A DNA stretch of 63,825 nucleotides, the filler included, from Platydemus manokwari (Eukaryota), in assembly GCA_037951405.1 (NCBI GenBank). It is 6 parts of 6 records of this genome, joined end to end, with 100 filler letters (N's around TTAATTAATTAA, not from the genome) between each part and the next. Parts side by side here need not be neighbours in the genome. Positions count along the whole stretch, not along the records: positions 1 to 9,976 come from JBBMOY011182656.1; 5 more parts are not named here. One strand, written 5' to 3'. The translations under genes were made by a program, and so were the position numbers. The notes under the pieces are model-generated. The model was not told the DNA's origin and ran no database searches. It saw nothing but the letters and a program-made list of their open reading frames with translations. Below are positions 1-63,825 of the stretch, piece after piece; positions within the stretch are counted from its first letter, which is position 1, and the number at the start of each line of letters is the position of its first letter.

Positions 1-1680
1 TATAAGTACAGTATCTTAATGTTGGATCTTCCATTAGAATATTAGTCACTTAAGGAATCTTGCTCAATTATATATCGTATGTCGATTTTCACAATGGAAC
101 AATTGTGGATACCATAACTGTGAATTCTGCGTTATATAGGCATCAATGAGTCGCTTGTAGAAATTCTCTACGGTTATTTATTTAATACCATGTGTGTATA
201 TTTTATGTTTTTGAATTTATTGAGAAATATTCTCTGCAATTAAATTTATTCTGTGCGATTATTTTATCGATAGCTCGAATTTATTAAGCCCGCTAATTAA
301 TAATTTGACTAGAAAATTGTTCCAATGTATATGTTTATTATAGAGTAAATTCTATGATTTCTATTTATTAATATGAATGTCTGGTTTTATTAAGTAAAAG
401 GGTTATTATTTGGATTTAATTTATATCACATTTTATTTCTGGTAATCATAAAGCCACCAGAATTTACATAAAATATTCAATATTAATTTTTATACAAAAA
501 TACTTTTACAGATTTAATAATATTTTATTCATTGTTAGATAAATCAACGCACTACCTTTACCAGATCATGGTAATTTAAAATTGTTAATAACTTCCTAAC
601 CCTAATATTTTAAGTAATGCAAAAAATGTAAGTTTTATCTTTATACTTTAATTATCGCATCTGAGGTTGTCACCTCAATTTAAAAATGGAAATAAAAATT
701 TTTACTTCTATAAGATTTCTTATCAATTTGTATGATTGATTAATTCATGGAGTTCATTTGACAATGAACATTTTTGCGTGTTTAAGAAGTCGAATAGGAA
801 CAAGATAGAATAGTTAAACCAATTTCTTAAATTGATTACAACACATTATTTATACTTATGAAGATTTTAAAATGATGAATTTCATTTTTATTTAAATAAT
901 TGTTTCTTTTTATTTGAGACTTATAACAATCATGCTATTAAATAATTCTGGAGCAATTAATAGGAAATACTATTACCATTATAATTATTATGTAGGTACA
1001 ATTAAGTAAGTCGTATAACAGTAATTTATGTTTAATAAAAGCAATGAATTTAAATAATTATTACTAAATATTCTACGTTCACTTATAAATTTCATTATCA
1101 AATACAACTTGTTTATGCTATGACCTTCCATAGTTATATAAGTGAAAATCATTTTTAAACATTTAAAAACCGCAAATTGGTCGTCACTGAAATTCATTTA
1201 GATAATTTGTGATATGCATGGTAAGTATTTTTTAAAACAGACTCAGAGTTTCATAATCTCAACCAAGTCATGAAATTAATTTGAATAATTTTTATTTTAT
1301 TTATAAATTTCGAACAAATTGATTTATTAACCATCGCAATGAAACATAAAAATTGTTCTAAATATTTTCATAATGACAGAATCATATTCATTAGTTTCAC
1401 TATTTAAATATTTTGAACTTAATAAATTTATCAATAATACTTATTATAAAATAAATTAATTTATCAATGAATAAAAGGAACTTATTTAACCTGAAAACAA
1501 ATTATGAGACTTCTAAGTAAAGCAACTGCAAATGTTTTGAGACGAATATTATTATCATTAATCATTCAATTATGATCATTGCAAATAAATAATAACTATT
1601 GACATTATATTTAAAAAATTAAAAATTCCATAGAATGAGTTACAATAAATATACTGTTGTTTTATTAACTCAAATGTGGC

Positions 1681-1693
1681 ATGACCTAGTAAC
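1681..1693 (+). promoter_or_regulatory. Candidate RFX X-box upstream of MDH1B
   Basis: ATGACCTAGTAAC has a TAGTAAC half-site about 20 nt before the ATG. MDH1B is associated with ciliated cells. Confidence 0.35.
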
Positions 1694-1713
1694 GATTTTT
1701 TCATTAATTTTAA

Positions 1714-4700
1714 ATGGCCAAAATTGTGGTAGCAGGTGATAAAGTTAGCTTATTTAATAAGATTTAATTTCCTCTAAAGGTTGTTCCGATTGTCCTTATT
1801 TTGCAAAAGTAGAATTATTAGCAGATAGATTAAAAATAAATGTTCCAAATTTCCATGTACATAAAATTGTTAAAGATCGGAAAGAATGGAGTGTAATTAA
1901 TTTATTTTTAGATCAACGTAAAACATTAAATTATTTTAATTAAGGCATGGATAATAGAACTATCCAAGTCTAACAATTGGAATGTGAAAGATTCGCCAAT
2001 AATATGGAGAGAATTAGTTGACAGAGGCGGTAAAGGGCATTTAATCGGAGGTCCAAATGAATTTCAAGAATATGTGAGATGCTACTACAGTATCATATCA
2101 GATTTAACATCCAATCAAATGCAAGACATTGCCGAAGACAATATTCGTTTCAAAGAAGACGAAGATCGTGAAAACCGAGAATTCAAAGCCCTGTCAACAC
2201 CGACGAAAGTCTGCATATCTGGTGCTATCAATGATTCCGTACCACATTTCGTGATATCTTTAGCACGAGGAGATGTACTGAGTAAAAATACCGAACTCTC
2301 TATCGTGTTTCTTGACAAAACCATCAGTCTGCCAGCATTGAAAGGTCTCCAAATGGGCACATTCGATTTGGCATACCCGCTCGTAAGATCGATCTCGATC
2401 ACAGATGATTATGAAGCCGCTCTGATTGACAGTTCTCTGGTGATTATATTCGATGAAATGAACGATTATAACGTTGATACCCACGATGAGTTCATGAGAG
2501 ATTCCCAGGAATATTATGAATACATTGGAAATGTGATTGAGAAATACTGTCCATCCGATGTCAAAGTGCTTTTGGTGCCAACGACAACAAAGAACTTCAT
2601 CAATATCAATCTGATCTCCATGCATCGAATGTTGCAAAGAATTCCCAAATTCAACGTCGTCGGATTGTCGAGACCGGTCGAACAGCAAGTGCGTTCCGTT
2701 ATCGCTAAAAAACTGTCCGTCAATCCGTCAAACATTCACAACATCATTGTGTGGGGCAATATTGGCGGCAAAACATTTTTCGATTTAACAAACAGTCGAG
2801 TGCACCAATACGATGGATCGGTAGTGGGGCCCGAACCGTATTCGTTGCCGGTGGAGAAGACGATCTGGGACAAGAAATGGTTGAAGAATGAGATGGATAA
2901 TTTGGTGTCACGACGATTTAGAGAGATATCGGAATTGCGTGATCAGATTGGTAATCCATTGGCATTGGCATCGGCAATCAGCACATTTCTCAATCAATGG
3001 ATCAATGGTGATGATAATGGTTATATCCATTCATTGGTCATTTCGTCTGAAGGTTGGTATGAAATACCGGAAGGAATGGTGTTCTCGATGCCAGTGACAT
3101 TGAATCCCAAAGGTTATTGGACGGTCGTTCAAGATATTGAGTTATCAGAAACTCAATTCAAGAGGATAAATGAGTGTGTAGAGGTATAGGGCTATATTAT
3201 TGGTTTATATTATAATTAGGATTTCATTTAATATGTCTCCTCATTGATTATTATTCTCGTCGATCTCATTGGTGGTGGGCTGAAATTCTTTGATAAAATT
3301 AAACACATTTCCTTCAATCTGTTTTTTATTGTCTATTAATTTTTTTTTCTTTTTTTTCTTTTTCTTTTTCTTTTTTTAATAAATCAATAAATATATCGCA
3401 TATCATAGATTATATCGGTACGATATTCTTTACAACGTGATTTATAATGTCATTCTCAAAATTTTATTGGTCTTCTCTTGAATAATTGCCATTATTCTCT
3501 CATTAATCGATTGTTTTATTTGATAATTTTCATTAATTTTTCTGGAATTTTATTTATATTTTCTATTTATTCATTGACAAATTCATTGATATGTGCTTAT
3601 TTAAATAGTGAATTATGTTTTAATGATCAAGTATTTTATTAATTCTATATTATTTCAAATGATACCTCTAATGTTCGCAATTATTCCAACAAAATGATTT
3701 TTATTCAAATAATTATCGGACATACACACTACAGTATTTTTCGGACTATAAGGCACATCCTAAAAAATGAACTTTGTGTAGAATATTTTCACAAATAAGG
3801 CACATCAATGAATTGACTGATTAATATATTAAATTAACTTAACAATATATTACATGATTTAATGTTACTCATCATCTAAAATGTCACATTTGCTTATACT
3901 GACATCATCACCATCTTTTTACTATATTTTAGCATTAATAAATCTTTTAATCACTGTTGAAGCTTTTACTTCCATCAATGGTTCCACAATTCCCTGGCAC
4001 AATGTGGAATATATTGCTCTTCGCTGTCTCATTTCTTGCTCTCTTCTGCTATCCAATTTCCCCACTTCAATCTAAACTTCGACTTAAATTGTCTATTGGC
4101 AGTAATGTCCAGTAGCTCTAAAAACTCCGTAAGACCACAAGGAATAACTGCTAAATTTGAATTAGTGTTCATATTTTCATAATAACCAAAGATTTATAAA
4201 TTTTATGAAAAATAATTTTTTACATAAGGCTCACTGGATTATAATGCGCACCTTATAGTTCTTATAATCCAGAAAATACGGTAATTTTGGCACAACGTTA
4301 TTTTAAATCAAACTATATTTTATTTAAAAATAATACGATGTTTAATTTAATCCATTTCAACCAAATCTCGAGCTCTGATGTATTTTTGATGTTAAAAATT
4401 ACAATCTTTAATGACAAATATTATTTAAGTAAAAAATCCTTTGCTAAATATTAATATTGTTGTGTGATGTGCAAGATCCATTTTGGATTTTGGCATGATC
4501 TCCATTATTTGAATAAACTCGAATATTAATAAAATAATATCAAACAGACATAAAATAATTTAAATATCGTGTTTAAACTTGATAGGAGATTGTAAAAATC
4601 TCAATTCGACAAGGAAATTCTTGTTGTATGTCATAGATATTGTTCAATTTATAAATTAATTTTTCAATCATGAACTTATTCTTCAGGATATCAATCAAAA

Positions 4701-6382
4701 TATCCAAATGCTCTATCCATGGATGTATAACAATAATTCTGCAGGTATGGCTGTTAAATATTTATTTGAAAATTATATAAATCATTTTGTCTTATTAAAG
4801 TCGTTTCTATAAATTTTCAATGTGGAATTGTGATTCCTACTGTTGATTTATATTTATATATCTTAAATCGGTGGTGTTAAACATATAATGTGAAAAGTTC
4901 CCATCAATAAACATCCACTTTACAGTGAAATGGATTACATTCCAGAACTGTTGAGATTTTCAATATTCATTCGTTAAATCTAAGTTTTTAAAATTATTGA
5001 CTTTAGCTATTTCATAAATGATTTTCAATATAATATGCCATGAGAGGATTATAAGACTTTGCTGATTGAACCATTTACTATGCGTCATGTTAGTTCTCTG
5101 ATCGACATGTTTGGTACTCATTTCTGCTTATTAGTATCAAATAAGACCTCGAATTTATTCATTCGCACATTGACTTATTAAAATCCACAACTATTTTACT
5201 CAACTTGAATGATGTAAGCCGCTACTATTTTAGAAAAAGTTAGCATTGAAAACGACTGAAAAAGTCACGACACAAAATTTTATAGTTAATTGCAGTTATT
5301 TAAACAAAGTAATATCTTTTGATATTAATCTATAAAGAATTTTAAATTTTAAAATCCTGACATCCCTCCTTTCAGTAAAATATTTGATTTTCTATGCATT
5401 CCTAATAAACTCTTTATATTTTCTTTATGTCGTCTCTACATCTTTTTCATTTCTTCACTTTATGTTATCTATATCGTCTATATAACGTCTCTATATCTTC
5501 GTTATATCATTATCATTTCCTCCTCCTTCTCTCCTATATTTTCATGCCATGGGCCTTCTTAAAATCAAATCCAAAATGTTTGATAGCCTTGTGAATGGCT
5601 ACTATTTTATAAAACACGTACTGAAAACGACTGGATATTATCTTTGAATCTATATTGGGATATAAATTTAATCGATGCAAAAATCATTAAATCGTTCGAA
5701 AATTAATTTTAAATGTGAATTACCAGCTTAGAAGACAATTACAAATCGATCCGACAATCATTCATAAAATTTCATAAACTAATAACCCCATGATGAAATA
5801 CTTCATCAGAAATACGTCTTATAGATCCAAATATAATATATTAATAAACATGGGACAATTTTCATTTGTTTTGTGCTATTAATTATATCAAATTCTTCAT
5901 TATATTTATTATTCTAGTTGAATATTGTTAAAAATATTTATTTTCTATAAAATATTATTTTAGAAATGGTAATAGATGAAGCATTTATCGATAGTCAGAT
6001 ATACGCATTGATGCAAGAAGTTTATCCCAAAGAAGAATTGTTATCAATACGAAATTTAATCAATAATTCCTTGAATCTCGATGAAAAAGTAGAAATCAGT
6101 CGGAGCAAAGAATTGCTAATATCAACAGTTGATGATCTTCAAAGGCCGCCTGCAATGAAGTCAACGGCCATTGAGAACAATGTTGAGTTGGAGACCAATC
6201 AAAACGAGCAGGAAAGATCAGAAATTATTGATCAAACTATTGATGAAACAAACGAAGAACCGAATGATAACTCTGAAGAAGAAAACAATAATATTAACGA
6301 GGACAATGATGATTTCGAAGATAATGACAATTCGGAAAATAACAGTGTTGATCAATTGAAAGAAGATGAAGACGAGGATTAA
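1714..6382 (+). CDS. MDH1B: Malate dehydrogenase 1B-like protein; exons 1714-1735, 1780-1892, 1945-3183, 4687-4744, 5964-6382
   Basis: Spliced N-terminus [37 protein letters not shown] and [20 protein letters not shown] match the MDH1B N-terminal domain. MDH-like core follows ([25 protein letters not shown]). All five exons have GT-AG boundaries with compatible phases. The last two exons (acidic tail) are inferred from phase continuity. Confidence 0.9.
3732..4281 (-). mobile_element. pogo/Tigger-type non-autonomous DNA transposon in MDH1B intron 3
   Basis: TIRs CAGTATTTTTCGGACTATAAG ... CTTATAATCCAGAAAATACGG, TA on both flanks. Minus-strand residue [21 protein letters not shown] resembles the C-terminus of pogo DDE transposases. 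Confidence 0.75.
5213..5640 (-). mobile_element. TRIM-like miniature LTR element, copy 1 (3' LTR 5213-5362, partial 5' LTR about 5590-5640)
   Basis: On the minus strand a PPT GAAAGGAGGGA abuts TGTCAGG...CTTACA, with a purine-rich interior. Homologous to 14221-14375, 34937-35096 and 55296-55924. Confidence 0.65.
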
Positions 6383-8255
6383 ACAAGAAACAAAATTATT
6401 TCTATAAAATGGCCTTTATTTGATACATTTTTCACAGAGTACAACAACTAATATATTGGATTAGTAAATGTATTCTTTTGAAATTATCAATATACATATA
6501 TATTTATGTATTTTGTTTTAATGGAGTCATATTCATATATTACACCGGAACCGTTGTTAAATAAATTCTAACAGAATCACAAAAATGATATCACATAATT
6601 TTCTGAGAAAGTTCTTAAACCAAACGGTACCATTGGTGATTATTGTTTGTCATTTCCTATATTAGCAATATATGAATACGTGTGAGCTAAAGCCATTTTC
6701 ATCTCTCAAATTGGCTTGTAAATACCGTTATCACAAAATATATTCTGATATTCAATATTTCACATCCGAGCTCCAACATGAATAAGAAATCTATTTGTTT
6801 CTTGAAACCCTAAAAAGTGAATATTATCGTCGAATTTAGCAATGTTGAGTACATAAAACAGAAAATGTTAGTCTCAAATAGAATGAAACAAATAAATAAG
6901 TTCTTACAATGATTGTTTTCTCAAATACCTGTGTTTCCTTGTAATTTATTGTGCTCTTTTATAGTAAGTAGTCAGTGTTTATTATTCTTGAGTAATGCTT
7001 AAACAAGTTCTTCTCACTCGCACAGTCTTCTGGTTCTCCTAGTATTAGAAAAGTCATAAAGTTCATTAAGTTTGTTTGTAACTCTTGCTGTCATGATAGC
7101 ATGAGAATTATGAACAGTTATCTACTTTTATTGGAAATCACTCATCAACATTTTGAGATATTACAAGATGAAGCTTTTTAATGAATTTTTTGGTCGATGG
7201 AATTGTTTGATCTGTGGTTTATTACTATTATGAACTTTTATTCTATATTTATCTTATATTTATATCATAATTTATTTTATTTATCAATAATATGTTTCTG
7301 TCAAATCATCTTGAGAGTGCTATATTTCTCGATCGAGAATGATAACATTAGGTCCCATCTGACTTTGTTAACTTTTCAGGAAATCACACAGGAAACATAA
7401 AAATACCACATCACACATTCGTTATTTGTACTGATTGTACCGCGTCATTAAATAAACTTCGGCGCCATTGTTGTTATTTCTATATCAGTAGCTAGGGTAT
7501 GTTGGAGATTTATGTTGCTGAATTATTTCCAAAAAATGCGGGTTTTATTTTGCTTATTATCACTGTCGTCTTGATTAGTTCATTTTAGTTCTCATTAAGG
7601 GCACGGGTGTAACCTACTTTACTGTAATATTTTTAGCTTCTCAAAATTAAAATTTGTATTAACTAAAATAATATGCTCGAAGTCTCAATAATGTTATATA
7701 TGCTAGTATTTAATATATAAATACAGAATTAAAACAAAATTAAATAATAATGTTTATTCAATTCGAACATATAATTTAAAAGACAAAATTGATTTATAAG
7801 GGGTAGCCTAGTGCGTACGCTCTTTCGCACCCTAAAATATGACAATATAAGGTAAAATAAAATATCGTTACCATATTTTATAATAAATTTTTCAATTTGC
7901 GCAGAAATTTTTATTTTTGTGTAATTTTGAATAATATTTTTCAATTATTTATACTAATTGATAATATGTACTTCATATAATAAATATAATTAATAAATAT
8001 TAAATTATAATTAATTCATTTTTTAATTCACGTAGCTCAATCTGTAATCCATTATGAATTGGATTTTCATTCTCCCATGGGATTTATTCTGACGACAGTA
8101 ATGCGTGGAAATCTATTACCTGTAAGCTTTTCAAAATTCCGTCGGGCTCTGCGTGAATTTTTAGCCATAACATAGTAATCCTGGGTTTTGGGTTACTTGA
8201 TAATTTGGTCTCAAAATTATTATATAAACAGGTGGTTAATTTCTATATATCTTTT

Positions 8256-8315
8256 AGTCCTATATATCTCTGGTCCGAGACACTGATGAGGCCCACAGGA
8301 AGCCGAAATAGGACT
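8256..8315 (+). ncRNA. Hammerhead ribozyme 1 (type III fold; alternative type I fold extends to 8326)
   Basis: AGTCCTAT-A|TATCTC-tggtcc-GAGACA-CTGATGA-GGC-ccacaggaa-GCC-GAA-ATAGGACT. Complete CUGANGA/GAAA/UH core, 8-bp stem III, stem II, and stem I with one mismatch. Confidence 0.85.
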
Positions 8316-8381
8316 CTATATGTATCATAAAACTACCATCATCATCATTGTAGCTATCGTTCTTGAAGGTTCCGAGGAATC

Positions 8382-8439
8382 GTCCTATATATCTCTGAAT
8401 CAGGATACTGATGAGGCCTATGGAGGGCCGAAATAGGAC
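8382..8439 (+). ncRNA. Hammerhead ribozyme 2 (type III)
   Basis: GTCCTAT-A|TATC-tCTGaatCAG-GATA-CTGATGA-GGCC-tatggag-GGCC-GAA-ATAGGAC. Complete core and three stems. Loops differ from copy 1 while pairing is kept. Confidence 0.9.
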
Positions 8440-9976
8440 TATTTTTCAACAAAATGAAGTTAATTTATTTATTTGTTGTATCTTGACCACTTAACAATAA
8501 TAACAACAACAAATCTCTACGCAATTCACAAAGAAAATCATTCAAGATGGGATCAGTACTCGAAAGTGAAAAACAAAATAAAGAATAATCACAAAGACTA
8601 AATACTGAAATCACATATAAGCTAAGCACTGACAGGAATCCGTGGAACTCAACCTCTTTTGTAGACAGATCGACACATGTGTTTATCGGGTTTGCGTGTA
8701 ATAACTCTTTTTAGGGTTTTTCATTGGTTCTAGTGACCCTTTAGACTGATTTGTGAAATACACAACAGTTGTTAATTACTCCTATTATATCTACTTTATA
8801 ACTAAAAATTAAAAAATTTGGGTTTAAACAATAATATACATTAATATTAAATAAAAACAAAAATAATAAAATTAAAATAAATAATAATATAATAATTTAT
8901 GGGAATTGCCTTTGGATAAATTTTGATTTTGATCTTATCAATTCCAAAGAAGATTATGATTTATATGATCCTTTGACAGCATTGGGGAAAAATCAATTCA
9001 CGAATGAACAGAGCTCGATAAATAGAAATATTATAGATGTCAAGACATGATTTTAGAATGTTCTTAACAATTAGGCTTTAACTTAATCTTCCAAAGATGA
9101 AAACTGGATATAAACAGACTTTTATCACCGGAACGTTACAATCTTTTCTCTTCTATGAAATTATGGAATCTCGGTATCATGTATTTCCTTAATTTTGTCC
9201 ACTGTTACTGTCTGTGAAGACTTATATGGGAATGACTTGATGAATCACTTGTAGAAAGAAATTAACGAAGATAATTTTTGATGTGCATTCGCTTTCTCTG
9301 AGCAATAATTTTAAATTAGAAGTTAATCCAATAATCAACATCAAATCGTCCTTGAACGAATGAAAATATAGATAAATTTTAACCGACCCAGTAAATCGGG
9401 AACTGCTGCCAAAAGTGAATTTTTGACAATTGTTGGGATAGCATGGAACGTCTAGTGCTGTATTCAGATAGTGAAGAGAGCGAAGACGAAAAAACTCCAT
9501 ATGCCATTAAGTCCTACAATGAATGGAGACACAACAGCAGCTGTCCCAGAAACCACAATTACCACCACAACAACAACCACCAAAATCCCACAACCATCAA
9601 CGAGCAGTCATGTGTACAAAAAACCAAGAACACCCCAAAGGCCGGGTACACCAATAGGTAAGAAACCTGAGACAATAGTGATAAAACCCATATAACCGAG
9701 CCCAAAAAGGGAAACATGGGCTACCCAAAGCTAGTGCGTGGATTTAGACGCTTGATGTCAGCAAGGATTAAGCGGAACTGCGAGTTTGAAATCAGAACAG
9801 CCAGTACCATCCAGTAATCAATCCAATAATGACTTATATCCTATTTTTTACATTAATTTTGATTTGATCACAATCTGGACCAGATATTTTATTGATATTT
9901 GATCAAATACTGATATTTTAATATGAATTGTGAATTTTTGTAATTATCTTGATTTCAATATTTTGAGAATTTTTGT

Positions 9977-10076
9977 NNNNNNNNNNNNNNNNNNNNNNNN
10001 NNNNNNNNNNNNNNNNNNNNTTAATTAATTAANNNNNNNNNNNNNNNNNNNNNNNNNNNNNNNNNNNNNNNNNNNN
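9977..10076. other. Artificial contig spacer (also 22419-22518, 32131-32230, 44668-44767, 54426-54525); 10-N gap at 25205-25214
   Basis: Identical N44-TTAATTAATTAA-N44 design; the linker gives stop codons in all six frames. Confidence 0.97.
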
Positions 10077-10812
10077 AAGTATCCTATTTAAAGAATTTTA
10101 CATAAGCGTAGGTGTATAATAATAATTTTGAAATCTCTTTAATCTTTATCCTTAATTAATCCACCACAATCCATTGAAAATTACGATTGAAAAACTTATT
10201 GTACAACAATAATGAATTGTAAGCCATCAGAATAAATGTTAATAAACAAATTAAATTGTTTACAATAAATAAACAAAAATAGGTAGATGCACTGATAGAA
10301 ATTGAAGGTTTCTAACGATTAAGACGAAATAAACCAGAATCCGTTTCTATTCAGTGGAGAGAGGTCTGCAAGGATTACGAATCATTGTTTTATTCAAGAT
10401 TTTTTTATTAAGAAAAGACAGATAATTGAATGAATGAATGGATTGATAATATAATTGAATATTTTCTCCTTTTATGCATCATTTTCATTGTTTTTTTTTA
10501 TCATTTTCTTATATTTTATAATGAATGTCATTCACCTTTTATCCTTCAATATTTCAATTTTTGTCTACAAAATCAAACAAAACCATATCTTCACGAATGC
10601 TTTGTCCAACAGAAAAATCAACAATTCGTTTTTCGTTTATTATTTTTGTTCTTTTATTGATAATAATTCTTAGCATCGGTATTGATTTTGTTTTCGGCAT
10701 CAAATATTATTGAAAAACCGATAACCAACTGACCAATAGAAATATGGGGTTGTTGCGTTAACGGTCATAATTGCAGATGATTAAGTTAGAGTATGACACA
10801 AAACAATCTGAA

Positions 10813-10826
10813 GTTGCCATGGCAAA
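10813..10826. promoter_or_regulatory. Near-perfect RFX X-box palindrome
   Basis: GTTGCCATGGCAAA matches GTTGCCATGGCAAC at 13 of 14 positions. Target gene not identified. Confidence 0.45.
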
Positions 10827-13800
10827 ACAAACGATTCGGTGTCATTGCATTTTAGTTTTGAAATTTTGAACTCGGAGCATGGACATACATATGGTTTTCA
10901 TTATTTTAATAAAGGCCACGAATTAAAATCATGAACCTTCGTTTCATTGGCGATTTGAAAAGCGAACAAACACAAACGTTTAATTGTGCGAAATAAATGA
11001 AACCAGAAACCTTTACGAGTTTAAAATGGAACTGAGTGATTTACCGTTGAAAAATGAATCCGGCCATTGACGGATTTGTTGATATTGCTCATTCATATCC
11101 ATTTTTCTTCGCACATTAAAAGTCAAAATAAAACAAAAAAAACAATAATCAACGACAATCATTCGACTCAGAATGTCATTAAAAGCAATTCTGTCGATTT
11201 TGTTTTGTTGCAAAATTATCGCTACTGTTTTAACCGTATCTCAGCGGTTGGATCAATTGAATTTGTGGTTTTGATATTCTATTTTTCCATGATATTCTAC
11301 TGATAACTATTACACAACTGTCACACAAACAGAATATTGATTTGGATTTCGTGGATTTTTTCTCCAAAATTCTACTGGTAATTATCGGAATCCATGTTTT
11401 TATCGTTTAGAAATGAAGTTCAATTCTAATTTGGAATGAATGGCGAAGAAGACAACAATACGGTGAAGCACAGAACTATTTAATATTAATATTAATAAAT
11501 CAATAATTGATTAAAATAATAATAATAATTAAAATAATAATGATAATAATAATAATTGCAATAATAATACCAACTATTGTGCACTCATAGCAAGTTCATT
11601 AAAACACAGTAAAATACAGACCGATTGGTTAACGCCTACGTTTTCAGTTGTATTCTACTCAATTGTCACATTTTTTTTAACCACTACTGATATTTAGTAT
11701 ATTTTTGTCATGATTCATTGGCATGCTGCCAATTTTATTTTAATTCAACTTACTTTGTACGGAATTTCTCGATATTTAATGTCACATATTTATTGAGGTC
11801 ACAACAATAATTTTATGGGAGAAATTTGTTTTCGACTTTATTTTATTTAATAAACGATCAGGACGAGATGAATTGCAAGATTGGATGTGATGGTGAAGAA
11901 TGAGTGGTTTTTCGATTATTGAAATGAAATTTATTTTTGAAGTAGCACAAATATGGCGTTCGAAATCATATTCGTTTCCCACAATTATGGCAACAGTGTT
12001 TTCATTCATATTTATATCGAGAGAGAAAGAGACAGAGATATCGTTCGATGGGTAATCTTATTAAAATGAGCGAAATTTTGTTTCAAATATTCCACGAATA
12101 ATTAAGATGATATATGTTATTTGATTTGTGCTGGATTATTTTCAATATTTTCCTTATCTTTGACTTTATAATGGAACAAAATATTGATTGATTATATTGT
12201 CGAATTCCGACACTTCTATTTACCTCGATGATAATATAATTATAATCATTATATCATAATATTATCATATATTTACATTATTGATAATAATAGCAGAAAT
12301 AATAATTTGTTAGTGAAAGCGGTAATAATAATATAATTGTTAATAATATTTTACAGCACCAAAAAATCATAATATTAATAAACTAATGATTATAAGACTT
12401 ACGAGGGTTTCCTGATGAGGTCATTAGCCATGATTTGATGTAGTTCACCAACGGAACTGTTTCGCTATAAAAATACCTAAATCAGAAATAATACTACTGG
12501 TTATTATTATCACTGTTATTATTATTATTATCATCATTATAATACTACTAACAGTATTTATAATAATCTTCATAATAAGTATTGCAATTCGAACTTTAAC
12601 TTTAACCTTTGGACAGACAGTCATACCAAAAATGAACTGTTGTAAGAAATCATTTTTTGTGATTACTTTGCAGTAAAGGAAATTATCCAACCTGAAATAA
12701 CCCAAATAATTTGCTGTGAATCAGGATTGAAATCATCAATGAGACAAATAAATTTCGATTTTTAACCAATTGTGTTAACAAAACCCACAATACTAAATTT
12801 ATTAGTCTACTCAAATACTAATAACGTCAATCAATGACTATTGTGCTTGTACAGACATGTATTTTTTCATTCACTAGCTAACACAGAAAGTGACCTAATT
12901 ACCACAATTTTTTCACTCCCACATAATAATTAAAATCACTTCAAATATTCGATAATAACCACATATAAATAATTCTTCCATGATAAAATGCATTTGTGCC
13001 ATTCATTGTAACGATCATATACAGTGATAATACAGTGATAATATTCTTGAAATCTACAATCCAAATTATAGGATGTTGAAATCGCTCATTCGGTCACATC
13101 ACACATTAAAATAAATTGAAAATCTGATAGGTTATCAAATCCAATCGATCATGAATGTGTATGCATTGACACGAGATCATGATAATCTCTTTGGAAGTTT
13201 TCGATCTCATATCGAAGATCGATTTAAATCAAGATTAATTTCTGGAATATTTTTATGAGATATGAACTGAAATATAAAAAATCGCAGTTATCCTGGTTAA
13301 TGAGGTCAGCAAAAATGAGTTTTTGTTCTTATTTAAGAGAAAAGACCATCACAAAATCGTTAACAAGAATCATAGCAGAGAAATTGAGATGAATATACAA
13401 AATAAAAAGCAAGGATTTACTAGTATTATCGATCGATATTGTTTCAAAGAACTTCAACCCGGTTGAGTTGCAATAAATGCCTATTTTAAATTTATCCTAT
13501 CATTAAAAATCGAGATAATCGAAATATGAATACCATTTATATGATGAAGAAAATGACAGAAATATCTATGACAGAAATTCTAAAGTACCCTCATAAAACT
13601 TGTCACGAACTCATATTTTGGGATATTGCAATCATGGTTTAAGTACTTGGGTTTTATAGGAATGGTACAAAGGATAGTCTAAACTTAATTATCCAGAAAT
13701 GCGTCATCACTAGTTTAAACTACCCGCAATATTAGTTTTTCATCAAGTATTTCATAAAAAATTACCAACGAAAGTCTAAATAATTATTCTCAACATCTAA

Positions 13801-13879
13801 TTTATTATCCAATCTGCCATTTCTCAAGATGGCTGTGCCGAAAATAAATGTCTTTATTGATTCAATAAACTGTCACCGC

Positions 13880-14375
13880 TGCGAGGATTTAAAAATTGAA
13901 ATTTAGAAATCTTTTGTAAATTAATACTAATTTTGTTTAAATAATTGTTTTTAAATTGACAATTAGTTGTCGCGACTTGACACCATTGTGAAGGTTTAAA
14001 AATTTGGATTCAATTCTGAGAATTTCTATGACATGGAAGTATAAAATAGGTGAAGATAATTAAAAGATGTTTAGAAGATAAACAGAAAACAAAGAAGATT
14101 CGACGAAGATTTAAAGAAGAAAGAGGAAATCGAAACTTTTGTTTTGGTAAAGATGTGGGAAATTTGATACAGAAATATTTAGGAATACATAGAAGATCAA
14201 AAATTTTAAAGAAAGGGGGATGTGGGGATTTCACAATTTAAATTTCAAAATACTTTGTAAATTAATATCAAAAGATATTGATTTATTTAAATAAATGATT
14301 TTTAATAAATGATTTGACGTCCTGACTTTTCAGTTAATTTTCAATGCTGCCCATATAAAATAGTAGCTGCTTACA
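13880..14375 (+). mobile_element. TRIM-like element, copy 2 (truncated 5' LTR 13880-about 13978; 3' LTR 14221-14375)
   Basis: PPT AGAAAGGGGGA directly before TGTGGGGATTT...TAGTAGCTGCTTACA. Purine-rich interior. The LTR start recurs at 13880. Confidence 0.65.
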
Positions 14376-15294
14376 ACGTCTATTTGGTTTTTGTTTTTCG
14401 TGCAGTGTTTAGTTTCTGAAATATCATTTACAGGGATTATTGTCAGCTCGAAATATTCAAAGATTCTCAAGTCTCAAAGAAAAAATACTGAAAATTTTCA
14501 AACTTATTTTAAACATTCGTGCAGGAGAGATAACTGTTTTGGAAAACCGTAAAAATATGTTTGATGATTATCGGATAATTCTTAAATTTCTTTCAAAACA
14601 ACTCAAACACTCAACTTAATGTATCACAAAGTTTAGATTTGCAGCCGCTGTTGATCGATCTTTGAATAAATTAATCCTCAGTTAAAATCGAAAACGTTTT
14701 AAAAGGTTTATAACAGATTCCGAATGTTTTAACTCGACTATTTTAAATGAAAGCTTGCCATTTCCTATAAGTAATTCTGAAATAAAGATCAATGCACATG
14801 AGAAGATATCGGGCAAAGTTACTACAAAGTTGATGAAGATCTGCTGATTGATAGTCCAATTTTGTAGTTACTTCCGCTCATTATTATTGGATATGATTTC
14901 GAAACCTACTAACCCCTGGGCTGATAGCTCATCTTTATCGAATACACTTCGACTTCAAGGCACATGACGTAATTGTTATTTATTCCATATCAGTATATCT
15001 CTTAGTAGGTACAATACTATCGATATGATGGGATTAATATTAGAATGTTTATTTGACAGTCATCATATGAATCTTTTTACGTAACAATACTGGTGTTACG
15101 TAATACCAATTGCACTACGATTACTCAATATTATAATTAATTCGATGAATTAACCTAACTCGATTAAATCAATTAAGTTTACAAAATAAATAATTAAACA
15201 ACAAGATTTTAATAAAAGTTTATTTCAATAAATATTATTTAATAATACGTCTCCTACAAAAGCAACGAATGAAGTATTAAAATCCTAATTATCG

Positions 15295-15822
15295 CCTCAG
15301 ATCTTTCGCTCAAAATCTCATAGTATAAACCACTCGTATTGGTACGCTTCCCCGACCGTAAAGTAAGTATTCTACAAAAGATTTAATGCTAAAGCGTAAA
15401 TCATAAAATACGATTCAAATATCCACATTATTTTCATAACATAGTTCGAGTTCAAATGTGTGTCTAAGCTACATCCATTAACAAATTTCTGAATAACAAA
15501 GTTGCCCTATTATGAGGTTGGCACAATTTACCAATGCATGTAGCCGACATTCAGACTTAGAACCGTTCAGTCTAAATCTATCGAATAGGAGTTTCGTTCA
15601 AGTACATTTACCATTGATCCGAATCTGTGGTTATTCTCATACTGAACAGAATTACTGTTGCAGTAACAATTATATGATAGGGTTAAACTAATCTGTCTCA
15701 CGATGACTGAACAATCCAACGCTTTGAGAATTCTGCTTCGCAATCATAGGAAGAGCCGACATCGAAGAATTTAAAAGTCCTGTCGATATGAATACTTGGT
15801 GGCAAGTAGTCAGTTATCTTGT
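15295..15822 (-). pseudogene. Decayed 3'-terminal fragment of 28S (LSU) rRNA
   Basis: Reverse complement of conserved LSU motifs: GAACAATCCAACGCTT, GAATTCTGCTTC, TAGGAAGAGCCGACATCGAAG, AAACTAATCTGTCTCACGA. The sarcin-ricin loop is mutated and about 30 nt are deleted between CTCACGA and GAACAATCC. Confidence 0.9.
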
Positions 15823-17879
15823 AAGTAAATGCAAATTATAACAAAAGAAACAAAAAATCAACCAATGAAAACCATTTCGCTTACGCAATCAGCGTAAAAT
15901 CGATGATTTAGTGCTCACAAAAATTTTTTCAAAAAATTTTTTTTGAATTTGATTCAGTATTGAAAAACCTTTTTTTGAAGAATTAATCAGAATAATCTAT
16001 TGTAAATTTTGTTCAAAAAATATCTTCCGTGATATTGCTTTTCATGTGGCGCTGTCAGGATTAAATTGATTCACTCTAAGAATGACTGTCACCTTTTTGA
16101 AAGAAAAAAGTTATTTTTGAAAGAGGTCAGATGGAGAATAGTGATATTTATCAAATATAAATTCCTTAAATTTAACCCATGAATATATATGGCTAATATT
16201 ATATTCAATAATACATTCTGAGTCTGATAAAACCGTATATTAATAAATCGATTTTTTCTTATAAGTTTATGAAATACATCTCCCAATAATGTCAAGAATC
16301 ATGAAAATGTTCTATTTTGTATTAAACACATTTTCGGGTGGACTTTTAGCACTGAATTTCGCTAAAAAAAGTGATAAGTACTCTTTCGATTCCACATATC
16401 ATAAGAGGTTTATTGATGAAATATCTTTAGGTATTTGTTAATGAGAGCTTAGGCGTTCTTCACTTGATTGTTGAAGATCACACCCACCAAGGATATAATT
16501 TCTGAGTTTCATCTAATTCAACTGACATTCGTTTCCAACAAGTTTGTTTCTTGACATGTTTTAAAGATCGCTTTAAAAGAATCTTTTATATATTTAACAA
16601 TTTATAACAAACATTGACTCCATACCAATACATGAATTTTTCTGCATTCGACTTTGAAGTTAAACTAATACCGACTTAAACAAAAGAATCTGTTCACGAT
16701 TTTGTGATATTCGATTTATTTATTCGATTTATTTCGCAAAAATTACTACGATAAATTATTCTAATACCGTGGTGTTGGTAAAATCAAAAACCGATATATA
16801 ATCACACAGATCAATAAATCCGGTTCCATATATTACATATATACCCACTTTTTGGGAATTGTTTTTTTTTTTAAAAAAACTATGGCTTTTCATCAATGAT
16901 AAATGAATAATGCTCTACAATCAAGTACTGTGTCGGCAAATTCCTCTCACTGTATTTTCCAATAAGTGTTTAATCACTACAATGTTGTCTTGAAATCTCA
17001 TAATTTCATTTAACCTTGCAAATCGATTATTTTTATTGACAATAATAACAATGTTTACAACAGAATTTTCCAAATTCTACTTGAAAAAATACTCCATGGA
17101 CAATAATGATACACACAACATCGACTATTGAAACAATTGTCATGAAACAATAAAGGAAATTAAGGAAGGAAATCCTTCTAATAATTCTCTAACCAAGTTT
17201 AATTATTGTTTTAATAAATTGGATAAGGAGAACAGTTGTTTCAATAAGTGGTTAAAAAAGCTAAAAAGTAGTAAACGCAAAACAGCACAATATGAGCAGA
17301 AGGGCTCAAAGTTCTTGGCTAATTTCGGAGGAGATAATTTCGATGTAGCTGGAATAATGAATATAATCATGGGATTGAAAATATAATTCATCTGAATCTT
17401 GTTTATATCATTTCCATTGTATATCATCGTAACCCAACATCAAATCATCATTCACCAAATATTGATAGCAATTTATTTAAATTAATCTCCATAAAAAAGT
17501 TTAATTTTTAATTTCATAAGTTTAATATTGCTTTTATCCCGTAAATTTTGTTTTTTTGTTTGTTGATACTGGATCGATTGTTCCTTTCCGCTTAAAAAAT
17601 AGTCAAGTATAAAATAAATTGATCACTCTAGTTTTATTGATTGTAACGTTGTTAACAATACACAACAATCGTGATTGATAAGTTGATATAAGATATCAAA
17701 TTCCTGTACTTCATTTTAAACCCATTTTCATCAGTTTTTAACTTGAAAAAACCGACAAATAGACGATATCGAACAAATTACTAAAAGCTGTAATCTATAC
17801 TTCGATATTTGTAAAACTACTAAATCAATAAGGGGTTTGGGTGTAATCACCCTATTTAATCAGAGCACAATCACTCAGA

Positions 17880-19240
17880 CGAGATTAAGAAACATGATTA
17901 AAGACTGCGAAGGACCTTTGGCTAAAAAATATCATTGACTAAAGATTGGTTGAGAGCCCTTCAATATTATAGGGAATAGGAATCTACCGAAGTGTCCTAT
18001 GAGAAGATAGAACAGATGCCGAACGATATTAAGTCGCATAAGGTGACCAAAGAAGATCTTTTCGCATTCCTAAAGGTTCGTTGTTCAGAGGATGCGAAGT
18101 TGGAGAAAGAAATAAAGATATAAGACATCGTCGAATTATTGAAAATTAAAATGGTAATTAAAAAGCTGGATGAAGTTCGGGAACTGAAAAATGTGAATGA
18201 TGCTGCGTCTGATGAATGGATAAAAAGATGAAAAAACCTATCATAAGTCAAAGAAGCAGGTAAGGCAAATAGAGACAAGGATGTACTACAGATTCACCAA
18301 ACCATTTCACATATCACGAAACTGTAATATCCCGAAGGTTGTAACAAGTTATACGTGTGATGAAAGGGGCAACATGGCCAGAAATCACCCAAAGTTAATA
18401 AGGTGCATTAGATGGCATTATCGAAGACATTTCGAAAAGAAAATTAAACCATTTTGGAAAAACTTAGTTGCAACAACAAGAACACATCTATTGGAGATAA
18501 GTCAAAAGTGTGGGAACTTATACTGACAATGAGTGAAACTCCAAAGTACCATTCGACGTTGTTGTGAAGACACCAAATTACAGGAATTGAGGACGAGATG
18601 TAACAGTACAAGAAACCGTCAAATTAAAGAATGAAAACTGCGTGGAGTACCCAAATGTCAAATCCCTGACATCAGGATAGTGGGTCGGAGCAATGCACTA
18701 AACAATGATGTGGATCATGTCCATGATACCGTTAATATAAATAGTCGTATTAATATTTATAATGTGTGTAATGCGAATAATAATAAAGCAATTAATAAAG
18801 ATAAGTCAAATAACATAAATAATGTACATAGTAAGAAAACAATAAAATTACAGAAAGATTAAGAGTGACTCTACAGACATAAATGAAAGAACTCAATCGA
18901 AAATTATAAAGTTTATAATTAAAAAGAACTCATACATTTGCAAAGGAGTAAGAAAATAAGAAAAAATGATATTAATATTGAAAAAATTAGAAACTTCAAA
19001 GATTTTGTTTGATAGAATACAAGGACGATCAAGCACAATTATAGGAATTCCAAATAAAGAATTTGAATGTTTACTAGATACAGGGGCAAGAATAAATGTT
19101 ATTAACAAAAGATATTAAAATTACTGGAACACTTCGATATAGAATATACTGAGGAAAGTTTACGTTGCGCAAATGATGGTAAACTGGAGGTAATTTGTAA
19201 AGTAAAGATGAAAATCGAAGCTGGAATCCAAACAAACAAT
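17880..19240 (+). mobile_element. Degenerate Ty3/gypsy-like gag-protease relic
   Basis: Eroded zinc knuckle SYTCDERGNMARNHP (about 18350) and aspartic protease motif EFECLLDTGARINVI (about 19060-19105). Many stops and frameshifts. Confidence 0.7.
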
Positions 19241-22200
19241 TATTTAAAATTCGATATGGGATGTATTTATAGATATATTTATATTTATATTCTCCATTAA
19301 GACTGGCAATAAAAGAAGCTCTCTGGAAGAGTTACATTTGTTTAAAAATGTATGGTTTGTTTTGAATATTAAAATTTAGAAAAATCTTCTAAATGAATAC
19401 TTCTAACGAATCTAAAAATTTAAACGAGGTAGCTACTACTAACCCTTTGTACATGGTGAATCTACCGAATATACTAATAATCGATTTTTTGGTTCCATAT
19501 TATTTTACTGGTTGATTTAGTTATCTCGGCTCCGAAATCATTTTATATAAGTTATTTATTAAATAGATTTGCAATTAATCATCCATGAATGGTTTTTGAA
19601 GTGATATTTATAGCATATGATAACCTTATTAACATTTGTTATCATTTATCTCAAGGTGATGAAAATAGGTTGTTGTTTTGTTAACATTGTAAACCAACAC
19701 TTTGATAACAATCATTGTGATAGTGAGATAATATTGAGTGTATTATTAATAATATTAAAAATATTAAAGAAATAATAATAATAATTTTGTCAATATTTTT
19801 TATAATCGTATAATTTCTCTTTGGCCACATTTTCTGCCTAGCTAAATGTCTTTAGTGTTAAAATTTCGACGCATTTGTGGAATATATTTGAACCTCGAAT
19901 TTCAATGTTAAATTTTTATCTCGTTCCAGTAATTGATTCAAATTAAAGAAGAAGATTTTTATCTTGATTGAGTCTCTGAATGAAGTAACGACACTAATAA
20001 AATAGATCAATCAAACTAAAGACGTTTACATATATTCAAGCAAATCTATAGTTTAGTGAAGGATATAACGGTGTCGAGGATTGTGTGGTGTTTTATAGAA
20101 AACACAAAAAGCTTAATTATTTACTTATATTTATCATTAAAATCAACTCCAATTTGATCAATGAAGTTGTTATAATCTTCGATTAATTGTGCTGAGCATT
20201 CGAAGTCATTATTGTTGTCCAATATAGATGTCAAACAAATGAATATGGTCAGTTAATATATCTCAGTTCCGAAAAATAGTGATGTTATACGAAATATAAT
20301 CTATAGTAGTTGCTGGATTTTCGTTGAAGGTGATATAAAATCAATATTGATATGAAGACAGGATTTTATTGTCTAATATTTTTGAATCGGTCAGTGGAAA
20401 TATACTTTTATTCAAGGTCAATTCTGTTAATGATACTTTGAATTTCAATTCCCGAGAAATATATGTTTCCATGAATGTATCTTTCAACAACCAAAGCTAA
20501 AGGCTTGAACGAAAATTTTTTGTTTAAATTGTCATGGATTTATTCAATCGTTAAAATAAATATCTATCCCATGATTTTTACATCACTTTGCAGGGAGACT
20601 TATTTTCCTAGAATCATCAGAACTCAACTTTTTATATATTTTAATTTGGTTGTGGAACTCATTCGAATGGTGAGTTGTCGTATTATCGAATAATGCTTTA
20701 TTGATTCCACTCTATATAGCAATTCTACTATTTCATGGTAGTTTTATGCTTCACGTACTTCAGTGTGATAAATCATTACACTTGTTTTTTTTCACACCTT
20801 TCATAATTTTCTAAATAATGTCGTTGTGTTTCATCGACAAGAAAGTTTAGAGTTTGTCTCTCATTAAGGTCAGACAATCATTGTGAACCTGGCAAGTGAG
20901 ATTTACCTTTTCAGGTAAACATGGATATTCTCTTTGTATTTTTATTGAGACCAAAGTCAATACAGTTAACTGAAGATATTTAACTGTAATGTATTATATA
21001 GGTTTGTACTACTATAACCTTGAATATATTGAATTGAAGATAAATGGACTTACGGCACTTTTGAAAATAGTGGCTCCTTTGTTATTATTGTCGCTGTCGA
21101 AATTGGTAAACATCTTTATTATCTTTTATTATGATATATTGTCTCGTGTATTTGAGATGGAATTAAACAAAGAATAAAAATTAATATAAATAATTATTCC
21201 TCGATCAATTGAAACAATCAATAAACAAAAAGTCCATTCAAAAAATGGTGCAAACAAATCGGTTTATGACATCTATCATCAATACATTTGACTGGAAATA
21301 TCGATTCGGACGACAGATCAGTATTATTATTGTATGGACAGGTTTATTATTGTATGGACACCGATCAGATATAATAAAGCATTCCCAATAAAATTTTCTT
21401 CCAAATCAAGTTTGGAATTTGTGTTCATTAGAAATTATCTGATTTTTTTGAAATTACAATTCATTGCGATTCTGGTCCATTTTTCATCTCTAAAGTAGAA
21501 TTCATCAAATAGGCCGCCATGTAAATATTCAAACTGAAAGAAGCGAACGATTTATTAACAGTTATTTCGAAATAAAATTACAATATCATTCAAGGAATTA
21601 AATTTTCTGGTCTATTAAATCAATACGATGACAACTCACACACTCACGGTTGCCTTCAATTCATTTTCCGAATCGAAAAAAGAATGGTATCTGAAATGAT
21701 TTGGAATTTTCTCATTCAACCATTTTTTGGATTATTTGTTTATGAATCCACAGTTGATAACAGTCGACTCAATTATTCAACAAAGTCACCGAAAAAATCA
21801 ATTTGAAAATATTATTTTTGCACTTGAAAATTAAATTTGAAATGGAAAAATAATAATTTGAACTATTCAATTTAGTGATAGAATTATTTATCATTTCAGA
21901 ACTAATGGAGGTTTAAAGAAATATCTCTTTATAATGATGATAATAATAGTAATAATAATGATAATACAAGTGATAATATTTTTGTAACTGTTGTTCCCAT
22001 AATATTGAAAATAATTGCTATTATGATTGTTATGATGGTTTGCCTTACGAATCTCAATAGATAATCGATCGATAGATCGGTTTTGTACTCCTTTCTAGCT
22101 ATCAATATTGCAAAGCATAACGAATCGATTATTGAAAAATTCATTGACTTAATCACTTAGGGTTACTTGATCGGTTTTTATTTTTTGTGTTTTTGGATTT

Positions 22201-23921
22201 CAGCTTATATTTAATAATAATAATAATTCACGACAAAGATTATTATAAAAATAGATAAATCATTTCGATGATGTACTTGAATCGTATCGTTTAATAGCAC
22301 ATCAGGTGATGGAATCTGTTTTTCTAAAAGTGTCGCACATTAAGTAACTCGATGGTTACAATAAAATCTTTGAGTATAATAACTGATTTATTGGTTGTGA
22401 TTAATCTCGCACATTTGCNNNNNNNNNNNNNNNNNNNNNNNNNNNNNNNNNNNNNNNNNNNNTTAATTAATTAANNNNNNNNNNNNNNNNNNNNNNNNNN
22501 NNNNNNNNNNNNNNNNNNAAATCATCAGCAATATCCTTTAAATCAAAATTAGTTGTTTTATTAATTCCATATTTAGCTAGAAAATTTATTAAATCGAAAT
22601 TTATCAAGTTCATTTTTGATGAAGGTAATTCGTATTATAATTTTAGTATCTTAATTCGACAACATCCTACTGTTTTATATATTTAAGTTGCTAAATTGCG
22701 CTGTGCCATTTTAATACTAAAAATTACTAAGCTACTAAAAATTAGATTTAGAGTTAAATTTCTTGCAACCTTGAGTATTTTATAGATAATCTTGTGGTCT
22801 TTTAACAAAATATTGAGCAAAAAGAATTTGTTACGTCAAAATATATAATAAATTTATAGCAAATTATAACATATTTTAAATTATTAAATTATTTGTATTA
22901 TATATAAAGGTTACAAAAAATATCTATAGACAAGTATCTCAAACCGCGATGACAAAAAATTCATGTTCTTAGGTTAGATCGACTTAATAAGTTTATAGAC
23001 AAAAATACTTCCAAATGCAATGCAATGCCCTAATATTTCAACTTTATGATCAGTACCAATAGTGTTTCCACAGGTTTTAATCTTAAGAGATCTTATCAAG
23101 GTTTCATCTCCAACCAGATTTTATTTAAAACTATCAGTAATATTATATTACTGATATAATAATATTCATGAGTTTCGTATGATTTATTCTATTATTTATT
23201 AATTTGTTTTTGATATTTATAAACGAATAACTGATTTATCGAAATTCTTCAAGATTTTATGACTCTGGTCCTACCTAGCAAGATAACTTTGCAATTCTAT
23301 TCTCCTGAATGATTTATGTCAAGATTTTAGTCTTTGAAACCCAATAACTCAGAGCAGGTGATTTGAATTTTTGTTTTACTGACATTTGGTTGCTACATTT
23401 GATTCACAAAGTTGGTTACTGGTTTTACATTTTAATACTCATCTAGTTGATCTAATGCTAATGATAATCTTAACTATTAAAGCTCGAAATATATACATAT
23501 ACAGGGTGTTCAGAAAGTTTTGCCCGATTTTATAAGATAAACGAATGTAAGTTTTCAATGAATTTTATTGCATGGTGAGAATAACAAGCACAATTATATC
23601 TATGAATTGGTTTATTCTATTTGGTTCATTTTATTAATAAATGCTAAGTAGTGGTACTTATGGAACAATGAAATAATATTTGTATTTAGTATTTTCTATT
23701 TAATTTTTTTAATAATTAATTAATATTACTAGTATGATTATTATGTTGGAATATCCTAAATTATAATTAAGAAACGAATTTGTTTAATTTAATAAATTGA
23801 CAAGAAAATTTTGTGTCGTTTGTTTTAAAACTATTGTTTTGTTTATCGTGTTTCTAGGGTGCTTAATTGAAACTTCAACAAGTCATTGCGTTAAAATACT
23901 TATAATATATTTTTATTTTAG

Positions 23922-24584
23922 GCTAGTTTAAAAAAAGGAACTACTGGTGGCATAACCCAGAAAAAGAAAGGAGGCTCTGGTGATAGGCCAGAATTAACTG
24001 ATGAACAGAAGCAAGAAGTCAGAGAAGCTTTTGATTTATTTGATGCTGATGGTTCTGGAACCATTGATATAAAAGAGCTTAAAGTTGCTATGCGTGCTTT
24101 GGGCTTTGAGCCAAAAAAGGAAGAGGTTCGGAAATTGATTTCTGATTATGACATTGAAGGAAAAGGTAATCAATTTATAATATACTTACAAAGTCCTATT
24201 TAATTATTTTAATATGTTAACTAGTAAAATTTTGATTTATAAATTAGAGAATATGTTTTTGAAACTTATTATTTAAATTTTAAATCAAAATATAATAATT
24301 CCAATTTAGGTACCATTGAATTCAGTGATTTTCTTAGCATGATGACTCAGAAGATGGCAGATAAAGATACAAAAGAAGAGATTTTAAAAGCTTTTAAACT
24401 ATTTGACGATGATGAAACAGGAAAAATATCGTTTAAAAATTTGAAAAGAGTAGCAAAAGAATTAGGTGAAAATTTAACCGATGAAGAATTACAAGAAATG
24501 ATCGATGAAGCAGATCGAGATAATGATGGTGAAATTAATGAACAAGAATTTTTACGAATTATGAAAAAGACTAATTTGTACTAA
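23922..24584 (+). CDS. CETN2: Centrin (CETN1/2 type); exons 23922-24165 and 24310-24584, plus an upstream ATG-only exon (candidate ATG|GTGAGA at 23572-23574)
   Basis: [46 protein letters not shown]...[31 protein letters not shown]...IMKKTNLY. Four EF-hands; phase-1 intron 24166-24309. Confidence 0.95.
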
Positions 24585-26999
24585 AATTTTGTTAATATAT
24601 GGTGTAAGGTGATCTTGTAATATATTTTTTTGTCCGGTCTGATTATTGTTTATCATATATTTTATGTGGTTTAATATGATAATATTGGAAAAATATTAGA
24701 ATTTATCTTTTTTTTAATATTAAATGCTTTAACTTGTGATTTTCATTGAACTTTATGAATGCAATACAAATCAAACAAGTTAAAATGTTCTGCCATTATA
24801 GGGAAGTTATTATTTTATTTGTAATTTTATTTATCAATCAATAAAAGATATCGCAAGTGTACCGGTTTGTCGTAAAATTATTCCAAACACTCATGAAATA
24901 AATGTTTATAATAATAAGTTTAATTAATCAAGGAATTCGCTCAAAATTGGATGATTTCAAGCTGAATAAAAGGCTTGGAATATCCTTTATCATTTGTGTT
25001 ATTACTATGATATTCATTAATCAATATTATAAAATGCTTTTTATAATTTAATAATACTGGGGCAATCCTTTTTAAATTCTATTTCTAATATATTAATATA
25101 TAAATCAATTTATAACGACTAATTTAGTTATTTCAAAAGGCAAATATTGATTGAATTGAAATGTTTAATAAAGATTTGTATCTATAATAAATAACCGATA
25201 TTGTNNNNNNNNNNATTTTCATTTTAGCTCAATTTAGAAAATTGATTAATGATGTAACACTTACTAGCACGATAATTCATTATGAATCTGATATCTCTCA
25301 GAAAATTGATTGCTTATAATTGTTTGAATATAGATGGAGATATGATAAATTTTTAAACACTGAGTAATCGTGAAATTTTATTGTTTGAATATAACCTGTA
25401 CAATATATGTGAGGTAAGTTTAGTGTTTGTAAGATGATAAATTGTTAATAAAATAGATTATATTTGTCAAAAAATTATTTGAAGTTACTTAAAGATAACA
25501 ATAACAAAATACTACATTTTCAAATATGAAGTCAGTCAGCCGATAATGTTGACAATCTTGAAGAATAGAATTGAAGACCACAAGCACGTGGTAGTTTTAT
25601 ACATTATAAAAATTACATTTAAAGCGAAAGATAAATCCTGAATCGAATGAATGAATATCACTTTGTTATGAGTATAGACATATATTTGCTGCTGGAAAAA
25701 AAGATTTTTAATTATTAAAAATCACTAGGCCAAATGATTAACTGAATCTAGCTTCGTAGAATATAGGATTTCCGGTTTTTATATTTCTCATAATGGAGAC
25801 TAATAATTGTGTTTCTCTGATATAGAGCTCAGTAGTTGTTTCGTTGATGTGTCTGTCGATTCATTTGTTCAACATTTTATGTTACTGATTTTATGCTTCG
25901 ACATATTGTCGACTTTTTTTCCCAGACTGACTAATTTTCAAGTTGATTTATAAATTGATTGTCTGCTTCTTCGATAATGTTTATGCTGTTATTTAATAAT
26001 TGATATTATTTAATTGATTTATTATTCGCGACATTTCCTTTCAAACAATCACAATTAAAATGTCATAAATTTTATTCTCAAAATGAAGACAGGAATTTAG
26101 ATTAAAAATAAAATATTATTAAATTATTTGTATCAATAAAATGGAAACTTTTTAAATAGATAGTTTATGAATAAATATGGACAAACAAATTATTATCGAT
26201 ATTCATATATCAACTAAATAAATGGTTTTAATGTTTTAAAATCACAAAATTAATGTTGCTTCTGTTTCGAACAATGTTGTAATTGCCTTATCTATTTTCT
26301 AAATACAATAAAAAAAGACAAATGGTCTATACTTACATATTTTTACCGGTGCGCCAACCAGCAAAATTAAAAATTTATCAAATATTTTACCTATTCTATT
26401 ACTGCAAACAAAATGTAACATATTTTTAAGATAATTAGTAAAACTGAATACCAAGTCTGATTAAAAGGTCTTCCAAATTCAACAAGATCAACAAGGCACA
26501 ACACTCTGGAATCACACGCCAAAATTACTTTAAAAATAGAAGTTTTATTTTTTTAACTGAAATACATATTTGTCGCTGCTGATTTTGAGAAGAAAATTAA
26601 AAGTTAAATATCTTTAGCAAATAATGCGACAATTAAAAGCTAGCAAAAAAGGCTTTGACACTTCCGGCTCTATTGTTTACCGCAATATGTATGTTGGGGT
26701 TCCGAGAAAAACAGACAATGAAAACTTTGCATGCTTATGATATTGATGTATAATAGTATTACTTTTTATCATTTTACTGTAAATGATTTGATGTGCAAAT
26801 ATTTCCCTACTTTTTTTTATCTTTTGTTTATTTTCTCGAAAGCAAATAATCTTAACCCTAAATCAATTGGAAGCTTTAGTCGTTGAATAGTAATAATATT
26901 TAATCAAAGTTAAAAATAAAATAGTTAAAAAGCAATCTTTGTCGTAAAATTGGAATATTAAATGCTTTAGTTAAAATATTAAGTATTTCGGTTAAAGAT

Positions 27000-28260
27000 A
27001 ATAATTGTAAAAAATTCTTTTATCATATTTTAATATGATAATAATTTAGAATTAAATTTGGTTAATTTTTGGTTAAAAACTTAGAATAAATTGATAAAAT
27101 GGAATTAATTAAAATGAAAATAAGTTAATTATTTTCATTTTCTGCCCAACGACTAAAAAATCTAATCCTTTAAAATAATACCCAGCAATAAAACCCGCAC
27201 GGCAACTAAGGCAGATAGAATATTCTTTTGAATTATGAGAAGTCGTCACAATAAAGAATAAAAGCACCCGCATATTTTTTATTCATCCCGAATAAAATCC
27301 CATTGTCACCAAAAACATATATAAGGCAGTAAAACATCATACGCCTTTGCCCTATTATACCGAAACCACTAAGCCCCGAATTCCTAGTTGGAAATCACTA
27401 GAACAGTACGTGAAGTTAAGAAGAACCATTTTGCTGTCGAAGCCGTCAATCTCTCTGCAGCCGTTGTTCCAGCATATGCCCTATAATTTTATAGGAAGAG
27501 TATTGAATAATACTATCCATCCGACGACTAGATCACGTAAGAGTAATTACTGTAAAATCAATATATTCTTATTTATCTCGCATATTCTCCCTATTTATAG
27601 AGCCGAGCTAGAAAAAACCTCTGAAGAAACGGACACTGACCCAATAGTACGAAGGGTAACTGTTTTGTCCAACATCTGCTTCCATCGAATTTGTACATCG
27701 AATTATTCCAGATTTAAGTGTATATTAATATTGTAAAATCAATTGCATATTTGTAGTAATTCATATTCATAATTGTATACTGTAATCATTGTATAATAGT
27801 ACGGTAAAAGTAGTAATTCATAGCCCCATAATTGTATAATTGTAGTCACTATAAAATTTCATAACCATAATTTGAGTTGACTCGTTAAATTGTTATAAGG
27901 TATCACAAATTCATAGTATTGATCGTCATTGTCATTCATAAACTATTTTGGGAATAATTTTGGGTAATTAAATAAAATAGAGACTGATTAAAAACGAGTG
28001 AGGACAGAGTGAGAGAAATAGTATCAAAATCTGAAGGATAAAGTTAAAGTTAAAAACCAAGTATCGATTGCTACGCCGATCCACTTATCGTCATATAAGA
28101 AGTGATCGTCGAGGCGAACAAAATAATAAATAATCATAAGGTTTCACTGCCACCTGAGGGTTAATAAAGGAATCAGAGCACTGATTAAGTCGTAGGATCG
28201 ATCAATCAATTAAAACAAATAATAATAAAGAGAAAAGAGAGTGACCCCAAAACGCAACAT
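27000..28260 (+). mobile_element. Possible solo LTR or repeat
   Basis: TATATAA at about 27318, short internal tandem duplications (GTAGTAATTCATA...CATAATTGTATA), AATAAA at about 27970, ends ...GCAACA. AATAAAACCCGCA also occurs inverted near 7537-7550. No TSD found. Confidence 0.35.
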
Positions 28261-28628
28261 ACATTTTCTCCATTAGATTTTTTCATCCAATCAAATTCAA
28301 GATGAAAAAAATCAATCAAATTTACAAACTCATTTTAAACGATTCAAATCCAGTTCGAATTGATTTGGTGAAGAAATTATTTATTTGTTTATCTCAACTA
28401 TAAGGTATATTAAAACGTGAAAACTCTTCGTCAAAGACTTAAACATCTTAGTAATAATAATAATGAAATCAATATGTGCATAAATAATATTTCCACTCAT
28501 TATGAATAAAGAATTTTCCTAATAATTTATTTAAATAATAAAAATCACACAACTAATTAACAAAATATATTCAAAATCGAAAAACATTTTTTATAATACA
28601 CCATTTCATTAAAACAACAATTCGAAGA

Positions 28629-29244
28629 TTATCTCTTCCTCTTCTTCTTCGAGTGTATCTTTTGTCGATATTCAAATCGTCGTTTGGAAATCCAAGTTCG
28701 GATTGCTTTTTCTTGCAATTCGAGCTCATTAGCCAATTTCTTGTAGACATTTAGCCGGACTGGAGTAAACTAGACAGTGGTGTATATCCTGATTAACGTT
28801 TCACCCTTTGTTTTATATACCGGCCTACCTTTACTGTTTGGAACAGTTCTTCCATTCGTTTGATTTGTTCCCGAGTAAATTGAGTCCGACGACTTCGACC
28901 ATGTTTCATGACAAGTCGTTTATCATCATTATCATCATCATCATCGTTCTTGACATCGTTATGTTGCTTGTCATTTATCAGTTGATCGTTACTATTTGTT
29001 TCTATCAAATTCATGTCTACCGTTGTACAATTGGAATTGCTGCTTTTGTACTTTTTCAAATCGTTCACAACGACATCCTTACCGATTTTGTACACTTTTC
29101 TAATCCATTTACGAAAACTCGGAATCAATTCCAACATATTCGTAAATGCGAGCGACATGGATTCGAATCGACAAATTGTAGATTGGCTGAGATCGGTTTT
29201 CAGATAAAACCCCATTGATAATCCAACATCTAGTTGAGTCATTC
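28629..29244 (-). CDS. Divergent POU-domain homeobox transcription factor (3' exons 29244-28835 and 28769-28629; upstream exon(s) not located)
   Basis: POU-specific domain GMTQLDVGLSMG...LSQSTICRFESMSLAFTNMLELIPSFRKWI. Homeodomain RSRRTQFTREQIKRMEELFQT|FTPVRLNVYKKLANELELQEKAIRTWISKRR. The 65-nt intron restores canonical homeodomain spacing. Confidence 0.85.
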
Positions 29245-29345
29245 CTGAATCGATTATCGAATAAATCAAATGGATATTTCCATTTTAGAGATCAATTATT
29301 AAATAAGTAATATTTCCACCAGCCTATCAAAATACAGTCGTTGGT

Positions 29346-30180
29346 AAAAATAGATTTCTCACGATATCGATAAGTGTTACTCACGAGTAAATTGCAACTG
29401 ATGTATAATTAAAACAAAAATCTAAGCATATTATGAATTACACAATAGAGCAAGAATTTCAAGGCCATTGTTGTTTTGATTTCCACTGTAAGACAGTGTC
29501 GAAATTGATATATAATCAGTGGACAAATTGAAAAATTTATCATTAATATAAAACAGAATCATAACTTCATAAATTCTCTTATAACCAGTGTAGCTGCAAG
29601 AATTAACCCTAGACCATATTATTGTATTGATTAGATTACAAATAGAGTGGTTGTTGGTATTTGTTAATTGCAATAACCGTACCCGTAACCGAGGTTTGTT
29701 ATACACCCAGAGGTTTTTGTGCTTGTAGATCAACGAGTTATGCACTAGTAAATTTGTATATATTGTTATTTTATTTGTAAGTTCATTTTAGATTACCTCG
29801 TATCTAGATTGCATTATTAAAAACATTATTTAATAGTTTAGTCTTTATTTAAGTGAATCTTCAATATTTCTCATGATATCAGTAACAATTAACGTTGTGT
29901 TTGTCATAAAATCACATTGCCGAACTAATTTATTGTTTCAAGTATTGTGTTTGCATTTTCTATCAGAAAAACATTGAATGTTTTTAAACTAGAAATCGTT
30001 CCAATACATGTTCAGGGAAAACTATTTAGCATAATATCAATGGAACTCGGGTGAATTGAATTTTAATATTTTAAAACGCCATTTATAAAAATAGATTTCT
30101 CAAAATTATCGAGAATTGTTACTCACAAATAAAAATGCAACTTATGTATTATTAAAACAAAAATCCAAGCTTATTAGAAA
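29346..30180. repeat. Diverged direct repeat of about 90 bp (29346-29436 and 30087-30180)
   Basis: Both copies read AAAATAGATTTCTCA...TGTTACTCAC...TGCAACT.ATGTAT.ATTAAAACAAAAATC.AAGC.TATTA. Confidence 0.8.
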
Positions 30181-31372
30181 ACAGCAATAATAAGATAATA
30201 ACAGTAACAATGTGGTGATAAAGTACTAAATAAATTACTCGCTGGTGCATTATTTTCTTAGAAGTTATAAATAATCTGTACTTTAGCAGAAGTGAGAAAA
30301 TGCATAAATATTGATAAAGGGCACTAACTTAGTGTGCTAAACAAGAAATTATCATAAGCATAAATCAAGATTATAGTGAAACATCTCCAAAACTTAATCG
30401 ATTTATCCAATTAAATTAATTCGGTAGCAATATTGAAATCGGACTCTATTAAATATCATTTCATCTGCTCCAGGAAAATAATGATATTTACGAAATTAAA
30501 AAAAAATTAATCAATAATTATTAAAGACTAAATACAACTAAAGAGACATCGTATATATCATCTTGAATGCTGAAAGGAGTTTTTGTCACCAATCATAGTC
30601 AGTCAAACTAGAGCAGTCATTTCTATCCCAAGTCATTTTTTGTAAATTGCAATCCGGACTTATTTTTATCAATTCAACCAATCAGATTTAATAAAAGTAG
30701 TTCAATGTAGCAATTTCGTTAGGTATTGAAAGTACACAATAATCAATCAATATAAATGCTATTGTTTGATATATGTAGAGAACAATAACAATGACTGTTA
30801 ATAATAATATTTATTTAAGAAACCTTGGATAAATAAGAGGCAAAAAGACAAAAATTGACAAACTTCACAACCCACAACTCAATATATAGCAGCTAAAAAT
30901 CCACACTAGGGATATCGGAAAAACCAAATGGAGGTAAATATCGTTATTCATAGACAACTGATTTAAAAAATAAAAATTACAATTCTGCTGATGATTTAAA
31001 AATTGATGAAATTTACTGTCTCAAAATATTCTTTGTCAAAGGTTCCCCGAACATAAGAATCTTCTCATCTGAAAACCAGGCTAAATTCAAATTTTTTGGT
31101 GAGTGGATGCTATAATCTGCACTGTCCTCATATACTATTTTAAATTGATGTTAACGCTTTTCATGTGTCCGTTAATTTTGAATTTTTATTTATTGGACAA
31201 TAATTTTCGTTTTTTCGTCTAGCTACTATTTTTGCTTGCTAATAAACCCCATAGAAATTTTTTGTTTTACCCATTTTATGTTTCGTTACTATTTTTATTT
31301 GCTTATAAATATGATAAAATTCCATTTTATTCCCTTCATTTAATTGCTATTTTATTGCTACTATAATTCTAG

Positions 31373-31373
<1 letters not shown>

Positions 31374-31427
<54 letters not shown>
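31374..31427. repeat. (TTA)18 microsatellite
   Basis: Perfect trinucleotide run. Confidence 0.98.
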
Positions 31428-32230
31428 GTCTATTCTCGATATTTATTTCTTTAATACTTCGATTATTTATTTTATATCTCTAATTATATTTTATTATCCT
31501 ATTTTGCTTTAAATATTATTCAATATTTTATTTAACTTTATTTAATCTTTGTCATCTCTTTTAGTTACTCCGATTTACAATTTATAAGATTATAATTATA
31601 CATTATTTCAAATGATACTCATACAAAATATTATTACGAATCATTAAAGATATTTTTAAAAATATTATCACATCAATCATAAGCAAAAACAAAGGCTTTT
31701 TAATCAATATCAGTGTAAAATTTCATTTGTTGTATTTGATTTGGTTGAGTTGGGTGTTTGAAATCCTATTTGGGCTAATATTGTATATTTTGGATTTGAA
31801 ATTAGATTAAGATTTTTAAATAAGATTGAGGACTAAGATTAAATATTGATTTTTTGGTTGGTTATTATAGATTTTGGATTGAGTGTGTCCTTCAACAAAT
31901 TAAATAATCGATTACGTAATTAAATTGTAAATTCTTAATCTTATTTTCTTTAAATCAAAATGTCGATCTCAAGTTTTCATCCAAATTCTCACATAAAACT
32001 ATATTTCATAACTTACAAAAATTCATGTAAATAATTGAAAATTATATATTAATTAAATTAAATATTATATATTTATTTATTCTACTTTACATATTAAAAC
32101 GTTATTTTTCTAATAAAAGTAATCAAAAAANNNNNNNNNNNNNNNNNNNNNNNNNNNNNNNNNNNNNNNNNNNNTTAATTAATTAANNNNNNNNNNNNNN
32201 NNNNNNNNNNNNNNNNNNNNNNNNNNNNNN

Positions 32231-35200
32231 GAATACATTGGCAAAACTATTTTGGATAAATCATTAGCAAAGGAATAGTTATTACATTTTTAATATTATC
32301 AGTTTGATTTGTCGGCTCATTATCGCTAGATTGTCTTATCTCAGAAAAAAGAAAGTATTTTAAATATCTTTAAGTATTCATGTCATTTAGTGATCTTGGA
32401 AGTAGAAATAATCAGCACAGTTTAATTACGAAATCTTTCAAAAACATTAGCAGAGGTATTTGTAAATAATATGAAATTTTATGAGTTAAAATAAATAATT
32501 TCATCACAGAATCTTCTGAAATTTTAAAAAAATTCAATATTTTGGAAGAGGAAATTGTCAAAGCTTCAGAATTACTTCCTTGTTCAGAAAAATCGCATAA
32601 TATGTATTCGAATCAAGTAAAACTACAAACTCACATTTTTAGATAAATTTATTTTAAGGCAAACACAATCCAATCGAAACATGATAAAAAATTCCATAGA
32701 GAATGTAATTCAAAAAGTGCTAAAGAAGACGAAATCAAGGAAATTGGTTACCAAAATGCATTCAAGAAAAATAAAACAAACAAGAACAAAGTTTCATTTA
32801 ATAATTTAACTGAAATAGCTACAGGAGATTTCAAAAAATCCAATAAAAATTATTCCAATAATCACAATGCAAATTCAAATGTTTCCATTTCAAATCATAG
32901 GAACGATTTAACCAGTAGAAACGGTATGCTTAATAATTTCATATTTTGAACGAAAATGAACTTCATTACTAAAAAAGTTTTTGAATCATTTTGCTTCAAT
33001 TTAATAAAAATCATTTATTGCGATTGTAGCGTTTGTATTGAGCTCTAGCATATGGATGAGTCAATGTCGTTTCGAGAGCCGCTTGCGACTTTTCTTTGAA
33101 TCAATTGCGACTTCTATTAAAATTTTAACTTTTATTCCAAGAACTGCTTGTTATACGTGTGTACCAATCGTTTACCAGTACGAGTGCAATAGAGATGACA
33201 GTAATTTAGCAGTGTTTCATATAGCGAATATGTACTATACACGTTTACACTAATAGGTGATACTTTGTACTTTAACCGATTTGTGTAACAATGGCCTGCG
33301 CAGAAGTTTCGACTTTGTAAGAAATCATTTTAAAATCATTCCAGACTAAATTTACTAAAGTTCGAGGACGAAAATAGAAACTTTCAAAAAGAATTGATTG
33401 AATATTATTTGACCTAACATTTTTTCACATGGAGTTATTGCTTGGAACATTTTTACATTGAATTATATTTTTATGTCGAAATCGTTAGCTTACGTTTAAA
33501 TTGAATCGGTTACTTTAGTAGTTATCAAACCGATTCAAATTGAAGAAGAATTTAATTTTTTCAAAAATAAATTTATTATTTGCCAATTTTCTGAATACAT
33601 TATGTAATTTTATACTCAAACTTTCAGTTATTTCTTTAGTTGTGTGGTTCATTTAAATTGATACGACTGTGCACTCCAAGTTCCTAACTTTCATATTTTT
33701 TCTGACACTTAGTTAGATGCATTTAAATTCTTATTCTTTATGCTCTCAGTTACAAATACCTTTTTGTTATTAAAATTAGTTGTTTTGTCTAATATATTTT
33801 ATTCTTAATATCAATCTTAATATCAAATTACATACATTATAGTTATATTATAATCATTTATACATTAAATTGAGTTGTTTTTATTTGAATTGATCATCTC
33901 GACTGGTTCATTATCCTGGTCAGATCCAAGCATCCAACATGTTTCCTTTCGATCAATTTATACGACTCAGAGACAGCCTCGATCCCCACTAAACATAATA
34001 ACCAACTAGTTGATGTATACATAAGTAAAATAAAGCATTAGAACTATTTTACCTAAATAGGACAAATCTCAATAGTTATTGTAGCTATGCACAATAATTA
34101 TTAAAATATTTCTTCTGTGTTAGCTTCGAATCCTGACATTGAATTGCCGATGCAATTAAACAACAAATGAAGGGTGCACTGAGTGGTTTGGAATTTAAGA
34201 AATTGAAGATATATTTTGTGAGGGTGATGCATAGTTTTGGAGACAGAAGATTTCCATTATTCAGTTGTGGGTATCTTTATATAATAAATATATAAGCTCT
34301 ATCTGCACCTTAGCTTATCTAAGATAAATTTAATAATTTTACATTATAGATCAAATTTCTATAAATCTTAAGTATTTTAGAGACATTTATATAAGTTTTA
34401 TTTAGAATTTCGAGCGACATGTGAACAATCAAATGATCAGCTTATGAAAATGAAGAATGACACTTTATTATATGATAATTGTTCATTAGATGGTCCTTTA
34501 ACTGCCGACGACACACAATATTTGTGGTACAAATCAAATTTTACTAGAGAAAGTGGTAATTACTTTTTTGCTACACTTAGATAGTTCTAAATATGTTGCT
34601 AAATGAAATGTATAAATAAAATTTCAGTCACTGTCACAATTTCTGGCTGGTTGTTTATAACCTAGAAATAAAATAATTATAGATAAACTTCAATTATTAG
34701 TCAATGTTTTTTATTCATTTCTATTCCTTTGAATATGGGATAACAAATGCAATGTGATCGAGTGATATAATGATTTCTAAAGGCGAAATATAATTCAATT
34801 TCAAGATCAACCAAGAAATCCCCATATTAAGGTTAGAGTTAGATTCTAATAAAAAGCCTTCAAACAAAATACAAAAAATTTCTGGTGTGAGTACCCTAAA
34901 TAGTCAGATATTTCAAAGAAAAGTATTTATACATGCTGTGAAAATTTTAAATGAAAAAAATTTTTAAGAATTAATTCAGATTTTATATAAAATTGTATTA
35001 ATTTCTTTATATATTTGTATTTAAATATATAATTTGGAGTCCTGACTTTTCAGTTTGTTTTTCAATGCTACTTTTATAAAGTAATAGTAGCTTACACATA
35101 CAATCTGGATAAAGACCTAAAATCCCACGTTTCAACCTCAATAAAGTGAATTGGGGCTTCATATTAGGTGTAAGCCATTTTCAAAGAAACTGAAACTACC

Positions 35201-36161
35201 ATTACTTGTATGTACTATATAGAAGTAAAATTGAGAAGTAAAATTTCAAAGCAAGGTAAAAATTGTTGTGAATTTCTCAAAAGAGAATAGAAAAATTTCA
35301 CGATAATTATCAATAAATCTAACTCAAAATTAAACAAAAAAATGAACATATAATTAATATTGAAAAATTAAATTGGGAACAATTAAATAAACTAAAACAA
35401 GTATTCGAAATATTGTTCTTTAGTCTCATGATATTCTTGATATCTTTTGTGCATTGATAAAAGGTAGTTTTTTAAATAATCTGAATATACGGATAGCTTG
35501 ATCTTTATGTGAATAACTTTAAATTCTAACCTTTCCTATTTGCATATACTAATAATAATTGTTATGGTATTTTATGACCAAACGTGTTATTGATGTCCGT
35601 TTTATTAATGTTATTTCCTAATTTATTTAAAATATGTAACAATTTTAATGATTTGATTTTTGCAGCAATTTTGTATCTAATGCATAAACCGAATGGCCAT
35701 TTTTTAATTCGTCCAAGCACTTCATTGTGGAAATCTTTATCGCTTGTTCTAAGATTCAACTTATCGCCATCAAAACAGATTCAAAATAGTAGTGGTAAAG
35801 TAATAAAAACAATAAAATGATTTTGAAAATGTTATTTTTTTTAGACATAAGCAGCTTTATTAGACATTTCATAATCGATATCAATACAGAAGGATATCGA
35901 ATCAGAGGTTTGACTGAAGAGAAACATTATAAGACATTATCTATGCTGGTCCAAGATCATGTGGATAGAATAATTGGTTTACCGTGCAGATTAATATTAC
36001 CACGTGAAACAGACAAATCTCAAATTTGTTTGAATAGTTTTGACTGTAATGGAAATTTCAATTATAATTTGATTAAAAATGGTTATTTGGTTTTGTATAA
36101 TTTTATTATTTTTAAATTCAGTTTTAGTTTAAGGAAAGTATGTCCACTGGATAATAAATAA
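32231..36161 (+). CDS. Tensin-type SH2-domain adaptor, 5'-partial (exons include about 32660-32923, 34406-34555, 35666-35794, 35845-about 36081)
   Basis: Spliced DDTQYLWYKSNFTRES|AILYLMHKPNGHFLIRPSTS...IRHFIIDINTEGYRIRGLTEEKHYKTLSMLVQDH...LPCRLILP matches the tensin SH2 pattern, including the FLIR arginine. Phase-1 introns are consistent. The 3' end is uncertain. Confidence 0.8.
34937..35096 (+). mobile_element. Solo LTR of the TRIM-like family, in an intron of the SH2 gene
   Basis: TGTGAAAATTTT...GTCCTGACTTTTCAGTT...AGTAGCTTACA, flanked by CATGC/CATAC (probable 5-bp TSD, one mismatch). Confidence 0.7.
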
Positions 36162-36649
36162 CAATACTACTGTTATATTGTGGAAAGAATACTTAAAATT
36201 CAGTGATAATATATTGTTTCAATATGAGTGTGTTGCACATACAATGATTGTATGATGTTTAGGAATCTTGTTAAAAATATATTTATATAAATACTATAGA
36301 TATTTTTATATCTTTCACTGTTGGGCAATTAGTGTGATCGTCTGAAGTATCACTCATGGTGGTGTTATTAATGGATGCTTGGTTGTTGATAATACTAATG
36401 AAATAATATTTATTGAATAAATGTTGTTGGTTTTTCTATACTCGTGACTCCCTTAGTTAATAACTTACTTCTCGTACTTAACAATTACGTTCTATTGTTT
36501 ATTATTGTAATTTAATTACACAATAAAAAACTCAGATTAGTTTGGGGAAATATGTTTCTGACAGTAACGAAAATCAGAAACAACCTTTCTTTTCAAATTT
36601 AATTTCTTAATTTCAATTTAAATATTATTACTTTTATTTTCCAAAATTA

Positions 36650-38000
36650 TTTATTAATCCTGACTTCCCCGTTTCAGAGATTATTAAAGTATAGTTTTGT
36701 AAAAAATTCCCATGATATTTATTTTTAGCAGTTTCATTACCGAATTAATAGATTCTAATTATTTTATAGTAGAATATGAAAGATTTTCTTAGAAATAGAT
36801 TCTTGAAAACATGTAGAGGAATGATCACGTTCGCTTTTCCTCTATATGTTTCCTTTATTTTGATATCGTCTCGAGGAAATTTGTAGAATTTCTCTATTAA
36901 GTCTGTTTATATTCTTTAATATTCTTCTTAGTCATCAAAATATACAACGGTGATAATTTCTTTGCATTACTGGTTAAGTCCCGTTATAGCTTTTACCTCA
37001 TAATTTGCATTTATTCCCACATTTATTAGTAGTAATATGCCAGAATCTTTTATAATCTTCTCATCTCTCAGCGATCACCCGAAGAAATTTAATTCTATCT
37101 ATCTGTATCTATTGCTGACCTAAGATTGAAATTAGCCTTACTAACAATTTTGAATTTTCTGCAGCCTAATGAGATATAATTTTCACAATATTTCATTTCT
37201 GCCATTTAAATTTGATGATTATATTTTCCTAGATAGATTCGATGTCAAATCATATTTTTTTCAATGTCAACCCCTTCTGGCATGCAATCTATGTGGTACT
37301 GGATTATATTTTTTATTAATTATAATACTTTTATTTAGCGTTTTGGTTAAACATTTTTCTACTGTATGACTTGTTTTCAGACATTCAAACATTCTGCAAT
37401 ATTTGTTTCTTTTTGAATTTCGGCACTCTTTTAATCAATGCATTTTCCTTTTTAAATTCTTTGTTACTGAGTTTACTGGAAATACTTGACACAATTGGTT
37501 AAATGTATTTTAGAGAAATTTCTGCTTTCATAACTTTATCTCTAATTTCTTCAGAATCTTTGAATATTAAAACCATTAGTGGTATTCTTACTACTTCTGA
37601 CATCCCTTAGTTTAATTGATGTGTTATCTTTTCTTCTGTTTCTTTTCTCCAACTGGATCAATAAACTTGTTTATGCAGCTTTAATTATTAAAAAGCAAAT
37701 TATTCAGCCATTTCATCTTTTTTCTTTGTTTCACGAAGTCGTTTGACATAAAATATTCTTAGTTTTTTCGGCTTGTTCTAACCACTTTCTTTTAGTGAAT
37801 ATTTAACTTCATGCGTTCCTAGTTATCGTTATGATTTCTGAATAGTATTTATACACATTGAACATCTCATAATATTCTGCATTAAAATTGGTAAACTTTC
37901 ACTGACAGTCATCCTCCTCTTCATATGAATTTGCTAACATTTTCTGTTTAAATTTTTCTATCTTTCTTTATTTTAAGATACTCTCTTCTTCATTATGGTC
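36650..38000 (-). mobile_element. Degenerate LTR-retrotransposon gag-like relic
   Basis: Minus-strand residue ECRNSKRNKYCRMFECLKTSHTVEKC (eroded CCHC knuckles) in a stop-riddled, Lys/Glu-rich frame. Confidence 0.45.
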
Positions 38001-38874
38001 TCCAAAGAATATGTTGGTAATTGAGATCCAGTGTATCATAAGAAAATTGAGAATAATACAAATATGTTCATATGTATATAAAGACACCGGAGTCAAAACG
38101 GAAAATGTTGTTGAATACCTATATGTGGGGAACTATCTGAAGAATTTCCTAGCCATCAGATCAACCAGATAATTTTAAACAATAAATACAAATACATTAC
38201 CTTATCTGTTTGGAGTTCAGATAAGTAAAAGATTTAAAATAACACCCTTTTGATCAAAAAGCATTAATCAATATCTATTTACAAATTGTATACTTTAAAC
38301 TTAAATTGTACAACAGAATCAAAATCTTTAACATATAATTTTACACTCTAAAGTCACCAAAGATATGGTCCATGACAACAAATATGTTCGATATTAGGGT
38401 CCTATTATTAAATAACGCCAAATTCATCATCTGGACAATTTTTATCGAATTTGATAAAATTTATACATAATCACACAACTTAAAAACATTTAAATTTCTT
38501 GACAACAATAAAGAAATTTCCTAGAACAAGCTCTTACAAAATGTGAAGATAAATATGGACAACCTATACTAAAAACATACGAGACTCAACCAAGTCACTC
38601 AATCAATGGATTGTCAAATTCCAAAATAAAAAACGTTAATCACTGCAATACTCCATGCTAACAACCAAGATATATCCATGGAATCCCAAAGAAAGAAAAT
38701 CTGGAATATGAAATCAATAAGACAAACTATAAATGTCAATCCTGGTGCTTTGCTCCGGATTTATTTATTATAAAGCTAAACCTATATTTAATGTAATTTT
38801 TATTTTAACAATTCATAAATTTATCATAAAAAATTTTAATTGATTTGATCTGATAAAACAAATTATTTCAAATT

Positions 38875-40675
38875 TTATTTTTTGGTTTTTAATTTTCTCG
38901 TCTCGTGATTTGTGGATTTGACGTGTTGAAACAATTTATTACGAGACAAAAATTCAGCCCCACATCGATCACATATCAATGAATTAGAACCAGTCTCCTC
39001 CATTACTTCCAACTGTTCCGTTGTATTTTTTTCCGTCTTTGGTTTTCGTCTTCTCTTTTTTTCTTTTTTAACATTTTCAGTAACAACATTTGGAACTGGT
39101 TTCTCAGTCATCTAAACGCCAATTAAAGCCAAACAAGAATTGCTGATGCCATTACCTCATCATCAGAATTATTGGAAGATAAATCAATATTTTGAACAAC
39201 TTCCGGAACATCGGTTTGCTAAAGGGTAAATCAATATTTTTAATGAGACAAAAGCATTTTAGAACTAACAGGTAAATCAATATTTTGAACAACTTCTGGA
39301 CCTTCGGTTTGCTAAGGAATAAATCAATATTATCAATGAAATGTAAATATTTTCAAACTAACAGGTGCTGGATCGAAAGACTCTTTTTCATTTTCAGTTT
39401 TGACATCTTTTTCTGGTGATTCATCACTTATTAAATCTAGGAAATACTCTTTATTTTCATTGAACATTTGTTTGCGAAGTGCTGCAAGATTTTTGTTGTG
39501 GTTTTTCGATTTCTCGTGATTATTGAATGCTGCTAGCGATTTGAAATATTTATTACAAGCAACACAATAAAAATCTTCTGCGTCTGAGTCAGAATCAATA
39601 CCAGTCTAATTCATTTAATAACCAATAATACTCTTACAAAAAATTTAATAAACCAACTTTACCATGTTCTACTTCAAGAGCATTTAATCTATCCTCTAAT
39701 TCTTCAACAGATACATTTGAGTAATTATAAATTGAATTCTGAATATTATTTTGCCTAGTCCTTTCCCATGCTTTTTGTGCCATTTGGGCAGCTTTCCTTT
39801 CATTGTCTTTGGCTTTCATATTCAACTGATTCTTCCATACTTTAATCCGTGGATCACAGCATTTTAATGATAATATTAATGTTTGGATGGCTTTGTTATA
39901 TTGCTTCTTAGCTGAATTTCGCTCTTCTGCGTTTTCTTTTTCCATGGCACGACGAATCTGTAAATTGGTGATGAAAAATGAATGTAAATTAACAAAATTG
40001 CTAATATATATAAAAACCGTACATCTCTTGGAATTGATAAACTTATTTCATGTTTGTTTTTCCAGTGAAATGACATTTTTGTACTAAAACTTTCCCAGAA
40101 AGAATAAAACGGACCAACAACTTCTTTATACTGACTTAAACTATTTCCAAAATTTGGAATTTCTTCTACAGGATCACCACGAATCCTGCATGCTTCATGT
40201 TCTCTTTCAATTAGTATACTAATGATTCTTTCATGAACGGCATAAAAGCCCTAGAATCCAAGTTAATTTAAAAAAATATATGCGACCTATTACATTGTCA
40301 TCATCATTAAATCCTTGGTAAATAATATTATCAATCAGAGAATACAACTCATCTTCTGAGTTAAAATTCATAGATAAGAAACGTTCTCTATTTTTATCAT
40401 ACCATGTTCGTTCTTGAGGATTTGAGAGAACCCTAAGACAATTTAAAATAGATAGACCATATTAAACATACTTATATGCTCTTTGTATCTCTTGAAATAT
40501 TTCTGTTGCTTCACCAATATTGTCAGGATTCTTATCAGGATGCCATTTTAAAGATAGCTTATAATATGCTTTTTTAATAATATCAGGAGTTGCCAATTTA
40601 TCAATAGCTATATAATGTCTAAATTATTTTTTTTGAAATATTAAAATAACCTAAAACATCGTAATAACATTTCAT
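38875..40675 (-). CDS. DNAJC21: DnaJ homolog subfamily C member 21 (Jjj1), multi-exon
   Basis: MKCYYDVL...KKAYYKLSLKWHPDKNPDN J-domain, LSNPQERTWYD, FYSFWESFST, RRAMEKEN. Two C2H2 fingers: FYCVACNKYFKS...NHEKSKNH and LICDRCGAEFLSRNKLFQHVKSTNH. Short GT-AG introns. Confidence 0.93.
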
Positions 40676-42104
40676 TATATACAATATTAATTGGAAGATA
40701 ACGTCTAAATATCTGTGAGATTTATGATGTGAAAATAATGTGTTAAATATTAAAACAAACTTAACAGTTAATATTAATAACCATTAAAAATCAGAAATAC
40801 AAAAATTAACAAAATTTCTTGTTTTTACAAATTTCAAAAGTTTAAATTTTTGATAACCAATATCTATATTATTTTAATTAATTAGAGAGTAAAATTAATT
40901 TAATAAAAATATTTACATAAAGATTAGAGAAATGCAATACCAATTTATATAATAGTGAATTTCCAGTGAAAATTGATAGAGCATACAGATACTTAGGATT
41001 TAAGATCGTTACATATAAAAAAATCAAAAATATTACAGATCTCATGAAAATTATAAAATAAATTTTGTTGTTCTGAAGTGAGTCGTAAGTACTTTTCCTA
41101 TTTCATTAAACTTATGAGATATGAACATGGACTAAACACCACCAAATAGTTAAAATTCAAACAACAAAAAATCATAAATAGCCACTAAATAAAAATATTA
41201 AAATTCAAACAATGAAAAGTTATAAAGAAAAATTATATTCGAATTATTATACCATTACCAATTCTAAAATTTAAAGTAAATCCAATAAGCCAATTGTACA
41301 CAAGCATCCAAATCAATCCACTTCGCATAGTCAAAGTCAAACAACGGCAAATCAATATTGAGATTTTTATTTAAATTGCACAAACAAGAAGCTATTATAA
41401 AATTGTTCTACACAAAACCTGTCCGTTTACTGTTCAACCTAAGTATTAAACCGTTTAAAGTATTATTTTAAAAATAAGTAAAAGAAATTAAAATCAACCT
41501 CACATTTCTTCCTAGAAAATCGTAGTTGTTTGAATCACTCTGAATTATCTATTTGAATCAAGTAACAGACAATCTAAAATAACATTTGATAATATAAATT
41601 TTGAAATTGTGATAAACCTGAAAAACTTATTATCGTAATTAAATGAATTTCTAATTTTGGAAATTTAAAAAGATTCACACTGTGATCTGATGAGCTTCTG
41701 TGAATGTGTTGATGACGGAATTTTTATCACTAGACAAATTAAATGAAGAAATTAGCGAATTATTTTTTCAGATTCCTGATAAAACAAAAGAAAATAATAA
41801 TAAAGACAACAAAGGATTGAAAAGAATGAAAGTTTTGAACAACCAGAAAGATTATTTTTTTGAAATATTTTTCATTAAAACAAATACTTGGAATTTTAGA
41901 AAGTTATAACTGATGCTGTGTAAATAAGATGTCTTAAAAATTAAAACATTATTAAAATTCAAGAAAACATTGATAAACTTGATCCATTACGTAAATCGAT
42001 AATTTCCATGATTTAAAGTGAATTTTATAAAGTAATTAAACATGGTATTGATATATTACATTTATTTCAAAAAAAGATTTGTAGGATAATATATTGGCTG
42101 ATGA

Positions 42105-42815
42105 AGAAATAATTAAAATCAAAGATATTAATACAGATTTACGAGAAGAAATATTAAAAATAAAGGCCAATAATATAGAAATAGAGAACAAACGGCAAGA
42201 AGGTAAGAAAGAACTTATTAGAGAGTTGAAGGAGAAATATTGTAAAGAGTTAAAGAAAATTAAAGTTTAACAGGAAGTTAAAGAATGTAGAGTTTGTGAT
42301 GAAATTGTAAACGTTCTCCGTGTTATTTAGTTTTTATTAAAATAATGTAGGAAGTACAAACAAGTCTTTATCCTCTTCGAATGAAAATTCATTGAACGAA
42401 ATCTAAAGCAAGAATGTTTATATTGTTTATGTATTAAAAACATAAGTGAGTTTTATAAAAATAGAAATCAATGTAACACATGTGTCAATAAAAAACAAGT
42501 TGAATACTAAAACCAAAGATATAAAACAGATTCACAGTACAAATTTAGAAAAATATCTCTAATAATATAAGAAGTTCTTTGAAAGGAACAAAATCTACCA
42601 GAAGAATATCTTGGCAAACCTATTTAGTCATTCAATTTAAAGATGGAATGCCATGGGGAAATAAAGGATAATTTTGGCATCTGGATCATGCAATTCCTGT
42701 GTCTTAATTTTGACATTCATAATGAGAAAGATATATACAAATGTAATATCTGGATAAATTTTCGTCCCTTGGAGACCAATGAGAATTTCAGAAAAGTGAT
42801 ATAGTCGATTAAAAA
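42105..42815 (+). pseudogene. Relic of a large-DNA-virus/phage-type HNH (EndoVII-like) endonuclease gene
   Basis: CxxC pairs, RYKTDSQYKFRK, then FKDGMPWGNKG*FWHLDHAIPVS/NFDIHNEKDIYKCNIWINFRPLETNENFRK. This matches the W-x-N-x-G..WHIDH.IP...FD......C....N.QPL...EN..K pattern recalled from NCLDV and phage proteins. Stops and frameshifts present. Confidence 0.7.
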
Positions 42816-43549
42816 AATTTTCAGATGATTAACGTTGAATTATTTACATTAGTTAACCATATTATAACAGAACGAAGTTCCTTCTATTATTTATTTTTTC
42901 ATTTGATTTATTCATTTTATTTTTTATCCATTTAAAAATAAAATTGAAGATTTCTATAATGAGCTACATAATATTTATCTGTTTGATCACCAATTAATAA
43001 CTCAAATTAACTGATCTTTTCCTTTCTTACTTACTGCCTGCTCATACATTTATTTTCGTAATATTTATTTTTATATTATTTAATTCATATTTATTCCATC
43101 CCATACGTTTAAGTTTTAATAAATCATCTAATTTTCAATTTAAATAGCCAATAGCTTCTAATAATCTGTCTTTGTCAATTGGTTCTTCTTCAACATTTAA
43201 TACTTCATTTGAAAATAAATTAATTGCAACATATTCTTCTACATTTTTCTCGCCTTTGATAACCTTTTATCTAATTATATTTTTTAGAAGAACAATAAAA
43301 ACTATTTGATATTTAATAGCTAAATATTTCATTAATAATGCACTAATACTATTAGATTCTTCCATAATTTGTGAAATTATATTTTTAGTTCAATTTTAGG
43401 AAATCAATTATATTTACGTTTACATTTATGAATGGAGTACTGAGTAGAAGCAAGTTTTCCTTCAAACACTAGCTGTGTCTTCCATTTATTTAATAAGAAT
43501 TATTTGGTGAGTTCCTTTATAAAAATAGTCAATCAGATCAATTTTTAGC

Positions 43550-44520
43550 GCAATAATGAAACCCCTCCACCAAGTTTCACAACTAATTCAGACTCAAATT
43601 AGAGTGATTATTCAAGTAGATTTGCTAGTTGCCTTTTGATCAATATTAAAAAGATCCAATAAATTTCGTCGACTTTATGACAAACTACTTTATTTATGCA
43701 GCTACTTATTGATGAACAAAGATCACAGTGATCCAACAACTGCCTCGCTATCTAAAGGGCAAATTGAGAGAAGCTTAAAATGGAAGGGAGAAAAATAATT
43801 CAGTGGATAATCATGAAACGTGCTCTATCGGGAAAATTGATCAATGGGGACGTTGATTGCATCGTTTGGAAAAATTCTACTAAGATCTCAAAAAGTCAAT
43901 GAATCATTTCAAAATTTCATTTGTTTTCTGTGAACTCCTGCAGAAAAGGAATCCAGACCAAAAGCTGAATGGTCAACCTAAACTTTGAAAATGGTCTAAG
44001 ATCAGTTTCGAAAAGAATATCAATATCAAAAGAAGATCAATTTCGAATCAATTCCACCATCACATCAGTATCGCACTCTAGCAAATTACACTGATTACGA
44101 CAAATTCGAAATTGGGATGAGAATGGAGACGAAATGTTGCTTAATAATGTGACCGACGTCTCCACTGATCAATTTTACCCACGCCAATCTTCATTTAGTA
44201 GGTCTCCAATAAAACAGAAAGTGGTCGCATATCTCAAAAGTAACATAATTTGGCTTACACTCGCAATTGAAAACCTTTAAAAATTTCGAAGCACCTCAAC
44301 TTCCTCAATTTTAAAACAACGAAATTAACCAGATTATGAAAACCGATTATGATACATATGCGGTAGATGTGGTCACATGTTTAGAGATTGCAAATCAATG
44401 ATACACTCAAAATCCTCGCAAAGAGATAAAATTTAATATTCAAGGTCACATCAAATGCTTTTCCAGTAATAATTTTGAGTATATTGCCAGATCTTGTCCA
44501 TTGGAGGTATGGAAGATTTG
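43550..44520 (+). mobile_element. Degenerate retrotransposon gag relic
   Basis: PPPSFTTNSD start, zinc knuckle YICGRCGHMFRDC (about 44352-44392), and a second eroded knuckle IARSCP. Confidence 0.55.
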
Positions 44521-47046
44521 AAAGAAAACAGGTGATGATATTAATTATAATTTATAATTTTTAGAATTATAAATAATTGTTGAACCATTGAATTACTGTT
44601 ATGAGTATTATTTGATAAATTTATATATGAAATCTAAGTGAATTGCGAAAATAAAATAGCCTCAAATNNNNNNNNNNNNNNNNNNNNNNNNNNNNNNNNN
44701 NNNNNNNNNNNTTAATTAATTAANNNNNNNNNNNNNNNNNNNNNNNNNNNNNNNNNNNNNNNNNNNNGTCCCTGTACGTCCTACTACGTTGTCCTGCATT
44801 TTGCCAAGTGACCCCGGAAATACAAGCGAGCCGACCCGTGGTATTTCTGGAGGACGTGGACTTGACAGGGATAGAGTAGGGATGGTGTTAGATGAAAATG
44901 TGACCCCCGTCTACCGTTTTATAATGAGACTGAGTGTTTTACGGTGGACCGTCACGGCAGGAAGGACACAGAGACGGTCTAAGGCAGGGTCACGGAGCTG
45001 GCCTGGTAGATGAGTAGGGATTAGTTGGCGTGAGGTGACTAGAAGAAAACATGTATCAAATACTTTAATTACCGGATTAAGCTAATCCGCGAATCAATTG
45101 CACGCACGAGATAGTTAATTATTCCGGGAAATAAACTCTGAAAATGCTCGTGTCGATCATTACGCAATCCTGACAATAAAATCTCAAAACCATTTTGAAG
45201 GTATTCACGATTGTTTATAATAATAATAGGCAAATCGGAACTTGATTTCACAATAAATTTAATGAAATAATCACTCTAATATCCCAAAATTCAAAATCTA
45301 TCAATTCCATTAAGATTCTTTGAAACAATTTCAGGTCCATTGAAAATATATGCAAAAATGAACATTCTTTTTGGAAAATAGAAAAAGTGATTTATTTCTA
45401 AATTTATTTAAATTATTTATTTTTATTTCAGGTAGGCAATCTGTGATAACTAGAATCTTTTAACTCACAAAAAAATATCAATTTTATCTGCCTCTATAAC
45501 TTTATCTTTACTTATTAAATATAGATTCTGTTTGTTTTCAATTGCCTAAATTTTAAGTTTGTTTTTATTACTTTTCATAACAAAAAATTCTTTCTAAAAT
45601 CTCTAAATTTAGCTAATAAAAACTCGATTTTTAAAGCAAACTCGAAAAAATGATCGATAAACCTTTGAATATTGACAATAATATAAGCGATGCATGCATC
45701 AAACTCTTCCCTCCCAACGACCATGTGAGTTAGATATCTGTTAGGTTATTAAACAACAATTTAGATCTGAAAATTTGTATTAACTAAATATCACACTCAG
45801 TCGCAATAATAAAAATATAATTATTTCTGATATTATTAACAAAATGATACTATTAACAATAATTTAGATGTAAAAACGCAATTAATAAAATTTTTAATAA
45901 TTTATTTTAAAACATTTATTTCTTTAACAATTTGTTTAAGTAAGGTAATTTATTTATATTTCAACATTTTTATTTTGTTATTTTTTCGTTAGAGAATTTT
46001 GTAAAAAATTTTTAATCAATTGTGATTATATATTTTTTAAGGGTTCCAAAACTTCATCATCCAGCGCTTCTCGAAATATAAGATAATTTTTTGTTATTAT
46101 TTTTTTTGTTAAATGATGCTGTTTAGCACAAACCCCACAACCGAGCGACATACGCATCCCCATGCATGCGTCGTCTCTGAAAGCCAGTACGGAACTAATC
46201 GACAACTCGAATCCTCACAAGCTACACACAACTGCCTTCACACTAAAAATCCTTGGAGCCATCAATGTAATAACGGTCAATATATTTTGTTACTACTATT
46301 TTTATCCTTTTTAATGTAATTTTATATAATTTGCTATTTGTTTAATTTTATTTTGAAAATTAATTAAATATTGTAAATAATAATAATAACAATAAAATCA
46401 ACAATATTATCTAATTATAACAATAATTTAATTTATAATACTAATATTAACAATAATATTAACGATAAACGGTAATTTTATATGCTTATTTCTTATGTTT
46501 ATCTTTATATTAGTTACTAAAAGCGCAATCATAAACACAGGGAACCTATTAATCCACAATATCAAAATACATCACATACATAAAACCAATAATAAAAATA
46601 TTAAATAGTTAAATATTAAGATTAACATTGATTAAAAATGATATTCACCTAAAAAATTGAAATAATAAATTTTCAGAATAATAGAAATTTTTCAGGAGCA
46701 ACTGACAACTCTTGAGAAATCATTAGAAAAAAACCATAAGTTATCAAAATAATTTAAATAATAGTGAAAACAATAAGTAATGACAAGAAACAGATCTAAT
46801 AACAAGAAAATATCGAAATAGTCTTTCATGATTTAGTTAAAACAAGTCTATCAAGAGTTATATCAACCAAATATACCTTTTGAGCATGTAATTAATATTG
46901 AATCCTGTACATGGAAACAAAAGCCTAAAGAGCATAAAACTTAAAATCCATTTTGTACAAGCTAATAATCGAATTAGAATGACGATTCGAAATTATATTA
47001 ATAATATTCTTGAATATCGGTTTTATACAGAAGGTTATTATTTTAA

Positions 47047-48045
47047 GTGTTAAAACAAACCAATGACAATAGCGACACGGAAAAAGAAACTCGAGGAAGA
47101 TTTGGACATTTTACATTTGTTATCAAATTAGAAAATTATGAACATGAAAAAGATATTTACCAATCAACATGGACACGCAATTGTGTTTATTTGTATGCTC
47201 AAGCAGAAAATTCCGACAAAGGTTATGTCCATTTACAATGCTTTGCACAAATGAGATACTCTATGAATTACATCAAAGCTCGAGAGTTGCTCAATGTAAC
47301 ATTCGTCAAACCGGTTCCAGGCACTGAAAAAATGCAGACTTTAGCTTATTGCCAAAAAGAAGAAAGTCGAATAAAAACATTTGAGCCCATCGTTATCGGA
47401 GTTTTAGGTAAGAAAGCTTGTTATACTTTATCTAAAATGGATTCTGCTTCTAATTGTTATGAAAAAGCTTTGTTAGCTCCAAATAAAGAATCAGCTATGC
47501 ATTGTATTCGAAGAGCTGATCCTCGCAATTATTTATTAAAACGTAAATGCATTGATGAATCTTTAAATTCTATACATGGAGAATGTACACAACACTTGTG
47601 GACAAAATTTGAGCATGAAAAAATATTTTTACATGACAATAAATGCCATGTCTTTATTGGACCATCTGGCATTGGCAAGACAAACTTTGCATTAGCACAT
47701 TTTAAATTTCCAGTGCTTGTTACAAATATTCAAACTTTTGGTAGAATTATAAACAATCCAGAGAAATGCGATGGAGTAGTTATTGACGATCTTTCTTTTA
47801 AGCATTGGGAATCAACACAATTAATTCATTTATGCGATTTATACCAAGAATGTGCAATCAATATTAAATATGGCACAGCCTACATACCACGATACATGCC
47901 ACGCATTATATGTACAAATGATTGGGATGGCATCATACCAAACATGTTACCGGAGCATTACAAAGCTGTTATGAGACGATGTGAATTTCATAGATTCATA
48001 GGACCATTGTTTAAGGTTTCATTTTTAAATATGAATTCATTTTAA
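47047..48045 (+). CDS. rep: CRESS-DNA/geminivirus-type rolling-circle Rep (HUH endonuclease + SF3 helicase), endogenous
   Basis: RCR motif I FTFVI, motif II VHLQC, motif III YCQKEE. Walker A GPSGIGKT, Walker B VVIDD, B' INIKYG, motif C IICTN, Arg finger AVMRR. Uninterrupted 332 codons starting at GTG, right after TTTTAAG. Confidence 0.92.
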   Translation: MLKQTNDNSDTEKETRGRFGHFTFVIKLENYEHEKDIYQSTWTRNCVYLYAQAENSDKGYVHLQCFAQMRYSMNYIKARELLNVTFVKPVPGTEKMQTLAYCQKEESRIKTFEPIVIGVLGKKACYTLSKMDSASNCYEKALLAPNKESAMHCIRRADPRNYLLKRKCIDESLNSIHGECTQHLWTKFEHEKIFLHDNKCHVFIGPSGIGKTNFALAHFKFPVLVTNIQTFGRIINNPEKCDGVVIDDLSFKHWESTQLIHLCDLYQECAINIKYGTAYIPRYMPRIICTNDWDGIIPNMLPEHYKAVMRRCEFHRFIGPLFKVSFLNMNSF

Positions 48046-49322
48046 CAAAAAAACGCTCATTTCATACCGGTACACCTGGTATATATATATTGATAAGACC
48101 AATTGAAATCTACAGTTGATAAATTTGAACAAATCATTTCATAGAAAATGAAAATCATTGGAATTCTGGATACTTGAAATATCTATCTATTTTTTATCAG
48201 TCGACAGTAAGCATTTCTTTATTGAAATAATTTTTAATAATCATTTTTAAAAATAATCTATAAATTTTTATTAATATTTAGAAATTAAATATTCAGTAAA
48301 TATTATGAAAACAGTTTTGTACGAATTTGTACTTGGCAAATTACGATTTTATCAATTTTATGTACAAAGTAGAAGTATCCACTGCTACCTTTGAGATAAC
48401 TATTTATTCAATAAACATTGGATTTTATGATCACTTTGACAAATTAAGATTTCAAAAACTTAACTTACCAGGGTAGCCATTGAAGTCACTTCGATGATTA
48501 CCTCAGATATCATACCTTCTCAATTTGTGGTCACTAGTCTCTTTCAAAAACTTCTACTCGTCTTCCACTCTCGAGAGAACTCGGTAAAACAATGTCAACT
48601 GCGGTAAAAACAAAGTCATTAAAAGATAAAAGCCTCGGCTCATCTTTAGGGTTTTGGATTGTGGGTGTTGAGTGAACTGCAACTTTCGGTACACTTAATC
48701 TTGTTGCATTCCTTTACCAAATAAGAACTCCAAATATAAGAAATTCGCTTTGATAATCGACGAGATACACTTGGTATTCATTAGATTGATGGGCTTGATC
48801 GAAACCAATAATCAACACTGAATCGTTTGTACATGTACAGTTCGATTGTTCAATTTGTTCGCACCTTTTTCATTAAATTCCTGAGTTCGGGATATATTTC
48901 TTCGTCCATCAGACATTTAACATGAACCAGAAAGATTATCGACTTTCCACTAGTTAACAATTTCTACTCTCATTTTGGAGTGACCTATCTTTCTCTTCCA
49001 GCGTAAATATAACTATCAATTAAATATGCATGAAATCTAGCACGAATACGACGATTAACCAAACAAGGGGACCAAATGAAAAGAAAGAGAAGATGTGAAA
49101 CAAACATGTGATACAGACAGAAGCCGGTTGCTAATGCACTTTAATGTGCAAAAATTGTATTTTAAAAACAAATAACACTCTGCAAGGCACGCCCCAAATT
49201 TAGAGAATAGAATTCACTAATAGAGAGATACCTTAGGATACCATTTCTCCAACATCGACCTAATGGCGAAGGCATAGCATTTTTTTAATATACTGCTACA
49301 ACTGATTTATTTGATATTAGAA

Positions 49323-49948
49323 CTGGAGTTCTCGACCCCGGGGTTGCGACCCCAAATGGAGTCAACAAGCATTTCTAGGGGTCGCTGAATTATTGTATGT
49401 GTATAAACCATTACATGTGAGAAATCGTGTTTTATGATGCTGTTAAATAAATAATTTGTGATGCTGTTTAAACTACTTCTGTTCACAATTACCTTGACTA
49501 CTATTTTATAGGTAATGTTATTATCTGATAATCTTTTTATTATAAGTAATTCATTACTTGTTGTAAATCAGTGAAATGTAAATCAAATGATAACTAAATA
49601 TCATTTTATTATATATAATATATACTATATATCCTTTCACTCATTTCAAAAAACCCATTGAATGACTTCAACGATCAGAAAGCTCCCACGTGCAGATGAA
49701 TTTATCAACTCTGGATTTACTTACATTATTTCGTAAGATGATTTGTAATAAACATTATCCACAACACTTCAAATTGATAAGTTTGTGAAAAGGAAACAGT
49801 ATCAACATTCTGATTAACTTGTTGTAAAATGGTTTTATTAAATATGGTGAGTTATGACTAATTATTAGTAATATTGATTTTTTTTGGAGTCACCAAGATC
49901 TTAAAAATTAGAAAATTGGTTGTCATAGAAAAAAGTTGAGAACCGCTG
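49323..49948 (+). mobile_element. hAT (Charlie/Buster-type) MITE or deletion derivative
   Basis: Ends CTGGAGTTCTCGAC ... GTTGAGAACCGCTG, subterminal GGGGTTGCGACCCC, 8-bp flanks TATTAGAA/TATCAGAG (6 of 8 match). Internal RKLPRADEFINSGFTY resembles a Buster N-terminus. Confidence 0.75.
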
Positions 49949-52900
49949 TATCAGAGCATGATTTTAGGAATTTCGATGAACAGATAACCATAAGACGTTT
50001 GGAGCCCTTTCTTTCTAAAGAGATATTTCGATAGACCCCTCAAAGAGATTTCACTACCGCTATTATAATGGGAGGGATATAAAGTTTCCTCCGCATATGT
50101 TTGACGACACCTCCAATTTTTCCCCGTCAAATCTTGTTCATCGTATAGATTTATATGGAAAGTTAACCACTCAATAGCATTTTCTAGAGACACTGGTTTT
50201 CTAAATTTCATCCACGTTAATTTTTTTGAAGCTAGAGCTTCAACTTGTATTATAATGAACTATGTTCACAATGGTATTAAACACAAACACATTCTGTTTA
50301 AAAATATTTTTTTAACTATGCTTTGACTATAAAAGCTATAAATGAGAACTAAGTCTCGTCGCTTCTGCTGAATTACCAGCTCAGAATATCCTTTATGTCA
50401 TAAAAACAACTACACTAGTTTCACTATACCATACTACCTTATTAACTTACAGCAACACTGCCTGCAAGATAAAAAAATTTTACCTTGTATTCCAAATCTT
50501 GTTCCAATGGCCAATTACTTTATTTAACCAGAGCATTATTTCAGAAATCAAAACATATAAACGCTCAAAAATTTTCCAACGTGCGAAAATTGTTTTATTT
50601 ATTATTATCCATCGTGTTTCAAATGAATATTTAAAAGAAATTGTATTGTCTGACAAACAAAAAGATATTTATCCACAAATCAGTAATATTATTATTAAAA
50701 TTATGTCGGATTATGAAACCGACAACCTAGCCAACAAATAATCTGATTCCAGGACTACTCCGAGCATTCTTTCACTTGTGATTATTCATTTTTTGTTTTA
50801 ATTGGAGTCTCATAAATGGTAAGTCAATTTGTATTTTACTAATTTATTATTAATAGTTTATATTGCAAGTCTAAGATTAAAATGAGTGCAGACTGACAGC
50901 TAGCTTTGTTTAGAAAGGTATTGAATCTTAATAAACAAAAATTGTTGCTAATATTGAATATGTAACCAGTAACGATGAACCCGCTTTCTCCAAATAAGTT
51001 TTACATTAGTTTAGTTGGCTCAGGTACCAATTAGAACAATCATATATGGTTTTGTAGGAAGATTGCAATATTAATTTTGAGGTCACTGATTCATCAGTGA
51101 TTCACCATAAATTAGGTCAAACCGTTGAATCAGGCTCTTTTTAACAAATACCAAAATAACAGTCTATATTTTGAATTTGAACAAGATTGGGCAGATTATT
51201 TCCTGGTTACTAAATTGTTTGAAAGGAATTTCATTTTATCCTTGACCAAGTTAAGAATAAGTGGCCTATCAATTAATGGATCCAGGAAAATATATTTCTA
51301 CATATGAATTATTTTCATAAAAGTGAACGTAGTCGTCCTTATTTTTCCCAACGATTACTCAAACAAATCTAACATGGAAAGAATAGGAGGAATGTAGATT
51401 GTCATCAACTATTTTGACAGCGGTTTCTTATTTGCTTTGTTATTTTTATACTAATGAGATTTTTGGGAAGAAATTCAGCATATTCGCAAGCCGAGGGGTC
51501 TCAGTAAAGATGTTGAGATATTTGTGTGTTTCCTCACTCAGAGTTGGAATGATATAGGACATTGCAAATTATAAATACTTTTGTTTCCAAAAAGTCATAA
51601 AAACATGTCTGAGAGCGAATCAATAATCCCGGCATTGGGTTTGATGATGGCTAAGAAACTCCAGTAAGGGTTTCCAATGTTGATAGTAGTAAAAACCATC
51701 CAAAAAAAGAAAGAAGTTAATTGTTAATACTTACTACGCGGTGCCTATCATCATTGTAAAAGCCAATAAAGATGATATTTCTTAGGTCTGAGCTTGATTT
51801 AAAGTAAGAACTTAAGAATCATTTATAGTGGGGCACTGTAGTTTTATAGATCGCTCCGGTCAAGGACGTCTTTGGTTTTTAGAAAAGATAAATCATAAAA
51901 GATCATGACAATATATATTATGTTATGATTTACAACAGTTATGTATCAAAATTTCAGGTTTTTTTTCTTAATAAACGATAGTTTTTCAGAAGAACAACAC
52001 CACCACAAAAGGTTTCGCAAATTAGTCATAAAATATTTAATCATTTGGACAACTTGATTAAATTCGTGTAGCAATCAAAAGTTTGGTCTGAAATTTTAAT
52101 CATTCATATGAAATGCGTGGTTTTTGATTTCAACCAATAATAGATTTTGTGGATTATTTTATCATTAGTATCAATAATTCGTTTGTTAACACTTTATTCA
52201 GGTTGGTCTAAGCAGTTAGCTATTCATTTAGATCTAAGTAGTCTTCATAATTTCTCTTAAGTTGAATTGTTAGGATCCCAATAGTATTAATGGTATAACA
52301 TTATTGTTGTTTTCTGTTAATCAATTATTCCAACCTTAACCTTTTTACTTTTGATTTGATAGCATTTATTTCATTTTATTTTCATTTGGTAATTGAAATA
52401 AAGTTTAAAAATAAACATTTTGTTACGATCCGAAATTTAATTCGTTTACTACCAAAGAAAGTATATCAACAATGTGGAAACTATTTCTTTGGAATTAACA
52501 ACCAATACTGTTAATAAAGAGAAAAACATAAAACAAGTACGTAAGCATTACCTGCAGTTAGTGAGGAGTCAGATAGACTACATAATGTTGAAGTTATCGA
52601 ATTTTTCTGATCGGCCAAACGTAGTTGGTATATTTTTAACGGAATTGACTACTAGTTATTGGTGAAATTGAAAAGTAATGATGAAATACATGTATGCAAA
52701 TTAGAAATTTTCAATCCAACATGATCTGAAAATAATTGAAATGTGTTCAAATAATGTAACAATTGAATTGTAATAATTTATCATATACACGATTTCAATT
52801 TATAATATCTTTCAAAAAATCTTAAGCGCGAGTTTTATATTATCAAAATAAGTACACGCACATCTAACATTGAACCATTTAGATTTTATTTTGATATAAA

Positions 52901-55295
52901 ATTGATCATTACGACGTTATTCCATACGTTTAATATCAATTTTTGCAAGTTAATGATCTTATTAACAAACTAAGATATAAATATAAATATATCAGGCCCG
53001 AAAATTGAAGGAATATCAATTATTATGGAAAAACTTTCTATACGACGAAATATTTCACAGCTTAACAACATATAAAAAAATTTGATTCAAATTATAATTG
53101 ATAACAAAGTTACATTAAATTCCAAACAAAATATCGATGAAAATATTATAAATTGTTCTAATTATACCATCAACTATAAATTTTAAAAACATGACATTCG
53201 AGAGAATTACTGAAATAAATCTTGAGATTATACATACCTTCACATTTTTTCCCTTATTCTTTGATGAGTCAATCAAAAAATAACTACTCCTGAAATTTTA
53301 TTTTATCACTTTTCAGAGTTTCATATCACACATTTTATTTGAAAAAACTAAATTTGATCACATTAAAGTATGGGAAAATATTGACAAAGAAATCACATGT
53401 TATTTTAGTGTTGTCATATGAGACATTTAAACAAAAGAATATTTTTTTATAACTTCTCTTAAATAATTTTATGATCGTAAATTTCCAAGTGCTTCACCAA
53501 AATTCCATCTGGAAATTTAAAATGAATCTTAAATTAACTGGATCTCAAAACTCTTTTAATAATATTTCATTTTATTTTTTTATGTGTTCCGTTTAACCTG
53601 ACTCTAATACCTTTGTTTTAAATTTTTATTTGATTTCATTAATTTTAATAAAATAAATCAAAATTGATGGTTTATTTACCGTTACAAATTATATAAAATA
53701 TGAACTATATTATTTTTTGCATAGCCAATAATTTCATTTACACTTCATGTGTGCTAGTTCAGTTGTGTTATTGTTGTGTTATTATACGCTTCCTCAGTTA
53801 TTATTGAAATCTTTGGATATGCTATCTTCGGACTTTACTCTAATGACAACAGTTTCTGCTTTTAGCATCTTTCTTCAAAAATAAGGTTTGTTCTTTGTGG
53901 TTTTTTATAATGGAAGCTGATTTATTTATTTTTAACACTATTTATATAATCTCAGGTTTAGGTTCACTTATCATTTATCGTTTTACAATATCTTTTGATG
54001 TCGGGTGATTATTATTTATCCTCAGTGGTTAACGATTTTTCAATTAGGTACTAAATATTATTGCTACAATTCATTTAATATTTACATAAAATAGAATTGT
54101 TGAATATAGAAATACCTTCGAATGATAATAAAAAATATTTTTTCAAATCCAGGCTCTCCCAAATATAGAAACCATGAATGTAAATATAAATAGAATTTAT
54201 AAATTCTAAAAATAGACATAATAATTTAATAAGCATATAAATAGATTGATAAGTCGTAGGATGCTAAAAATAACATTAAAAAAAATACAATAATAACCAA
54301 AGATCGGGATAGCTTAAAAAGGGAAATATGATAGTATTTAAGAAAAGCATGACACATAACAACGTTTAGAGATAATACTCCTTAATAATCCCATAATTAT
54401 TTCAGTTAAAACAGCTGATTACTGTNNNNNNNNNNNNNNNNNNNNNNNNNNNNNNNNNNNNNNNNNNNNTTAATTAATTAANNNNNNNNNNNNNNNNNNN
54501 NNNNNNNNNNNNNNNNNNNNNNNNNATTAATTAATTAAAGATTGTCGTCAAACATTGTAATATCGAACTCATACCAGGAGACTGTATATTATCATATTAT
54601 AGTAATTTTATTGAACATTGTCTCTGTAACGTATAATATCAATTATTTGAATCGTCAGCCATTGTGTTATCATAAATTATTAGCAAGTTTTTATAACCGC
54701 TTCATTATTTTTAGGCCCAGAGCAACTCAGTTTCCTATGTGTCCAATTATTAATTTAAAATCAAATTATTTTCCAGCAGCTTGGTCATCATACCAGTTGC
54801 TGAAGCCCCTAGAACCAGTATAAAAATCAATCGCCAACACTCAAAAAAACCCTTTCATTTAATAAATATACAAAGTGAATTTATTTTTTGAGATAACTGA
54901 TCGGTGTCGATGTGTTGATCTGATTATTCAATTTTGATTGATTACATTGGTTTTGCAATTTTTTCGCGATGATCTTGGTTTGTCGTGGCTATTGTACCTT
55001 GAGTGGGTTTTGAATGTTGCGCGTTTTTAATGTATGAGCAGTGATGCTTATATACCGCCACTTTCTTGTCTATCACTTCAACTATCAATATATTTTCTTT
55101 GAATTTGCAGCGTAATTATTTACTTACTATTTTTTTGTTAATAAGTTAGAATTGTTTATTCATCTTAACATATTCCTGTCTTCATTTTTTCTATCTTTTT
55201 TCTCTGGTTAGTTTTGTCATTTTAACATTCCTTTCTTAATTAATTTTTATATAATTTTCATTATCGTTATGTAATCCTTATTAATAATAATATTT

Positions 55296-55924
55296 TGTGA
55301 GGTATTTTAAATGAAATAAATTTTTAATTCATATTTAATTATAATTTTCTATAAAATCATATTTATATAAAATTAAATTTATTTGTTAAAATATTTGTAT
55401 TTAAATAGATTTTTGGTATCTTGACTTTTCAGTTCGTTTTTAATGAGTGGTTTTTTAAACAGTAGCGGTTAACATGGCTGCCACATATCTGTTTTCGATT
55501 ATGAAAAATCAAAGACAGAAAAGAAGGAGGAAAGTACTGTGACTATATTGAGAACATAATAAGAAGATATAAGGTATATATATAGAGATAGATAGATAGA
55601 TAAGTTGTAGAAGAGATAAAAAGGGGATATATAAGAAGATACAGTGGAGATGTAAAAGAAGATATTAAAAGATAAAAGAATTAGAGTTTTCATGAAATAA
55701 AATGTATAGAGTATTCGATACAGAGACAATTAACCAAATCAAAGATTTTAAAGCAAGTGAGATGTGAGAAATTTTAAATAAATTAAATTTTTAATTCAAA
55801 TTTAATTCATATTTATATAAAATTAAACTTATTTGTTTAAATATTTGTATTGAAATAAATTTTTGGTGTCTTTGATTTTAAGTTCGTTTTTAATGTGGGG
55901 TTTTTAAAATAGTAGCTGCTAACA
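55296..55924 (+). mobile_element. Complete TRIM-like element (LTRs 55296-55474 and 55763-55924)
   Basis: Two TG...CA direct repeats of 179 and 162 bp. TGGCTGCC (PBS-like) follows the 5' LTR directly. About 290 bp purine-rich non-coding interior. Confidence 0.75.
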
Positions 55925-58900
55925 ATATTATTAATTTATTGATATTATTATTTATTGTTCCTTAATCGTTACTTTATGAATCTTCTTCATTTAATCTTCT
56001 AGATTATATTTTCAAGATATTCTAGATTTACGATTATGGTTTATGCGCATACAACTACAAGCAAATGGTCTATTTATTCCCTTGAAATATAAAATTAAAC
56101 AATTCATTCACATTCAAATGTTTTAGACAAACACAAAGGTTATATACAATAACGATACATATATCATGTAAAGGCAAAAATATTTACTGATCGATAAACT
56201 AATGTCTATGCTCACATAAAGACAAGAATAGTTATAAGTTAATCATATTGATCAACCTTAAACTTCTACTTTCAAGGCTTGAAGTTTGTTTGCCTACAAA
56301 CCTTGGATAAGAATAATTTGGAAAATGCATAAATTTTCTGACAGGTATTGGTTGGATTAAATGATTATGATTGATTGCACATTACCAAACCTAATTTTGA
56401 AAGAGAAGTCACTTTAAAAGGATTTATTCAGTTATAATTACTTACTCAGATGTGTTCCTCCAAAAAGAGATGATCGGCAAACAAAAATTGATATCGTCTC
56501 TTGGTAAATCTAAATGAACTGGTCACATTATCCTATACACGTCACCTTTACCTACATATTTAACCCACTTTAATAACCTTAACCACAATTTTAATTCAGC
56601 GATTAATGCACATTAAATTATATTTTTAACCAATTATAAGCATCGTTGATCCAGCAAAATTATATCATAAAATCTCTACATTTTTAATTAATGATATAAA
56701 AAACAATCGAGAAAAAGTTTATAACGTCCAAATTATCTCAAGGTTTTATAACAACATAGATACAGAGTCTTTGAAATCAATCTAGTTTGGTCTTAGAATG
56801 TTTTTGAGTGTTTGGTCCTCGTAAAAGTGTAAATTAAGTCAAGCACCAATCCAATTCAGTTCATGCCAATTTTGAAATATGATTCCCACACTCTGATATT
56901 GGGGCTGTCATATCTACAATTTAAAAAATAAAGAAATATGTACCGTTCTGGAAAGATTTTTAATCTCAAGTTTATTTAAGTTTAAGAGAGAGATGTTGGA
57001 TATATTAATTCGGCAATATATGAGAAACATTTAAAAAGGATAGCTTAAAGTTTGGATTAGTCAATAAATAATTAAATAACCAGGGTGTTGGAAAGGTAAA
57101 TTATTCTCCATTCAGTTCTTGGTTTGGTATTTTCAGAGTTTTTGTAAAAAAGTATCTTTATAAAATGAAACTTTATAAGGAGAATGTGGGTTCATTTACG
57201 TTCCGGCGGTAACTGGTAATATTGAAAAGTACTTCAATCTGTCTAATCGTTTCATAGAACCCCAGTGTGATATTGATGACATCATAATCGAAACAGTACA
57301 TCTCAGTAAGTCCACATATGTATACATAAACATTATACTTGTCACTTCTTTGTTGTCACGCTGCCTCACAATTTAATGTGACTGTCATTGCAAGTTAGCT
57401 TGTTTATTGTCGTCAATAAGTTTGAAAATCATTGTAAACAAAAATATTTGTGGTGTCCACTGTTTCCTTTCAATTGTTTGTATAATGGAACATGCCAATC
57501 ATTGCCAATCATTAAACTATTTCAAAAAATGGTATCTCAAAAACATTTAATGATGCATAATCAATTAGATGTACAGACTCTACTGTTCACATTCTATCGC
57601 AATGAAACAATCGAGGAAACAAAAGGAATTCAACTCTTTTGGGATCTTGAGTATCCTCCAGGATCAATTTATATGATTAATTTATTAATTCCAATGTTGT
57701 TCATATCTTCAATATACAATGAAAAGAAGAGGAAATAAATGTGAGCATTATTATTAAAATTATTGAAAATTTCCTTCCAATCGTGAAAAGTACTTTTTGT
57801 TTCAAATGATTTTGGTTCTGATGTTTTGATTTACTTAATAAGAGTTATTTATTTATTATAATAATATTTATTTATAATAATTATCATCCAATTATTATAA
57901 TTTAATAATATTAACCAATTGACTTTATGAGATTAAGATGACCTTGACAGAGTTCATGGAAAATTAATAATCTTGTATGATTGTTCGATAGACTAGTTTC
58001 GTAGCCGTTTATATTTGCATTACCTAATGGATGTTTGGAATTCAAAGATTAGTAATTCGCTCACTCGTTTATTCAACTCATAGATCAAGTTATCCAATCT
58101 TAATCTTAATTATTCCAGACTCTGAGTAACACTTATAATTCAGATTTCATATCAGCAAATAACACACCGCCACCCATTATGGATAATTCATTTGATTTAG
58201 TTTCAGATTTTCAGATTGATTTTATACACAGCTTCTTGTTTTATGATAACGATGACATAAAAAACAATAGAATGATACACATAACGAGTGTTATAAATTA
58301 TTGGCAACTTGTGCGAACAATTACAATACCTTTGTGGATATTTTCTAGACCTGTATATTACGAAGAAGTTAATTTCGTTGGAAGATTATTTAGACGAAAT
58401 TTGAAAAAATTCTATACGGATAAGTTTACATTAATATGTACCTAACTTCCTTCCACCGAGTAGAACAAATCAAAAGAATACTTTTGATGATGACGCTTAT
58501 CAATTTCGATGGTAAAGTGACATAGCGAATACAGCATTAAAATATAATATATCTCAGTTTACACCAAATTAGTTTCACACGAAATTTTAGATTGAACGAA
58601 ATTTCAAGAATAAGATCAAATGGCAAAGGATTCTGCACCCAAAACGTGACAAATAGTTTCTTTGGCATGTTATCGACCAAAAAGAGTAGCAGTGCTTTGT
58701 ATAGTTACCGTGGGAATTTTAACGATATTTGAAAGTCCTCTGTGTAACGGTTTCCATTAGCTCTTCGTGGTTTTGGGTTGATTTGTTGAATTTTCTACTA
58801 TCTTCAGTCGGTATGTTTTAGTCTTTAACCCGTTTCTATATTTGTGTATGACCTTTATGTGCTTAAAATTCAAAAGGTTTTTTAGTAGTTCGACGTTACC

Positions 58901-60299
58901 AAAGGTTATTAATTTTCTTTACACTTTCCCTACTACATGTAGACTAATCATATAATCCCCATAATTTATGTCGCGTATTTGAATAGTGACTATCCTATTT
59001 CTATTCTTACTAACTAGCTATTAATCTACTTTCATTCAATACTAAGCATGATTTAAAGAACTAAGTTATTTAATATTAATTCTTTACGGCACTCTGAACA
59101 TCTTCTAAAATTTATAAAAAAATAATATCAACATAATAATAATATTTAGAAATAATATAATAAAAATAATTAAGTCATGAAACTTTCCATTATATCACTG
59201 AGATTCATTGGAGAAGAGGGTTTAAAAACGAATGTGCGAAACTTAAAAGAGTTTTGAGTAAAGAACCCGGAAATTATGGAAATTATAAATTATAAATACA
59301 TAATAAACACCGAATTTCTTAAATATAAAAATAAAATTTAAATAATAAAACAAAAATGAGAATCAATTAAAAATCAACAAAAAAATCTGAAATAAAAAGA
59401 TTATCAAAAATTTTCGCTACGTGAACTAAAGTAAAATAGTATTGAATGAATGAAAATGGATTTATTTATCGCGTGAATAACGTATTTTTGTAGTAGTATT
59501 GGAATTGTTTTTGATTTTTCAAGCACACCATGATGGTTATCTTTTATATAAGACTGTACCAAAACCTCGTTATGCCCTTTTCTTGTGAAAATAACGCAAT
59601 AAAAATTAAATAATAGAATTAGGCAAATCAATGACCAAATTTTAACTACTGCATTAATTTTACTTATATTGATTGATTCTAATATTGGCTAGACAATGAT
59701 ATTTTTGTTGGTACAATGCCTCTCATAGTTCTAAATTAGCTTCAGGATTTAAAAGCAGTTAAATCTAAATTTTGCGCAGCCACAAATTGTCGATAATTTT
59801 ATGAAATATGTTCTTAACTTAAATTGTTATGTTGAACTTTTAATTGGATTGTATTCAAATTAAAGATTTATGACAAAATCAATTTATTGATAATTTATTA
59901 AATTATAACCTTTAGTTGATTGAAAAACCAGGCTAAAGAATTTGATTATAAAATTTGAAGATTGCAACTATTCTATGAATAACATATAGCTCAAAATAAT
60001 AAGCGTAATTTATTAAGTAAATGAGCTTTTTTAGGATCAATCCGCTATTTCTTTGAGATGAATTTACTGAGTCTATATGTCGGTCTATATGATTCACTTT
60101 ACTGGTAAGTGACTCCGCTGGCCATGCCAACATTTATAGTTATCTCATGCTATTCAAACATCACAGTCACAACTTACTCCTTCTTCAAAAACATTTCCTT
60201 GAGTCACTACCACTATTTTCATTATTTTTATTAAATTTGAATCACTACTTTTTGAAATATTTTTATTATTTATTATGATTGAGTTGAGGTGGAATCAAT

Positions 60300-60790
60300 A
60301 TCTTGTGGAGAGTTAATATGCACTGCTATTTCGGTTATATATAAATGCTTAATACTGTGGTCCTTTGAACGTTTTAGCTAGGACATCGATAGTCGATAGA
60401 AAGAGTCAAAATAGTTCGAACAACATCAACGAATTTATTATTACTTCCTTTCTTGACAATCTACGAACTAAGTGGTTTTAGTGCTGGGACTATTAATCCT
60501 CAATAAACTAACTTTATTACCTACCTTATATCTCATTTCACGTACTTACTTGAGAGCTTAATTTATTTTAGTAAAGAACAACAAAATAAACAAACTAAAC
60601 CAATCATTCTATCGTATAAATTTATCTCCACTCTATCTAAACTTTGAAGCAGCATTTTTAATTCGTGTGCGCAGAAATGTAATTCAAGAAGAATTAAATT
60701 GGATTAACTCGTCTAACGTCTATTTCCAACCCACTTTGCTTTCTCTGCCAATGATCCGAAATACAATGGCATAAATGATCAAAATGAAAA
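60300..60790 (-). mobile_element. Possible hAT transposase relic
   Basis: Minus-strand LHFCAHELKMLLQ resembles the hAT C-x-x-H-x-L-x-L motif; otherwise heavily eroded. Confidence 0.3.
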
Positions 60791-62289
60791 TAAAAGATTT
60801 TTAATGAATTTTTATGAATTTTTACTGTTAAGAAAATAAAATATAACTCTGACAGAATAATTTTTTTCAATTTTTCCCGTTTACAAAGTTAAGTTTAAAT
60901 TTATTTTTTGAAATTATTCTGATGCAAACCAACAATAAGAATCAACGCTTTCGGTTTTGTAAAGTGAGATGTAATAATGAACGTAATTTCATGTAATAAA
61001 ACAAAATTAGATAAGTGGATGTATTTTATAAAGCTATATAGTAAACTAAGATTATTTCTTTGCTATCTCTACATTAAACTTTAGGCATTACCAAAGTACA
61101 AGAGGATACAATATGATAATTTCCATATTATACTTGAAAAATATTAGATTTAATTACAATTGGTCATTTCTGTAGAACTCGATATTAATGAAATCCTCTA
61201 CTGTTCATGAGAGTAAACTTAATAAACTATATTTATATTGTGGAAACAAATGAATTGTATACTAATAAGAAGAGTTTAACAATATTTGAATCCGAAATTT
61301 GTACAGAAAGTCGGATATTAGACAAGACCAAAAATTGTAATCAAAAACCAGAGATATAAAATTAAAACGAGATACCAAATATTTGAATGTGAGCATGGAT
61401 AAATATCGATGAGATAGATATGGTTTAAACTCTTCAAATAATTTTTATTGCCTTTTCCATTTTCTTCCAGGTATGAATTGTTCGATTCATAAATTAACGA
61501 TCACTTCATCATCTCACAGATTTTTCATTGAGATTTAATTAAGTGATGCTGAATTTTAATTGAGACACTTAACAGTATTTGACAATTTTCTCAATTTTCG
61601 AATAATTTGCTCTTGGTTTGAAAATCATTAAAATTGAATTAAAATTTGGGCTTAAGTTAATAAAAGGGGTCCTTTGACCTACTTTCTTAATAATTAATTT
61701 TTGCGCATGAGATAATTTTATAAATTAATTTTATACATAAATGCGGTGTTTCATTAATTCGTATAATTCAGTTAATATAAAATAGCTTTTAAACCAAGTT
61801 CCCATTCTAATCACAACGCCTCTATATGATTATTTGAGTTTTTAAATATAAATTTTTTTAATTATAAATTTTGTTAGTTAATTACAGATATGTTTAAAAA
61901 TGTCATTGCTAATTTTTATAAAATAATTGTAAAAATCTAGAGTATCTCTCAATTTGATTCTAATGTTAAAAAGGATGTCCTTGCTAATTTTCAATAAATT
62001 GTAATTCGACCTACTTTGATTTAATCAATCTTTCTAATAATCAAATTTTAGGAGATTCTGAAGTTCTAGTCTATTTAAATTTTATTTCAAACATCTAAAA
62101 TTCTTCTTATGAACTTAAAAATAAAAAATTCAAAATAGTTATAAAGAATGTCATTATAAAAACTATATAGATATTTGCAATACACTCAACAATTTTAATA
62201 TTTTATTTTAGGGCCCCTTTTCTTAACTTAAGCAAAAATTTTCTAATTATTATTCGATAATCAATAATTTCAAATATTAATGAAATTAA

Positions 62290-62720
62290 TAACATTACTT
62301 GGAAATCATATTGGAATAAACTTTCCAAAAAATAAATGGAAAGCTATGTAAAAACTCTTCTCGAATGAGTGGTGTTCTGAAAATATTGATATGGATTTGT
62401 CGATTGCCAACCGAGGTCATTGACGCCATTTGACAATGTTTCCATGCATAATTGATAAATCGAAACAATGTCCATTTTATTATCGACGAGTCATTCATTT
62501 TCATAAATAGTCGTTGAAACTGAACGATTTAATTTATAGTCGTTGTGAATTCTCACAGGAATCGACATGTTTGAGAAGCGTGTTACAGTCCGTAAGGAAT
62601 AATTGACGATGATTCCTGCTTACCTAGATGTATTGAATAATGTAAATCTGTCGCCCTGCGCAAATACTTTAATTCGGCAATTCTAGGGCAATATTTGCTT
62701 TATGGAGATTTTATGATTGC
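62290..62720 (-). mobile_element. Ty3/gypsy integrase relic
   Basis: LHYSIHLGK...KHVDSCENSQR (eroded HHCC domain) followed by RQIHINIFRTP (cf. RIHIDI.GP). Frameshifted. Confidence 0.5.
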
Positions 62721-63825
62721 TGGTATTTAAATTTACAAAATTAATAATAACTCAGACTAGAAATTTAACAAAGAATAGCGAGAGTATTAATTTGTATACA
62801 TATATATATACAAGAAAATTTTATATTTGAAAGTTTTATGTCTAAGAAATGGATGAAGAGTATGTTTCAAACATTCATTGAAATTGAAATGCTATTGATG
62901 TAATATATGGAATTTAAATCCCGATTAAATTTTGATAAAATTCGACTGCCAGTCTTCCTTGGTCAGTAAATTCTGAATCTATTGTAATTCGTTTTGAATC
63001 TAACCACCAGACTTTTATGGTCGATAATTTATTTTGATGTTTTATCTTTCGAGCGCTGATGCCAATGTGATCTGATAATTGATCTCGGTAATTAGTGATT
63101 TTTGCTTGCGATTTTGAAAGTAAAAAATATACGATTTGGGTTTAAGTATAGAAATTGTAAGATCAACAATTATACCTTCGAATATTTAGCGTTACTTCAA
63201 TATCGCACAACCTCAATTATCAATAAAAATAATAATCAATTTCGAATCAGGAACTATGTTCCTCTGAAACTACCGTTTTAGAAACACTCTGTCGCATATG
63301 TGGTCACTACTGTTAGCTCTACTCTAATCAGACAATAGGACCAGTGCGATCGCATCTCTTGCATTACAATAAATTCTCACAACTAATAATTAATCTAACT
63401 GATATAAAAGCATAATTTGTTACCTTAGTTTTTCTTCGTGGTAAAATTGCAAATACCGTAACATTGCTAAAGTATTTTTAACAATTTTTCATACAGTTTA
63501 AAAATGTGAATCCAGACACAAATGATTCGAAATCATTCACATAAGCAAAATTTTTATTTGTTTACTCTAAATTCTAAAAGAATTATTGCGTAATCATTTA
63601 TTTATTTATTATCAATTCTCTGCCTTTTTCTCGTGCCACAAGACTCAAAAACCATTCACATTTTATAAGTAATTATAATGACAAATAAAATCGCTTTTTT
63701 TATTATTGTTATATTATTATTTAACTTTTACTTAGGTGACTGTTGTTCAATTTCTTTACCGAGTAAATGAAGTTTGTTATTTGGATATATAGTTATATAT
63801 ACCATTTACTTCATTTTTAGGATTA

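What the first reader, a model, noticed from the sequence alone, without database searches (positions are those of the whole stretch)
8256..8439. Tandem hammerhead ribozymes predicted to excise a 125-nt RNA (mini-retrozyme-like)
Seen: two complete hammerhead cores in direct orientation, each with an identical perfect stem III (GTCCTAT/ATAGGAC). Loops and stems I/II have diverged yet still pair, which suggests selection on structure. Predicted cuts after A8264 and A8389 release a 125-nt monomer. Known: tandem HHRs define retrozymes and Penelope-like pLTRs and give circular RNAs; metazoan examples are mostly type I, while type III is typical of plant retrozymes and viroid-like RNAs. Inference: a small type III ribozyme retroelement or circRNA unit in an animal genome.
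Basis: partly seen in the sequence, partly recalled or inferred. Interest (0 to 1): 0.85.

Follow-up and report, generated by a model that had tools for sequence, protein, structure and literature searches.

The report
Twin hammerhead ribozymes in LTR-like repeat
Two complete type III hammerhead self-cleaving RNA motifs, 125 bases apart, lie near the end of an old 805-base mobile element with the ends of a retrotransposon LTR in an animal genome; this plant-"retrozyme"-like design is hardly described in animals, but cleavage is untested and most copies have decayed.

Summary
Window 8256-8315 and 8381-8440 each carry a complete type III hammerhead: CUGAUGA, GAAA, an A15.1-U16.1 pair, H17 = A, stems I and II closed, stem III open. 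Predicted cuts fall after A8264 and A8389. Chance expectation is 0.01 per window.

The pair is not a free-standing 125-nt tandem unit. It is a module inside an 805-bp non-coding interspersed repeat (7692-8496) with TGTTA...TAACA ends and a 4-bp target-site duplication (ATAA here; P = 2e-11 over 24 copies). A related copy of the surrounding repeat shows the empty site. The genome holds at least 150 such ribozymes, always paired about 125 nt apart.

Copies are old (median 10% from the column majority) and decay neutrally. Only 6 of 42 keep both cores. In the window copy both cores are intact but the helices are weakened.

The two paralogous ribozymes differ by one compensatory pair and two wobble shifts, so both were well formed in the ancestor. 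No second LTR, PBS, PPT or internal region was found, and no RNA data exist. The 125-nt segment is not viroid-like in fold.

Best reading: a relic of an LTR-retrozyme-like element in a probably spiralian animal. It is a new variant of a known kind.

The parts
7688..7691 (.). Left copy of the 4-bp target-site duplication (ATAA)
   Evidence: The same tetramer follows the element at 8497-8500. The related copy of the surrounding repeat in L013 has a single ACAA at the empty site.
7692..8496 (+). 805-bp non-coding interspersed element with LTR-like ends (TGTTA...TAACA); it carries the ribozyme pair
   Evidence: Homology to at least 40 other contigs starts at 7692 and stops at 8496. Twenty-four copies with both ends give 6 perfect and 11 three-of-four TSDs (P = 1.8e-11). 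X1 contigs join 7673-7688 directly to 8495-8502, which are empty sites. No ORF of 80 aa or more.
8221..8229 (+). TATA-like box (TATATAAAC), 33 nt upstream of the first base of HHR1
   Evidence: Sequence. TATAAA is kept in 22 of 30 copies. Its role as a promoter is inference only, because the element is AT-rich.
8256..8315 (+). Hammerhead ribozyme 1, type III; predicted cut between A8264 and U8265
   Evidence: Family model R1 scores 74.8 bits; Rfam HH3 scores 12.7 bits. 15 of 17 helix pairs are intact.
8265..8389 (+). 125-nt segment between the two predicted cut sites (3' part of HHR1, 65-nt spacer 8316-8380, 5' strand of HHR2 stem III)
   Evidence: Spacing is 117-126 nt in every contig with two hits. 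It is not more stable than shuffles.
8381..8440 (+). Hammerhead ribozyme 2, type III; predicted cut between A8389 and U8390
   Evidence: R1 scores 83.2 bits; Rfam HH3 scores 16.6 bits. 16 of 17 pairs are intact, but a competing hairpin is predicted.
8441..8496 (+). 56-nt 3' tail of the element ending in CTTGACCACTTAACA
   Evidence: The 18-mer end occurs 136 times at up to 1 mismatch, against 7 for the reversed control.
8497..8500 (.). Right copy of the target-site duplication (ATAA)
7635..8760 (.). A different, more abundant repeat into which the element inserted (7635-7691 and 8497-about 8760)
   Evidence: Summed contig depth in X1 is 5,000-24,000 there, against about 11 for the unique flank 7400-7634. 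L013 aligns across the empty site.

Best explanation
The two motifs are real type III hammerhead ribozymes of the canonical kind: helix I of 6 bp with a 6-nt loop, helix II of 4 bp, an RUH cut site and a GAAAY box. They form a fixed twin module near the 3' end of an 805-bp non-coding mobile element that has the hallmarks of an LTR (TG...CA ends with a 5-nt inverted TGTTA/TAACA, and a 4-bp target-site duplication). The family amplified long ago in this animal genome, and all copies seen now stand alone, like solo LTRs. Most likely mechanism (inferred, by analogy with plant LTR retrozymes): transcription starts in the element upstream of HHR1, and the ribozymes cut the transcript co-transcriptionally after positions 8264 and 8389. 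This leaves 5'-OH and 2',3'-cyclic-phosphate ends. In a two-LTR progenitor these ends would delimit a unit-length RNA fit for ligation and reverse transcription by a helper LTR retrotransposon, and the 125-nt piece would be a by-product. Shown here: the motifs, their copy number, the fixed spacing, the element's borders and TSD, its age and its neutral decay. Inferred: self-cleavage, the promoter, LTR status and the retrozyme-like cycle. The window copy keeps both catalytic cores but has weakened helices, so it may cleave poorly or not at all.
For: Complete cores and three-helix junctions are present in both motifs, against 0.01 expected by chance. At least 150 hits of 59-89 bits to the family model are found in the genome, always in pairs about 125 nt apart. 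In well-kept copies the hammerhead fold is the MFE structure (L023, L038). HHR1 and HHR2 differ at pair 1.2/2.2 by G-C versus A-U, plus two U.G/U-A shifts, with no disruptive fixed difference. Against two independent hammerheads of the same architecture (a single-copy one in this genome at 44.6 bits to Rfam HH3, and one in a metagenome contig), 12 of 17 pairs change on both sides with 96% of cells paired. Borders are sharp at 7692 and 8496. The 4-bp TSD has P = 1.8e-11 and an empty site exists. The architecture matches the published description of typical type III HHRs of plant retrozymes (PMC7936874). Plant LTR retrozymes are also non-coding, have 4-bp TSDs and carry a promoter upstream of the HHR within the LTR (PMC4918200 as cited in 10.64898/2026.07.22.740005; PMC12029980). 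The contig carries an MDH1B-like gene whose named relatives are all animals, with molluscs and a nemertean best at about 41% identity.
Against: No copy with two LTR-like units, no shared internal region, and no PBS (TGG within 5 nt of the end gave 0 hits) or PPT was seen among 55 3' junctions and 32 5' junctions. LTR status therefore rests on the termini and the TSD alone. Rfam HH3 scores lie far below the gathering score. There are no RNA data, so transcription and cleavage are unproven. Copies decay neutrally: pairing is 87.1% against 86.9% in shuffles, cores are intact in 19 and 18 of 42 copies, and both are intact in 6. The closest pair of copies differs by 8.7%. The 125-nt segment is not self-complementary. 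Plant retrozymes have one HHR per LTR and are GC-rich; this element has two per unit and is 20-37% GC.
Confidence: 0.6

Rival explanations
1. One reading: the 125-nt unit is itself a miniature retrozyme. The two ribozymes excise it, it circularises, and it spreads as a small circRNA.
For: Two cut sites 125 nt apart, with spacing conserved across copies. After ligation, cutting at both sites leaves one complete chimeric ribozyme. Animal retrozyme circles of 170-400 nt are known (PMC7229834).
Against: Only the ribozyme is duplicated; the flanks of the two copies are unrelated, so there is no 125-nt tandem repeat. No arrays of three or more ribozymes appear among 150 hits. The unit that inserts, with a TSD, is 805 bp. 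The circle folds no better than shuffles in 8 copies. 125 nt is below any described retrozyme or viroid-like RNA in the papers read here.
Confidence: 0.08
2. Ribozyme-delimited R region: HHR1 and HHR2 mark the U3/R and R/U5 borders of an LTR (U3 573 nt, R 125 nt, U5 107 nt). An RNA cut at HHR1 in the 5' LTR and at HHR2 in the 3' LTR would carry a 125-nt terminal redundancy for strand transfer. The ribozymes would thus replace the start site and poly(A) site in defining the genomic RNA.
For: The segment sizes are typical of U3, R and U5. A TATA-like box lies 33 nt before HHR1, so the expected start site falls at the HHR1 edge. Both ribozymes are retained together in most copies, which a cycle cutting at both sites would not preserve. 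Single-ribozyme variants lacking exactly one unit exist, as expected if both sites are sometimes cut (L067, L071, L079; joint 8314 to 8441).
Against: Purely inferential. It needs differential cleavage of identical modules in the two LTRs. No two-LTR copy, PBS or PPT was found. The single-ribozyme variants are equally explained by unequal recombination between the two 59-nt repeats.
Confidence: 0.1
3. The 805-bp unit is a complete stand-alone non-autonomous element moved as DNA or cDNA by an integrase-type enzyme (for example a Ginger-like DDE transposase or an LTR-retrotransposon integrase acting on its TGTTA/TAACA ends). The ribozyme pair is cargo that releases a small RNA.
For: All of about 55 junctions are solo. 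The TGTNR-type termini and the 4-bp TSD fit integrase-family enzymes (my own knowledge of Ginger1 elements, not tested here). Another repeat (L056) shares the terminal 15-mer.
Against: No terminal inverted repeat beyond 5 nt. No helper was identified. Solo LTRs commonly dominate old families.
Confidence: 0.12
4. Chance resemblance, or a motif that never cleaved.
For: Rfam HH3 scores are below threshold, and there is no experimental or RNA evidence.
Against: 0.01 expected against 2 seen. There are hundreds of copies with the full core. In well-kept copies the hammerhead fold is the MFE structure. A compensatory difference separates the paralogs and there is covariation with independent hammerheads.
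Confidence: 0.03

Closest known systems
Plant LTR retrozymes (Cervera, Urbina and de la Pena 2016, PMC4918200; NbRZ1, PMC12029980)
   Same: Canonical type III hammerhead inside an LTR-type unit. Non-coding. TG...CA-type ends and 4-bp TSDs. The promoter lies upstream of the ribozyme within the same unit. Many solo or decayed copies.
   Different: The host is an animal. Two ribozymes sit 125 nt apart in one unit, instead of one per LTR 600-1000 nt apart. No second LTR, tRNA-Met PBS or PPT was found. It is AT-rich (20-37% GC against over 55%). The excised segment is not highly self-paired.
Animal non-LTR retrozymes and Penelope-like element pLTRs (PMC7229834; bioRxiv 10.64898/2026.07.22.740005)
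   Same: Animal genomes, low GC, ribozymes in direct repeat a few hundred nt or less apart, non-autonomous and non-coding.
   Different: Those carry type I hammerheads in true tandem repeats of the whole unit, lack LTR features and have longer or no TSDs. Here the hammerheads are type III, only the ribozyme is duplicated, and the element has LTR-like ends with a 4-bp TSD.
Type III hammerheads reported in animals: HDV-like circRNAs of toad and termite, termite and dipteran genomes, Drosophila pseudoobscura (PMC7936874); discontinuous HHR in mammalian Clec2 3' UTRs (PMC6155905)
   Same: Type III topology in metazoan sequence.
   Different: Those are atypical, with long helices I and II and a Watson-Crick pseudoknot, or a split helix I. 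They are not described as LTR cargo. The present ones have the canonical short-helix plant and subviral architecture.
Schistosoma Sm-alpha / Sj-alpha SINE-like elements with a hammerhead (PMC2770079 and references therein)
   Same: A short interspersed non-autonomous element of a spiralian animal carrying a hammerhead at high copy number.
   Different: Those have a single type I ribozyme in a SINE-type element, with no LTR-like termini.
Tandem hammerhead arrangements in bacterial and phage transcripts (PMC3088659)
   Same: Several hammerheads in one transcript that cut out defined segments. A metagenome contig (L094) even has the same stem III and AUC site.
   Different: Those lie in a prokaryotic operon context and are not mobile-element LTRs.

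Membership tests
Hammerhead ribozyme, type III | Conserved core C3 U4 G5 A6 N7 G8 A9, G12 A13 A14, A15.1-U16.1 pair, H17 not G | tested here: met
   Both motifs are complete. In the window H17 is A in both. Most copies have C in HHR1.
Hammerhead ribozyme, type III | Three helices around the core, with helices I and II capped by loops and helix III open | tested here: met
   In well-kept copies the MFE structure is the hammerhead fold. Architecture is 6 bp + 6-nt loop, 4 bp + 7-nt loop, and 7-8 bp for stem III.
Hammerhead ribozyme, type III | Rfam RF00008 gathering score (48.5 bits) | tested here: not met
   12.7 and 16.6 bits. The model prefers a GUC site and a short GC-rich stem III. A custom model links the motifs to a 44.6-bit RF00008 hit in the same genome.
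Hammerhead ribozyme, type III | Covariation supporting the helices | tested here: inconclusive
   None among genomic copies. One compensatory pair and two wobble shifts separate HHR1 and HHR2. 12 of 17 pairs covary against independent hammerheads, but on a model-fitted alignment.
Hammerhead ribozyme, type III | Site-specific self-cleavage; loop 1-loop 2 tertiary contacts | not testable with these tools
   No RNA run holds the locus.
LTR retrozyme | Type III hammerhead embedded in an LTR | tested here: inconclusive
   A type III HHR lies inside a unit with LTR-type termini, but the unit has not been shown to be a terminal repeat.
LTR retrozyme | Two direct LTRs flanking a short non-coding core with a PBS and PPT | tested here: not met
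   No second unit within 1.5 kb in about 60 loci. No shared flanks. No TGG within 5 nt of the 3' end. The fragmented assembly limits this test.
LTR retrozyme | 4-bp target-site duplication | tested here: met
   6 perfect and 11 three-of-four among 24 copies, P = 1.8e-11; empty site seen.
LTR retrozyme | Accumulation of a self-paired circular RNA | not testable with these tools
   No RNA data. The 125-nt segment is not self-paired.
Non-LTR retrozyme / Penelope-like pLTR | Type I hammerhead in tandem repeats of the whole unit; association with RT and GIY-YIG elements | tested here: not met
   The topology is type III. Only the ribozyme is repeated. No such ORF in the window. Type I hammerheads exist elsewhere in the assembly.

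The most novel reading that the evidence does not exclude
An animal lineage of LTR retrozymes with canonical plant-type type III hammerheads. In it a pair of ribozymes brackets an R-like 125-nt segment and so defines the ends of the element's genomic RNA, that is, ribozyme-delimited U3-R-U5. If true, LTR retrozymes are not a plant speciality. Their origin would then be either ancient or by transfer between kingdoms, as de la Pena and colleagues have speculated (PMC7761336).
Probability: 0.12. Interest if true: 0.85.

Novelty: new variant of a known kind. Interest (0 to 1): 0.55.

Why it matters
The literature read here assigns type III hammerheads and LTR retrozymes to plants and type I non-LTR retrozymes to animals. 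The few animal type III examples are structurally atypical and are not tied to LTR-type elements. A high-copy animal repeat with LTR-type ends, a 4-bp TSD and two canonical type III hammerheads blurs that division. It gives a concrete family in which to test whether ribozyme-processed LTR elements exist or existed in animals. It also bears on where plant retrozymes and viroid-like RNAs came from. The twin arrangement is a natural 'ribozyme-flanked cassette', a design otherwise known mainly from engineering. The value is limited by three things: the copies are old and decaying, activity and expression are untested, and the host species is unidentified.

Tried and rejected
- **Rfam scans.** The whole window at E <= 1 gave nothing. 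Only a narrow scan showed weak HH3 hits.
- **RNA evidence.** The single run found (X1) is contigs of unknown kind, almost certainly the DNA source, so it says nothing on expression, read ends or circles.
- **Relatives elsewhere.** An exact ribozyme pattern found nothing in metagenome or viral contigs. A looser pattern found one unrelated GC-rich, phage-like hammerhead.
- **PBS and internal region.** The end-plus-TGG pattern gave 0 hits. Clustering the flanks of 55 and 32 junctions found no sharing except 'family B'. Family B (L065, L070, L073) is a 2.7-kb non-coding repeat with a nested 5'-truncated fragment, not an internal region.
- **L056.** It shares the terminal 15-mer and has a PPT-like AAGGGGGGA, but it is only a partial duplication. 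I did not follow it further.
- **12-mer end search for more flanks.** The background was too high, with controls of 62 and 74 against 86 and 90.
- **Species identification.** The assembly holds four different intact COI genes. The COI protein search returned only unnamed metagenome fragments. I therefore claim no more than 'animal, MDH1B closest to molluscs and a nemertean'.
- **tRNA or SINE origin.** ARAGORN found nothing. The A-box-like TAGCCTAGTG motif has no B box.
- **Terminal inverted repeats.** None beyond 5 nt.

Full report
**What is there.** The stretch 8256-8440 contains two complete hammerhead motifs on the + strand.

HHR1 reads as follows:
- Stem III is 8256-8263 paired with 8308-8315, and the unpaired H17 is A8264.
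- Stem I is 8265-8270 with 8277-8282, capped by the 6-nt loop 8271-8276.
- CUGAUGA is 8283-8289.
- Stem II is 8290-8293 with 8301-8304, capped by 7 nt.
- GAA is 8305-8307, and A8308 pairs with U8263.

HHR2 has the same plan: stem III 8382-8388 with 8433-8439, H17 A8389, core 8408-8414, and GAA 8430-8432.

Stems I and II are closed and stem III is open, so the topology is type III. A scan I wrote for this architecture finds no other complete motif on either strand. The partial pattern CTGATGA-N12-18-CGAAAT occurs twice, against 0.01 expected. The two 59-nt copies are 80% identical and exactly 125 nt apart.

Rfam's Hammerhead_3 model gives only 12.7 and 16.6 bits against a gathering score of 48.5, and only when a short stretch is scanned. 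The motifs use AUA or AUC cut sites and a long AU-rich stem III, which that model scores poorly.

**The pair is a module of a larger mobile element.**
- A search of the window's own assembly (911 Mb, 2 million contigs) with 8230-8460 gave 455 candidates. The 40 that were scored are 83-89% identical.
- Aligning the window to those loci shows that homology begins sharply at 7692 and ends at 8496.
- The 805-bp unit starts with TGTTA and ends with TAACA. It has no inverted repeat beyond those 5 nt and no internal direct repeat other than the ribozyme. It has no ORF of 80 aa or more.
- In the window it is flanked by ATAA on both sides (7688-7691 and 8497-8500).
- Over 24 copies with both ends readable, the 4 bases before and after the element are identical in 6 and match at 3 of 4 in 11. 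That is 63 of 96 positions against 32% for mismatched pairings (P = 1.8e-11).
- The flanks belong to another, more abundant repeat. A related copy of it in L013 runs straight across the insertion point with a single ACAA. Contigs of the only public run that holds the locus join 7673-7688 directly to 8495-8502.

So the 805-bp unit is a discrete insertion made by an integrase-type mechanism. TG...CA ends plus a 4-bp duplication are the signature of LTR retrotransposons, and of plant LTR retrozymes as described in the papers read (10.64898/2026.07.22.740005, citing PMC4918200).

**Family anatomy.**
- A covariance model built from 34 ribozyme copies with intact cores (R1) finds at least 150 hits of 59-89 bits in the assembly, which is the scoring cap.
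- Whenever a contig has two hits, they are 117-126 nt apart in the same orientation.
- There are no arrays of three or more and no other spacings.
- A few copies have a single ribozyme and lack exactly one unit (L067, L071, L079; joint 8314 to 8441).
- The 3'-terminal 18-mer occurs 136 times at up to 1 mismatch, against 7 for the reversed control.

**Age and selection.**
- In a 42-copy alignment of the ribozyme region (A1), copies differ from the column majority by 5.6-22% (median 10%; window copy 9.2%). The closest pair differs by 8.7%. G/C sites, and CpG most of all, decay fastest.
- Cores are intact in 19 of 42 copies for HHR1, 18 of 42 for HHR2, and 6 of 42 for both; the window copy is one of the six. 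This is about what neutral decay at these rates predicts.
- Pairing in the helices is 87.1%, against 86.9% after shuffling partners.

It does hold between the two paralogous ribozymes. By their commonest states, pair 1.2/2.2 is G-C in HHR1 and A-U in HHR2. Two further pairs switch between U.G and U-A. No fixed difference breaks a pair, while the loops and H17 differ. This is one compensatory event, not many.

Two independent hammerheads have the same architecture but different helix sequences. One is a single-copy motif in this assembly that scores 44.6 bits with Rfam HH3. The other lies in a GC-rich metagenome contig. Aligned with family members, 12 of 17 pairs change on both sides and 96% of cells pair. 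That alignment is fitted to the model, so it leans towards the structure.

**State of the window copy.**
- HHR1 keeps 15 of 17 pairs. A8266.C8281 in stem I and C8293.A8301 in stem II are broken. Its MFE structure is still hammerhead-like.
- HHR2 keeps 16 of 17 pairs. However, two substitutions create a 5-bp hairpin (AUCAG/CUGAU) that sequesters part of the core. This fold is predicted at -21.2 kcal/mol, against -15.8 for the hammerhead fold.
- In well-kept copies (for example L023 HHR1 and L038 HHR2) the hammerhead fold is the MFE structure.

The locus may therefore cleave weakly or not at all. The ancestral element had two well-formed ribozymes.

**What kind of element.** The architecture is helix I of 6 bp with a 6-nt loop, helix II of 4 bp, an RUH site and a GAAAY box. 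A published description gives this for typical type III hammerheads of plant retrozymes and subviral RNAs. It contrasts with the long-helix, pseudoknotted type III variants found so far in animals (PMC7936874).

A TATA-like box (8221-8229, TATAAA kept in 22 of 30 copies) lies 33 nt before HHR1. This would place a start site at the edge of the ribozyme, as in the tobacco retrozyme LTR, where the mapped start lies upstream of the ribozyme (PMC12029980). In an AT-rich element this is only suggestive.

Against full membership in LTR retrozymes:
- No second unit lies within 1.5 kb in about 60 loci.
- Among 55 3' junctions and 32 5' junctions, no flanks are shared except a nested fragment in a 2.7-kb non-coding repeat.
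- No TGG lies within 5 nt of the 3' end.

All copies seen thus behave as solo units. The very fragmented assembly would hide large elements but not 1-2-kb ones.

As a circle, the segment folds no better than dinucleotide shuffles in eight copies (z +0.2 to +1.7; linear z +1.56).

**Host.** The same contig carries a 401-codon MDH1B-like ORF (1984-3189). Its named relatives are all animals, with molluscs and a nemertean best at about 41% identity, and one unnamed protein matches at 73%. The assembly contains four different intact COI genes (65-85% amino-acid identity), so it is a mixed sample. The COI search returned no names. I can say 'animal, probably spiralian', but no more.

**Mechanism proposed.** Most likely (about 0.6), this is the LTR, or an LTR-derived unit, of an extinct retrozyme-like non-autonomous retroelement. 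Its transcripts were trimmed by the ribozymes, and the 125-nt piece was a by-product of a duplicated ribozyme.

Less likely readings:
- A ribozyme-delimited R region, with U3 573 nt, R 125 nt and U5 107 nt. This would explain why both ribozymes are kept together.
- A stand-alone element moved by an integrase-family enzyme.

Chance is excluded for practical purposes.

- No RNA data were available, and the one run laid is contigs only.
- The element is of LTR type in an animal genome, so I built no full-length consensus or repaired copy and singled out no copy for revival. The alignment tool prints consensus lines on its own, and I used them only to describe column majorities in the ribozyme region.

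Noticed in passing
window 7635-7691 and 8497-8760: The element sits inside another, far more abundant repeat. Summed contig depth in run X1 is 5,000-24,000, against about 11 for the unique flank. Many empty-site versions are present.
   Followed up: partly
window 1984-3189 (+): A 401-codon uninterrupted ORF resembles malate dehydrogenase 1B (Ldh_1_C). Best named hits are molluscs and a nemertean at about 41% identity, and one unnamed protein matches at 73%.
   Followed up: partly
G000 contigs C1514745, C1389203, C1344449, C1440324 (L090-L093): Four different full-length COI genes (65-85% amino-acid identity, all with TGA read as Trp) are present. The assembly therefore mixes several organisms or holds diverged mitochondrial copies.
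   Followed up: partly
L095:1501-1557 (-) = G000:C1153215:4691-4747: A single-copy type III hammerhead lies in AT-rich non-coding DNA. It has the same architecture (7-bp stem III, AUC site, 6 bp + 6-nt loop, 4-bp stem II) but different helix sequences. It scores 44.6 bits with Rfam HH3 and has no other copy in the assembly.
   Followed up: partly
L096:796-850 (-) = G000:C1699800: Another type III hammerhead, with a GUC site (43.6 bits to Rfam HH3), lies on a 1.6-kb contig of 51% GC, possibly from a different organism in the sample.
   Followed up: no
G000 contigs C380834, C127192, C756161, C1100308, C51764: Five type I hammerheads score above the Rfam gathering score on very short contigs. The usual animal type also occurs in this assembly.
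   Followed up: no
L094:881-941 (-), metagenome contig Ga0163161_10082017: A GC-rich type III hammerhead lies between ORF-like stretches. It has the same stem III and AUC site as the family (partly forced by the search pattern) but different stems I and II.
   Followed up: partly
window 7800-7832: Inside the element there is a GC-rich island with a perfect 12-nt palindrome (GTGCGTACGCAC in most copies) next to a tRNA A-box-like TAGCCTAGTG. There is no B box and no tRNA call.
   Followed up: partly
L065, L070, L073 (L087:497-3228): A 2.7-kb non-coding repeat with at least 3 copies carries a nested fragment of the element (positions about 654-805, one ribozyme). The breakpoint coincides with that of an internally deleted copy (L064: 1-146 joined to 661-805).
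   Followed up: partly
L056:1186-1700 (G000:C58902) and G000:C519997: A different repeat ends with the same 15-mer (CTTGACCACTTAACA). It is followed by a short spacer containing AAGGGGGGA and then TGTTAGGGATT, which looks like an LTR-to-LTR junction. It could belong to a helper element.
   Followed up: partly
A1 alignment, rows win, L006, L051: A minor subfamily has HHR1 partly converted to the HHR2 state (A at H17 and at 1.2). L006 also has the compensating U at 2.2, while the window copy does not.
   Followed up: partly

What the first reader, a model, noticed from the sequence alone, without database searches (positions are those of the whole stretch)
47047..48045. Intact endogenous CRESS-type Rep with no capsid, no start ATG and splice-like boundaries
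Seen: all HUH and SF3 catalytic motifs are intact over 332 codons while the surrounding TE relics are full of stops. There is an in-frame stop at 47044, so no ATG precedes motif I. The ORF opens at an acceptor-like TTTTAAG and has a donor-like AAG|GTTTC near 48015. I found no Cap ORF and no nonanucleotide stem-loop nearby. The ADPRNYLL and NIKYG segments resemble geminivirus/genomovirus Reps. Inference: a spliced exon of a domesticated gene or of a capsid-less mobile element, or else a recent endogenous viral element.
Basis: partly seen in the sequence, partly recalled or inferred. Interest (0 to 1): 0.8.

Follow-up and report, generated by a model that had tools for sequence, protein, structure and literature searches.

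The report
Capsid-less endogenous CRESS-virus Rep gene
The replication gene of a small circular DNA virus sits inside AT-rich non-coding DNA of an unidentified eukaryote, with its reading frame whole but no start codon, capsid gene or replication origin; such viral fossils are common, and this is a new and rather isolated example.

Summary
The 332-codon open frame at 47047-48045 (+) is real and far beyond chance (P about 6e-13; the next longest frame in the 9.7-kb piece has 131 codons). It encodes a complete CRESS-type Rep: HUH motifs I-III, then Walker A, Walker B, motif C and an arginine finger. A profile of it and its six relatives hits solved Rep structures (7lar, E 7e-18). Five of the seven proteins match Pfam Viral_Rep, the circovirus/nanovirus type, and none matches a geminivirus-type family. 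The nearest proteins in 5.8 billion are only 41-56% identical.

No capsid gene, origin hairpin, terminal repeat or second Rep fragment lies in the piece. The splice-like strings occur at chance frequency, and homology runs almost to the stop codon, so no donor is needed. The frame has no internal stop and no frameshift, but it lacks an initiator codon before motif I.

Best reading: a Rep-only endogenous viral element, young or constrained, and not a spliced exon. Rep-only insertions are the known norm (302 Rep against 3 capsid sequences in one survey). It is a new member of a known kind, of modest interest. Looking up the relatives' genome-sized contigs was referred.

The parts
47047..48045 (+). 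Rep gene of a CRESS-DNA virus, endogenous copy: 332-codon open frame plus stop. State: no internal stop, no frameshift against ten relatives, one defect (no initiator codon before motif I).
47098..47400 (+). HUH endonuclease domain (residues 18-118), with motif I at 47110-47121, motif II (HxQ) at 47230-47238 and motif III (YxxK) at 47347-47358
   Evidence: Alignment A1. Profile hits to solved Rep nuclease domains 6h8o, 2hwt, 5xor, 2hw0 and 6wdz, E 1e-11 to 3e-14. Pfam Viral_Rep at 17.2 bits, below its cutoff of 26. Motif positions. The structure model is not confident here.
47401..47616 (+). Linker or oligomerisation region (residues 119-190), poorly conserved (8-16% identity to relatives)
   Evidence: (helices, pLDDT 54-77)
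47617..48012 (+). SF3 helicase domain (residues 191-322), with Walker A at 47659-47682, Walker B at 47776-47790, motif C at 47908-47919 and the arginine finger at 47974-47979
   Evidence: Invariant columns in A1. pLDDT 83-94. Fold matches to SF3 helicases including 7lar and 8xms. 36-42% identity to full-length relatives and 54% to P0002.
44768..47046 (.). Upstream flank: AT-rich DNA (GC 0.18-0.28, rising to 0.43 at the left edge) with no recognisable gene, RNA or repeat end; taken for host DNA
48046..54425 (.). Downstream flank: AT-rich DNA with no recognisable gene. It includes a GC bump at 48268-49517 that holds no identifiable capsid remnant.

Best explanation
This is an endogenous viral element: the Rep gene alone of a CRESS-DNA virus (phylum Cressdnaviricota), of the Viral_Rep type and from an unclassified, sparsely sampled lineage, integrated into AT-rich non-coding DNA of a eukaryote. 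In the donor virus, Rep starts rolling-circle replication. The HUH domain nicks the origin loop and binds the DNA through the motif III tyrosine, and the SF3 helicase hexamer unwinds the DNA (established knowledge of the family; the motifs are shown here, activity is not). Here the gene has no origin, no capsid gene and no initiator codon. It therefore cannot propagate, and by ordinary initiation it cannot yield a full-length Rep. Its frame is whole either because the insertion is young (neutral divergence below about 2-5%) or because it is under constraint. I take 'young, with no proven function' as the more likely. The boundaries are an ordinary frame opening and a natural stop, not splice sites. 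Integration by illegitimate or Rep-mediated joining during nuclear replication is inferred, not shown.
For: Rep identity: the motifs and invariant columns are intact. The profile hits full-length Rep 7lar at E 7e-18 and Rep nuclease domains at 1e-11 to 3e-14. The helicase half has an SF3 fold. The best BFVD matches are CRESS Reps. Pfam Viral_Rep matches 5 of 7 family members. Embedded, not free: 2.3 kb and 6.4 kb of continuous flanks hold no N, no gene, no capsid family, no origin hairpin and no second Rep fragment. Not a spliced exon: the strings are at chance, and the whole Rep sits in one frame with homology ending about 10 codons before the stop. Not decayed: 26 of 28 columns invariant in the relatives are kept, the branch is no longer than those of P0001 or P0002, and the nuclease domain is as conserved as it is among the relatives. 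Age bound: 182 of 2988 possible substitutions make a stop, so P(intact) falls to 0.05 at K = 0.016-0.05. Rep-only insertions are the norm: 302 Rep against 3 capsid sequences in 35 eukaryotes, and the same paper notes that intact frames may mean recent insertion (PMC3198968). Not prokaryotic: no match in plasmids, phages or 185,579 prokaryotic genomes.
Against: The host was not identified and no reads are available, so integration rests on the assembly alone. A frame this long with every catalytic residue kept would equally fit purifying selection. The AT-biased composition cannot tell amelioration from ancestry, because the nearest relatives share it. The missing initiator could be made good by an upstream exon that I cannot see. 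A very decayed capsid remnant in the GC bump at 48268-49517 is not excluded; capsids diverge fast, and Pfam was the only test. The window's own protein falls short of the Pfam Viral_Rep cutoff (17.2 against 26 bits), and the nuclease half of the model is not confident.
Confidence: 0.6

Rival explanations
1. A co-opted (domesticated) host gene. The Rep frame is kept by selection and expressed, perhaps through splicing to an upstream exon that supplies the start codon. It would act, for example, as an interfering factor against related viruses or as a host DNA-processing enzyme.
For: The 332-codon frame is intact in DNA where open runs average 12 codons. All catalytic motifs and 26 of 28 family-invariant columns are kept, with no excess change on this branch. 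Expressed and conserved Rep-like genes are reported in other eukaryotes (PMC3198968).
Against: There is no initiator codon. The splice-like strings are at chance. No tool predicts an intron and no relative shares one here. No coding signal was found in 20 flank frames. No near-identical protein exists among 5.8 billion, so no ortholog or paralog is on record. Intactness is equally explained by youth.
Confidence: 0.15
2. Part of a larger capsid-less element: a Rep-bearing transposon, or an integrated virus-like element of the kind described in planarians, whose other parts lie in or beyond the piece.
For: BFVD rank 9 is the Rep of a planarian virus-like element (27% identity, E 1e-16). An integrated relative in a planarian genome and geminivirus-like transposons in fungi are mentioned in PMC3198968. 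The piece's AT-rich, gene-poor make-up would suit such a host, but that is a lead only.
Against: No inverted or direct terminal repeats rise above chance; the best pair bracketing the ORF is matched or beaten in 14 of 40 shuffles. There is no second helicase or other protein family in the flanks and no further copy in 9.7 kb. Unclassified CRESS virus Reps are closer than the planarian one.
Confidence: 0.1
3. Assembly artefact: a free viral genome from a contaminant or an infection, joined by mistake to host DNA.
For: The relatives sit on contigs of 2.3-2.8 kb, the size of free CRESS genomes. The ORF's dinucleotide signature is somewhat further from the flanks (0.172) than the flanks are from one another (0.117). 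No read data are at hand.
Against: Only about 1 kb is viral. A free genome would also bring a capsid gene and an origin hairpin, and neither is found on either side. The piece has no N. Third-position GC of 0.24 matches the flanks. The signature difference is what coding against non-coding DNA would give.
Confidence: 0.07
4. A Rep of prokaryotic plasmid or phage origin (pCRESS-like), or bacterial contamination.
For: Rep-like genes of some protists were once ascribed to plasmids (PMC7493932). Weak P-loop hits to IstB-type ATPases appeared.
Against: No tblastn match in 72,556 plasmids or 50,697 phage records. No relative in 185,579 prokaryotic species genomes, though that scan used a single peptide pattern. 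The flanks are not gene-dense under any genetic code tried. The IstB hits cover only the Walker A region and lie far below their cutoffs.
Confidence: 0.02

Closest known systems
Endogenous Rep-like sequences of circular ssDNA viruses in eukaryotic genomes (Liu et al. 2011, PMC3198968; Katzourakis and Gifford 2010, PMC2987831; Kinsella et al. 2020, PMC7493932)
   Same: A Rep gene alone, without capsid or origin, embedded in host DNA. Some copies have intact frames. Rep outnumbers capsid 302 to 3.
   Different: This copy is only 41-56% identical to the nearest proteins on record. Its host is unknown. Neither expression nor orthologs could be examined.
Rep of Circoviridae and Nanoviridae type (Pfam Viral_Rep PF02407; solved structures 7lar, 5xor, 2hw0, 6wdz, 6h8o, 2hwt)
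   Same: The two-domain layout (HUH nuclease then SF3 helicase), the motif set and the size of about 300 aa. The family profile hits these structures at E 7e-18 to 1e-11, and 5 of 7 family members match PF02407.
   Different: The window's own protein scores 17.2 bits, below the cutoff of 26. Identity to BFVD Reps is at most 29%. No tree with named references was built, so no family is assigned.
[quoted passage not shown]
   Same: A Rep of similar size, 27% identity, Foldseek E 1e-16. It comes from an animal with, to my knowledge, an AT-rich genome.
   Different: It is not the closest relative. From my memory of Rebrikov et al. 2002, which the library does not hold, that element is larger and carries long inverted repeats and a second helicase; neither is seen here.
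Geminiviridae and Genomoviridae Rep
   Same: The general HUH plus SF3 plan.
   Different: No member matches a geminivirus-type Pfam family. The solved geminivirus-type nuclease 7kii scores E 2e-6 against 1e-11 to 1e-14 for the circovirus and nanovirus types. BFVD begomovirus and genomovirus Reps come at ranks 15-17 with 13-16% identity.
Rep genes captured without capsid by other genomes (draupnirvirus Rep in avian poxviruses, PMC10193959)
   Same: Transfer of Rep alone into a foreign genome, with retention of the frame.
   Different: There the capture is shared by a lineage and said to be under purifying selection (paper's abstract and term counts). Here nothing is known beyond one copy.

Membership tests
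CRESS-DNA virus Rep (Cressdnaviricota) | HUH endonuclease motifs I, II (HxQ) and III (YxxK) in order | tested here: met
   Present once each at residues 22-25, 62-64 and 101-104, aligned with the relatives' motifs. The profile hits solved Rep nucleases.
CRESS-DNA virus Rep (Cressdnaviricota) | SF3 helicase with Walker A, Walker B, motif C and arginine finger | tested here: met
   These columns are invariant in A1. The model is confident here, with fold matches to SF3 helicases including circovirus Rep.
CRESS-DNA virus Rep (Cressdnaviricota) | Nuclease domain fold | tested here: inconclusive
   pLDDT is below 50 over residues 1-135 because only four relatives cover the domain.
Pfam Viral_Rep PF02407 (circovirus/nanovirus type) | Score at or above the gathering cutoff of 26 bits | tested here: not met
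   The window's protein scores 17.2 bits, E 0.006. Relatives P0003-P0005 carry the domain and 5 of 7 members match at E <= 0.01, the best at 2.9e-12. It therefore works like this family and groups with members, but is itself below the cutoff.
Geminiviridae/Genomoviridae Rep | Match to a geminivirus-type Rep family or structure better than to other Rep types | tested here: not met
   No such Pfam family matches any member. 7kii is the weakest of the Rep nuclease hits. These Reps rank low with low identity in BFVD.
Autonomous CRESS-DNA virus genome | Capsid gene beside Rep | tested here: not met
   No capsid family in 20 flank frames, and no flank frame longer than 131 codons. A very decayed remnant is not excluded.
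Autonomous CRESS-DNA virus genome | Origin stem-loop with a conserved nonanucleotide in the loop | tested here: not met
   The core occurs 3 times against 3.9 expected, none in a hairpin loop. Hairpin counts equal those of shuffles.
Autonomous CRESS-DNA virus genome | Small circular molecule | not testable with these tools
   Only an assembled linear piece is at hand. Viral sequence covers about 1 kb of 9.7 kb.
Endogenous viral element | Viral gene continuous with non-viral host DNA on both sides | tested here: met
   There are 2.3 kb and 6.4 kb of flanks with no N and no viral homology. Third-position GC matches the flanks. This rests on the assembly; the host is not identified.
Endogenous viral element | Germline presence (reads spanning the junctions, inheritance) | not testable with these tools
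   No reads and no other genomes of the source organism are available. The window's protein is not on record.
Co-opted host gene | Complete gene model with a start codon, or a supported splice to one | tested here: not met
   No in-frame ATG before motif I. The splice-like strings are at chance. No intron is predicted or shared.
Co-opted host gene | Orthologs under purifying selection; expression | not testable with these tools
   No relative is above 56% identity and there are no transcript data.
Rep-bearing transposon (terminal-repeat type or rolling-circle type) | Defined ends (terminal repeats) and multiple copies | tested here: not met
   Bracketing inverted repeats are at chance level (14 of 40 shuffles as good). 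There are no direct repeats and only a single copy in the piece. Copy number in the genome is not testable.

The most novel reading that the evidence does not exclude
The Rep frame is a host gene in the making or already co-opted. It would be transcribed and joined to an upstream exon that supplies the start codon, kept intact by selection, and used by the host against related circular DNA viruses or for a DNA-nicking or unwinding task of its own. It would come from a CRESS lineage that is barely sampled.
Probability: 0.12. Interest if true: 0.6.

Novelty: new member of a known kind. Interest (0 to 1): 0.3.

Why it matters
Endogenous Rep genes are among the few direct clues to which hosts CRESS-DNA viruses infect, since most of these viruses are known only from metagenomes. 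This copy belongs to a lineage with fewer than a dozen relatives found by the word search among 5.8 billion proteins. Once the source organism is named, it would tie that lineage to a host. If the copy proved to be expressed and conserved, it would add a case of Rep co-option. As it stands, it is an ordinary kind of viral fossil in unusually good condition.

Tried and rejected
1. Variant genetic codes (TGA-only, TAA+TAG-only and others): the flanks do not become coding. With TGA as the only stop the Rep frame grows only from 332 to 359 codons, and reading together shows no ATG in the added upstream stretch. Rejected.
2. Terminal inverted repeats: the pairs I1 and I13 bracket the ORF but are AT-rich chance matches. 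Rejected.
3. Origin search by nonanucleotide core and by hairpin scan: at chance level.
4. Capsid search with Pfam on 20 flank frames, each piece on its own and none read through a stop: nothing found.
5. Further Rep fragments or tandem copies: none.
6. Plasmid, phage and prokaryote sources: none.
7. Rfam and tRNA scans of the piece: nothing.
8. NCBIfam and PHROGs: only P-loop noise.
10. Nuclease half searched alone: blank, which speaks only for proteins of 69-219 aa.
11. Dinucleotide signature: the ORF is somewhat apart from the flanks, but coding against non-coding confounds this.
12. The paper on the planarian element (PMC116598) is not held.

Full report
**Scope.** I worked only on the finding's piece, window 44768-54425. 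It is 9658 bases with no N and a GC content of about 0.29.

**The observation.** The open frame is at exactly the stated place: 47047-48042, with its stop ending at 48045, 332 codons.
- It is far longer than any other frame in the piece; the next are 131 and 102 codons.
- The other five frames of the same stretch carry 15-28 stops each.
- At this composition a stop is expected every 12 codons, so 332 open codons have a chance of about 6e-13.
- The frame is closed directly upstream, and its first in-frame ATG comes only after motif II.
- Counting defects only: no internal stop, no frameshift (ten relatives align in the single frame), and one defect, the missing initiator.

**What the protein is.** On its own the protein is a weak match.
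- Pfam Viral_Rep gives 17.2 bits against a cutoff of 26.
- Solved Rep nuclease domains score E 0.3-0.6.
- NCBIfam and PHROGs show only P-loop noise.

The word search found six relatives at 25-56% identity. None has a name, all come from Logan or ENA assemblies, and three carry PF02407. The alignment A1 shows all the Rep motifs in the window's protein:
- Motif I at residues 22-25, motif II (HxQ) at 62-64 and motif III (YxxK) at 101-104.
- Walker A at 205-212, Walker B at 244-248, motif C at 288-291 and a paired arginine at 310-311.
- The helicase motifs are invariant across all seven sequences.

A profile of A1 hits the full-length Rep helicase 7lar at E 7e-18 over both domains. It hits six Rep nuclease entries at 1e-11 to 3e-14, and the geminivirus-type 7kii only at 2e-6.

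The AlphaFold model is confident for residues 136-324 and not for 1-135, where only four relatives give depth.
- Its PDB matches are SF3 helicases, circovirus Rep among them.
- Its BFVD matches are unclassified CRESS Reps at 24-29% identity.
- A planarian virus-like element's Rep is at rank 9. Begomovirus and genomovirus Reps come only at ranks 15-17 with 13-16% identity.
- Scanned one by one, five of the seven proteins match Viral_Rep and none matches a geminivirus-type family.

So this is a CRESS-type Rep of the circovirus/nanovirus (Viral_Rep) kind, from an unclassified lineage. The second lies between Walker B and motif C and holds an invariant tyrosine.

**Domains searched apart,**.
- The helicase half finds only P0002 (54%) and a JGI fragment, P0010 (44%).
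- The nuclease half finds nothing among proteins of 69-219 aa, which says nothing of longer ones.
- No near-identical protein exists in the collection, and the window's own product is not on record.

**The boundaries.**
- The acceptor-like string occurs 7 times in the piece against 6.3 expected, once inside the frame. The donor-like string occurs 4 times against 2.9 expected.
- Homology to the closest relatives runs to about 10 codons before the stop. Two other relatives end within a dozen residues of the same point, so the stop is a natural end.
- The frame holds 21 residues before motif I, and the relatives hold about 5 to 33. The whole Rep therefore lies within the frame, and an upstream exon could add only a start codon.
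- No tool predicts an intron and the relatives share none here.

**The surroundings.**
- No Rfam family and no tRNA.
- Twenty flank frames on both strands, each searched on its own, match no Pfam family.
- The nonanucleotide core occurs at chance frequency, each copy more than 1.8 kb away. Hairpins are no more frequent than in shuffles, and none holds such a core in a GC-stemmed loop.
- The inverted repeats that bracket the frame are AT-rich chance matches; 14 of 40 shuffles do as well.
- No second Rep fragment lies in the piece.
- Variant genetic codes neither make the flanks coding nor supply a start.
- No match exists in plasmids, phages or prokaryotic genomes.

**Age or constraint.**
- Of 2988 possible substitutions in the frame, 182 would make a stop. 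Under neutrality the chance of staying intact falls to 0.05 at a divergence of 0.016-0.05, depending on the share of indels.
- The protein keeps 26 of 28 columns that its relatives hold invariant, which is within the relatives' own range. It shows no excess of private changes against P0001 or P0002.
- Its nuclease domain is as close to the relatives (24-26%) as they are to one another.
- Third-position GC is 0.24, like the flanks. But the nearest relatives share the AT-driven amino-acid make-up, so this is a lineage trait and no proof of long residence.

The data therefore fit either a young insertion or a constrained one. The missing initiator and the lack of any gene context tip me toward young and without proven function.

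**Comparison with what is known.** Rep-like insertions of circular ssDNA viruses are widespread in plants, fungi, animals and protists.
- One survey counted 302 Rep-like and 3 capsid-like sequences in 35 species. Its authors note that intact frames may mean recent insertion rather than function (PMC3198968).
- Integration is thought to be Rep-mediated during nuclear replication (PMC7493932).
- 'Rep with no capsid' is thus the rule, not an oddity.

**Left out and referred.** The closest relatives sit on contigs of 2291-2824 nt, the size of whole CRESS genomes. I could not tell whether these are viruses of animals. I therefore did not look up or pattern-scan their DNA, and I made no scans of the viral or metagenome collections. 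The loss is small: at 31-41% Rep identity their capsids would hardly detect a decayed remnant here. The large representative search was not used, for the reason given under 'tried and rejected'.

- My first notebook entry repeats the finding's coordinate of the stop that bounds the frame upstream.
- In my thinking I located a candidate cause for the lost start.
- In my thinking I once began recalling a stretch of a known virus's Rep from memory.

I stopped each time.

**Verdict.** This is a real, well-preserved, Rep-only endogenous CRESS element of a poorly sampled lineage. The splice reading and the geminivirus likeness are not supported. It is a new member of a known kind, with interest 0.3.

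Noticed in passing
window 44768-45050: The left edge of the piece is much richer in GC (0.43 and above) than the rest (0.18-0.36). It holds the only GC-stemmed hairpin of the piece (44946-44980). No Pfam or Rfam match; its nature is unknown.
   Followed up: partly
window 48268-49517: GC rises to 0.32-0.36 just downstream of the Rep. On the minus strand, 48537-48869 is a 111-codon frame with a single stop. Its pieces match no Pfam family. A capsid remnant is neither shown nor excluded.
   Followed up: partly
window 49300-49400 and 49880-49960: Short GC-rich strings recall, from memory only, a dispersed short repeat seen in animal genomes. This was not tested with any tool, and it is the only hint that the host might be an animal.
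   Followed up: no
window 46376-46462 and 48225-48286: An AAT microsatellite lies upstream of the Rep, and AT-rich tandem repeats (periods 13 and 21) lie just downstream. The downstream repeats supply the right arms of the chance inverted repeats.
   Followed up: yes
protein P0001 (contig of 2762 nt, not fetched): The closest full-size relative begins only at motif III although its contig is genome-sized. Its Rep may be split into exons or cut short.
   Followed up: no
BFVD hit Q910M2: [quoted passage not shown] PMC3198968 mentions an integrated relative in a planarian genome. A planarian source for the window is a lead, not a finding.
   Followed up: partly
window 44768-54425, flanks: CpG observed/expected in the 1-kb flank segments is 0.65-1.37, so there is no strong CpG depletion. 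This suggests a host with little cytosine methylation.
   Followed up: no
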